Below, piece by piece: positions 1-64,000 of a stretch of 64,000 bases of DNA (position 1 is its first letter; the number at the start of each line of letters is the position of its first letter). The stretch comes from Takakia lepidozioides (lineage: Eukaryota; Plantae; Bryophyta). The position numbers and the translations under genes were made by a program. The stretch is taken from contig CM060733.1 of NCBI GenBank assembly GCA_030704615.1, forward strand, positions 18,042,001 to 18,106,000, written 5' to 3'. The notes below the pieces were generated by a model, which saw nothing but the letters and a program-made list of their open reading frames with translations, ran no database searches and was not told where the DNA came from.

Positions 1-445
1 GGACCCACTTTCTCACGAACGATGGCTCACTCAACCAGAAATCCCAAAGATATATTTCTTCCTTCTGAAAGGGGTTAGCTTGCATTTCTGGCTCAATCTC
101 CATCCTCAGCTGCTCCAAATTTCTCATCCGCTGGAGCATCGTAGTCACGGCCACCTTGAAAGAGACAACGTCGTCCTCTTCGGCATCCTCACAGGATTTG
201 CCCGACGCATCTTGCATACCACAGCAATCGTCGTCCTCGTCCTCATCATCGCCATCATCAGAGTTGATGGGGTTCAATTTCCTCACTAGATGATAATGCC
301 GATTCAAGCAAACAAGCTGAAGTGATTGAACGTGCTGAACCGCTAGCTGCATGGATTTGCTTACCACATTACAGCGCGCAAGATCCCGCCCATCTCGCAC
401 ACGGTTCATCACTTCCGCGAGGACACAGGCCGGAAGCACCTGCAT
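1..445 (-). CDS. F-box/LRR protein (At4g29420-like), partial; runs off the window start
   Basis: Manual minus-strand translation gives MQVLPACVLAEVMNRVRDGRDLARCNVVSKSMQLAVQHVQSLQLVC (F-box), an acidic insert, then VVSFKVAVTTMLQRMRNLEQLRMEIE...DFWLSEPSFVRKWV, open to position 1. The frame is also open upstream to a possible acceptor near 545, so the true start may lie further upstream. Confidence 0.75.
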   Translation of the reverse strand, partial: MQVLPACVLAEVMNRVRDGRDLARCNVVSKSMQLAVQHVQSLQLVCLNRHYHLVRKLNPINSDDGDDEDEDDDCCGMQDASGKSCEDAEEDDVVSFKVAVTTMLQRMRNLEQLRMEIEPEMQANPFQKEEIYLWDFWLSEPSFVRKWV

Positions 446-3400
446 AACAAAATCATCGGTAGGTTCAAGTGTAGAAACGAATTTAATCCCAGTAATAGTT
501 TGCGGCGATCCCTGCGAGAAACTTTGATCGCAGGCATACACTCCTGACAGGTAAAAACTAAGACCATACAATCCTACCAGCAGACTGGACAAAAAAACTG
601 AGAGAGACAGAGAGAGACAGAGAGCTAATCTGTAAGCTGCAGTACCTCGCAAACTGTAGAATATATGCAACACAACACAACATGCGCAGGTGTGCTCGAA
701 GATCTGGCAAATACCAGAGCGCACAAACGGACTGGCATGAAGTAGTTTTTTACTTTCATCGCTGTATTACCACACGGAGCCATCAGATCGGCCACCGCAG
801 GCACCTTCAAAGCCGTCCCCAAATGATCACGGAAATTTCCGTAGCGAGGAAAGCGAGTCTTTCATATATTCCTTAGACGATCACAGTGAAGGGCTCATTG
901 TTCCACGTCCCCAGCATGATGCCGACTTACATTACTGGGTCGAAAAGCTAGAGTGTATGCGAATGACAAAAACCTCAGAACATGACGGAACTTTCAAGAT
1001 CATTCGGACGCGTGGAGTGGGGGACCAAAGGCCCGGTGTTTATACTGAGCATTGTGCAGAGTGATCGATTTACCTCTTCTAACCCGCGTTGAAGCATGGC
1101 GCCGTCCTCGGCGGTTGTCTCCTTCAAGCTCATTGGCTCCTGCGGACAATTACGCGATATCGCATGAGACAATCAATCCTGGAATTCGAAGATATCACAA
1201 AGTGGTCTGTTCAACAGCAGAAGCCGCTCATGCCCATGCGACTCCAGTTGAGATTAGGCAACGTAAATATCAAGAATAGTACGGTTTCACCAACTGTCTC
1301 TACAGCCGAGCTCGAGAGACGAAGAAATGCATAGTTTTAGTCCAGTTTCTTGAGCAAATATGCCCACTGATTGGTGACTTACGGGGACGAGAAGCTAGGC
1401 GGGATAAAAGAGGTCTTGCCACGCCACAGCCACCAGCGGACCGTGGTACGGGACTGCGGAGTTCAACAGGCATGCAGAAACAAACGGAGAAAAGCTCACA
1501 ATTTCTTCTTGACTCAAGAAACCGACAAGAAAGAGAATTACGGGACAGAAGCAGTGGTTTAAAAAACTCACAGGTATCCACTCCTCAGTCTGACGACCCT
1601 TAGCGTCCACTGGAACTGCTGCAGAGACAGCCATGCGATCTGGCTTACCTCATGCAGCGTGCATGACAGCTAGGAGTTCAGGAAGACATCAAAGACGAGA
1701 CTTTTACTGTCCAGCCACATAAATCCGGCGACTTTGGGGAGGACACTAACGGCACAAATTCAGGTCCCTTCCCCTCGCTCATCCAGAGGCACTCTCGGGT
1801 ATTTCGACTCCCCTCCTCGCGAGCGGCGCGAGCTTGCAAATACCATAGCTGCACACCACACCGATGGTTTCAGGTGCCCTTATAGCGCGAGAGAGACGAC
1901 GGGTCACCCTCTGATCCAACGGGCCTTTCCGTCGCCCGGCTCCAGAAGCCGGGCCCACCTCTCTCGAAACATCGGCCTCATCCCATCAGTCCGTTTCTTC
2001 GGCCATCCAATGGTGTATAATCCTCAAGAAACGGTCAAATCTCATCCACTTTAAAACTCATTCATCAGAACCCTGACAGAGTTTACATTGAAAACCGGCT
2101 ACGATTCAATCGAGACCGTCGAGGCCAATTCACTTCGGACGGAACCTGACCGTCGTCGTGTCCGGCGGGAAACCACCAAAAAAGCCTTCTCTGCAAATTT
2201 TCTGAATAGTTTTATTTTTCAATTGTTTAATTAAGCGATGGACAGACGACGAGGAATGGAACTATCTTCCACGGAAATGGACCACACTGACGAATGACGG
2301 ACAACGTGAGGCCAAAACCAAACCAAAATCTCAGTTGATTAGTAATAAGGAACCTGTCTTTCCAAATAAAGCAAAAGGAATTGCTTTAAGCATTCCATCA
2401 ATCAGCGGCTACTGCCCGGCAGACCTAGCGCCTAAAGCGAAGGAAACGCTCCTACCGACAACTTAGTGCCGGTCTTTAAAACCGGCTCCACCCGGTGTCC
2501 CGGTAACTCGGCGGTGGGCCACCCGGACGAAACCACGTTGCACGAATGGCAGTCGTCGCACGTGAACCAATATCCTCACAACCCTACAGTACCCTACTCA
2601 CTATCTACTTTTACTAATTTATGGGCTTCGCACTAATGTATCTGGGGCTCTGCACTAATATAGCTAATATTCATGGCTGCAGCTATTTCACTTGGCTAAT
2701 AATATGTATTCACCTTGAATCCTTTATAAAAAAGTTGTGTAGACTCATACGGCGTCGTATGGAATATTACAAACTCGGTTAGAGATGTATATTTTGGGCA
2801 GAAAAATAGTCAAGTACACATCCTGCAACATAATTAAAGTATATGCTGACATATAACTCGCCATGTTCGCTATGGTTTCGGGGAAGTTCCCCCTAAGTAA
2901 GCCTCACGGCCCGCCCCGGGGTGGTTATTTTTTCCACCCCTGTGTAACTCCTTCTTATTTAATTTGATCAACAGGGCTTCTGTCGCTTTTCTATTAAATT
3001 AATTTTTTATTTTATTTTAAAAAAAACTCGCCACTTTCCATAAAATCCCCGCCCTCAAGTTGTTTGTACCCAACCACTATTATCCGGAGACATAAAGAAT
3101 AAATTGTATGGTGAATGTAAGTATGTCAACAATGAAATGAACTACCTTAGAGAACCTAGGTTGCACAGAGAGCCTCGTCCTCATCGCCACCTAGGGAATT
3201 TTGAAATGCATCACAATTCAGTTGATCGCAGACTCAAATTGCACAATTCGAGTCAATTGCAAAGGTAATTCAATGGAATTGTCCATTGAATTGTTCCCCA
3301 TTCACTTGAACTACAAAACTCAAATCTAATTCGCAATTCAATTGAATTCTAATAAATATCTATTTCATTTGTTACTATATATATCATGTATTGAAATCAA

Positions 3401-4142
3401 TATGTAGCATACGTGTACCAATATGAAATTTACATAATACGGGTTTAAAATACATACAATCTTGCTTGTCTTTTCTCTCTAGTATCTGTGGCAAGGCGTA
3501 AGTGCTCACGAAGCCTGAAGCCTCAGCAAAAGGAAGCATTTGGAGAGGTGCATGCCTCAAAACAAGAGGATCAGATAGGTAGAGGAAGAGCTAAAGTGTA
3601 TTGTACAGATGATGCAGGCTTGGGAGGAATGGATCAACATAAAGACCGAGAGACGAATGTCAGCAGATCAAAAGGCCTCCACACCAGGGCCGTAGTTCAT
3701 GGTTATATTCAAAGACGAATAGGGTAGAGAGCCCAATAGTCGCGCAAATAGTAACTTATTGGAGTTATTTCCTAGGGTAAAATAAGGTGAAATGAAATAT
3801 TATAGTCTTTTCTGAAAGGGGTTCACCTTATTTATGAGCTGCACTAATCAGCACCTTGAATTGGTCTTTTAATAAAAAGTTACTGGACTCTAAACATAGA
3901 GGGGTATATCTATTGAGAGATACATTGAAAGAACTTAAACTACTCATAATTGACAGGTGCAATCACGCAAAATTCAATATAAACAGCGCAAAATAGCCAT
4001 ATTATCGCGCAATCAGATTTGGACGTTGCGCAAGAAGCCCTAATGTTAATGTTACGACTGGCTTTTGGTGCAATAATTCTATGGAGGTATGTGTTACATT
4101 GAAAATTGAAGTGGTACATAAAGTTTCTGACTGCACATATCA

Positions 4143-4186
4143 CATCTTCATCAAACTACTTTAACATCTTCATCAAACTACTTTAA
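4143..4186. repeat. Perfect 22-bp tandem duplication ending in the piggyBac TTAA target site
   Basis: CATCTTCATCAAACTACTTTAA at 4143-4164 and 4165-4186. Confidence 0.9.
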
Positions 4187-7100
4187 CCCCTAACGGACGA
4201 GGCTGTTTTTGGTGGGCCCGCTCCAAAACAGCACATACCCTCACGGATGAGGGTATATCTCCCAGCTAAGAAACATCCACAGGGATGAACCGTATGAAAA
4301 GGACGCTACCTACCTCATGCACCTGCTGTAAGACTTTCAGCCCATTTCACCGTGTTATTAGGAAGATTATAACAAAATGGTAAGCTCTAAATCTGTAGTG
4401 CATTCCAATTTTAGAGGGAAAAATTGGTTTGACCAGGCAGTTGGACCAAAAAAATATTTTTTCCTTGCAAGACCCCAACCACATTCCAATTCTCAAGCAC
4501 CTTAAGCAACTTGCCCCAAATTTGCAAAGCAGAATTCCAAAATCTGCATAGGGTTCCTTTGTATGGGAAAACAAGGGGGTCAAAAAGCACTATTTGCTTC
4601 AATTGACCTGTAATTCAGCCATAGGGGTCGAAATTTTCATTGGAACCAGATTCCAACGGTGGAATTGTTCCTCCTATGATTTCCTACTACCTCCAAAACG
4701 AATTTCTGAATTCTAACCAAAATGCAGGCAGAGATTTCTAAGTAGGTGTATTTCTACTTGAATCCCAGCTCAGGCCATGTATTGCCTGAGCCGGTAGACA
4801 ATTCCGGCTACAGAAAGGGGGCTACGTCACCGATTGACACAGAAAACTCGGGGGACCCCAAAATCGACACCCAAAAAAAGGCCCGGGAATGCCCGACGTT
4901 TCGGCGTTCCACCCGACAAGCAACTGAAAAACTAACAACTACCAACCGTCACGAATGTGGCCCATCTGTGTTCAAGCTCCCCGTGAGCTCCTGCTTTTCA
5001 TTTGAATGTAGCGAACCCAAACCACACACCACCCCGAAGACATGATCCACGAACTGGGGGGGAGTTGAACCCCCCGATCTGCCCAGTGTGCAGACAGTTC
5101 TCCCCCCCCCCAAGCAGCAAGCAGCACCCCCAAAACCGCAACTAGCAAGCATGACTGCCCCCCCTAAAAAAAAAAATGAAACCACCCAAACACAACGCAC
5201 ACACGCCAACACTGAAGGACCCCATCACCTCCACAGCCCCTCAACCAGCAGCAGCAGATCCCCATCACCCCCACAGCCTGTGAACCATCACCAGCCCTTC
5301 CCCCATCACCAAAACAGCCCACAATGAGCAAGCAGCAGACCCCCATGACCCCCCACTCCCAAAACTGCCCATTAACCAGCAGCAGCATGACCCCCACACC
5401 CCTCCACTGCCATTGAACCGTCACCACCAGCCCCCCATGACCCCCACTGCCCATCAACCAGCATGGACACACACAACCCCCCAACCTGAGAAGAACCCAT
5501 ACCCACCACAGATCAGAGATACCCACACCCCACGCCCCACGCACACACGCCATCCACAGCCTCCAGCATACCTGAATGCAGTCCCACACCCTAGTGAACC
5601 CCCACCCACACAAACATATGCACACACAAAGAAAGAAGACAGTGCAACAAGCCAGAATTCAGTCACCTCAAGGCATGTCGGTGTGCCTCATTCCAACACC
5701 GCCCAAGGCACAAGTGGTTGTCATCGCAGCCAGGGCAGTAATAGTGAGTACGAACATGGCACATGACACACACTCGCCGCTGTGTGGTGTGAAGGCACTG
5801 ATGCACAAACGTGCATTCTAAATCCCTCGTGGTGTCAATGTTGTCAGTGCAGCAACCCCCTGTCAAACCATATGCCACAGCTAGATTGAATTGTAGATGG
5901 GTCATGGCCCGACGCCCCCTCCTTCTCTCCATTGCAGAACGCAAGATATACGCATTCACTAGCGTGATATCCATAAGAAAAAAAAAACAGACGATGCCAC
6001 CACTTCTTTGTGCGCAGCTGCAAGCTGTACGCACCCCTAAGCTGGTCCTGCACATCCACCCCTCGCATGTACGTTTGGTATTGCACATGTGCAGGTACGG
6101 ATGGCACAGGCACTCTCTGGTTTCCCACAAAATGGCGTACAGTCACAGGAGAGGAAGGGCTGCAAGCTAGCCTAGCTGCAGATGACAGTAAGAATACACC
6201 CTTCTTGTCCCACCACAACACAGCAACCACCTCCCTGGACTCATGCATCCAGTACCATGACTGCCCTTGCTTGGCAGTCTTGGATTTTTTCATTTTCAGC
6301 AAAGAGGGAGGGAGACCTTTTCTGTTCACTCTTACCGTGCCAGTGGCCCAAGTGCCAAGTTTGGCCATGTCATATAGAAGTTGGACCCCTGTAAAGTAAT
6401 TATCAGTCACAATGACATGCCCCAAACCATGCAGCCCGTCGGCCAGCCGGTGACCACATCATAACCTTCTCCCTTCCCACTTTTCTGCCTCTCGCCATCT
6501 GGCCCTCCTGCATTCTTACCAACATACACTGAAAAGTCGTAGACATATGAAGTCTCCGAGTCAGCCAAGGCCCACACCTTGATGCCCTATTTGCATGGTT
6601 TCTTAGGCATATACATCCTAATTGGGAAGTACTTCCCCTTGTAACGGATCATCACCTCATCGACAGTCACCATTTTGTTCAGATTCCAGAGACTTTTACA
6701 CCTATCCACAATCTCCTCACACACCCACCTAAGCTTTCCGAGCTTATCATAATTCCGACTCTTACGATCTGCCACCAACGTGGCGTTGTCAACAAGATGC
6801 AAACAACGGAGTATGGCCTCATACCTATCTCGAGTCATCACTTTGCGGATGACAGGACAAGCGAAGAATGTCTCCGAGTGTTGCCAGTAAAATCGTGTTC
6901 GGGGCAACTTTTTCATGCCCATGAAGACACAGACTCCAATCCAAGCCCTGAGCTCAGGAACAGTGAGCTCTTTCCATCGAGGGCCCCCCACAAGTGCCCG
7001 TACCGAAAGGTTCAGCAGCATAACGATTGGACTCCCTATATATTCGCCCAAGCACTTGTCGCCTCCAAAACAAACCAAAAAACCAAATCGGATGTGAGCC

Positions 7101-8897
7101 CTTCATCTCAGGCAGGCAGGGACCAGGTTGAGGGCCAAAAAATGCAGCTCTATCACTCACAAAGTCAGAGCCTGCGTTGGTTTCCCACGTCTTCGCCTTG
7201 AACATCTCCACAAAATCGGCCGAGATTTCCTCATCACACTCCATATCAACCACCTCGTTTTCCCAGTCTGCTTCGTCAGCAAAGTCGCCCATGTACCCAT
7301 CGTCACCCTCAAAATCCTCGTCCATGTCGGAGGAGGCCTCATCGTGGCCCAAAACAGGATTAGAAGACCCCTCACCAAAAGGAACCAGTGCACCAGTGTT
7401 GGGATGCATGTCCCCCAAAGCAGCCCGACCGACGGCAAGCATGCTCCCAGCACCCATAGGCCCGCCAACACATCCCACAACACCCGAATTCACCACTTCC
7501 TAATTTTTTTTCCTCACCACACCTTTGGGAGGTGTTGTCACACTTGCAGGAACCGACCTCTTTGCACGAGCCAACTCCTTCAGACGCCTGACTATCGGCA
7601 TCGGGCCAGACATCATCTCTCAAAACAGAATTCACAGCATCACTGAACCCCTCCTTATCACCTTCCTTTATTCTCTCTCTCCAACCAAGAACTAGAGCCA
7701 CCTGACGTCTAAACAGAAAGCGAAAATTGTGAGGACGAGGGTGGCAAGGCCAACGATTGGCGAACGGCGGTGGAGGCAAACTACAGAGGAAAGCATGAGA
7801 CAGACACCCCAATATTATCTTGCACTGCTCGGGAGTGCAGTGCTGCTCCTCAAGCGCCCACTCCCTTATAACCTCCGCGACAGCTGCAAGCTCGGGTGGG
7901 GGCGACGGTGGCTCAGGCACAAGAGCGTCCTTCCTCTTTGGTGCCATACGAATCCGTGAGACCGACAGAGATCACAGGAAATGAATGCAAGCCCTCACGA
8001 TGAATCAATGCAGATGGCTCATCTTCCCCAAGCACAGGAAGGAAGGATGTACCTCGGCGAATTTCGCAAACTCTCCAAAACCAGCTGCAAAATGAAACCC
8101 CAACACACCACGCTCCCCTGCAACCATCCCCTACCACACAAAACACAGAGCCCAAATGCATAAAAGCATTTCACAAAACGACATGCAAGAAAAAATGACA
8201 ACTTGCATTACAATGAAAATTCAGCAGGGCACAAGAATCTAAACGCCAAACACTCAGCCCTAATAGCTGCGTAAATGCAATCACACCCCGAGCTCTAATG
8301 TCTAGAACACACAACATGAAACGGAACAGCTCCCGCCGCTTCGAGCCTGGGAGAGGTAAGTCGCTATGACCCGAAAATGAAGCCCAGAAATACACCCCTA
8401 CGAAGCGAATGCGGGCGATCCACGGAAGATCAAGCAGAACATGCACACAAAAACGCCAAGGAAATGCGAGAGGGGCCACGATTTGCAAGCTCCAGGAACC
8501 TAGACTCTATGCGCGCGAAGAGAGAGTTCGTTCCACGCTGCCGCCACCCATCACTGGCCACAGGGTGGCATTTCATGTCCGCACGGGCGGACATGCCAAC
8601 CCTGTATGCACCCGATCGCCGGCATTGGGCCACCGATGCCCATTTTGCCTGCCACGTGGCTAGATCAAAGCCCGTGGAGGGCCAGAAACCATTGGATTTT
8701 GGGTGCTCATCATCACTTCAAAAAATCCCGACGGCGCAGGATTTGTCCAATTAGGGTGCAATAAATTCTGTCCGACGCAGAATCTCAAGGGCTACAACTT
8801 TTATTCAGGGCCCATTTTCATCCAGATTCATCCAAGGGGCCCACTGATGGTCGAAATATCCAATCGACCCGAATCAGGTCGACTCGTCCATTAGGGG
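4187..8897 (-). mobile_element. piggyBac-superfamily DNA transposon, full length (4711 bp)
   Basis: TTAA at 4183-4186 and 8898-8901. TIRs CCCCTAACGGACGAG and CTCGTCCATTAGGGG match at 14/15 positions. Internal DDD transposase on the minus strand. Confidence 0.93.
5663..7947 (-). pseudogene. piggyBac transposase (DDE_Tnp_1_7 plus C-terminal Cys-rich domain), disrupted
   Basis: Motifs across ORFs: ELRAWIGVCVFMG..YW, MTRDRYEAILRCLH, DKLGKLR, VTVDEVMIRYKG..YMPKKPCK*GIKVW, VTDNYFT, WATGTVRVNRKGLP, WWDKKGVFLLSS, YMRGVDVQDQ..KKWW, DITLVNAYIL, CVMC..YYCPGC..LCLGRCWNEAH. One in-frame TAG (6587) and frameshifts near 7505, 7080, 6450 and 5980. Confidence 0.9.
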
Positions 8898-10143
8898 TTA
8901 ATGCTCAAAAATCTCGATTGCATTGTGCAAACTAACAACGTTCTGTCAACTGCAGCAACAACATATTTATGGTGGAACAAATGATTGCGCAGGGTGGATT
9001 GAGCCGTTATCTTCCTAGCTATCCCGTACAGCCGTCTTTGCACCATAGCCACACCGAACCTAGGCTATCATAACTAGAACACCCGAGCCGTCAGATTCAA
9101 AGCAATGCCCCCTATCTCCACCAAATTCCTCTACCCGAGGGATATTCTCTTATCCTCTAAGAGTTTGGGCGCTGAAGCGGGGAAGTAGCCAGTAAAGCAT
9201 GCCAAGCTAGATGGGAACGATCTCTTGCTAGAGGAGTCTCACAGGTGGGCCAATCAAATCACATGCAGGGGCATCAAGTGCAACACATCCAAACACCATC
9301 ACACAAAACATCCTGCATTTGGCATAAGCCAACCACTTTTTATATTAAGGAATGGGCTAATCTGGAATGCAAAGTGGTGGCCTCTTATTGGCTGCCAGGA
9401 TTTCTTTTTCTCCCACATATCAGCAGCCACCCTTTCAGATTAGGTTAATGTTGGAATGAGACAAGGGCCTTGGCTAACATGAGGCACATTTAATTAGCTA
9501 TACCAACCGCCCTGCTTTTCATCCAACCTACGAACAAAAGAGCATCTGCAACAGGTGGAATACCCCATCTTACAGGGTTCTCAGTTACTTTGCCCATGTA
9601 AGAAAAATATGCCATTATTTTAAGGTGTATTTCTTATTCGTGCTGTTCTGGGTGAGGTTACCTTAGTGCATCCGCCCCAATAATATGATAACATGATCGG
9701 TGTTGAGTGTGCATTCCTGTGAGCGTACTTCAAGGAAAACAAACGTCCTATAGGTCCTCATCCATTTCATCACGAGATTTAATTTATACGCTGAATGCCA
9801 TCCACCCATGGTTACTTTTTCTCCAATAAAATGTCTAAACCTATCTTTATCCGCAAGTCTGGCTTATGTTATGAGAATGTTTTATCGAATATTCAACTGT
9901 GTGACACAGTTGTAAGCTGGACGACCAATTGGGCTCATAAATATTTGAGCTCCCCTAAGGAAACATTCCATTCTGACCCTCTCTATGCCAATGTGGTCAG
10001 AAAATTATGGGAAATTCCGGGCAGGTGCTTCATAACGTCAGGAATACATTGAACATCAAAAGGTCTAAATATACATTTAGAAAAATTCCCAGGGAATATT
10101 CCACCCCATGTGCCTTTTTTGGGCCGTGATATTCAAGTGCCTG

Positions 10144-10387
10144 AAAAAAAAAAGGGGGTGCTCATTGGTTGGTAGCTCAGCTGGTAAGTGCAGTGTGTGT
10201 CGCCCTGGTGGTTCGGGGCTCAAACCCGATGCCCTTCCAGTGTGTGGGATTGTTTGCGACGGTATGTCTGGGCATTAACCGTCCTGTAGGCCTCATCGCC
10301 CATAAATGAGAGGGTGTTAATTTTCCCCCCTCCTCAACGGCCTGAATTGTGGGCTGTCGCTCCCAGGTTTCCTTTTTTTTTTTTTTA
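10144..10387 (+). mobile_element. tRNA-derived SINE-like insertion
   Basis: A-box-like TAGCTCAGCTGG, B-box-like GGCTCAAACCC, poly-T tail, and a 9-bp direct repeat AAGTGCCTG at 10135-10143 and 10388-10396. Confidence 0.7.
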
Positions 10388-11300
10388 AAGTGCCTGGATC
10401 TCCTCCCTCCCCAGTCTAAACTTGCAAGGGGGGACTGTGGTGTGACTTTCCTCAAAAACATTTGAGGGTAGCTGGGTAGGTGGGCCATCACAATGGTCAG
10501 TTTTACAGGGGTTGAAAATTCCCAAAGATAGAACAGAAAAAACGGATGCAGTGTAGGAACCAGGCAGGGAAAATGGCTTCACAAATGCAGGGGAAAAAAC
10601 ATCCGGTAATAACAACAATGGACTCTTCCCTATTTGGCTCAGCCCCCACTTGTGCCACCGAAAACATGAAAGATCAGTGTGGTGGATTTGTGGAGCTCTA
10701 AAACCTTTCAACTATTCAAACCCCCCCTTTTATTATGTGTCCTTCCCACCCGCCCATCCCTCCACTTCGTCATGCCATCTTTCCTTCCCACCGGCCGGAC
10801 TTTTGCTAAATGAAACTTGGGCTACATATTCAGGCAGTTGGATGGGATGATTGTTCAGTTTGATTTGCCTCACTTTTTCATTCAGTTGAATTCACATATC
10901 TTCCCCTTTTGGAACTTTTCATCCTTTGTATAGTCACCTCGTGTAGGTTTGTTTGTACACAGGTTTCAACGTTTCAACATCTTAGTGGACTTAGTGGACC
11001 AGCAATGAACGGACTTTTTCCACCATAAACTTGAAAGGCATCCGTCACACGTGACATCCCCCCTTCGGAAGTTGAAGGGACGCTGGCCCGTTCATACGTG
11101 CGATGACATCACTCCCCTTGTCCCCCTTCCTCCCATGATAATGAATGCTTACATTACAGGCGCCTTTATTGTGGCAGGACGCCGGATACCGGCAGTGTGG
11201 GCTGCTCCGGCGAGCATCTATTCGCAGTACTATTTTATATTGTTAGTTACATGACTATTATAAAAGGTTTGATCATAATTATGCAAGCAAGACCAGTATA

Positions 11301-12199
11301 CCATCCTTTATCAACCGTTTAGGCGACAATAAATTCAAATTGAAAGTGCCTAACGCGTTTTGGGATTTTTCAAATTTTGGCCTAATTGCACGGAAATTAT
11401 GGGACCAAAGAGCCTAATGCCTAAAAATTCCAGCAAAAAACTTTCAAGCCTCTTCTCATGTTGTTTGTAATAAGATGAAAATTTCATTGACCAAAAATCA
11501 ATACAAATATATGCGTGCGAAAATAACTTCCTACAAATCCCAATCTATTTGCGAGAGCTCCATGTACGTTCGAAAGGCCCCTCCATAGACTCGACAATGT
11601 CACCATATTCATCCTCCTCGCTAATCATCATGATCTCTCCATCTACCTTGTCCCACATTGAGATGAGGGATATCCTCATTTTCAATATGCAGATTTGCAA
11701 GACATCTACACATAGTTTCCTCTACACTAAGGGTCAAGGTAGATATCAGGGATATCGTGAGAGCTTGTAGCTTACCACTATTTCAAGAGCACTGTACAAG
11801 CACGTACCATTATTGAAATCAAGGAAATCAAGTAAGTTCTTGCTACCACTAGTGACTTAGTGAGCACTCTACCAGCTTGAGCTTTGGAGCACCGCGTACA
11901 ACAAAGAGGTGCATTTTTAGGGTTTGCCTGGAAATGAAGGGTAGCTGGAGCCTGCACAGTGCAAGCTTGAAGGAGATTTGAGCTGGGCCTATTGGCATGG
12001 GACAAGGGGCCATGGATGGGCATTGGGTTTCTATTTTGTTATTTTATTCTTAAGAAAATAAATGTTTTCTCTTCTCATGTGCCTAATTCAAAAAACTTAT
12101 ATCATGAAGATGCCTAATGTGAGAAATGGTTTGAGAAGTGTGCCTAAGCAGTTAATAATTATTAGGTACAAAAATGCGTAAACGGTTGATAAGGGACAG
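11301..12199. mobile_element. Tc1/mariner-pogo-like non-autonomous element
   Basis: 24-bp TIRs (CCATCCTTTATCAACCGTTTAGGC versus the reverse complement of GCGTAAACGGTTGATAAGGGACAG, 20/24). TA on both sides. Confidence 0.7.
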
Positions 12200-13351
12200 T
12201 ACCTCCTTTCACTGGCAAGTTATCAATTCCACCACCTAATGCACTCACGCATATTGCACTTGAATGGGAGCTGGGATTATCCTATCCACATCAAGTGGAC
12301 CTAGTTGGAGGGGGTGAACATCACCAAGACATGCACGTGGCATACATCCCATTGGATAGGGGGCATAAGATTTTCTTGTTGGTGATGAAAACCACCAACA
12401 AATCATCAAGTAGATGTGGTTACATATTTTTGTGATGAAAACCACTACCCCTAACGGGGGTTGATTATATCCTACACACTCCATACCTACCTTGGTGAAG
12501 TAAGGATTAGCTTGCCACAAACTACAAGACAGCCTAGACAAACCTTTGATGCTATTTTGGACAAAGGCGTTTCCAATGACCAACAAATTTTCTGAGCAAT
12601 ATTACCTACTCCTATGTCAAGTACTCTTTAAGAGGGGAATCAACCAGGACTACAATAGGTGGTCAGACAGGGAGTAAGGTTCCATGTTATAATCTATCAA
12701 CCCCTACTTACCACAATTTCATGGACGTGAAAGACATTTGAGTTCTCGAATATTTAAATAAAACATGACATGATAGTAGGTCACATGACAAGCATATATA
12801 ATACTATTCAAATAAGCTTAAATAGTAAGCTCTAAAATCTGAATGCTAATAGAGATATGACTTACCAAAATTATTTATTTAATGTATGTATTATTGTTCA
12901 TATGTACAATATGAGATATGATATATATTAGCAATGAGATATGTATGATGATATATCTTTGCTACCTACTAACGAGAAACATCCATCTATTCATATAATC
13001 TTCAATAAGTCCTACATTTTTTATTTTTTATTTTGATAAACAGGGGATGGACTCGGCCCTGAGAAATTTTATTGAAAAAAAGAGGGTACAAAAGTGAAAA
13101 ACATATCCACTTGGAGCCCACATCACTGATGCTAGCGGCTGCTAGCCATGATACCAGCGGCAAGGAGGTTTGAGCTGGAAAAAATAACCAGCATTAGGAA
13201 ACCATGAGGATATATCATGAAGATGGGGTGACACCCAGGACAAGCCCCTAGGGCTACAATCAGGTAACTGATAGAGATTTGACTTACATATTATTTTATT
13301 TATCCATAAAATAATATGAGATAAAAATAAATACACTATCATTCATATGTA

Positions 13352-15935
13352 CTAGTGTGGCCTCTGCTGTTGAGCACATAAAGTTATGACCATGTGTACC
13401 AAAAGACATATGAGGGCTAATTTTCCGAAAAAAATCCAATTTGCTATCTTTCATGAATTTTCAATGACAAAAAATACTTGAAATTCACTATCTCCCACAC
13501 AACAGGTCCAACCGACTCAATGCATTATAATACAAGATGTAAATTATAAATATGAGCATTCATCTACCTAATAAATTTGGTAGATTTTTTTTTGTTTTTT
13601 GTTTTGTTTTGTTTTGTTTTGTAGTGTTGTTGAGATCTCCCAAACCGCAAGGGTCCGCATGGGGTCTTGATACCACTGGAAAGCTCTCGATGAGTAGAAG
13701 TGCATTGAGGTGGTTTCATAATTTTTGGACCTACGGGGTGGGAGATCTTGAGTTCAAGTATTTTTTGTCATTGAAAATTCATGAAAAATAGCAAATGGCA
13801 CAGGCCAAACTAGTATGTATAATGATGTATCATTTCTAACTAAAGACATCCACCTATTCTAATATACCAAGCGGCTAGTTGCATATGGCTCCTCTTTTTG
13901 AATAGCAAAATCTACTTTCATCCATAATAAACTTGAGAAAATCATCAATTTATTCTTCATAAATTGTTCAACAAGAGAGATGTTACTTAACCCTTAAGTT
14001 CCCAAGCGACCTGAATAGGGTCACTTTGAATTTGAGGTTCAACCTAATTTTTGCAGATCTAATCTGATGGGGCCACTCCTGAAGCTTTAATGACAAGGGA
14101 TTTGTCTCGAGTATGATGCAAAAAACAAAACTAAAAAAAAACAAAAGCTGCGACCTACAAAAAATATCTTAGACCTCTCATTTACGTTTTGGGCCTGAAA
14201 AGGGTTTGTTGACCACTGACGTGGCAGGTAAACAAGCCCAAAACATATTGCACTCCAAAGGCCATTTTTGGCAGAAAATTAGCAATTTTGGAGAAAGCAC
14301 GTCACCTTGTGGTGTGTGAGCATTACATACACACGTCCACCATTGGCTTTTAAAAAATTTGTAGAAAAAAAAGTACTTCATTTGGAGGCACATTTTCTCT
14401 TGTCAATTTTGAGATTTCAACCCCTATGTAATTGCATGCATAGCAACCATAGGTGAAAAAATCAGTTGGACCTGCAATTTAGTGGGGTCATAGCCACTCC
14501 ACTATTGATTTGGAAATGGTGGGTCTTGGGGCAAGCAAAATTGGATAAAGCTAGGTTTTGATTTGGTCAAACCAATTTCTTTCTCACTTTTTCTTTGGGA
14601 CCTGATATTTGAGGTCTGGGCCAATGGTATAATCTCACAATTTCCACAGTGGATTTGGCTCATTTTTTGGTATGTCATGCATAAATGAGCTGCACCCACT
14701 ACTATAAGGCTGGAATCTCTGGATGATTTTTGGTAGGTTTCTAGGGGCAATTTACCGCAGCTGGGTACCCAAAATTGGTAAAAAGTCAAAAAAGGGCTTG
14801 GGAACTACCTGGAGGCATAGGAAGTAGTTTTCAGCAAAGTAGATGAGGTGACACCTGGGGGTACAACAAGGGCTTATCGATTTTTGGCACTGATGCGTAG
14901 TCTCCTCTTTAGAATAAAGAGGAGATATATAAAATATCATTCATATGCATAATAAAATATATAACTTATATATATTAGCTAGCATTCATCTATATACTAA
15001 ACAAGGTAGTTTGGTTTGGTTTGTTTGTTTTGTTTTGTTTCATTTTGTCATTGAGATCTCCCAAATCGCAAGGCCTCAGCCTGGGGTCTTAATACTGATG
15101 GAAAGCCCTCAATGTGTAGGGGTAGGTCGAGGTGGTTTCATAATTTTTGGACCTACTCTGTGGGAGATCTGGAGTTTCAAATACTTTTCGTCATTGGAAA
15201 TTCATGAAAGTTAGTAAATTGGGGTTTTTTAGAATATTGGCCCTTCATTTTGTCTTTTGGTACACACGGTGGTAAATGTATGGCTATTTTAACTTTGGTG
15301 TTTACATATGCTCAACGGCAGAGGCCACATTAGTATGCATGTATAATGATTAAGCTTCGTAGTTTGTTTTGTCTTGTTTTGTTTTGTTTGTTGTAGTGTC
15401 GCTGAGATCTCCCAAACCGCAAAGCCTCCACGCGGTCTTGATAATGCTGGAAAGCCCTCGATGATTAGGGGTGCATCATAAATTTTGGACTTGCGGTGTA
15501 GAAGATATTGATATTGATATTGATATGGAAGTACTTTTTTGTCATTGGAAATTCATGAAAAATAGCAAATTGGGTTTGTTTTGGAATATTGGCCCTTCAT
15601 TTGTCTTTTCGTACACATGGTCATAAATGCATGTGTTCAACAACACAAGCCACACTAGTGTATTAATGATATACAAACGTCAAGAGACATCCAGATTATT
15701 TTTGGACCTGTGGAGTGGACAATATTTAAATTTCAAGTACGTTTTGTCACTGAGAATTCATGAAAAACAACAAGTTGGGTTTTTTGGGAACATTGGCCCT
15801 TCATTTGTCTTTTGACACACATGGTATTACTATTTTATTGCTCATCTCCACTCCTACTACATGCACATTATTCTACATCATGAATCTCATAGCAATCACA
15901 ATACATTATGTGCTCAACGGAACATGCCATACTAG
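13352..15935. mobile_element. Cluster of short non-autonomous Helitron-like repeats: 13352-13510 (-), 13563-13813, 14989-15333, ~15350-15658, ~15690-15935
   Basis: Shared core GAGATCTCCCAAA...GGAAAGC(T/C)CTC...AATTCATGAAA. Some copies begin with a 5' TC after an A. Copies end in GCCA(C/A/T)A-CTAG followed by T; one copy has TTAG. Confidence 0.55.
13991..14806. mobile_element. Degenerate piggyBac-like MITE
   Basis: TTAA followed by CCCTTAAGTTCCCAAGC at 13987-14007. A matching GCTTGGGAACT lies at 14796-14806, but the terminal TAAGGG-TTAA is missing. Confidence 0.4.
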
Positions 15936-16022
15936 TGTAAATTACATATGATAGTATTTCTATGTATAATAATAAATACAAACTTTGAGAGACACCCACT
16001 GCACCTATTGAGATAATCTTAA

Positions 16023-17166
16023 CCCTTCAAGGACGAGCCTGTTTTTGGTGGGCCCCGTCTAAAACCAGCCATACCCTCATGGATGAGGGTGTATCTCCCA
16101 CTGGACAAACATCCGAGGGGATGAACCGTTCCAAAGTCATCCTACCTACTTCATGCACCTGAAGTAAAAATTTCAGGAGAATTGACCGTTTAAAGTGGCA
16201 GATGATAACAAAAATTCTAGGCTTTTTTTTTTTTGTTGGATATATTTTCAACATGAAAATTTGGTTTGACCAAGCAGATTGCCAACCTTTTTGATTTTTC
16301 ATTGATACAGCCTACCCAGATTCAGATTATATGGCATCCACAGCAAAGCCTCCCAAAATTCCAGAGCCAAATTCCAAAAATGCATAATGGTTGCTTTGTA
16401 TGGGAAAACAGGGGAGTCAAAATGCCAATTTCTCTCAGGGAAAAACGCATCCCCCCAAATGTGGGGCAATTTGTGAGGGAATCCAAATTCCTCTGGTCAT
16501 GTTGTTGTTTGCCTACCTACCGAGTACCCTGGAAAAAAAATTCCACATTCTAAGCTCTTTGTAGGCAAAGATTGCCAAAAAACCGAATCCCTACTTGAAT
16601 CCCAGCTCCTGCCAAGATTGCCGGAGACGGTGGACATTCCCGGCAAACAATTCGGCCACGTCATCACAAACCAAGGAATTCACGGGGCCCTCCACCCTGC
16701 GTTCCAGCGCTCTCCCTCCATGACCTGCCAACGGCCACCTGATTGGGCCACGCACCTAAACCCTACGGGTGAGAATCTCCCGCCCCCGCCACCTGCCACC
16801 TAATTGGGCCACGTGCCTGGTGTTTCGCGCGTGCCGGGGGTCCGCCGCTGTCCGCACGGGCGGACATGCAGCCCCCCCTGTCACCCGCGGCCGGCAAACG
16901 CCCACCCCCCAATCCTGCCTGCCACGTCTGCCAGTCAACCTGCTGACAGGCCCAAAACCACAGGATTTTGGGTACCCCTCCAGATTCCAAAAAATCCTGA
17001 CTGCGGGGGATTAGATTTTTTAGGGTGCGATCAGCACAGGGGGCGTAAATATTTATGGGCTACACTTTTCGTTCAGGAATCGTTTTCATCCGACATGATC
17101 TGCGCATTTATCATCCAATCGAAATTTCGACCAGACCCAAATTCGGGTCGCCTCGTCCTTGAAGGG
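16023..17166. mobile_element. Non-autonomous piggyBac (1144 bp) related to the 4187-8897 element
   Basis: TTAA at 16019-16022 and 17167-17170. Perfect 15-bp TIR CCCTTCAAGGACGAG. The left ~650 bp and right ~300 bp visibly align with the two ends of the large piggyBac. Confidence 0.92.
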
Positions 17167-17551
17167 TTAAATAAGCTCTAGATCAGAAAACTGTTCATTA
17201 GAGATTTGACTAACAAAGATTTTTGATCTATCCATGAAGTACCGTAGAGTCCGCTCTAACGGACCTGTCTGGAATCATTAATACATGCAGGTCGCCAGGT
17301 TCGTCAGGCCTAATGACAATATTAATTTTTTCATCTAAGTTTCATCTGATTTTTTTGGTAGTTAGTACTAGCATTCACTACTGTAATGTTTTTGCATTCG
17401 ACAATTCTCACCTTTTTTCCCCAAAGTCACTTTTTAAAATGAAAATATTCCCTCTTTCATCTACTCCCGGGCAAAATTTTAAAATATTCATCATCTCTTA
17501 AAATTAATTAATTAAAGTCGGAATAGAGCGACCTCTACAATTTTATATATA

Positions 17552-17970
17552 CTAGGGTAGCCTGTGCCATTGGCCCAAGTGTAAGATTTTCTATGTATCC
17601 GAGTGCGTCTCTTTTGTTGAGGCCCAAGTGCGACCTCTAGGGTAGCATGTGCCTTTGGCCCATGTAGGAAGAGTTGAAATCTAAGACCGAGTGCAATTTC
17701 CTATGTGCAATGCGTCTCCTATGTCGAGGCCCAAACTAGCCTATGCCGTTGGCCCATTTGTGAAGAATTGAAATCTAAGTCCATGTGCAATTTCCTACGT
17801 ATCCAAGTGCGTCTCCTATGTTGAGGCCCATCTAAGCCCAACTGCAATCTTCTATTTATGTATCCAAGTGCATCTCCCCATGTAGAGGCCCAAGTGTCCA
17901 GTGTCATGTAACTTGCCCAAGTGCAATCTTCTATTTATCCGAGTATGTCTCCCATGTCAAGGCCCAATTA
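17552..17970 (-). repeat. Degenerate tandem array (GGCCCAAGTG-based) with a Helitron-like 3' end on the minus strand
   Basis: Repeated TATGTATCC(G/A)AGTGCGTCTCC..TGT.GAGGCCCAAG units. The minus-strand end reads AATGGCACAGGCTACC-CTAG-T, similar to the end at 13794-13814. Confidence 0.5.
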
Positions 17971-18042
17971 TTTTTTTCCATTAATTTATTTAGTAATATA
18001 TCCATTCATTATTGACATATTTCTCTTCGAGGCTCCGGGAAA

Positions 18043-18250
18043 GCCCACTTTGCTATTTTTTCACGAATTTCCAGCGACCAAAAGTACTTGAAATACCACA
18101 TCTCCTACACCGCAGGTCCGAAAATCATGAGACCAAGCCGGTGCACCCCCTTCCCGTCGAGGGCTTTCCAACGATACTAAGCACCAGGGCTGGGGCCTCG
18201 CGGTTTGGGACATCTCAAATCTACAAAACAAAACGTTTGGCTTCATATAT
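18043..18250 (-). mobile_element. Another copy of the Helitron-like repeat family
   Basis: Reverse complement of the 13563-13813 core (TTTGCTATTTTTCACGAATTTCCA...GAGGGCTTTCCA...GCGGTTTGGGACATCTC). Confidence 0.55.
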
Positions 18251-18600
18251 TGATCATCATTCATATGTGTAATATGAGAGATAAATTATACATATTAGTA
18301 TAATGAGATGTAAGTTATACAGTTTTTTTCTTTTTTGACCAACAGGGGACAGTGGCCCTGGATATTTTAACATAAGTTATAGGAAGCTTGGTTTACTATT
18401 CATAGAGGAGGTCTCATCCGAGGTAAAATATTCATGTTCGGCGAGTGGCGAGGGCGGGCTACAGCGGGCGACGAAGGCTTGCCGGAGCAGCCCAGCCACT
18501 GCCGGTATCCGCCGCGCTGTCTCAATAAAGGCGCCTGTAATCAGTGCGTACAGCATACACTATCACTGCTCTATACGCTCATCCTTCATGCCTTCAATCG

Positions 18601-19291
18601 ATAGCCAGGCCACACATGACGGATGCAAAGCCTCAACGCAGGACCTTGGCGCGCAGCGGTGCCAGGCCGTTCCTACACGCCCAGCGGGACGTCCGCTCGA
18701 CGTAGTTTTCTAACGCAAGAGAACCTGGGTTATGCAGATGGAAGTGCGTTCCTTGAAAGCTGCAACCTGTAGTAGGGCGTCACCAATGTGGGAAGGCTGC
18801 ATGAGAGCAAGAAAAGGAGGAAATAACGTTGTACGTCACCCTTTGCCTTAGGAACCAATACCTGCTGTTGAAACTGGGTCCCACCAAGGAGCCACCATGG
18901 AAAGATGGGGCTTGTGTGGCCGCTCCCCTTGCAACCGACGTTGGGAAGACGCCGTTCTTCATAGCCAGGCCACACATACCATTTGCCTCCGTTGGCACCC
19001 AATTTCAACAGCAGGGATTGGTTGCGAGAATCCAACAAGGCAAAGGGTGACATCAGTCCTGCCTTATTTCCTCCTTTTCTTGCTCTCATGGCGCCTTCCC
19101 ACATTGGTGGCGCCCTAACTACAGGTTGCGGAACGCACTTCCATCTGCATAACGCAGGTTCTCCTGCGTTAGAAAACTACGTCGAGCGGACACCGGGCGT
19201 TTAGGAACGGGCTGACACCGCTACGCGCCAAGGTCCTAAGTTATGGGAACTGCACTGAGGCTTTGCATCCGTCATGTGTTGGCCTGGGTAT
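18601..19291. repeat. Long imperfect inverted repeat (foldback, ~300-bp arms)
   Basis: ACATGACGGATGCAAAGCCTCA...GTCCGCTCGACGTAGTTTTCTAACGCA...TTATGCAGATGGAAGTGCGTTCC...CATGAGAGCAAGAAAAGGAGGAAATAA recur in reverse complement at ~18990-19291. Confidence 0.88.
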
Positions 19292-20159
19292 GAGTCTCAC
19301 TGCCTTTGTTTTGTGTTTTTTTTCCGGTTTTTCTCCTCTTTTTTGGGAAAGGAAAAGAAACCGTCCCCTGTAAACAAAAAAGAAAAAAAAATAAGCCCTT
19401 GAGTTTGGTCCCTTTTGGCTGGGCCTGTGATTAGGGCTTGATTTGCTCAGTGTGAAAGAAAAATTATGTTGTTTCTAAAAAAGAAGGAACAGTACAGGCA
19501 GTAAGTAGCTCTGAGTGGGGGTGGGCAGAGCAGGCAAAGTGCGTGAGGGTGGCCCACCTGCACACCTACCCAGCCCTGTCATCCACTGCTTTCTGTCATA
19601 ACCGTGGATGAACGTACGGATGAACAGTGTAAAGAAGCTTCCTTTCTAGATCACCTGTCATCTGCCTCTGTCCATCCCAGTACTATCCACAGCAGCAGCC
19701 TGGAGTAATGCACTAGGAATATCCACCACGACAACCCTGTGACCTGCCTTAGCGGCGTGTCGGTACTTACGTGTCAGGCCACGGTGCTGATGTTCATCCA
19801 CAGAGCGTCATCCAGTATTCATACCCTATGCACGTTGTCGGCGATGGTAAGTAGCTGGCCCAATCTTGAGGAGACACGTAAGCATATCGCGTCAATAGCG
19901 GTAGATATTCAGGGACTATTATCGAAGGAAGGGAAAGAGAAAACGAATACCGAGACCACTGAATCCGACGGCGCAGAGTCCTGGCTGACAACCGCTTCCG
20001 TCGGCGGCGGCACGTGGCGTGCTGCCAAAGGAACCGGCGGATGAACCTCAGCCAGCTCATCCATGCTGCCTGCCCTACGTCTCTGTCGGTACCAGGTAGC
20101 TGCTGCCGAACGAATGAAGAATGTTCCCCGGATGAATCGTGTCCAGCTGTCTGCCGGTC

Positions 20160-20545
20160 AGTGGCTGGACCCGACATAGCACACGAGGGGGAACGGAATC
20201 TGTTATGGGCCAAGTGGACCCCCGTACAGTTAGTCAAGCCAATCACTGCCTAACGGATTACGTAATCGGACATGGGGTCGTGTTATAGCGGTCACCCAAC
20301 GTTTCATAGGGTTTGGCCCGGCACTTGTCAATGTTTCACCACGTGGCAAGTCTTCTTTGGCTGTCGTGGCTCTGATACCGACATCTGGAGCGACAAATCC
20401 GAGTCCGACCCGGTCTGGTGGGTGGGTGGACCTGACACAGCACACGAGGGGGGACCGGAATCTGTTAGGGGCCAAGTGGACCCGCTTACAGTTAGTCAAG
20501 CCAATCACTGCCTAACGGATTACTTAATGGCCTTGGTTATCGTGT
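20160..20545 (-). mobile_element. TRIM-like miniature LTR retroelement
   Basis: Two direct repeats of ~105 bp or more (20160-20265 and 20421-20527). They flank GGCTCTGATACC (20368-20379), the reverse complement of a tRNA-iMet PBS. No clear PPT. Confidence 0.45.
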
Positions 20546-20699
20546 GGGGGCTTCTTTCTAGAAAGCAAGCATTGACTGACTGACAATAACAAGTGCGGCT
20601 TATTGTCACGTAGAGTTGCTGTGAATGCGCTGAGCATCGGGCCCACAGCGCATCAAATGCTTCAACGATGCGTCGTTATTGCAATCAATCAAAGCGTCA

Positions 20700-21408
20700 C
20701 TCATCCATTCATCTCTCCTCACGTTCACGCACTCGAAATCTGCAAACAAACAGTTTAGGTGAAGAGAGAGAGAGTTATTAGCAAGACAGGCTAATCTGGC
20801 AACTAAATCTTGTATTATTCATAATCCCCTGTGATTAGGATCTAATCACACATCCATTCATCTCTCCTCACGTTCACGCACTCGAATTCTGCAAACAAAC
20901 AGTTTAGGTGAACAGAGACAGAGTTATTAGCAAGACAGGCTAATCAGGCCACTAAATCTTGTATTGTAATTGATAAGCCCCTGTGATTAGTATCTAATCT
21001 CAAATATCGACGACAAATCTCTCCTGTTCACATTCTCACATTGCTGATGCAGAACTCAAATTCTGCAAACAAACGGTTTAGGTGAGAAGAGAGCGAGTTA
21101 TTAGCAAGACAGGCTAATCAGGCCACTAAATCTTGTATTGTAATTGATAATCCCCTGTGATTAGGATCTAATCTCAAATGTCGACGACAAATCTGTCTCC
21201 TGTTCACACACATTCTCACAGTACCGATGCTGCACTCGAATTCTGCAAACAAACAGTTTAGGTGAAGAGAGCGAGAGTAGCAAGACAGGCTAATCAGGCA
21301 ACTAAATCTTTTATTGTAATTGATAAGCCCCTGTGATTAGGATCTAATCTCAAAGATCGACGACAAATCTGTCTCCTGTTCACACACATTCTCACAGTGC
21401 CGATGCTG
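20700..21408. repeat. Tandem repeat, 4 units of ~150-185 bp
   Basis: TCTGCAAACAAACAGTTTAGGTGAAGAGAG...AGCAAGACAGGCTAATC...CCCCTGTGATTAGGATCTAATC occurs four times. Confidence 0.92.
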
Positions 21409-21831
21409 GATGCGTTCCATGGCATGAATTGACGGGAAGCAGATGGTGATGGATTACTGAAAGTCCCGGGAAAGTCTGGAGAAGGATGGCTGTGGACGAG
21501 GCCACACAAAATTCAGAGGCATTCCAGACAGAGAGAGAAAAGAAAAAGGTACCCTTCAGTTTAGTGAAGAATCCACTTTGCCAGGCTTGAATTAGGGCTG
21601 CTGCTTCTCGGCTCTCTATTGATTGATGGCCTCGGGCCCAAGTGTGGAGTGTAGCAGCCTGATGGAGAACAATGTGATGCCCTGCTTCCTTGATTCGGGC
21701 GGTGGGGTAACACTTCTCTGACTAGAGTATGTAGGTATCGCGGTGTGGCGCTCCTGTGTATGGGAGACCAGCATCTATGCTAGTTGCACAGCGGCTTCAT
21801 TCACGGTGAAGTTCTTGATTATGGCTCCCAT
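21409..21831 (-). pseudogene. Degenerate duplicate of the 3' coding end and 3' flank of the GH3 gene
   Basis: Collinear with 24041-24561. Shared blocks include TTTAGTGAAGAATCCA, TCTCGGCTCTCTATTGAT, GCAGCCTGATGGAGAA, CCCTGCTTCCTTGATTCGGGC, GTGTATGGGAGACCAGCA and GTGAAGTTCTTGA.TATGGCTCCCAT, with internal deletions. Confidence 0.85.
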
Positions 21832-21913
21832 AAGCGAACGTACCACATTGCCTGATATATCAGTGACTTATTATTGAGGATTGACAGACCTCCTCGGAAA
21901 GACCTGGAAGATC

Positions 21914-23384
21914 ATGTTGAAGGAATTATCGGAGTTTCATGGAGTTCACGTTGTCGTCTTCCCTTTCCCGATGCAAGGCCACATTGCCCCAGCCGTTCAA
22001 TTTTCGAAGTGCTTGGTGAGATATGGCGTCCCTGTTACCTTCGTCATCATGACCCCCAATCTGGCTGGCGCGGGACAAAATTTGTTTGAAGATCCAGGAT
22101 TCCAATCACGCAACATGATCCGCTTGGTAGCTCTTGATATCCCTGAGGGATTATATGGTCGGGACTTCAGTATGGTAACGTTCAAAGACCTAAAAGTGAT
22201 CACAATGAACATGAACGGAGCATTTGAAGATCTCCTAGGGTCATTGGTGGAGTTTGCTGAAGCTTACGATCCCGGGCCTCCTACTTGCATCATTTCTGAT
22301 ATCTTTTTGGGTTGGACTCAGGTATCTTCCCGACCGAGCGAGTTCTGACATTGTTTCTCTTAGAATGTTCAGATTAGGTGGTCCGTCCGGATTCTGATAT
22401 CAATATTTATGATAGTCTTGAGCTCTCTTCTCCAACGATCCATGAGTGTGCAGGATATAGGTAGTCAACAGGATATAGCTCTCTCTCTCTCTCATAACAC
22501 CGTTCGTTGATGAAATTGCATGGGGTACAAGATGTAGCCAACAAGTTTCAAATACCCAGATATTGTCTGTTTCCATCGCCTGCGAGTGTTCTTTCATTAC
22601 CGTGTCACATTCCCAGTTTGGAAGCGCAGGGCCTAATCCCTGTTAAGGTCTGATGCGAAGCCCTTGATCATTCCTGGTTTCCCTCTACTTAGGTGTGGCG
22701 ATCTGTCGAATACTTTTCGGGAGACTGGAACACAAGCAGACAAAGGCATGTATGTATCATTCAGAGCGTGTTCTGGAAGCTGCTGGAGTGCTCGTGAATA
22801 GTGTTTATGAATTGGAATCTGGAGCTATTGAAGGCTTACGGAACAGATTTTGTAGCGAGGCAAAGTTGACCCAGGTGGATTGGCATCTATACACCTCAGA
22901 GACTGCGCAAGTTCCACACATCCGGGAACTCCTCCCCGCAGGTTTCATGGAAAGAACAAAGGATAGGGGTCTAGTTTTCTCAACCTGGGCGCCACAGCTC
23001 CATATATTGGGCCACCCTGCTGTTGGAGCTTTCCTAACCCACTGTGGATGGAATTCCGCACTCGAAAGCATCGTAATGACTGTGCCAATGATAGCATGGC
23101 CAATGCTCGCCGACCAGTTGATGAATGTGCGACTCATCGTGGATGTTCTCAAGATTGGAGTTGGCGTCCACAAGCAAGGATATGGAGCAGACGCATTGGT
23201 TGCAAAAGAGGAGATTGAGAGGGCGATCAGGCTCTTGATGCAAGACGAGGATGCACAAGCGTGCAGGAAGAAGGTAACGGAGGTGAGCACAACGGTGAAA
23301 AGAGCTGTGGCCGTCGGATCTTCCCACACCAATTTGCGCCTGTTTCTAAATTCCCTCCTATCCCCTAGTTGTACAAAACACTAA
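21914..23384 (+). pseudogene. Family-1 UDP-glycosyltransferase, probably a pseudogene
   Basis: N-terminal HVVVFPFPMQGHI and CIISDIFLGWTQ followed by a GT donor at 22322. Intact PSPG box WAPQLHILGHPAVGAFLTHCGWNSALE...WPMLADQ. However, the acceptor before DVANKFQIP reads AA rather than AG, there are frameshifts near 22648 and 22740, and the GPL..WLD..SVxYVSFGS segment is absent. Confidence 0.82.
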
Positions 23385-24202
23385 CACATCACAATCCCTT
23401 GATGTTTTTGACAGGGTATTGCACAGGTGCAATACACAAATGGCCCATTGGTGTGAACTGTACAGGGAATTTATAGGATTGCTAAGGGCATTTGAAAGAC
23501 CAAGATAATGGGATATATATCTCAACATGATTGAGAGAATCTTGCAGCCTCAGCCTGGAAATGAATTGAAAGAGTTCCATTTCTTTTTAATGTAAGGACA
23601 TGCTAAATCTAATGCATACTACGCGTGCAAATTGTCCCACATTTCACTCCTCCCAAACACCAAAGCTAAGCCATGTCCAGTTGCTGTTCACATGGAACCT
23701 ACCTGATGCACATTTGGCAACATTCCTCAGCTGATGGAACCTAATGCACCAGACTTGATGCTGAGATCCACACTTGATTCCTCCAAGTTATAAGTTTAGT
23801 GGAACACGGAGCTCCTTGTAGGCTGCTCCTTGACAATCATTCCGTGCCTGCCATGTCCACTCCCAATTTTGCATAGGAATTCTACAAACATACAGTTCAG
23901 GTAAAAGAGAGCTAGCCAGATAGGCTAACCTGGCAACTCAGACTTGTATTGTTCTTAATTCCCTATGATTAGATGGTCCTAAGATCGAGTGTCAAATCTC
24001 TACATCCAATCTGTCTCTTCACACACACTTTGCCCATCCTGGATGAGTTCCACATGAATTGAAGCCAATTGTGTTAGTAAATGTCCTGGAAAATCCTGGA
24101 AAGGACAGCTGTGGATTCCGGACAGAGTGAGAGAAAGGATACCTTTCAATTTAGTGAAGAATCCAGCTTGCCAGGCTTGGATTAGGGCCACCTCTCGGCT
24201 CT

Positions 24203-27200
24203 CTATTGATGGCCTTGACCCCCAGTGTGGAGTGCAGCAGCCTGATGGAGAAGATTAGACACAATGTCCAGGTGCTCCTTGCAACCTATTAGCTGAAGCC
24301 TACCCTCCTCAAAACTCTTTTCAAACATGTCGGCTGCTGCTGGGACTGACCTCACATACGTGCGTTTCAGTGCAGCAATGCGACTCCCTGCTTCCTTGAT
24401 TCGGGCATAGGGGATCCGGCCAGATAATACTTCTCTGACTAGAGTATCTATGACCGCGATTTGGCGTTCCCGTGTATGGGAGACCAGCAACATATCTATG
24501 CCAGCAATGACTGCTTGTACAGCCGCTTCATCCACAGTGAAGTTCTTGACTATGGCTCCCATTTCCAAGCAATCGGTCAATACAACTCCTTCAAAGAGAA
24601 GGGCATTTCGTAGGTGATCTATTGCCCCCTTGCTCAGGCTTGCAGGCCTCCCGTTCTGCTCCAATGGTCCACTGAAACAGGGTACATCAAGATGGCCCAC
24701 CATGATTGCCGCAACATCTGCTTCCACAGATTTGGCAAATGGGCATAGCTCAATATTTCTCAGTCGTTCCAGCGCGTAAGGTAGACAAGGGAGGTCAACA
24801 TGGCTGTCACAAACACTGTCCCCATGACCGGGATAATGCTTTGCACACGCTGCAATTCCTTCCTGCTGTATACCTCTGATGAAAGCATACCTACACCAAC
24901 CGGTCGATTCAACAACCCCTCAATCCCCAATCATTGCATAAAATCAAGCCTCTTGGACAACTCCAAAAGAGGTCAAACATAGACTCAGGCAGTAAATGGA
25001 GTCCAGCCACCTCTTATGAGCTCATAAGAACTCGGTCAAGTAACTCAAGATCAACAGCAGTAAATCTAGAGCTATGTCCAAGGAGGTTTTACGTATCACG
25101 TACCCAAACTCAGACACTAAGGAAGGAGAGCTCCCAAATGATCGTTTGCCAATTACAGGGTTTTGGGGATTGGTATCTACATCCACAACTGGTGCCAGAT
25201 CCATGTCAATATTCACAGCCCGGAGCTCTTTCCCTATTATACTCGCAATTGCAGCTGCAGCCTGGGTGTCGCCAGTGTTCCCCACTAATCTGGCAGGTGG
25301 AATCACTGTAAAAGGAGGTCCCAGCCTTTGGACTAAACCCCCTTCTTGGTCAACCATGATTGCCAAAGGTCGGTTGCCCGCTGCTCTCTTCAGATTAGCA
25401 CATAGATGTGCTACCTGCAAAGAGTGATGCTGGACCAATCAGAGTTTGTTGATTCAGCCATTGGAGCAACAACACTGAAACCCAAGTATAGGAAGCCAGA
25501 TGTGCACAGTGGAAAGGAAAAGTGGCTGCGCCATAGAGAAATACAGAGTATGCCAGAATCCTCATTCTCTTTTGCCTTCAATTGCTCTCCAACTCTGATC
25601 AAGACAACCCTGGCCCAGACAGATCGACCCACTTTTATTACCATAGTGGTCTGTAGCTTTGAGGTAAGAGATAAGTAATCATAAGACATGTTTACCATAG
25701 CCTTGGGGCCAGAGACCCTGTACCCAGTTTGGGCAGAATAAAAGGGAACAGACACTACCTTTGTGACGGCTCACTCCAGTAGCGGGACTTACCGTGATAT
25801 AAAACAATCTGCTCAGGCCTTCCAGATTTCCTCTAAAAAACCCTTCACACAAGCATGAATCTGCTGTGTGTGATCTGCCCCGCAGTTAGACCTCAACAGT
25901 GCCAGGGTTTTAGGCTCAACCTCGAGTTAAGACGAGAGAATATCCTCGTAAGACGTCGTTTTCCATAGCCTTGTGGCCATAGAACACGCCCAGTTTGAAA
26001 CAAGAGGGAACAGACACTACCTTTAATAGGGGCTCACTCCGGTAGTGGGACTTACCTTGGCATAAAAGTTCCGGCTTTCCATATTTCCTCTAGAAAGTCC
26101 TTCACACAAGCATCAATCTGCTATGTGTGAACTACCCAGCAAGTAGACCCCAGGGCTTTAGACTCAGCCTCGAGATTTTTTAAGTTGGTGAACAGAGGTG
26201 CAGAAACAATGTTCTTGAAGTTCCTGAAGAGGATCACTCTCTGGAGAGAATAGCCCGGACGATGTATTAGAAAATGGTTTTTGTCTTCAGGCTGCCTAAA
26301 CATTGGGCAATCACAATCTTTTTCCCTCTGCATCTGTTTATTGTTCAAATGTAGGCTCCCTGCCCTGAGTTCAAATTTCACGTTAGTGCCGAGGGCAGGG
26401 GGGCCCTTCATCATTAAGGTCCCCGCCCATGTCACAGACTGGAAACAAGTTCAGGGAAGTTTTATGCCTAACTTCATTGAGAGAGAGCGAAAGAGAGAGT
26501 TAACAGAGGTGGAGACAGTGACCTGCTCAGGGTCTTCAATGTTTCTGGCGGAAAGAATCACTCCACCCGCTCCTACAACATTTCGAAAAAAAACCACGAT
26601 TAGTCTGTCTAGCATTACCTAGGTACACAATCTGAATATTCAACACTTTAGGAAGAATGGATAAGAAAACCACACACAAAGGCAAATTAACCGAACAAAT
26701 GACAAATCAATTAGTCGAGGGCACCCAGGCAATCTATGTTGAGTGTTGTTATGGAGATTTTGTCCACTGTGGTTATGAAAACCGTCTGCCCCTATCTTTC
26801 TCTCTCCCCCTCTTTCTGCGCAAGGTTATTTTGCATGCCACACCTGAGTAGCTCCTTGGTATTGCTATCCTCGATTCTTGCATTTGGTTCCATATTGTCC
26901 TACATGTGTCCCTTGGGCCCTTTTGGCCTCTCTCTCTCTCTCTCTCTCCCTCTCAAACATCCACAGACAATGCCTATAACTTGCCATAGCTTCCCTTTTT
27001 GGCCAAGAAAATTGCCAGCCATATGAATTTGTCTGGTCTTGTTTGCTATGGCCGTACATCTCATAACCGTCCTTTCTTTCTTTCTTCTCCATCCAAATTG
27101 CCGAATCTGTTGAAATTTGAGGGTCTAGTGACCAGTTTTCAAGAGTATATCAAAAAAGACCACTCTACAAACATAGCCTTCAGAGGAGGATAAAACTGCA

Positions 27201-27641
27201 AACAACCTAAAACTTCTCTCTATGCACCTCCGTCAGTTTCCCTCGTACTGGTACACAAAAGCACACAAAATGGGTTACAAATATAACCCTGCTTGGGCCC
27301 TAGTAATCAACATGGGGAATCAATTGGACCCTGGTGAGTGACTGGCATAATATACTAAACCCTACTCTGTTACTGAAAGAGGGAGACAGCAACATACCCA
27401 TGGAAAGGAGAGTGCGGGCATGGGCATTCACAGATGTTCCTTTAAATCCGAACACCAGCATCTCCCCAACGGCCGCCCTGACCTCCCCTTCGTAAAGTTG
27501 CCAATCTTTTCGAAGTTCCAAGGACGGATTAGTGATCTTGGACGGAAAATCAACTGAAGAGTTAGATGGAAAATAGGGAGTCGGATTCTGGAGATATGAC
27601 GAGTGTGTAGATCCATCCTGACTCTCTGCATTCTCTGCCAT
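24203..27641 (-). CDS. GH3 beta-N-acetylhexosaminidase, NagZ type; exons 27641-27398, 26572-26523, 25414-25104, 24890-24203
   Basis: GT-AG introns join in frame. Motifs: VGEMLVFGF, GGVILSARNI, IMVDQEGGLVQRL, DMDLAPVVDV..NPVIGKRSFG, AACAKHYPGHGDSVCDSH (NagZ Asp-His signature), IMVGH, FEGVVLTDCLEMGAI, AGIDMLL. Confidence 0.9.
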
Positions 27642-28408
27642 GAGTTCAATTCGGGTTTTCAACTGATGCTTTATGTGACCCTCTCAGATCAAGTGCAGAC
27701 TTTTTCCATTCATGTTGCTTTTGTGACTTCCAAGAACCGAGAAGGATCACTCAGAGTCCTCGAGAACTCCAGGATGGAGGAATCCCTCGGCGACAAGCTA
27801 TCAGTGCTAAATTTATGATCAGCTTACGAACGCGATTGCATTGTTTTATGTTTAACTAATTCTTTGTTTGTCTCACACAAGTTCATAGAATGAAAGCATT
27901 CCGTCATCAAACGAAACGTTATGTAGCAGGCTCTACAACACACTCTAAAGTCTTAGTTCTGTTAACTAACGAATTATGTTACAGGTTTTTCCTTTATCTT
28001 TTCTTTGTTTGGTTTTCCTTTTGTGTCCTAATCCTGTCTGTAATCCGACACAGACTTGTCCACAGATCTTCGAAGTAGCAGTTACTTCCCACCAACAAAC
28101 TCACACGATTTGTTTTTCAAGACCCAGAGAGCACGAATCTTCAAGTGACAAGCCGGAGGAATCATTGGAAAATTTAGCAAGCCTTCAATCAGTGTAAGAG
28201 AATAAGAACAGTGAAGAGATTGACAGTTAGCTGGATCACCATGCTCTGCTAATTCCAGGGACAATCACTCGGTCTATTGGACCGAGGACCTGCTACCAGC
28301 TGGTGAACACACAGATGCAGAGGTCATGGAGAGCCCAACTCAAATCGGTAACCTGTCTAGCAGCTACATAAACGAGCTGGGAGCCGGATTCAAATGATAG
28401 TGTCGGTA

Positions 28409-29863
28409 TCAAAACCTTTCTGATGGGAACCCATCAACATTCTTCAAGTACCATTGTTTTGTACTTAAGCTCCGACTCGTCAAGTACATAATCACAAATG
28501 CCAGTTGGCAGACTCCCAAAACCGTTTGGCTGATCAAGGCCACGCCCAGATAATCAACCATTTCAAAAAAGTAATGAGGGCACACCATATACTCGAACAG
28601 ACCGCCATGCGGCACTGCATATTTGCGGCTGCCATCCTTGCGTAAGTTAGCCAGGACGTAGTGGTGGTACAGATTTCCAAAGATCCCCACCAAGACCACC
28701 GGTATACCCAACCACACCAAGTCGACTGATGGCGGAGGAAGATCCGAGGAGAGTACTTGTGCATACAAGAGATTGCATGCATTCAAAGTATAGCTCGACG
28801 ATATTATCAAAAAAGTCTGGGCGGCACTCCGTGTACCCGAATAGCGATGCAGGAACAGCACCTGCTCCAATTACCAAGTAGCTTTAGCATTTTAATTGCT
28901 TCGCAGTTTTCAAATGCCTGAGGAATTAGGCTAATTTTACTTCATCTGGAAACTTAGAACTGGACCAGTGATTGGTAGGAGTCATCCCCACAGATCGCAA
29001 AGAATCATTCATTCTTATTTATTGAGTTATAGTGTGACTTGTGCGATTTCCCATGAATGAAAGTCCAAATGGTCAACATACTCTCTGCAAGGCCTGCGAG
29101 ACACCTAATGTTGGTCTTATTTTGGAAAGGGAGTCAAGAATCCGGGAGACTGAGAGACTAGTGATGTACATTTGTTTCTGCAAGGGTGCCAAAGGGTTGC
29201 TGTGGTGTGAAATATGGCCCCCCTGTCAACTTTATTCACATCTTCTGAGAATCCAGCAGGTGAAAAGAGAGGAGATACTCACAAATTATAAGGTCTAAGA
29301 TCTAATCTGCTTTCATCAAGACAGAAGTAGGAAATATAAAAAGGACAGCAAAGACGCCCATACATCTGTAACAAGCTCGTAACCAGCAGAGAGAGCTTTG
29401 TTCGAATATGCATACAGGTAGATAAATTCACAAGATTTTCCCTCTCCTTAAGCCGCATACTAGGATAGAGGGACATCACCTCAAAAACCCGTTTACTGAA
29501 GTGGAGTGAGAGAGCCGCTGCAACGTACAGAACACGAGGGGCGGAATCGAATGAAGACTGTTGTAAAAAGGATGCAACACCAGTGAGTCCAACTGTCTCC
29601 AACAGTGAATGCAGGGGGAAGAATCCAAGTGTTTGTGCCAAAAATAAGGTAGAAACTAAAGCGGCTGGTAAGTAGATAACTAGCATTCCTGTCTTGCTCG
29701 TCAGTTGGAACTTCTTTTGATCAGCAACAGCAAACTTTGAATACTGGAGGCCCGTTCCTGTCATTTCGCTCCGGAACCCCAAAATCCCGGAAACCACGTT
29801 TATAGTTCCCATAAGAACGATGTAAGAGCTGCCAGGGTTCTCGTACAAGCCCATACTCGCCAT
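28409..29863 (-). CDS. 3-oxo-5-alpha-steroid 4-dehydrogenase / enoyl-reductase-like membrane protein; exons 29863-29480 and 28861-28409
   Basis: LQYSKF, LTSKTGMLVIYLPA, LHFSKRVFE|VLFLHRYS (GT-AG intron), GNLYHHYVLANLR..YAVPHGGLFEYMVCPHYFFE (Steroid_dh motif). The C-terminus is possibly frameshifted. Confidence 0.87.
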
Positions 29864-30237
29864 TATGCGTGGCCTGTGTGGGGTGTTTATGGGATTCACT
29901 CTTACTGGAGCCCTGCAAATTTGGATGACCCCGCTGTGCTGTGAACCAAACTTTGGAGATCTCAGTAGCGGGACTGAAGCTGGAAGAAGGAACCAGGCCC
30001 CGAAAGAGAGCCGATTAAGCCCCGAGTTCAAAATACCCATAGCTTTGTGAACAGGAGGAGACAAAGACTTGGTCCATCATTGTAACAGATGGATAACTCC
30101 TATGTGGATCAGTCGAGTATAGGGTGGGTCCCAGTTCTTGTCCTGTTGCTCCTCTAGCAGGCTCCCTTGTCATGTCCTCCCCTACCCTGGATTCACTTGA
30201 GCATTTTAGAATGCATTTAATTGTTGTGTAGCAATGA

Positions 30238-30465
30238 ATAGTCTGCCGGTAAGGCATGGTAGCTGTGAATTTGATTCTTGTGAGATTGCTATGTATTAGG
30301 TAACGTCCATTGGTCGCCACGTCACCTGAGATAATCTGCTCGCGGCTCCCGCCCTCTTGGGCAGATTATCTCAGGTGACGTGGCGACCAATGGACGTTAC
30401 CTAATACATAGCAATCTAAGTACAAGAATCAAATTCACGGCTACCACGCCTTACCAGCAGACTAT
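30238..30465. repeat. Near-perfect hairpin (~100-bp arms, 21-nt loop)
   Basis: AGATTGCTATGTATTAGGTAACGTCCATTGGTCGCCACGTCACCTGAGATAATCTGC (ending at 30339) is exactly complemented from 30361. The outer arms carry a few mismatches. Confidence 0.92.
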
Positions 30466-31251
30466 CCGCCGCTCGTTGGCTCTTCGGCAGATTAGGTGAC
30501 GTGGCTCCCAATGGACTTTGCCGTACATAATTTGTGTTCGCAGGAATGCGGAATGATCCAGGGTTCAAATTTCAACATCTCGTAGCACGTGAACAGCCTA
30601 TAGGAATTTTCATTTAATCTCTATACTTAGACATGGCGGGAGAGTGAGGGTGAGGACAACTTGCGCTGGTAGAAGCTGCTTGCGTCAGGTGAGGGGAAAT
30701 GCCCGGGCCGAGGACATTCACGGGCGTGAGGCCCGGCATGAGGGCGGGCCTGCTTTTTATCTAGGGCAATCTAATTGGCTGCGAATTACCCCATACCGAT
30801 TGCCCGTATTTAGCATCCTGTACAGTATATAAACGGGGTGAGCTACAAGGAATTGGAGGTTAGGCTTAGTGTTCTTGAGTTACATGCACGTGGTGGAAGG
30901 CCATATCCTGGCATGGGAGGTGTCGTCAAAATACAACACCAAAGGGCGGTACATCACAAACAATGATGAGGGCATGATAGCAGACCCGGCAGATTATGGC
31001 ATATAATCTGACCCCCCGAAAAGGCCAGAATTTCGAGCCCGTGTCACCCTGTGTTGTCTGGTATCACTTCATTTTTATACTTGGTCAAATTTTATGGCAC
31101 CAAGTGGAGTCACACTAGTCGGAGTGACACAGAAGAAAATGTCACTCCAGTGATCACTCTCACTAAAGTGATGTCACCTTGTTCTGTGTCACTCTAATTT
31201 GTGTCACTCTCGAGAGGGGCAGGGAAGATTTGAAGTCCGAAAACCAGCATA

Positions 31252-32760
31252 CAGTTGACCCCGGCTAAATGTGCCCTCTTTATATGTGTTATAAGGGTGT
31301 AATTGTTATCTTTTTTCTTACTCCCTAAAATTTTACATTATGCTGCAGTAGGGATGTTATATGTTAAACGTTACAAAAATGGTACTCCCTCCTTTGTGAC
31401 CCTTGATATAAGTTAAGGCCGCCTAAAGTAGGTTGAAACTTGAAACATAAATAGATCCATTGACATTTCATTAAGAAATAAATAATGTGGAACCACTGCC
31501 ATGTGACCGTCTGAACTAATAAAAGGATGGATGTCTAGCAAATTGGCTCTATATAATGCACTGTAGTTAGACAATAATGAAGAAGCTGAAGAAGTTCGAC
31601 AATATGGAATCTTACGAGGTCATCGTTCTTGAGAAATTTAGGAACCATAGTTGTCTTTACTACTATATTTGTAAAACCTCCGTTGATCCATGTGCAAACG
31701 TTGAAATTGAAGATGACAAAGACGAACCTATTTTAGATCTAATGGCACGAGTGACATTTGCCAATGTTCAGGAAGCATTCAAACTCATTAATATGTTTCT
31801 AGAACAACAACCCTTGGGAGACACTTTATAATAGGGTTAGATCTGTAGATCAAAATAGTCTAAGTATCTACGTTGCGGTTGCAAATTGTCCAGATGACAC
31901 TATTGACAGTTATTTGCAGTCGATTTGACATGTAACTGTAAATGTTATTTTATTGAAATCATCCCTTGTTACTGTTACATGGATAAATGTTAACCCTTAA
32001 ACGTCCACCAGCCAGAGTTGACTTTTTTTTCCCAAAAAGAGACCCCTGCGTGGAAATCCAGCCGTAACTTGAAGGAAAAAAGTAATTTTGCAATTCTGAC
32101 ATGACATTTTGTGGTTACCTACCTGACAAGGTTACTGGCCAAATTACAGGCCAATCAACGTTGATCTGGCGAAATGTCACCGTTGCGAATTTGGGCAAAT
32201 TGATACTTTATTTTTGCTATTTTCCAATTCCAGGGAAGTTTTTTGGGTTTTTCAATATCGGATGACGTCCATTCAGCCTGAGGTTTTACGTGTTTCATCC
32301 TTGCGAGACGGGCGTTCCAACGAGCTACAGATAGGGGGAATCGGGTGAGATCTGAGAGCAGGGGAAATGGTCAAACCCACCCGGAAGCCAAGTCACGTGG
32401 AAGCACGAGCTTGCGAGCTGAGAACGAGAGATTCCAAAACGTGGGACCGCCCGCAGATTGTTGGCGGGAGCCGACCCCCTTCTCTTTGCCAGCCCAAAAC
32501 CTAAAAAGATCGGGTTCAATCAAACCCAGACCTGGGCCCTACACCTGGTCAAATAAAACTTGGCCAAATTTCAGCCCAAAATAAGAAAATCCGAAAAAGT
32601 TATTCAGTTTTATCGTTTTGAAACGGCCAGTTTTTGGCTGGTGGGCATTTAAGGGTTAAGAAGAGTCTTGGTCGCCCTCTTTAATTGGTAATATGTTATT
32701 ATTCTATTTTTGTTATTTTTTTCTTACTCCCAAGGCGTAACAATAAAAGAGGGTAGACTA
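31252..32760 (+). mobile_element. Possible pogo/Tigger-like remnant hosting a piggyBac MITE
   Basis: Starts TA-CAGTTGACCCC. The fragments EIEDDKDEP..VTFANVQEAFKLINMFLEQQ and downstream TIDSYL resemble pogo/Tigger transposase C-termini. TIR pairing is poor. Confidence 0.35.
31994..32655. mobile_element. piggyBac-type MITE (662 bp), a separate family
   Basis: TTAA at 31990-31993 and 32656-32659. 21-bp TIR CCCTTAAACGTCCACCAGCCA with 19/21 match. Confidence 0.88.
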
Positions 32761-35700
32761 TATTGTGTTGTGCATGCTTGCATTAAGTTCTTACATTATT
32801 ACTTTGTTCTCCGTGAAAACATAGTATACACACATTTTATATAGCTTCTCATGGCATAGGGCCCACCCCTAACAAGGCAGTAGCCGCAAGGCGAAGTGGC
32901 TCTTAGTTATGCCGGTGGCGGCCGGAGTCTTCTCTCTCTATATCTTCTCATTGAAAGATAGCAGCGTCTGCAATGCGTGCGTGTGGCTGCGGCGGGCCCG
33001 TGTATGGTAGAGGGGTCTAGGAGGGTGGGTTTGATTCAGTTTGCTAGGTGGGTGGGTCGGACTCAGTGTGCTGGGTGGGTCGGGTGGGCAAGCCAGTTTG
33101 TTGGGCCCACAAAACACATAAAATACACATGTAAAAAATTAGTTATTTCAAAGGTTTGTAGAAAGCAGTGGGTAGTGTGGTAGTTAAGAGCAATGAATAA
33201 TAAGCACGAGGTTTAGTGTTCAATTCTTGTCATGTCGTATTGTGGTAGTAATTTGTGTTATTTAAATATACATTTTGTCTAAGTCTGCTGGAGGGTCTGC
33301 CAGTCCGCTTGAAGGTTGGAGTCCGTCCGCTCGAAGGTTGTAGTCAGTCTGCTCGAGGGTCTGCCAAGTCCGTCGCGGTAGATGAATAAGGACTTGGAAA
33401 AATTTCAGAATCCGGCAAACCGAGTGAATGGGCGGTGCGCTTATGAGCTCCCCATGGGCGGCCCATAGGCTCATTGAAGACGCTATTAAAAAATCACTGG
33501 CATATATATAAGAACGGTGAATGTGGGCTTACAGTAAAAGAGAGAGAACAACTAGGAAAGGATGAAGAGGTCTCAGAAGGTTGAATGACGGATGCTTATA
33601 GGTGGAAGTGAGAGAAAGATTGTCCAAGTTACACACGGAGATCATTGAGGGAAAGACCATTGCAGGAGTGCTACACCGCGCTGTTGAACTCATAGGTATT
33701 TGTTTGAAACTATCCCATGCATTTGAGAAACAATTTATTGGTTCCCTTCAACGTTGGGTCTAGTAGATGGCAGTTCTTCTTCAAAACTTGACCTCAACTC
33801 ACCCAATTTATTGCTAGTTTTGAAACACTAGCAAGATAAGGTGTTTGTGGAGAGACCATGTGTGCTGCAGCTGCAGACATATGTGAAAAGTGACAACCAG
33901 CATATATCCCACTGAGAGGGATCAGATGATGCAATCTAATCTTTGGTGCCTGGCATGCAAGGAGTGGTCAACAAGAAGTACAATAGGCCTAGAGGGGACA
34001 ACGCGCATGGTTTGTATTTGGAATATTGTCATATCCTAGAGCACTGAGTGCATGGTTTCAGCTCAAGTTTCCACATTTGGTGCGTAGTACCCTGGGAAGC
34101 TTAGGGGTGGTCCTTGCAGTCTACATTATCATGCGTTTGTTGAACAGGTACAGTTGACTGTGCCTAATACTCTAAAAGCAATGTTTGATTTCCATTGCGG
34201 GCATGCACAAGAGGGCTTGGTCATCTATAGTTTTGTTCTATGTTCAATATGCTATCAGTAGATCATTTTTATACCCGGAACACAACTGTTGCCATCCATT
34301 GGTGGGTCATAAAGGTTAATTGTTTGGATGATCTAGAATGTGTCATTCACTGTGCAATATGTATGTGCTAGGGTGAGCAAAGCTAGTGGTAGTGCTCAGG
34401 CCAAACTGTCATACTGTTGTAGGAGCACATTTTAGCATTCATAGTTGGGTAGATTTCGCAAACACAGTTCGTGGGTCCAGAAGTCAACCACTTGGTTCAT
34501 CGTAGTATTGATTATGTATAACCACTTGACAGGTGGTCAGGTCCACAGTAAATACCTTTGCGGCTTTCACTTGTTTTGTAGAAGGTGAGAGCATCCCCAC
34601 TGGTGTCCCTAAATGCCACGGCAACGGTATTTGAGCCCCCGACCCTGGTATCCACACCCCCGGGCCCGTACTTTGGTGCATGATACGGGCCCTCGTCAGC
34701 CCGGCCGGCACCTGCTGGAGAGACTATTGCGTGATGGTAAGGCGACGTTTGCCAGGTGGTCCCTCCGTAGCCAAGCACGTCATAAAAAATGACATGTGCA
34801 AGGTAGTTTGATGGGGTTGCCGCTAGGGGAGAGGAGTGTTCGAGCCCGCGGGAGGTTACCGTTGCAGTGGTGTTTAGTGTACCCCCGGTGGAGATGCTCT
34901 GAGATATTGAGCTTAGAGGTCCCCTCTATTTCTCTCTCTCGTATTGCATGGGTGCAATGAACTAGTTAAAATTCATGTGGCCAGTATGTGTCTCTAAAAT
35001 GCAGCTCTCTGTAGATAGCAATTTGGATGGTCTTAGCACATGTCAATTTAGAGGGAGGAAGCAGGTGGTTTGCATTAGAGTCGGGTGATTCCGGTCGGAG
35101 TGCCAGGTGGTGGTATCCGTAGGGCTAGCGTGTACGAGTACACTATGAGAAGTGACTGCGGAGCTTGAGGAGGGCTTACCCCCTTCTTGTATAGATTGAT
35201 AATGACCCCTTGTCACTAGCGAAAGGGGATCATTTCAGACCTCCAGATACGGTTAAAGAGAAGTATAAGACCCTCTATCATGCGGTTGCCACCGTGGTTG
35301 ATAAGCTCGTTGACTATACCATCAGGTCCACCAGTTTTATATCCATTTAAATGCTCAATTGCTTACACAATCTCAAAAGAACTAATGGGAGCATTGTAAG
35401 CCTTTGAAATATACTCCAATTCATCAGGGTTGTCTTGAATCATAGAACAATTTTCCCAACTGTGTCCTTCTATTCTTCATAGGACCCCTCACTGTTAGAC
35501 CTAGAAATTATGCCAAGGATACTATAGTGGGCCAGGGCTTCAGGCTCAGCCTCAAGATTTTCAGAGTTGGAGAGTTGAGGTGAGCTTTAGTCTTCGTATC
35601 TCAATTTTTTCAATGGCACCATTTGATGTGGAAGTCTTGGCCATAAGGCTACGGCAAACAACATCTTATGAGTATATTATCCTTGACAAACTGATCAATT

Positions 35701-36701
35701 CTGATATCTATTATTGAAATTGCAACTTGATAGTACACTAACCTCATATAACCACAAACACATGTTAATTTGTATGGTATTTTTTTGAAGTAATCGTTGA
35801 GGGGAGGAAAGTGTGGAATAGAATAACAAAGTTATGTATATGTTTTGAGGAAAAATTAACACAATGTTAACTCTTCACCTTTTCCAACTCATGAGGACAA
35901 TTCTTTGCCACAAGACTTTCAACAAACACACCACCTATAGAGATGAACTTCCTGACTGAAATAAATAGATGAAACCCCATACAAAAGAATGTTGGCGACT
36001 TCTCAATGTAGTTATTAACTGATGAATTGAATCAAATTGGATAATTTATCTGTGTACATACAAAATTGGATTTAGCTCTATGATGCCACGTGTTTGGAAA
36101 ATAGTAGTTAGAATAATTATTTTTATTTCGTATTTTTGTTATTGACATTTGGTTTTGGACCATTGGAGTACGTCCACATATCAAATAACATATTGAGCGG
36201 CAAACCTCATGACTTGGCATGTGGAAGGTTACCTCCACGTCGTGGTAGTAATCTCTCTCTCTCAAGTTGAGCATCTATAGCCCGAGCTAGCCTTTATAGC
36301 TCAATAAGTAAGAAAGAACTTGAGTAGGTATCAAGAGAGGACTTTCTATACTGTCAGTGCTCTTGGTTTGATTTAGGCTTGAGTGATATATTCATGTTGT
36401 GTAGTACTACTAGAGATACTTACGTTTTAGGTATTTGGTGAGTGTTTTGCAATTTTTGCTTAAGCAAATCCTTGTGCACAATATTTCCTATATTTCTTGG
36501 ATTGCCTCATGAATGAATCCCAAATTATAGTATCTTCTAATATCTTGATTAGATAATATTTTGGATTTGGATTTGAAATTATGGTTGTGAAGCGAAAATT
36601 AGAGCCATGCAAGAGCTTATTGAACTGTCGTATAATTAGCAAGAATTGTTCTTCATTGTACAAGTCTTAATTATTAAATACTGATCAAACTTAATTTGAA
36701 G

Positions 36702-37505
36702 ATGACGTCGAATAGGCTAATTGAAAGAGCCAAAACATTGTTTAGATCTAACCGCTTGCTGTTCCTTGCCACCACTATTTTGTTATTTGTTGCTTATGGT
36801 TGTTTCACGGTCCTACATGAGCAACCAATAACGTTTGACAAGTGGAAGTCGCATTTTCCAAATCTTGCTACAAGACAATCCGATCGGGTGAAAGTTGGAA
36901 CCGACAACACTTTACCACAGCTGGAGGTATGTCATAACAGTTAGAAAGCCCATAGTCTTTCTAGCTAGCTACAATTTGTTACTGTTTTCATCTATTAATT
37001 AGATGAGAATAATATTGAAGGTCAAGTACAAAATCAGAATTTTTGTAATTCATCCCGCTCGATCAAATTGTAGATCTAAGATAGATTTGTACACATTTTG
37101 GTTCACCCCTCAATAACGCCTCCATGATGTATGATATTGATTCAACGCCTCAAAGAAATGTACGAAAATCCATTTAATTTTGGCCTAATGAATCGTTGTA
37201 AAGTATCAATATGAAGTCTGATGTAACTTTGCATATTCAAATGAAGGTAAATATTTGTTTCCCACAGGCGCTCACTCAACGATTAGGTACAGTACCAGAT
37301 CCAACAAATAAATTGAACATTTTTTACGAATATAAATGGATCATGTTTCCAAATATTGTAAATGAAACGAATGTGATTCTTCGTCAACTAAACGAGAATG
37401 TTACATTGCCATGCTACAAAATAAGAACTAATAGTATAAAAATATTTGGGCTTCCCAAGCTTGACAACAATCAGTCCATTAGACTCAGCACGGAAGCTAT
37501 CCACA
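36702..37505 (+). pseudogene. 5' part of an SGNH/PC-esterase-like (At3g06150/At5g19060-type) type II membrane protein gene, interrupted by CACTA
   Basis: N-terminal hydrophobic anchor LLFLATTILLFVAYGCF, GT donor near 36927, exon 2 from ~37268. Removing the CACTA element and one TSD joins this part in frame to 51061 (EAIH-KFDIVSFEKKGKERCAGGDYFETDL). Confidence 0.78.
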
Positions 37506-39799
37506 CACTAGAAGCATTCGTGTCATTTACCACTGGGGTAACGACTCATTTTGAGTCGTAAAAGTCAAAAAAATGGGATCGACTGGAAGTTACAAACGAC
37601 CAGTTACAACAGACGTGGTAGTTGGGTTGGACATCCAATGATTGGAGTGGTAAAACACGCAGACGCGCGAACAACTGCTCAGCGATTAATGCGATTAATG
37701 CGATTAATGCGATTAATGCTGAAGAACCACGTGGCGTAACCAGGCCGGCCGCCCGTGTGTCTGACCTTTTGGGCTGACTTTGACTTCTCCCTCCGAATGA
37801 GTGGACTGACTCACCCGGGGCGCGGTGACACATGGACGCGGACGTGGACGCCGATGTGGCGGCGCCGCGACGAGCGGCAATGCTGCCGCGTGGCCACGGG
37901 CCCAAGACGCCACATCACAGTCGGCCACATAGCTTGGAGTGCTGCATGTCACGTGGCAACAGCAACTGGCAAAGTCGACCGCACAACTGCCGGCAGACGA
38001 ATCCACGGGGACCACGTGGAGAGTGTGTGGGTCGACGCGTGGCGTCGTCCCCATGCAATGGCAGCGAGGGGTACGACTGCTAGTGGAAAGACGCAGAGTG
38101 CTTGTGCCCTCTCGGGACTGCTTTGGCCAACTCCGCTGCCACTGTGCTAGTTGGTTGCACTATAGTAGGAAAGCACTGCAAACGAGCACTTGTAGTGGTT
38201 TGTGTGAGTTGTCCAAATGACCTGCATTTTAAGCTGAAAGTATGGTTATGATGCATTCTAGTGGTTTTAGTGGTTCACCCATATGCAGGGGGAATTGAGA
38301 AGCAATGATACTGGGCGAGACTCAGAACACAGACCACGATGCATGCACAACATCACGCTAATAAACCAAATAGACGTAGTCCAGGGAGACCAAAGACCAT
38401 CACACATACACATAGAAGGTGGACGGACACGACGACAAGTCAGGAAATGTGATATTACATTCAAATAAGAGACCGTCACGGCACACCTGCGTATGAGCAA
38501 GACAAAATGCCAACATACATGGTTGCCGGACATCACATAAATTGTCATGGCCCAAATGTTCAAAACTGGTAACGTGAGTATCATACACACTTCTATGAGT
38601 ATCATTACACACCCAACAGGGACTACAAACATGAAATTTCATTTGATACTTTCACCTTTCCTCATACTCTTCTCTGGCCACAGAGTCACCGTGCCTTTCA
38701 CGTGCGCTAGTGTGGTCTGGGGGGGGGGGGGGCATCGTCCACATTTGGGCAAGGAAATATAACACTTGGAAGCATGATCTCGTGGACTTTCACCTTGTAC
38801 CACCCGGAACGAATGTCCTTGCAGTGGAACTTGTCAACCCCGACTATTCCCACCACTTCCGCCTTTGCGGCGGCTGTCTTTGACCGCTTGTCATTGGGGT
38901 TCAGGAGAAACACAGGATCTGATATCTGTAGACACCAACATCAGGGTCCACTTAGCAACAAACATAGCAATGACAGGGTGAAAGTCAAGCGCAGCTGGGC
39001 ATGGAAACGATCTTGGTTGCCACGATACTGAATCAGCAGCAAATTCACGGTGTACCAACGTACCTTGAAGCGAGGCTCGTCGCTGAGGGTGGCAACTGAG
39101 GAAAGCTGCCCACGTGTCTTCAACTGCAACAGCAAAAAGAGGTTTAGTCAGACGAATAAGAATAACATGAACTCTGGTGGCTGCAATGGTATAAACACAC
39201 CTCCACGGAGCAAGCTAACAAACACCCTGCTCAGACCCTGCACACTACAACTTCCTGGCAAAAATAACCCTACTAGAAACCAGGCAAAGCAAGGAGCCAT
39301 GAATGCATGCCTGGGGAACCACGTCCTGCTGCGATGATGGTGCCGGGGATAGCCCACTCCTCTTGCTCACCTGCAATGAATACACATTGCAACGCTTCAG
39401 GAAGTGTATCCATAAAGGAAACCAACCAAGTAAGTTTGCGGAGAGGGGCTGGGAACAACCATACCTTGGGCGCTGCCTCCTCATGCCGGGGGGCAGATCC
39501 GGAATGCTGGCGCCGTAGCACTATGGTCCTTGGTGCAGGACCCACCTTCTTCACATTCCACCCCAGTGCCACTCCCTGTGGTCCCTTCAAAACATATAGT
39601 GCCAGCCTTGCGTGAGAGGGCATCCGGGGGGAACAAAACAAACATCTCTTTTGGCTTCGATGTCATGTTGCAAACAGTAAGGTTAGTTTCACCTGCATGG
39701 GCGCAGAAGCACTTCCCCCAACGACCCCATCCTCTCCCACATTCAAGCTGCCAGTCGGGGTCAGCTTCCGCGTGCTTGTGAAGACACGCACATCCTTGG

Positions 39800-40340
39800 A
39801 GCAAAACAAATCTTGGCAGTAGGGCCAGACTGTTTCTAAAAGGTAGTCTGAATCGGGCCCCTCACTGACATTGCCAGTGACATCAAACGACAATGGATGG
39901 ACCATGTTCAAAGGGGAGTTCCCCCTACCCTTGTGTGGTGAATCATCCACTAAGAGGGTGTTGGATTCGTTAAATCCAGAAAATTGCAACCACACCCTCG
40001 ACAGTCTCTTCTGTAAGTTCTGTACAGCAGGCCCTTTTGTGGGGTGTGGCTCTGTCAAGGGGTCACACTCCTCTTGTGACCACACAAAGAGGGGAGAACC
40101 CTTGACCCCCTGCATCACCACTTTTCAAGATGTCTGCAACATTCCCATTGGAAGCACAGGACCATATCCCAACGTAGAAATACCGGAAGAGAAGGTTTAA
40201 AAACTCGCAGACCTGGAGCCTTGGGAAAACATATTTGTTGGTGGTCAACACCCATGGCCAATGACGCCTCGGGTTGGGCTGAAAGTTAGGAATAGAGTGG
40301 CACAGGATCCCGTTCAGGTCTAGAACAATTAGTTTCGACT
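39800..40340 (-). other. FCP1/NIF (CTD-phosphatase-type HAD) domain inside the CACTA TnpA-like gene
   Basis: KLIVLDLNGILCH (HAD motif I, DLNG variant), VFPRLQVCEFL..FRYFYVGIWSCA (motif II), PLFVWSQEEC, KRLSRVW, FNESNTLLVDDSPHK (motif IV), N..HP. One frameshift at the T4 run near 40122-40125. Confidence 0.85.
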
Positions 40341-43300
40341 TTTCAATGAAAGGAGCTTTTGAAGGGGTGTCACGGGGTCTCACCTCAGTGGGTTGGGAGA
40401 CAACAGTCACACCGGAGGGCAAAGTTTCGGTCCCCCTGCAGCTTGGACCAGGCAAACTACCACCCTCTCCCCCTACAGCTTCCCCTTTTCCCCCATCATC
40501 AACAATGACCCCCCCATCGTCCATGTCATCCCCACCAACTTGCTGGACCTCTCCCTCTTCAACGAGTGGACCCTGCCCCCCACTGTGAATATCATCAACA
40601 ACAGGCTGGACCTCGGTCACATCCCTACCCACTACAATTACTTCCTCCTTGTCAGGTACAATGGTCGCAGCAGGGGGGTCTTCTATAATGCCACCCGTCA
40701 TACCCCCTTTTTGCCCCATCATGAGTTCCACTATCTTCTTCAATTGTGCTTCCATTCCCCTCTCCCGCTCCGCAGAGAGAGCCGCAAGCCTCTCCAGGGC
40801 CCCGATGCGGGCTGCCATTGAGTTCCCCGCTCCCTACGCATACAAACACCCACCCGTACTGTTAAAAACCAGAAGAAGAGGCCGAATGTGCAGGATTTCA
40901 GGCATTCGGAGATGGCTGGGTTTGGCATAACACCCCTCGTGTACCATGCGTGGGGGCCCCACATACCCACCAAATCTTAGTACAACAACAGATTCATGAA
41001 TGGAAACCGGACTTCAAAACATACCTGGCTCAAAACAGACTCTGATGGGGTGCCAGTCGCAACGTTCTTTTGCTCCGCCCCGAGCTTGGACAGTGACGGG
41101 CTCCGCGCTTTGCGTCTTTTCTGTATTTGCCCATCCACACACTATCAGTACAAAATGCCAGGAGCATATGGACAAAGCACTGCCCTGCATATCACCTAAC
41201 AACTAATTCTGCACAAGGAATAAAACCCACTCGTGGGTGTCTCTTCCATCACAACATGCCACAACGTAAGAGCAATGAGAAGGGGGTGTGGGAGATTACC
41301 AAACGGGCTGCTTGGCCTGCAACTCCTGCCCGGCCCCAATGCGAGGGGTTCGTGACACAAGCACGCGCTTGCTTCATCCCTTCGGCCTTTGCAGTCCACG
41401 AGGGGACTCCCAGTAGGCAACGAGCTTATCCCAATAGGCGGGTTCAGTGTTCATTGGCCTCACACCAGTCTTCGCCCATTTATCTTTCAGTTTTGTTCTT
41501 TCTCCTTTCATTATCTTCCCACATTGCTTGACTATAAAATCACGATTGGCAGGGATAGGTGTGTACTCGTACATTCCATTTATGCCCTCTATTACTATTG
41601 ACATGGCACTTTGGGACTGCTGGTCAATGTCTTGTACACTAGAGTCAAGGTAACGCAATGCCAGGCCACGCAAATCACGCTGCCAGTGTTCCTTACCTTC
41701 GCAGCCAACATTGATGACTCCATTTCCATGCACCTCCACCTTGCGGCGCTTTAGCCCTGCAGCCACCCTTCCCTCTCCATCTCCTTCTCATTGTTTCATG
41801 GCATAGCGTCGTTCCTTCCTCAGCTCTGATGACCGTTTCCTGCCCCCATGCTCTGGAGCAGCGTCGTCATACGTTGTGGGGGGTGACTGATGTGTGCTGG
41901 AGGGGGGAGGGCCGTATGGAGATGTGGGAGGCCCCCATTGTGACGTGCCAGCATCAGGAATTCAGCGCCACAACCCCGAAGCAGGGGGGGCTCCCCATGG
42001 TGCACTCTGTTGTGGAGACCATCCGGCAGGGGGTGGGTGCCAAGGTTGGTGTTGGTTGGCATTGTATGGTGGCTGTGAGTGCTTTGCTGCAGCTTCACTC
42101 CCCTTCCGCTGCCAAAAACATCCCACACACAAGGTGCATCAGCTGTAGTCCTACTGAACACAACGTCACCAGAGCACAAACCATCCCACAACCACAACCA
42201 TAAACAGTAGACCTCAAACCCACTCCCCTGCAGCGCAAATGCCAAAAAATGAAAAGGAGAGGGACAGAATGTCCTCATAACATGTAAGGCCATTCATTGG
42301 TGAAGAAGCAGAATGTGGGCGGGTTCACATCAGTACCACATGAAACTTACCAGGAAACAGAACATCCATCCGGGTTTTCCACATATCCAGTGGACATCTG
42401 TTCACACAATCATGTGCTGGCTGAGCCCCAAAAGGCCTAAAGACTCTCAATGTTGGTAAACACAGGTGAAGACACAATTCAATTGATAGCTTGGATATCC
42501 GGTGGTCTGTCTGGTGATAGCACCCCGGGCAGTGAATCAAACAATGAATATTGTGTTTGTGGAGCCCACAGAACGGGCAATAGCACTCTCTCATCCCTCT
42601 CAGCTTCTGTTTGCTGTCCAAAGGTAGGCTTCCTCACCAAATCCACAATTTCAGTCTGGTGCACACAGTGGGTAGACCCTTCAGGTCATCCAGGATGTCA
42701 TCCCCCATGTCACAATCTAGAAACAGGTTCATGGATGTTTTATGCCTAACTTCTTTGTCATTACACAATTTTGTGGCAGCACACATGGCTTTGGACACTA
42801 CAGTCTCTAAGTCACATGGTTCCAGCAAGGTCAAGACTTGACGGTCCACATTCAAATCCTTGAGAGTCTCGTCTAGTCTCTTCAGGCAGGACTTGGCCTG
42901 TTTGGCTGGGCGGTCCTATTTCCAAGATATAGAGTCGATTAACTTACGATATCTGGTGTAAAGACATGTGTTGCAATAGACTCCACCATCTCACCAGCTA
43001 TTCCCACCACTTCCGGTTAAAAGCAGGAACTCCAGTTTCTGAAGCGGAGGATGAAGAAGGAGGAGAGGATGTGGCAGAGCCAACGGAGAGTTCAGACTCT
43101 CCAACACCATTGAGTTGAGTTACATGAGTGAAAAAGAAACCCAAGGGCAGAACTTGGAGGATGAAAATAGAGAGAAGAAATTGGAAGATGAAGAGTATGA
43201 AGAAGTAGACCCAACAGCTGAGGTTGAGACTACAACCAGGACATCCCAACCCGTTGGACCTGGATCAAGTGGAGCACTTGGATCACAGGCCAACGAAGGT

Positions 43301-43433
43301 GTCGGCTCAGGGGGATCAGGCGGGCTGCCTGGATCTGGCTCTGAGGGGACAGGGAGTGTGGGAAGTAGGCAGAAAACATCCCTGAACATGTTTTCAATCT
43401 GTGACATGGGGGAGGACATCGTGGAAAAACCGA

Positions 43434-43515
43434 ATGGCGAACCACCATGAAGGCCCTCGACTCCCGGTGATGCGTCGCGGTGAGTCTTGGCCCACCCACC
43501 ACGGCCCCATTGTCC
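43434..43515 (-). repeat. Fragment related to the LTR at 62049-62771
   Basis: The reverse complement matches ~62339-62420 (GGGCCAAGACTCACCGCGAC.CA.CACCGGGAGTCGAGGG..TTC.TGGTGGTTCGCCAT). Confidence 0.8.
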
Positions 43516-46500
43516 CGTTTGAAGTCGCGTAAAGATATATTGAAATCAATATACCCATCCAACACTGGTATATTAGGTAACATAGCCATGGCGGTAGCAT
43601 TCGAGGTGACAATTAGGTACTTTTAGGGAATCTCACCCATCTAGCAAAATCTAGTAGATTTTTTTTCTATACAAAATAAGGGAGGGATTTTTTTGGAACA
43701 TATCTCTAGTGCCCTATGACCTTTATGTGCTAGGTCTTTTCTCTTTTTGTTGTGTTGCTGCAGTATCCTTCCAAGTGGGGGTGCTTAAGGAGTGGATGTC
43801 CGCATGCTCCAAAATAGCCTAACTTCATTTTCATTACACATTTTCTCTGATAGCACTCACTTCCGTGGACACTATAGTCTCTAAGTCGCATTTATCCAGC
43901 AGGATGAAGATGTGCGGGTCCACATTCAGATCCTTGAGAGTCAATTCTACTGTCTTCTGCCAAGACTTGGCCTGTTTGGCTCGACGGTTCTGTTTCCAAG
44001 ATATAGAGTCGATTAACCTACGATCTCTGGCTTGAAGACATGTGTTGCAACAGACTCCACCATCTCACCTTCAATTAATCTCCGCAAGAGCTTAAGGAAG
44101 GGATGCCACACCCACCCTGAACAGCCACATTGGTTGTTTTGGAGCATGCGGACATCCACTCCTTAAGCACCCCCACTTGGAAGGATTCTGCAGACCTAGC
44201 CTCGTTGGAGTTTAGCAAATGCGTACTCCAAGGCAAGTCCAATGACGTGACAAAGCAAGGTTTTCTTGACCTCAAAGCTAATCCCTCTGTACAAGAACAA
44301 TTTAGTGAGACTCGGCGCTTTGCCCTTCCTGTTTGAACAACTTTAGGGATATGTGCATCCCTATTTCAGTTTGAGGAGAACTCAATGCCCAGAAAACATG
44401 AACACAAGTAGGGGTAGAACTCACCTCATGCGCAGTGGGTTTGTGCCGTTTGCGCACCTTTTGGAGAGACTCTGCAGATGGAGGTGTAGTTTCCGCCGAA
44501 CTGTCCTCCACGTCATCGTCGTCGCCCATGCTATACTCGCTTGTGTCAGAATCCGAACTCGAAGACCGCCCACCGTGCCGCCTTCCCTCTCGCACCGAGG
44601 CCATCTTTTGCGGATTCAGTCGAGCCAGCGGGGGCTCCTTCGCACCGCGGGGCTGGAATGTGCAGAAGTGGGAGGAGGTGATGCTGCCTCGGCGGTCGAG
44701 CGCTTCTTACTAGGCGTGGACATAGACCATGACCAAGACAAAGACGAGCGAGGAAGACCAAGACATGCAAAGGAGGAAAGAAGGACAAGGAGGGGAGTGT
44801 GATCCCCCCCCCCCCGATCTGTAGTGAAGATCCGGCCGTTGTTGATTTCAAATAGGAACACGTGTCGTGCATCCGACACTATGGCCTTTTCGACTTTGAG
44901 ACGTTTCAAAATAACCACTTACAATCCTCCAGACAACTAGATGTAGTGATTCACACAACTGACATGGATCCGTTAACTTTATTTCGTTCAAAATTAGGCG
45001 AAGGAAACACACTGCAATGATGCCTTGTATGGCTCCGCTTTACATGTATTCTTGGAGAAAATGCGCATGATGTGTGAGAAGTGAACACAGTGCTCTGCCA
45101 AATGATTCAGCAAAAACAAACTCAACTGTAGTGGTTCTCCCATCGCAGAGAAGGGTCCATTCGACACCCATCGCACCATGCCAGGTTGAGGTCCTCACAC
45201 ACACACCTGCACACCGAGAATTTGCGAACCCACATCAGCTGGGAGAACATGGAAATTACCCCGTGGATCACATGCAAGCATGAATGAGAAATGGAAGGAG
45301 AATTGCATGGGAGATTTTGGTGTACCTGCGCGACATGCAACTCTGTCTACATACTCCATAAGTCACTGTCCCAAGACCCAAGTGGACAGGGGAGGCCGGT
45401 GAGTCTATACCACAAATGGTAATCATACAGCAGAGGGTACTGCTGCCCAACGTGCAAAAGCCGCCGGCTACAGGATGCTAGGCATGCGAACTCCGGCACA
45501 ACACACCTCCTCTGCACCCCACTCCGTCCCAACCAGTGCAAAACAACCGTGCATGCATTGACTGCCGTCTGGCTTTCTCTCCAGGCATTTGGGGGTCTGC
45601 AATCTGCTACACGTAAGTGTCTTTGAAGGCGACGATCAAAGGATCCGGTCACTTGCAGTTGCCGTCTCAAGGGCAGCATTGCAAGAATCACAATTAAGTA
45701 AGAAAGATGGTGGAAGAAGCTGCAAATTGCAAATGAGTGAAGTGGCAGGGCGATGCTCCATTCTTAACATGCTCCCCTTCCCGCCAAGGTGATAGAGCCA
45801 CACAAATGGACTCCCTTCCCGCCACGGTGCAATTTCAAGGCAACAGAACGGGATTGTCCGCCGAAACGTGATTTGGAGATTGCGGTCAAATCCGTGATGG
45901 AATTCAACCTTCCAATACATGATTCCTCAATCCCAAACTATCCCCTGCTACAAACTTTTGATCGTAATGTGATTTTGAGAGACGAATCGATGCAGCCAGA
46001 AATTGTGCAGACGATGACCGCCGATGAGTGGAGTTCACTCATTATGGCCTAAGACAAGTGGCGCAGGTTCTGGCCTTGTAGTCGGGTTGTTCACACTTCA
46101 ATGCACACATTTCATACACATTCAACCATATGCCCAAGATCACAACGTCCTGAATCGTGAAAATTGAAATTCCACGTACGTCCTCCGATTCCTCACACAC
46201 ACACGAACTGTAGAGACAGGTGGTTTTCAAGGATGTCGTTGTTTGAGTCGGTTTTGGTCATTTCTCTCAGTGTCTTGTTGAAGAGATTCTAGTTATGATG
46301 GGAAGCATATTGATGGCTTTTAAATGCTTTGCTGTTGAGTGTAACTTTCCATCATGTTCTGGAATCTACCAGTTGGTATAAAATGTCAACTGTCTTCTCT
46401 GCCAAAGGATGTGCGGCTGAACCTTTCAAATTGAGATTGCAGGAGGAGGGAATTGACGGTAGTGAAATGGGAGTGGCAGAGCCAAATTGAGGAGTCTCTG

Positions 46501-46565
46501 CAAAGGGGAATCCGGCCCCCTGCAACGGCGTGCACAAACTGCATTGAAGAGGCTCCCCAACAAAA

Positions 46566-49500
46566 ATGAGTTCCCCTCGCCCATGCGGAGGACTTCCAAT
46601 TAATCACCCCTATAGACAGAACACCCGATATGACAGGTTGTGGGAAAGAGAAGTGGCACGCGCCCGAGCCCTTGGGCTTTCAAGGATGCCATGCCCATGT
46701 GAACGTTGTTTGGGCACTACAAGTAGATCTGAGGACGGTGTGCGCACACATCTCCTTCACCACAAAAGACATGAAGCATTTCGGGTGTGGATTGGAGATG
46801 GACCTGCAGACGAAGACGATGAGGAGTGGGCACAATTGGACAATGCACACCCCCGGGGGAGCCATACAGACAGGCCAGACGAGGACTATGTCATGGGCGC
46901 AGGACATGAACCAGGCATGGACGGAGGGGTGGAGATTACTCGAATGTTACATGAAGCATTCCACATCATGGACGATGCTGAAGAGGGGGACGGCGCTGCG
47001 ACAACTGGGGATGGTGATGACGCAGGAAATGAAGGCATTCACGTGGGGGAAGGCGTGGAAGGAGGTGGAGATGGAGATGAGAATTCAGCACACATGACAC
47101 TAGAAGAAGCATGTGTGCCACTGTACGAGGGATGCAAATCCACAAAGCTTGCTGCCACCATGCTGTTGATGAACCTGTGCACAACCCACGGTGTCTCAGA
47201 CCATTTTGTGGACGAGTTGTTCTCTTTGCTTCGGCTGAACTTGCTTCCACAACCAAATGAAATGCCAAAAAGCTGTCACATGGCCAACAAAATGATTGGG
47301 AAGTTCGGCCTCAACTACGTGAAAATACATGCATGTCCAAAAGGACATGTACTTTTCAGAAGAGAGTACAAGGACACTATGGAGTGCCCTAAATGCGGTG
47401 CAGCCCGATACCAGGTTACAACAGCCAGCCAAGGTGTTGAGGCACTTTCCCCTTATCCCCCGTCTATTACGAATGTACAAATGTAAGACCATTAGTGAGC
47501 TCATGACTTGGCATTCCAGGAATGCCTCAAACGATGGTTTGGTAAGGCATGTCCCAGATTCCCTTGCACGGAAGCATATAGATGCAACTTGGCCCGATTT
47601 CGCCGAGGACCCACGCAATGTGCGATTGGCTGTACGGATGGAGTAAACCCATACGGATCAAAGAGCTGCACATGGTCCACATGGCCCGTGCAGTTGGTGG
47701 CATACAACATGCCACCATGGTTGACAACAAAGAAATTCTTTGTCATGTTGTCTCTCTTGATTCCAGGCAAGGAGTCCGTGACAAATGCAAACATAGATGT
47801 GTATTTGCAACCATTGATTGAAGAGCTACAAGAACTATGGATTAGAGTTGAAGCTTATGACATTTTGAAACCAGTAGGGCAACGGAGTTTCACCCTCCGT
47901 GCCATACTCATGTGGTCAATCCACGATTTCCCCGCATATGGCCTTGTTGCGGGTTGCAAGACGAAGGGCTATAAAGGGTGCCCCATTTGTGGGCCCTATG
48001 TGGATTCACGGCACTCAAAGCCATTGGGGAAGACAATATACATGGGGCATCGACGTTACCTTGCAAGAAACCACCCCTACCGACGAGCAGGAAGGCACTT
48101 CAATGGATGTGTTGAAAAGAGAATGGCACCAAATGTTGTGACACCGGAGGAGACATTGCAATTTGCAAAGGAGAAAGAGGCGTTCATGGAGATTGGAGGG
48201 AGAGAAGGAAGTAGTGCGGATCCAGCCATGGAGCACGGGGTGAAGCGCCGGACAATCCTTTGGGATTTGCCATACTGGAAGGTGCATGAATCCCCCCCCC
48301 CCCCCATTCACTCACTTTCTTTCACATTGTGCTTCCTGGAATTACCTTTACTGTCAGGAGTCCTTCCACCAACTCCTAAGTCAGTGTAACTACTATGCAG
48401 TAGATGTTGAAGTCGTACACCTCACTGTGGAGAGGATCGTGCAGTTGTTGAAAGCAGAATTTAGTAACATGGACAACTTCTGTCACATATTCTACTATTT
48501 TTGCCCATAGAACTTGGTCTCATGGGAGGACATCTGGCATTTCAGAACCTCTTGCAGCGGTACCTCCTGGACCCCATGCATTGTGAGAAGAACTTCTGCG
48601 AGAACATTCTGAAGGCGATCTTTGGGGAGAAGGATACGATAAACGTATGAAATGACATGGAGATAGAAGGGATACGGTCACATCTGTGGCTAAGGCCTGA
48701 TCCAAATAGACCTCGCAAAGTGTTCATGCCAGCAACATCATACGTCCTGACCAAATCAGAGCAAGAGCATTTTTTGAAAACATTGGGAGCCATGAAAGTG
48801 CCAACCGGATTCTCGGGTGCTTTCCAAAAGCATGCCATAAACAAGAAATGGTCGGGGATGAAGTCACATGATCTACACGTGATGATGCAGCAGATTTTGC
48901 CAGTGTGCATTCGGGGTACGATGGCGCCCAAGTCCTCGAACAGCCATAATGCGTGTAAGTCGAGTGTTTAGGAAGATTTGTGCGAAGGTGTGGGATCCGA
49001 GGGACATTACATCGTTGCATGAGGATGTGGCTATGATCCTATGTTTGCTGGAGAAAGAATTCCCTCCATCATTCTTTGACGTCATGACGCACTTGCTAGT
49101 GCATCTTGTAGAGGAGCTGCATGTGTGTGGGCCCGTAGCCAGCCGTTGGATGTACCCCATGGAGAGGTACATGAAGGATTTGAAGGGGTATGTACGCAAC
49201 ATGGCACGGCCAGAGGGGAGTATGGCGGAGGGCTACATCCGTGACGAAGCTCTGGGCTTCATGACAGAGTATATGTCTTCATTTGATGCAACACAACGAC
49301 GGGTATGGGACGAGAACGAGGAAGAAGGAGTTGTAGGCGAGGTCCTAGAAGGTGGTGGAACAAAGCGTGCCATGAGCCCGCGCCTTCGGGATGTGGCACA
49401 TGATTATGTGCTGAACAACACAACAACCATGACACCATGGAGATAGTGGGTGTAAACTTACATCCCTCCTGTGCTATTCTTAATGGTCTTTGTATGCTAG

Positions 49501-49986
49501 AATTACATATATATTGTCACAAGTCATTCCGGCCACTATGCAATTCTATTCCGTTGTTCTTGGGTAAAAGCCAATATGGTAGGAGAGAATGCCACCATGA
49601 AACAGGATGAGTACGGGTTCCTCCTTGCTGATTTCAGAAAAATGCTACCACAAGATGAAGAGCCATTCATCTTCCCATCGCAAGTTGAGCAAGTTTTCTT
49701 TTCAGATGACACCCATGCGCCGGGATGGAAGGTGGTTCTTTACAAGGACCCCCGGGCCAAACGAGTCGTGGCCGACGTCCATGATCTGGACCTAGGGGAG
49801 AATGCCGACCATGAGGGTCTGAGGGAACCACAAAATCTACCAGATACGGCCGAACCAGTCTCTTTGGAAGGAGCAGTTACTTTTAATGAGGAAGACATTC
49901 CAGGGTTGGTAATTACCGCAAGGCAAATTGCAGATGTGGGTAGTGAAGGGGAAGATTCTTTGGATACAGATAGTGAGCCCAGCTGA
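46566..49986 (+). pseudogene. CACTA TnpD/Tnp2 transposase (transposase-associated, Transposase_21, DUF4218 and DUF4216-type regions), disrupted
   Basis: CPCERC; KIHACPKGHVLF..CPKCG; KVLRHFPLIPRL; FAEDPRNVRL..TDGVNPY..STWPV..YNMPPW; DVYLQPLIEEL; SIHDFPAYG; LDPMHCEKN; GMKSHDLH; FPPSFFDVMTHL..WMYPMERYM..PEGSMAEGY; EPFIFPSQVEQVFF. Several frameshifts and a TGA near 48648. Confidence 0.93.
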
Positions 49987-51060
49987 ATCTCAGTGTCCAT
50001 TAAGCTGGCAGCTCGTAGACGAGAGCTGTGCTAAGGACTCTTACTGTCCTTAGAACCCATTTTGTACAGTCCTGCAAGCGCGCAAGGGCGAGACAGTTAA
50101 TAGTATCGATAATGTCCCGGAATGTGGTCCGTACTGTCTCGTGAACAAACCTATATTTACAATATGATTGTAGTTCAAAACCAAAGGGCATATCCTTCAG
50201 CCTTGACGTCTTTGCGATCTTCTTTTGTGACGCCTTCTTCATAACTTGAGAAATGGAAAAGCAGCTACACCTCAAATTATTGCAAGGCCACTCAATGGCA
50301 CTAAGAACGTTTCGAGCATGCTGTCAGAAAACTAGACGAGCAAAAACCCAATTCAGCAGCCTCACCTTGCGTGGATACTTGGGAATTGATTCCAGAAGGG
50401 CATGCCCGTATGCGCGCTCCATCGTGCCTCCATCCAGCACATTCTTAAATGTTGAATGACCAAGACCCCGATGTTACACCCTTCTGAGAAACCACTACGT
50501 GCGCTCACAGTATACGAAGGCCTTGCCGTGTTAGGATTCGCATTCCCACGTCCCGCCATGTCCGACGAAGCACTTGCATCCCTGTCTCTACCAGGTGGAG
50601 GCAGCACGTATTAAAATATCTATTCCCCCAAGGCCACATTTGGTTTACCTCTTTTTGTGAAAGCCACATTAGCAAATGTGCTGCCGAATCATGGGTGCAA
50701 TGAATGTGCAGTGGTTCATGGAGTCGTTGAGTCGACTACATATTCACTTTAATGAATAAATATCTTTATTCCATTAATCGAATTAGGAAAAGAAATTTGT
50801 AGTCGCATGTGCAGTAATTACAACCACTTGTAATTTTGGCTTTTTCAAATTTTATGTATTTACACAATTCGTAAAATAGCCCGAAATTCTGCTACGACTC
50901 CGGAGTCGTTGACCCCACTTCTGTCCGCTGTCTGAAATGCCCCCGTGAGCCCACAATGTCTGTTTCGACTCTCCAGTAGTCCTGTTTACTACCAAGTGGT
51001 TCCCGGAGTGGTCGCGGACATGCAGTCGATTCGGAAAAGACACGAATGCTTCTAGTGACA

Positions 51061-52358
51061 AGTTCGACATTGTGTCTTTTGAAAAGAAAGGCAAAGAAAG
51101 ATGTGCGGGGGGAGACTACTTTGAGACAGATCTTATAGGAGCCAACTGGAAGTCACAACCACCTATACTTGACCTTGGCAATGGGTCGTACTTGGTTTAC
51201 TTGCAAGTTGATTCTCACTTTGCCGGATTTTATATCTTCAAGGTGATTTTTCTCTTTGGTAATTTTCAAGGACTCCAACCAAATTGCTATGAATATGCTC
51301 GTGAGGAGGAGGTCGCAACGATACAAATTGAGTTTTTCTTACCACCTACACCACCTCATGATCTAAGTATGAATAAAGTTGCAAGATTGCCAGACCTTAA
51401 GAAATGTACAACAGATAGAGCTTCAAAACATGGAGTGGAAGATGGACACGAGGTCTATGGAACCGATCTTGTGAAATCAATGAGCAAGGTAGATATATTT
51501 GCCTAGACCCCACAGAGCAATGTCCGAGGTCCATGTGGTGTGAAGGACCTATTGGACTATTAGATAGCAGTGGGTGGGTGTATTCTATACACTGCAAATT
51601 TAAAATCTTTGAAGCAGATGAAGCTTGGGAATGCCTCAATGGTCAATGGTTATTTTTTTGGGGCGATTCCAATCATGATGATAGTGTCAACAATCTTCTC
51701 AACTTTGTGCTAGGCTTCAACAACACCTTCCATATCCCCCCACGGTTTAATGGAACATTCTATTCTCCCAAGAATAGCAAAAAATATGTGAGACTAACCA
51801 AAATCTTCAATGGACATGTCCATGAGAATTGGAACAACTATGGTCTTTATTCTTTCAAATATAATGTCTATAGGGAGCTACTCGAGTCATATTTCATTGG
51901 TAGTGAAAAGCCTACTGTGATGATTATGAACTCTGGATTACACGACGCGTACTTTTGGACTGACGTTCAATCCTTTGTAGAGGAAGGAATTGAGATGGCC
52001 GTCAGATTTTGGGAGGATATTTGGAAAGTTGGGACCCCAGATATAACAATTCCGTTGGTTATATATTGTACCACAATTGCTTCAGGGGGTCACAATCCAA
52101 AAACAGTTGCTGCAAGGGATAGATATGGATTACCTAACCCCAGAAGATGGAAGTGTACAATCATTTGTTTGTCAAACGTTTGCAAAGTTTGAACCTTCCT
52201 AGCTTCAAAGTAGTGGATGCATTTGATTTAACATTCCCTTGGCATTATGACTTCAATCACACTGATGGTAAACATTATGGAAGACATCCGTCAAAATCTT
52301 TATGGAAAGGGGTTCAGATAGGACACCAATATTTCGTTGGTTGGATGGAAGTGCATAT
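51061..52358 (+). pseudogene. 3' part of the SGNH/PC-esterase-like gene
   Basis: GGDYFETDL..NWKS.PP..DLGNGSY, WSGRWTR (after a frameshift near 51415), GWVYS.HC, WLFFWGDSNH, IMNSGLHD, DAFDLTFPWHYD..HTDGKHYGR..GHQYFV. Second frameshift near 52140. Homology stops at a CACTA end. Confidence 0.82.
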
Positions 52359-52800
52359 CACTACTAGAGAAACCGGTTTTTCCAACACCACCCATAGTTC
52401 ACACCAGGCACTTTGAATGGCTCCTCTTACACCCATGTGAGAGGAGGCAAGGTGTGATCTGGACCATTGTAGGAAAAGCCACATGGTGTTACAAATTTCA
52501 CACTCGAATGACACCCATACGGTCAACGGATGTTGACCAAGATAGTTCGTATGGGGCATTTGACATGAGTGTGAAATGAGTCATGGAGTGTGAGGTGAGT
52601 GTGAGATGTCCTGCAGGAATTTGGGGCAACTATATGGCGTGGCACATTGACCATCAAGGTGGATATGACTTGGCACATTGACCATCCAGGTGGAAGATGG
52701 ATGGATGAAATGACTTCCACCTCTATTCAACATGCCCTGGACGACATAACACATAGAAGTTCAAAAAGGTTATTAGGGTTATGGGGTCTGCATGTAGAGG
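52359..52800 (+). mobile_element. Left end of a second CACTA element; right end not found in the window and end coordinate arbitrary
   Basis: CACTACTAGAGAAACCGG begins exactly where homology to the esterase-like gene ends, and is followed by subterminal-like short repeats. Confidence 0.6.
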
Positions 52801-54984
52801 GCTGTGGGACTTGTAGTTTTTCTTTGCCAGCTCGTTTAGAATCTGAATGCCCACCAGTGCAGGCCATCCCTTTACATTGATGCCAAAATGAATTTTCATC
52901 CAAACATCAAAGCTCTCAAAATAGACAACCTCAAGTAAAATGAGAAGGAGATCGGCAGAACCGAAAGGGCATAGAATTCTCTTCAATATTGAACACTACC
53001 TGCAACTATTGGCTATAACTTGCCCTCTATCCTGTCACATATAATCCCTCCGGGAACCAGCAATCCAAAAAGATGCACTGGTCATGCAGCTGACGACAAT
53101 ATCGTTATGAGAATGTCACACTATAATCAACAATGTACAACAATTGCTTTGAGAAGCTATAGATAAAACTACCACATGTCGTCTCAGAGATTTGTGAGCC
53201 CGGCAATGTCAATCCCATTTCTGTCCAGTCAACCATGACCCCTCACAATGAGATAGTCTGAAGCTAAGCTGAGCACGGATTTCAATCTCTACTAGTCCAA
53301 CCGTACTAGAGAAATATCCAGTGATCCTCAGACAAGGTTTTCTTCGCCATGACAAGTTAAATAAACACAGTGTGAAACTAACTAGAATAAAGCTAGTTAT
53401 TTGTATTTAACACTTGGATTTAGTTCAAGTGTTAAGTCAGGTGTCAAGTTTAGTTTGACACCTGAACCGTCTTATCTTCACGAGAGCGTCAGTCGTGCGG
53501 CTCATCTCTCTCGAGTTGAGCCTGCACGACCGAGCTCCTTCACCGTTCAAAACCTGAGTGTGCTTATGAAGGGAGGATAGGTTGTTGTGGGGTGGAGTCC
53601 CCATAGCTTGGGGTGCCCCTGGCTCGACTATTATTTTAAAGAGTGATGCTGTTGTGTTTTGTGTTTCTCTTGTTATTTGAGTTTAGTTCTTTCTTATCAC
53701 TCGAGAGAGATGACTTGCATCTGTGAGTGCCAGAGGTGGGTTTAGTTTAGCATTTGTGGTTTTTTTTGTTTTGAAAGTGAGAGAAGAAAATTATGGTAGA
53801 TTATGTTTGTGACAAGGCTGGTGGAGCAGCAGGATGATACGCAAATGTAAGGAAGACTGTGTCTGTTGGTAGCTGCTGACAGCCGTAACTCTGTCCCTGG
53901 ACTTCTTCTCCGGAGGTGGAAGCCTGTGTGCAGCGTGCATGCAAGAGTGTGGTTGTGACAGGGGAACAAGCGCTTGCGGTTGCATTGCTGCTGCAAGTTG
54001 GGCACTCGGTGCGTCGCTATAACTGCAACTGTACAGGAGCACTACGAGAGGCAGATTGTTCTGCAGCCTTTGCTGTACCTAGTCAGTCCAATGGTGACAC
54101 ATCCATACCTTGTTAAAGCAATATGGACAGTTGTCGATGAGGACGGCTCTGTGAAGGACACTGCGAGCTAAGAAGGGCTCGGGTACAAGAGCACACACTG
54201 GAGCGTTTAAGCAAGTTAGGGTGGGAAAAAGCAGGCCCAAATAGCCAAGCACAGGAAGTAGTGAATGTTGATGGAAAACACACTCCCATTTTGCTGGAGG
54301 AGATCGTTGATTATTTGATGTTCCCGGAGCTTTAGGTGCAGGCCCTGCAATCACTGGCTGACAAGATTGATTTACAAGCTCCACCCTCAAGCTCCCGCTC
54401 CACGCTAAAGCAGACATGGTGAAATGGAAGGGATGCACTCGGCTTTGTGGTAGCTGAAGCGACAGGGAATACGATTGATACTCACCTTCACCAATAATTA
54501 TTCTATCTTCGGTGGAAGGCACAATATGTGCAATGGGCGAGCCAGTATGCTGGTATCCATCTGAATTCGGAGGACAGCGGCGTATGTGAAGAACTGGATT
54601 CTAATCATGTGTTGGAGCTGCAGGGAGGTAGTGTGGTGGCATAGGGTCGCAAGCACGGGGTCGGGGTCATTGGCTGGGAGGACAGCAACAGTAGTGGCAG
54701 CGCCGGCCGGGTAGAAGGCTGAAATGATATGCTTGGTGTCAGGTGGAATGGCGAGCAACCTTCCCCTCCAGCAGGTCCACTCAACACAGTTCAGAGACAG
54801 AGGAGACCTGTGACCTGTGTATCCATTTGGGGGACGTAATGGTTTCCAGCAACGAGCTCTTAGGAGATCTACAGCAGTTTTTCTTCCCCAAATCACAGAT
54901 GAATGAAGGAGACTGTCACCGAGATATGGAGTGAGTGGTTAACCAACCTGGAAGTTTGCGGCCAGTTTGAACGTTGTTGCTGCC

Positions 54985-55060
54985 CAACTTGGCCAGGCAC
55001 TCAGTACACGACCTGACATACTACCTAGTGATTACTGCCTGGAGCTTGCAAAGCGGCAGG
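54985..55060 (+). pseudogene. Isolated ABC1/UbiB atypical kinase gene fragment
   Basis: QLGQALSTRPDILPSDYCLELAKRQ matches the ABC1K motif KLGQxLSTRPDxLP...ELxKLQD. No flanking ABC1K sequence was seen. Confidence 0.7.
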
Positions 55061-55587
55061 GAACATTGCAGACAAGTCCAATGGGGATGTTGCGGTGGAT
55101 CAGTATACCGCTATCGGGGATGGCTCGAGTGCTTGCATCACGGAAAAGAGATGCCTGACGCTGCACAAGCCATCGCCATCGCCACAGCCATACACCCGAG
55201 CTCGAGAGTCGTCGCTGGAGCAAAGCAGCTCACTAAGAGAGCAAGCCTGTGGTGGTGTGCCTGTAACCACAAATGAAACCTGGGAACAGTTTTTAATGGT
55301 GAGAACGTTTTTGTGCTGAATTTGTTTTTATAAAAAAAAGCCGTTTTGAGCTAATTTCAAGATTTAGAGCCTAATTGGTCATATCTCTGGCAAATGAACT
55401 CCGTTTGACACAGTTTTTGAGGGGATAGCTGTAGAAAGGGGAAATCTACCTATCTAGTTTTAGTTTTTTGGACTCTGCTAAAAATCTATGGAATTTTTTG
55501 GTGTATGTGCCATGAAAGATCCACAATTCTGTTTCTAGAACCTGTTGTGGTCTACATGAGAGATAAATCTGGGGATGGACTCCTTGT

Positions 55588-56220
55588 ATGGCTGGGGGAA
55601 ATGAGGACGTAATTGAAGGGCAGGTCTCTTCTCTTAGCCTGTGCACCCAAGGGGACAAGATTTATGTTTATCAAGGAACTCAGACTGATTTGAGTGGAGA
55701 ACAGTTGGACGAGTTGATTGCATACTGGGAGTCAGGCATTAGCAGTAGACAACAAACTGCTGTAGTTGGCGTTGAGGGCCTCAATATCGCTTTGGACAGT
55801 CAGAACTCTGTTGGAGCCAGCAGTTCTGCAGCTGTAAGTGAAATACCAAAGTGGGTGAAAGCTAGGCTTGGAACACAGCCAAAGACAGCCCCGGGGACCA
55901 AGGTGTTCAGCCACAAGGCCGTGGTGTACTGGAGCAGAGGAGCAGGAGCTACACAAGTTTGTGCAATCAGACATGGTTGTAGCCGGACACGCTCTACACG
56001 AGGCAACCACAAGCGGAGGTTCATTAGCAATGAAAAGTTTGTGCTGCTTGAAGGAGATGCAGTCATTCGCAATGAGGACACCCGCAACCGTCTCAAAGCT
56101 TTCGAGTTGAGAGACTGTCAGACCCTACCTTTATTTTCTTTAGTGTTCAGTGAGCGGGAGATAGGGGAGTATTGCTTTGTCTCTACCTGGCAGAAAGAGG
56201 AGGAGGGTTGGTTAGAGTGA
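55588..56220 (+). CDS. Unknown 210-aa ORF upstream of the Gypsy gag, possibly an element accessory ORF
   Basis: ATG-initiated ORF on the same strand as gag, ending ~640 bp before it. Protein-like sequence continues past the TGA. No recognised domain. Confidence 0.4.
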   Translation: MAGGNEDVIEGQVSSLSLCTQGDKIYVYQGTQTDLSGEQLDELIAYWESGISSRQQTAVVGVEGLNIALDSQNSVGASSSAAVSEIPKWVKARLGTQPKTAPGTKVFSHKAVVYWSRGAGATQVCAIRHGCSRTRSTRGNHKRRFISNEKFVLLEGDAVIRNEDTRNRLKAFELRDCQTLPLFSLVFSEREIGEYCFVSTWQKEEEGWLE

Positions 56221-56857
56221 GCTACTGTAGCTTGGGACAAGGTTAGTGGCAGGTTTCTGGACATAGATATACCTCCTACACCTTACCATCATGCAGAGCG
56301 AGGCACTTTGAGAGAAGTCTGGCAGTTGATAGCATAGATCAGGATTAGATCTTGCTTGGTCGGGCCTCTATTCTTCCCCTCCCTCTTGTTACTATTTCCA
56401 TTACTTTGTACATGTAGTTGCCAAAGCCTCTCTTGGTGGAGGCCAGTCAGTCGGGGGTTTTGGGCTGGGATATTCTGCAGGATCAGCACTGCAGATGGAT
56501 TTTGGTGTGGGGGTGTTGATGTTTTGATTTCTTGTGTTTGGATCCCCCCCAACACCTGCATGCTTGACTGTGCGCCATGTTGGTTTTGTGTGGGCGCTTG
56601 CTTTCATAGGGATTAGGCCGGATTTGATCACCGGTCAATCCTAGAGTATGTTGTCGGTGGTGAGGCTGGAGTGATGACCAACAAGACCACCAGTGTTTCT
56701 TCTATGGTGAGACTGGGTTGATGACCAGCCAACCATAGGAGTTCTTGTGGTGGATGCAGGTGCAAGTGCCCTGAGCCACTGGGATATGACCCTTAAACTG
56801 CAACAGGTGCCCACCCGTGTCACTATTAGTATTAGTACTAGAGCCTTATAGTGTCAC

Positions 56858-59800
56858 GTGGGGGAGGTGCACATTGTGAGTGTCATCACGGAGTTACCCA
56901 AGGGTTTTGAGGGGAGTACCGCAATAGGCAGTAATAGTGAGAGTGGGTTCACAAGACGAGGTATTCGGTTCAGACCACCTTCACCTCCACCCTCAACTAC
57001 TGCAGAGTCAAACACAGACTCGGAGGCTTCATCAACAGGTGTGCAGTTTCATTCGCCATTGTTGTGGGACGACATGGAGGAGATGTATGGAGCTACCAAG
57101 GGGCCTCGTAGGTACTCTGGAGCTGTGGGCACAATTGAGCTGGATGACTTTATCCAGGAGTTTGACAGCTGGTGTGATTTGCAGCAGATGCGCAATCCAC
57201 AGCTGTTCACCCCATTCATGGCGTGGAAGGGACTGTTCTAGCATTTGGAAGGCCCGCCTATGGACGATTACCACGAGTTCAGGCGAGGACATGAAGCAGA
57301 GATTGAGGAGTGGAGGATGTATTGGTCACCTGACTACGTCTCCATTACTCAAGGCACGACGCGACCAGTAGTTGCATCAGCACCAATATCTTAACCCTGC
57401 TAGCACTAGTAGTGGAACAAGTAGTGCCGGTACTTCTGCATGTGGTACCAGTTCAAAAGGTGCTACTACTCCTCCTACCACGACTACAACACATGTGCCT
57501 AGATTCAACCCGGTGGTGGAGTTCTTCCAGGAGTTGCGGATGAACTACCAAGATGTACGGACAGAGAAGCTGCGAAGTTTGCAAGACTTCCAGCGCAAAC
57601 CCAGTGAGAGCCTGCGAGAGGCGTACACTCGTATGAGGCGCTTGATAAGTGTGACCCAAGGGGTTACTGAAGCTCAGGCAATCTTGTTCTGGTATGGAAT
57701 TTTGGACAAGGAGCTCAGGAGAAGGGTGCGGGATGCAACCCTGTTACAAGCAGCCCAATCCACATTAGCAGATGTGTTTCTGCTGGCTGAGCAGATTGAG
57801 TTCAACATGGTGGAGGAGCGAGTTGTTACCATTGGATTTGGCAAAGACATGCTTGCACGAGGTGCAACTGCCAGCCCACAGGCACAAGGGACTGCCCAAC
57901 AGCGTGGTCAGGGGGGCAAGGTTTCCCAACCCAAATTCCATGGAGCTTACAGGGGACCTCAGGTGCAGAGGCCAGTAGCATCTTTTGCAAGCCAACAACA
58001 ACTAGGGGTGATATGTTGGACATGTGGAGGACCCCATGTCAAGAGAGATTGCCCAGAGAGTGGCAAAAGGCCGGTACAAGCACAGCTTGCACAGTTGCAG
58101 TATGGGCATGGAGATGCCTAGTGTTATGACTTGCATCCTGAGTTGCGCCCAGGCCAGTTCCAAGGGAACAATGGTGGCCGGGGGCGAGGTGGACCAGCCT
58201 AGAGAGGACGAGGTGGCCGGGCACGAGGTGCAGGCCAAGGGCAAGCTCAACATGGCCAAAGACGCGGAGGTCAGGGTGTTGACCAAGGCATGGCCAACCA
58301 GCTTCAGCAGCTAGAGCAGAGGCTTGTTGCCATGGCTACATCTCAGGTGGTACCGGCTCCCGGGCAGGATGGTCCACCTCCTGCTCCTAAGGGAGGAGAT
58401 ATGGGAGGAATGGGATTCATGTGCGGAGCAGCACTACCACTAGAGCAGGTGGAGTCTGCTGCAGCCGTGACTCGAGGAGCATCACGAGTTCCTAAGCCAC
58501 GAGGTGCAGAGGTGGAATTGGATCCACAGCGTGAGGAGGCAAGCCGTCAGGCGAGGCTTCCTCAGTCATTCACATTGGTGGAGACAGTGTCAAGGCCATC
58601 CATGGCACCTAGTTCTCGCCCAACTGTTACCGAGGCGGAGGTTACTATGCCATTGGGGAGAGCTACACGTGCATCACTGACACCTGCTACCAAGGCTAGT
58701 GCAGCCGGTGTGTTATTGGGGGCAGCCACCTCTGTGTGTCAAGCCCCACTGTTTTTGGCAACCATGATTGCGACGCCAGGGGTAAGACCAGCTGCAGTGT
58801 TCAGACTAGCAGCAACACTCTGTGAGAGTGGGGAGGTCACTTCATCTTCTGCGGAGTTACTGGAACGTGTAGTGGCAGAGGGATCCTCGGATTTGAGGGT
58901 CAAGACTGCCACGGCTGCGCCATGGCAAGCTGCAGCTGCCAGGTTGACGGAGCTGCCAGCTAGGCCAGCCTTTGAGCGCGCCATGGTGACACCTGGAGTT
59001 ATCTTGTTAGACAACCAGGATGGCATTTTCTCTTTGAGTGGACCGGCAGGCAAGAAGTACCGGCCACTGCGGGTCTTGTTGGACTCGGGAGCTCAGGCAC
59101 TGATGTTGGGCAGAGCTGCTATTGTAGGTTTGGGCCTCATGGAGGCAGATATGGAGCCTTGTCTTTTCCAGATACAGACATCTCTGGGAGGATCAGAGCA
59201 GGCTCGGGGCATGACACGGCGTGAGTTGGCCATTAGACTGCAGCAGGATCATCCTATAGATGGCTCAGTGATGCGAGCCAAGGTCATTGTGACAGACGCG
59301 GTCTCTTATGATGTCCTCGTTGGTGGAACAGTGTTATATCCCATGGGCTTCACCCTGGACTTTTGGGAGGAGTCAGCATCCTACAGGCCTGGATGGCAGT
59401 CAGGGGATGGTCGTCATGCACAACTCCCTGTGACATTCATTGGGGGTATTGCGGCTGCCCAGCGGGGCAAGATGCCAACACTAGCCGCCTTTATAGCTGT
59501 AGTTAGTTGGCCTGGAGAGTTGCTAGAAGGCAATGCCCATGCAGAGGATGTGCCACCTTCAGCAGAGTAGGATGACATGCATGGTACGGTGGAGTTGCCT
59601 GCCATGGTTGCTCACACTCCATTGTGGGGTACGAGCAAGGATTTGTAGTAGGCTGCTGATGGACGGGTGCAACAAGCCTGGGTAGAGGCCTTCGTACCGT
59701 CAGGAGAAGAGGAGAGTGCGGTGATTGCACCAGGACCACCTCAGTTGTCGCCATTGGATACCACACCTCTTGTGTGGCAGTGCCCGAATGAAGGCATATG

Positions 59801-61451
59801 CCTTCTGGACTTGTTTGGCGGGATCAGCACTAGATTGGCTGCAGTGCTTCAGGCAGGTGTACGAATTTGACGTTACCTGTATGTAGAGAGGGATAAGACT
59901 GCACGACGCGTCTCACTATGCCATGTTGCTTAGTTGGTACAACAGTACCCTGATTTGTTGCCAGTGTCTGCAGTTCGTGGATACCAACAAGCCTTGCCAG
60001 CAGACATTTCGTTGCTGGGGGCGCAGGATTTGGAGCAGGTTGGCTCCATTGATCTGGTAGTGGCAGGTTGGCCCTGCCAAGGGCATTCATCAGCCGGGCA
60101 TGGCAATGGATTGCGAGACTCGAGGACGGGTCTGTTTTGGGAGATGGTGCGGGTTTTGCGCCACTTGCAGCTTCATCAAGCTGTATCTCCAACATACATC
60201 TTGGAAAATGTGCCACTGATGGGTGATTCTCGGGCCAAGGTGATGGCCAGTGTGCATCAAGTCCGGTCGTGGCTTGGGTCGGCAGAGTTGTTGGATGCAC
60301 CTGTAGTGGGGTCACGAGCTCATCGTCCATGGCTATGGTGGACTAACTTGATGCCACCCGCACTGCTCAAGCGTGCATTTGATGGGGTGCAGCGGCCAAC
60401 ACACCTCACAGTGGATAGCATTTTGGACACAGGGAGGCAGTCTCAATGTGTGAGACACGATGACCGTTCGCCTTTGGTAGTGGTCAACAGGGTGGGTCAA
60501 CCACGAGCAACATTACCTACACTGCTCAGCTTCCCAGGATCCCATGCTTTTTGGGATGGTGGACCTGGCCTCTTGTGGGATAGTCAGTTGCAACAATTAG
60601 TGGAGCCCAATGCTGACGAGCGCGAGCGGGCGATGGATTTTACCACTGGTACCACGGCGGTGCCATCTCTTTCTGAGGCATCACGTCGTCAGGTGTTGGG
60701 GCAAGCAATGGATCTCAATTGCTTGACCTGGATTATCAGCTTGGCTATGGCTGAGCAGTGCAGAGTGCGGAGTACACTTCCCTTCATGGTCTCCCTGCCT
60801 ACCGAGACGGTACAGGCAGCGAGTGGGGGCGAGCAGGTGAGGACCACGAGGTGCAGGCCGCATCCATGGCATACGTGGGAGGTGCTTGAGGTTCAGAATG
60901 AGTTGGCAGCCAAGGCGGCGGTGATGGATCAGGTTGGGGATTTTTCTCGGGTTGAGGAGGTCCTCAAGGATGGGATGATGGGGCAGGGTGAGACATTGTC
61001 ACTGATAGAGGAGGCAGTGGTCACTGCTCAAGAGGTTGCAGCATAGCAACCACGGGACGCGTCTTCTACCTCTAAGCCTGCTGGACTCAAGGTTGGAGTC
61101 ACGGAGGACAACTGGGAGCCTGATGTTGGACCTATAGTCACCGGAGGAGAGAGATGACGTATACAGCGGTTCTTGAGGGCTTACATGAACTGCTTTGCCT
61201 TCAGTTTGAAGGACTTATGAGCATTGAAGGGTCAAGAGATTCGCATTGAATTGGCTACTGACACGCCAATCTTTCGGAGACCCTATAGATAAAGTGACAT
61301 GGAGATGTCCTTGATTCAGATGAGAACTCAGGACCTTTGGGAGGCTGGTTTGGTGGAGCTATCTGGGGGAGAGTATGCTTCAGCCATAGTGATGCCAGCC
61401 AAGAAGGATGTCTATGGCAATTGGACGGAGAGACGTATGTGCGGTGATTAC
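56858..61451 (+). mobile_element. Ty3/Gypsy retrotransposon gag-pol remnant: Gag, zinc knuckle, aspartic protease, DNA methyltransferase, RT N-terminus
   Basis: Gag motifs PRRYSG..LDDFIQEFDSWC and FQRKPSESLREAYTRM. Zinc knuckle CWTCGGPHVKRDC. Protease VLLDSGA (59082)..DVLVG. RT start FAFSLKDL..IRIELATDTPIFRRPYR..AGLVE..EYASAIVMPAKKD..RRMCGDY. Single frame from ~57390 to 61451 with in-frame stops. LTRs were not confidently located. Confidence 0.88.
59790..60740 (+). other. C5-cytosine DNA methyltransferase domain (DNMT3/Dcm-like) within the retrotransposon polyprotein
   Basis: Motif I LLDLFGGIS (59802), II YVERD, III ADI, IV DLVVAGWPCQGHS (Cys codon at 60075), V TGLFWE, VI YILENV (60204), VIII AHRPWLWWTN, IX ERERAMDF, X RRQVLGQAMD, all in canonical order. 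Confidence 0.92.
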
Positions 61452-61826
61452 ATTAATTAGGGTTAATTGACAACGAGTTGAATTAAAAATCAAGATCAAA
61501 AGCTTTTTATTTCTAATGGTGCAAAAACATGTCGTCAAACACATAATTTCGTCATCCAACAATGTTTTAAGTTAATGTTCAATCTTCTTAGGAGGTCAAA
61601 CCTCAGGCCAAAGAGTTGGATTTTAATCATTCGGGCACGAGCGACGCTACCGCGTGAGGGGTGAACGGTGAGCGTACGCTCACGCGGGGCTGACGTGGCG
61701 TGAGTGTTAGAGGGCTACTTGGGACTTAGACGCTTTTACGAGATCTGTGGGGTACCCTTAATTTTTACACAGACTGAGACCAACAGGAGCCTTAGGGGTG
61801 ACAGCAACAGGCTTTAGGGGGGGAGA

Positions 61827-62045
61827 TACACAGCCCCTCACAGTCCAACACAGTCCGTCACAGCCCGTCACAGACCAACACAGCCCGTCACAGTCCGACA
61901 CAGCCGACACAGCCAACACAGTCAGACACAGCCGTCACAGCCAGTCACAGCCCGATATAGCTAGCTTCGCACAGCCCGACACAGCCCGATACAGCCAGTC
62001 ACAGCCCGCCACAGCCTGATACAGCCAGTCACAGCTCAGCACAGC
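61827..62045. repeat. Low-complexity CACAGCC/CACAGTC tandem array
   Basis: About 20 variants of (T)CACAG(C/T)CC(G/A) units. Confidence 0.85.
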
Positions 62046-62048
62046 TGG

Positions 62049-62771
62049 TGTCGCGGCCCTTTGCCTTGAGGGCAGGGGGTCGGGACACATGAGGGGCTGC
62101 CCCTGTGGTGGGGGCAGCGGCGACGATAGGTATGGGGGGCTGAAGCACCCTTGAGTGCCCAAGGCACTCAAGGAGGCGAAGGCGCTCACTAGGTGGAGCC
62201 CCGCACACCGGGTTGCGGTGGAGGTGGCTCCACAAGGGGTGGTGGTAGCTTAGTGGGACTTAGTGGGGGTGGCATAGGACTCACCATGGGGTGGAGACCT
62301 CGAGGTGGGAGTCGTGGGGAGTCTTGGGACTCATCATGGTCCATTGGGGCCGCGGTGAGTGGGCCAAGACTCACCGCGACTCACCACCGGGAGTCGAGGG
62401 TTTTCGTGGTGGTTCGCCATAAAATGGCATGGCTGGTTATGAAACCCCGCGGACAGCTACAGAAGTATATATAGGGAGTAGTAACCCCGAGAACGGTGCA
62501 AGCCCGTTGGTGACCAAAAACTAGTGAGTAATCGTGCGAGCCGGAAAGCGACCAAAGAGTGGGGAGCTGTTCCGGACTGCCATCTACCAAAGGGAATTCT
62601 CCTAGTCCCAAATAGGTGGAGGGTTTTAGAGGAAGCGAATGGGGACCGTTATGTCCCGGTGAGTAGCCGAAACTCCAAGTTGGCCCGGCGGCCAGGTTGG
62701 GAGTCAGGCGCGCGCATCAAAGCGGTTAACTATGACTTGAAGGGGAGTTTACCGAAGTGAGGTGCGCGACA
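62049..62771 (+). mobile_element. 5' LTR (723 bp) of a second, apparently younger LTR retrotransposon
   Basis: Inverted termini TGTCGCG...CGCGACA, TATA-like TATATATAG near 62466, followed after TT by a PBS. Confidence 0.85.
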
Positions 62772-62773
62772 TT

Positions 62774-62785
62774 TGGTATCAGAGC
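62774..62785 (+). promoter_or_regulatory. Primer binding site, tRNA-iMet
   Basis: TGGTATCAGAGC, two bases after the LTR end. Confidence 0.93.
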
Positions 62786-62826
62786 CTAGAGTTCAGTACG
62801 CGATCGTCCTTGGGATCGGCCTCATC

Positions 62827-64000
62827 ATGGGGTCGGGCAAGCCGAAGCGAAAGCGGAACGGCCCAAAAGATGATGATCCCGGTGAGCCCGATGGGGGCGA
62901 CGTGTCACCGAGGCGGCCGTTTGAGGAAGCGATGAATGTTTCCGAAAACGAGGCCGCTCAAGAGCGGGAGGAATCCGAGGAGTCGGAGCCCGAGGAATCC
63001 TCGAGAGCTCCGACAAACCAAGAGATGCCTCCCATGCCAGCAGCCTTTTGGGAAGGGTTGTTGGCGCAGTTTGGCGGGGCGTTGAAAGACGTGTTGAAGG
63101 CGGCTAATGCCACTTCCACTAAGGCAAAGTTTAAGGTGAAGCCTAAGGAACCCGGCACCTTTGAGGGCGTTCGAAACCGGAAGGCACTCAACACCTGGCT
63201 CCTGGAGCTAGAGCAGTACTTCCGGGCGGCCAAGTTGAGTGACGAGGATCGGGTGGAAGTGGCTCCCACCTATTTGAGGGGCTATGCTCAACAATGGTGG
63301 CAGAAACGCCTTCACGACCGAGGCCCAAGCCCGGAAACCTTGAACTGGAGTGGGTTCAAGGAATTGATGAAGAGACAGTTTGTGCCCCTCAACGCATCCT
63401 GGCTTGCCCGGGACAAGATGAGGAATTTGAAGCAAACAGATGACATTCGGGGGTATGTCCAGGCTTTCAATGTGCTGTTGCTCGAAGTCGCGGACATGGC
63501 GGAACCAGAAATGGTCTTCAACTTTGTGGCGGGACTGGCCCCATGGGCTAGGCGGAAGTTGGAGGAGAAGCCACCCAAGACTTTGAACGAGGCAATTGAG
63601 AGAGCTGAATGTTTCTCGGATGTCCCTAGGGGTGAGAGACAAGGCCGTACGGAGCTGAACCACAAGAAGACCCCGCGGGAAGGTGACTCCTCCCGACCGG
63701 AAAAGAAGTGGGATAGGCCACGCGGCGAAAATGGCACGTGGAAATCGAAGGGAGGGCCTTCACACGTCAAGGCGGCACCCGGTGCTTCGAAAGGAAAAGC
63801 GGGTGGAGCGGCTTATGGCGGACAGAAGGCGACCTTTGATGGAGTGTGTTTCAATTGCGGGGAGCCCGGGCACATGGCCAAGAAGTGCACGAAGCCCCGG
63901 CAATTGAACATGACTCGGGCGACCACGGAGCTGTCGGAAGATACCATCAGTCGTTTGGTGGAAGCGGTAGTCGCCAGGACTTGCAAGGTAGGCAACTATT
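62827..64000 (+). CDS. gag: Ty3/Gypsy Gag(-Pol), open to the window end
   Basis: Uninterrupted frame MGSGKPK...KPKEPGTFEG..LNTWLLELEQYF..YLRGYAQQWW..WSGFKELMKRQF..LKQTDDIRGYVQAF..CFNCGEPGHMAKKC (CCHC knuckle). Confidence 0.9.
   Translation, partial: MGSGKPKRKRNGPKDDDPGEPDGGDVSPRRPFEEAMNVSENEAAQEREESEESEPEESSRAPTNQEMPPMPAAFWEGLLAQFGGALKDVLKAANATSTKAKFKVKPKEPGTFEGVRNRKALNTWLLELEQYFRAAKLSDEDRVEVAPTYLRGYAQQWWQKRLHDRGPSPETLNWSGFKELMKRQFVPLNASWLARDKMRNLKQTDDIRGYVQAFNVLLLEVADMAEPEMVFNFVAGLAPWARRKLEEKPPKTLNEAIERAECFSDVPRGERQGRTELNHKKTPREGDSSRPEKKWDRPRGENGTWKSKGGPSHVKAAPGASKGKAGGAAYGGQKATFDGVCFNCGEPGHMAKKCTKPRQLNMTRATTELSEDTISRLVEAVVARTCKVGNY

Follow-up and report, generated by a model that had tools for sequence, protein, structure and literature searches.

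Moss and liverwort genomes contain a family of Ty3/Gypsy retrotransposons that carry a DNMT3-like cytosine methyltransferase (DNMT). A DNMT-bearing Gypsy element was already known from an alga; what is new is a DNMT lying ahead of a conserved stop codon, and in bryophytes. The benefit that a transposon draws from carrying the enzyme that usually silences it has been an open question since 2018, in part because experiments are difficult in the hosts known so far. In Marchantia polymorpha there are several Gag-PR-DNMT gene models free of interruptions (Mp4g09160, Mp8g17980, Mp5g06330, Mp5g06860, MpVg00370, and MpVg00540), so that the question becomes testable in a genetic model, and the conserved stop, which predicts the stoichiometry of the enzyme, provides a concrete handle on function. 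One review holds that land plants "such as tracheophytes" lack such elements, and bases a hypothesis of loss on this (PMC6338049). Element-borne "hypothetical proteins" may also confound the counts of bryophyte DNMTs and the interpretation of methylomes.

The Takakia copy and its methyltransferase

The window, a stretch of 64,000 nucleotides of Takakia lepidozioides (GCA_030704615.1, contig CM060733.1, positions 18,042,001 to 18,106,000), contains a decayed, 3′-truncated copy that makes nothing itself (Table 1). Positions 57372–61451 form a single frame with Gag, protease, a DNMT3-like C5-cytosine methyltransferase, and the start of RT, interrupted by 11 point stops (58119, 58200, 59568, 59646, 59649, 59868, 59931, 61044, 61155, 61218, and 61290). 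A first-pass annotation had placed the open reading frames at 57372, 58290, 59667, and 59934 in one frame and had taken the copy for dead; the reading of the whole segment bears out the former, and the stops, together with the break at 61451, support the latter. At this break the element ends abruptly and sibling contigs diverge from the window, a 313-nt contig spanning it without differences. The N-terminus of Gag lies upstream in another frame, hence this copy also has a frameshift; its segment 57074–57343 matches the Marchantia protein P0004, and the N-terminal part also matches the N-terminus of P0223. The 5′ end reads TGCCATG in the window versus TGTCATG in relatives, and a second copy of repeat A is absent within the 64 kb. 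An open reading frame of 217 codons at 55567–56217 has neither a Pfam match nor a counterpart in relatives.

Table 1. Features of the Takakia copy, in window coordinates
Feature	Position	Strand	Basis and remarks
5′ repeat A and leader	55506..56870	+	outer boundary (element start) about 55506–55510, from sibling-contig cover, which jumps right after 55505; inner boundary not fixed
Gag N-terminal part	56945..57390 (about)	+	other frame than the rest; stop at 57239; frameshift near 57375–57392
Gag capsid-like domain	57501..57821	+	70% identity to Sphagnum-like subfamily; Retrotrans_gag matches in relatives weak
Zinc-knuckle-like Cys/His motif (nucleocapsid)	58014..58052	+	sequence; Cys/His columns conserved in alignment
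Aspartic protease	58941..59441	+	DSG motif 59076–59096; Asp_protease_2 matches in relatives, mostly below curated cut-off
DNMT3-like C5-cytosine methyltransferase domain	59766..60740	+	disrupted by stops (59868, 59931) and by conserved residues missing from motifs I and VIII
Predicted type I readthrough site (in-frame UAG, then CAA CCA) at the ORF1/ORF2 junction	61044..61052	+	no variants in siblings; same stop in relatives
ORF2 start, RT N-terminal part	61047..61451	+	stops 61155 and 61218 are decay, that at 61290 presumably also; 64% identity to Sphagnum-like subfamily

In profile searches of this copy, the methyltransferase matches PF00145 (E = 1.2e-11, 45 bits for a cut-off of 22), as the first-pass annotation expected; the protease and RVT_1 that it also expected are undetected by Pfam, and both regions were placed by homology to relatives. 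The C5-methyltransferase motifs I to X stand in the canonical order that had been claimed for them, including the catalytic PCQ and ENV (motif I, 59796–59831; PCQ, 60069–60083; ENV, 60201–60215; AHRxxLWW, 60318–60341; ERERAM, 60603–60635; motif X, 60696–60716). The assignment to the DNMT3 type, judged by motifs, sequence matches, and fold, also stands: 25 of the 31 PDB sequence matches of the domain are DNMT3A/B/C, the best being DNMT3A/B and the other six HhaI-type, and the predicted model of the intact relative L029 (pLDDT 91.9) matches DNMT3A/B folds. The order Gag-PR-(DNMT)-RT start in the window, with RVT_1, RNase H, Integrase_H2C2, and rve following one another in L029 and providing RT-RH-INT with a DDE integrase, is that of a Ty3/Gypsy element with the methyltransferase between protease and RT, as proposed at the outset.

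In the one pair of sequences compared, the DNMT does not evolve neutrally beside a constrained RT but is under purifying selection, with dN/dS of 0.13 (0.07–0.22) for DNMT, 0.084 (0.03–0.18) for post-stop RT, and 0.60 for the linker; between subfamilies dN/dS is saturated. The PCQ, the ENV, and the arginines of motif VIII are conserved across relatives whose DNMT is ~47–49% identical.

Distribution and relationships

Annotated relatives occur in Marchantia, Riccia, Calypogeia, Sphagnum, and Klebsormidium. Of 49 long homologues, 15 carry the name M. polymorpha, S. fallax and K. nitens account for one each, and the matches listed (120 of 162) also include Calypogeia, Riccia, M. paleacea, and two further Sphagnum species. 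The domain is thus family-wide and not a one-off insertion in this copy. The integrase of the relatives ends in a PHD finger.

A tree of RT-RH, made with a midpoint root, no non-DNMT Gypsy outgroup, and no mixture model, separates the 12 rows with DNMT before RT (K. nitens, Marchantia, and subfamilies A–C) from 13 others with support 100/99; the RT of the window copy is too short for inclusion. The position of K. nitens in this clade agrees with the suspected kinship to charophyte Gypsy elements; its protein KFL_009030040 is PR-DNMT-RT-RH-INT, with a DNMT 44% identical. KnitGypsy-Dnmt3 of Klebsormidium nitens is described as a Gypsy element with a non-permuted DNMT3-like domain, purifying selection, and DIRS-like repeats (de Mendoza et al. 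2018, PMC5890265), all features of the bryophyte family as well. However, that description has the enzyme acquired in the K. nitens lineage and within Pol, whereas the elements analyzed here are from liverworts and mosses. In the clade of the window the DNMT is not continuous with RT, as it is in K. nitens and subfamily C, but lies in ORF1 with Gag, followed by a conserved readthrough-type stop before RT, and the integrase has a terminal PHD.

Chlorophyte elements with the order RT-RH-DNMT-INT-PHD (P0043 of Hariotina reticulata; L055, L067, and L080) have a homologous DNMT and an integrase with PHD, but their DNMT comes after RNase H, in one open frame in L080, and they form the sister clade in both the DNMT and the RT trees, which largely agree. 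Literature searches found no published description of these elements. The 15 loci on viral contigs and four of the five in prokaryote genomes are short and distant DNMT matches only and therefore point to no donor among viruses or bacteria. The remaining prokaryote-genome locus, L096, is an element of plant type within a cyanobacterial MAG.

A conserved UAG between methyltransferase and RT

The first-pass annotation regarded the polyprotein as interrupted by point stops alone in a dead copy. The stop at 61044 is instead a family feature, a readthrough-type stop shared by the host family and its relatives that splits Gag-PR-DNMT from RT-RH-INT-PHD. In the host family it is fixed, with no variant at 61042–61052 in four sequencing runs; the stops at 61155 and 61218 belong to the window copy alone (98% and >99% of sibling depth reads otherwise), and 61290 lies too close to the end of the stretch for such a comparison. 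The runs listed for the family include no RNA run, which has no bearing on its expression. In the Sphagnum-like subfamily A, all 30 loci that span the junction have the stop (they comprise 23 distinct copies, with a mean identity of 90.5%), and it is the sole codon of 1565 with more than one-third stops, the next highest having 9/29 and 7/22. It is also the lone stop in two intact elements, of ~2400 codons in L029 and ~2200 in L096. In Marchantia, where the stop is known from protein models, ORF1 ends 97 aa past motif X in P0004, P0005, P0193, P0194, P0200, P0201, and two shorter models. There is no junction stop in subfamily C (31 loci) or in P0042 of K. nitens and P0213, so DNMT-bearing elements do not all depend on enzyme supplied at Gag level. 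A Gag/Pol frameshift considered for subfamily C was rejected, as the indels behind it occur only in the reference copy used.

CAG codons often decay to TAG in these genomes, and with subfamily C lacking the stop one might see in it an old inactivating mutation of non-autonomous copies, or in the DNMT a single nested insertion. This reading is largely refuted and highly improbable: position and motif are shared by lineages only ~47–49% identical in DNMT, ORF2 behind the stop is intact and constrained, sibling cover is even over DNMT and flanks, and the trees of DNMT and RT are largely congruent.

The 3′ context, read in the window family, subfamily A, L029, L031 (which breaks off inside RT), and L096, consists of CAACCA (window), CAGTTA, CAATCA, or CAACCC, coding for QP, QL, or QS, and its variation stays within CAR-YY(A), a type of context found at 0.3–0.5% of codon positions. 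All six bases fit UAG-CAR-YYA in the window, L029, L031, and L096, and five of six in subfamily A (CAA CCC). This is the type I readthrough motif (PMC3542737, PMC5382211), described in tobamoviruses, benyviruses, and pomoviruses (PMC3542737). The junction thus combines an in-frame UAG, the motif, and coding constraint downstream; RNA folding 3′ of the stop gave no conserved structure (z of +0.25, −0.55, −2.73, and −0.90). As with viral type I readthrough, the motif would set the ratio of upstream to polymerase protein, here as a prediction from sequence. Leaky gag-pol stops exist in LTR elements (PMC3441728), but these usually recode between gag and pol, whereas the bryophyte family would do so behind the protease and a whole captured enzyme. 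Given the conserved stop and its context, Gag-PR-DNMT is likely the bulk product, with RT-RH-INT made by readthrough only. Readthrough at the level of a few percent is, in our view, quite probable.

Splicing or reinitiation might bypass the stop instead, with DNMT still made with Gag and RT-IN coming from another mRNA or start. Ogre elements have an intron between protease and RT, the TAG could itself act as a splice acceptor, and four eukaryotic gene models (P0007, P0008, P0013, and P0027) fuse DNMT to RT across it, some of them by splicing. However, the predicted splice points vary, the joins differing among the three models compared. In subfamily A, whose CAA CCC departs from the motif at one base, a U-rich tract precedes the stop and 22 of 23 copies have an in-frame ATG 9 nt downstream of it, so that this subfamily could use reinitiation or splicing. 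Yet the window family, L029, and L096 have no ATG at that position, the 3′ bases fit CAR-YYA, and the stop is single and in the RT frame every time, although the distance between motif X and the RT motif varies (672, 738, and 786 nt). For the family as a whole we consider such a bypass quite unlikely.

Possible substrate and the ends of the element

Taken as a whole, the explanation that we moderately favor has Gag-PR-DNMT ahead of a leaky UAG, an enzyme packaged at capsid level, and methylation of the element's own cDNA before integration. Ribosomes would mostly terminate at the UAG and make Gag-PR-DNMT in bulk, occasional readthrough giving RT, RNase H, integrase, and the PHD finger. Particles would then be loaded with methyltransferase in amounts close to those of capsid protein, a single protease cut would presumably free the enzyme, and the latter would mark new cDNA ahead of integration, so that the copy would arrive resembling host chromatin or already damped. 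That the cDNA is the substrate is, by itself, an evenly balanced proposition. SymbioDIRS-Dnmt3, SymbioLINE-Dnmt, DAM-LTRs, and EpiLTRs are likewise retrotransposon-borne systems proposed to mark their own cDNA, but they involve a tyrosine recombinase or the LINE class, an adenine methylase, or a DNMT4-sister enzyme, and no readthrough arrangement was found in the descriptions of them in these sources (PMC5890265; bioRxiv 10.64898/2026.05.21.726589).

Even with readthrough, the DNMT could enter the nucleus and act there on host chromatin or on rival elements, or it could serve as a non-catalytic DNA-binding coat. Capsid-level amounts would surpass the need of one cDNA, the integrase carries a chromatin reader in its PHD, and the K. 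nitens domain left yeast DNA unmethylated, a result that its authors call inconclusive (PMC5890265). Against this, the catalytic PCQ, the ENV, and the motif VIII arginines are kept at ~47–49% DNMT identity, and the related SymbioDIRS-Dnmt3 domains are reported to methylate CG de novo (PMC5890265). We view these other roles as unlikely. The observed/expected CpG ratio of the element is 0.43, versus 0.86 in a neighboring Gypsy gag and 0.57 in a CACTA piece, and 0.34–0.59 in six relatives; such low values do not distinguish self-methylation from host methylation.

The first-pass annotation expected paired LTRs. Relatives L037, L047, L076, and L077 do not have two identical flanking LTRs, but A-coding-B-A-B repeats, which is BA-coding-BA in permuted order; a purine tract precedes B. 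Opening a BA-internal-BA circle at GACA-GC-TGTC would produce exactly A-internal-B-A-B, and it is somewhat probable that the ends derive from a two-LTR circle opened by integrase at this palindrome. The layout would offer a simple account of the unexplained DIRS-like ends on an integrase-bearing element. A broader scenario is tentative and rather doubtful: an ancient green-lineage clade would have taken up DNMT3 once and persisted into land plants, bryophytes would have shifted the recoding point behind the enzyme, each capsid subunit bringing a methyltransferase, and the particle would complete and methylate the two-LTR circle before integrase opens it at the palindrome, leaving copies epigenetically pre-set.

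The DIRS-like split repeats are present in relatives; the window copy, being truncated, does not show them and retains only the 5′ end of the TG..CA pair found in relatives. An identity as DIRS/Ngaro tyrosine-recombinase elements was rejected on the basis of the rve integrase and of 4-bp target duplications, which, among the five loci with both ends, are perfect in three, have one mismatch in another, and are absent from the fifth.

A methyltransferase carried by a family

The Ty3/Gypsy copy of the window was claimed in the first-pass annotation to be a dead element in one frame, with a C5-methyltransferase of DNMT3 type (DNMT). Translation of 57372-61451 gives a single reading frame with 11 stops; the methyltransferase matches PF00145, its motif order is canonical and non-DRM, and DNMT3A/B/C, its best relatives by sequence, make up 25 of the 31 solved-structure sequence matches. 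The copy is indeed dead, because its DNMT has internal stops and altered motifs I and VIII. Protease and RT have no Pfam match in this copy and were therefore placed by homology. Sibling-contig cover begins immediately 3' of 55505. Beyond 61451, where the copy breaks off, lie roughly 250 unrelated nucleotides and then a second Gypsy element; a 313-nt contig bridges this break with zero differences.

The domain is a family trait, not an accident: a one-off insertion, considered in the first-pass annotation, disagrees with its presence in Marchantia, Sphagnum, Klebsormidium nitens, and host siblings. The 49 long homologues comprise 15 that carry the name Marchantia polymorpha (57-72% identity) and a single one each under the names Sphagnum fallax and K. 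nitens, among others. The 120 listed of 162 shorter ones include Calypogeia fissa, Riccia sorocarpa, M. paleacea, and two further Sphagnum species, and no vascular-plant name. In the host's run, 86,192 contig pieces (a depth, not a copy number) fall on a 7.8-kb stretch that also takes in some of the adjacent element, and cover is even over Gag, protease, DNMT, and RT. A metagenome scan gave 342 relatives, of which the best 80 were kept. Our subfamily A (Sphagnum-like, its RT start matching the S. fallax protein) accounts for 38 of these, C for 32, and B for 2; the other 8 are unassigned. Identity between window and subfamily A is 66% in DNMT, 54% in protease, and 42-46% in linkers. The DNMT is not neutral in the single pair compared, loci L029 and L031 (dN/dS 0.13, bootstrap 0.07-0.22). 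The intact L029 domain was modelled with pLDDT 91.9, and its closest structures are DNMT3B/3A (E about 1e-18).

The stop behind the methyltransferase

All in-frame stops had been read as mere decay, but the one at 61044 is shared across the host family and relatives, and the sequences suggest that it is likely a programmed readthrough site. Stops 61155 and 61218 are private to the window copy. Positions 61042-61052 have zero listed variants in four runs of the host family (main run: deepest bin), and 2 of 1721 contig pieces diverge directly upstream of the stop. It occurs in all 30 subfamily-A loci covering the junction (20 TAG, 10 TAA; 8 of the 38 do not reach it). The 30 loci represent 23 distinct copies with a mean identity of 90.5%; elsewhere in subfamily A (1565 codons), stop frequency peaks at 9/29 and 7/22. 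L029 has a single stop between positions 973 and 8227, with Gag-PR-DNMT (1369 aa) before it and RT-RH-INT-PHD (1047 aa) after it, and locus L096 (DNA 73% identical) has the same lone stop. Many homologous proteins terminate soon after DNMT. Coding constraint persists behind the stop (dN/dS 0.084).

The six bases 3' of the stop are CAACCA in the window, CAGTTA in L029 and L031, CAATCA in L096, and CAACCC in 22 of 23 subfamily-A copies. These hexamers code differing residues, yet outside subfamily A they keep to UAG-CAR-YYA, a context with a background of 0.3-0.5% per codon in these elements and described in passages of PMC3542737 and PMC5382211 as the type I readthrough signal. Folding found no conserved RNA structure 3' of the stop; type I needs none. 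The stop might instead be bypassed by another route, e.g., splicing or a downstream start: four gene models splice across it, and subfamily A has a nearby ATG after it and a hexamer one base off the signal. Ogre elements have an intron between protease and RT. The junction is open in subfamily C (31 loci), K. nitens, and the homologous protein P0213.

With programmed readthrough, most ribosomes would halt at UAG, giving Gag-PR-DNMT, and a few would pass, adding RT-RH-INT-PHD. The methyltransferase would thus enter the particle at capsid level, beside nascent cDNA, where one protease cut would free it to mark the cDNA ahead of integration. The anatomy and the constraints are observed; readthrough, cleavage, enzyme activity, and substrate are predicted. 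Bryophyte Gypsy-DNMT3 elements are testable in Marchantia.

Descent, ends, and related architectures

In the DNMT tree (36 chosen rows; L096, found later, is absent), window, Marchantia, Calypogeia, Sphagnum, subfamilies A and B, and four ORF1 proteins form a 14-row clade at 99/99, which holds all five rows with the stop read in DNA. The RT-RH tree (25 rows) separates 12 DNMT-before-RT elements from 13 RT-RH-DNMT-INT elements at 100/99, the latter type being present in the chlorophyte Hariotina. Both trees are midpoint-rooted with long-branch warnings. Of the comparison proposed in the first-pass annotation, the algal part stood, K. nitens grouping with the DNMT-before-RT elements; host DNMT3 is absent from the trees. 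The trees are compatible with one old DNMT capture and one relocation.

The first-pass annotation proposed a search for intact copies with paired LTRs, RNase H, and integrase; L029 is intact with RT-RH-INT, but repeats of long relatives (L037, L047, L076, L077) run A-coding-B-A-B, as likewise reported for KnitGypsy-Dnmt3. They start with TG, finish with CA, and have a purine tract ahead of B. Target duplications of 4 bp occur in three of five loci with both ends (one is mismatched, one has none). The inner B-A junction is the palindrome GACA-GC-TGTC in six loci (L007, L021, L037, L061, L062, L096), with transition variants in other relatives. A two-LTR circle, BA-internal-BA, cut at the palindrome with loss of two central bases, would yield this exact layout.

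The Gypsy-DNMT3 kind is already known; here it extends to land plants, with a likely readthrough site behind the enzyme. Passages of PMC5890265 describe it for K. nitens only. PMC12344493 and bioRxiv 10.64898/2026.05.21.726589 speak of 'streptophytes', so their trees or supplements may already hold bryophyte sequences; one PMC12344493 supplement gave no term match. Titles, abstracts, and passages of freely accessible papers, also of PMC6453930, PMC3441728, PMC6317226, PMC12885004, PMC9516144, PMC6338049, and bioRxiv 10.1101/2022.06.16.496473, yielded no report of bryophyte copies, junction stop, or palindrome.

DNMT lies between RNase H and integrase, with a PHD finger, in loci L055, L067, and L080 (one open frame, 2733 codons) and proteins P0029, P0037, P0038, P0041, P0043, P0048, and P0051; the named bearer of this order is Hariotina reticulata, and the same literature passages held no description of it. 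L096 is a contig of a cyanobacterial MAG, and P0051 and P0071 are likewise in bacterial MAG records, all being plant- or alga-type DNMT retroelements. This is probably binning contamination, and such entries can pass for bacterial DNA methyltransferases.

Other features of the window

The second Gypsy element looks younger and extends beyond the window edge; its open gag matches Retrotrans_gag, Ty3_capsid, and zf-CCHC.

Features of the window and their basis
Feature	Position	Strand	Basis or remark
Gag N-terminus	upstream of 57372-61451		different frame
217-codon open frame, element's 5' region	55567-56217	+	may be chance; no match in Pfam or among relatives
Protease motif	59076		homology to relatives
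DNMT domain	59766-60740		PF00145, E 1.2e-11
RT start	ends at 61451		homology to relatives
Intervening bases	61452-61704		about 250 between truncated RT and second LTR; AT-rich at start; repetitive in host run
Second Ty3/Gypsy element	61705-64000	+	
Its LTR	about 61705-62771	+	10-nt tandem repeats
Its primer-binding site	62774	+	
Transposase-like frame	46548-49983	+	presumably CACTA-like (motifs)
Transposase-like frame	5666-7102	-	presumably piggyBac-like (motifs)
Host gene	21878-23381	+	presumably UDP-glycosyltransferase-like (motifs)
Host gene	24206-25438	-	presumably steroid-reductase-like (motifs)
Host gene	28412-30076	-	GH3 beta-hexosaminidase-like; relatives with PF00933
Long inverted repeat	18635-19242		MITE- or hairpin-like
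Long inverted repeat	30238-30465		MITE- or hairpin-like
Perfect 57-nt inverted pair	30283-30417
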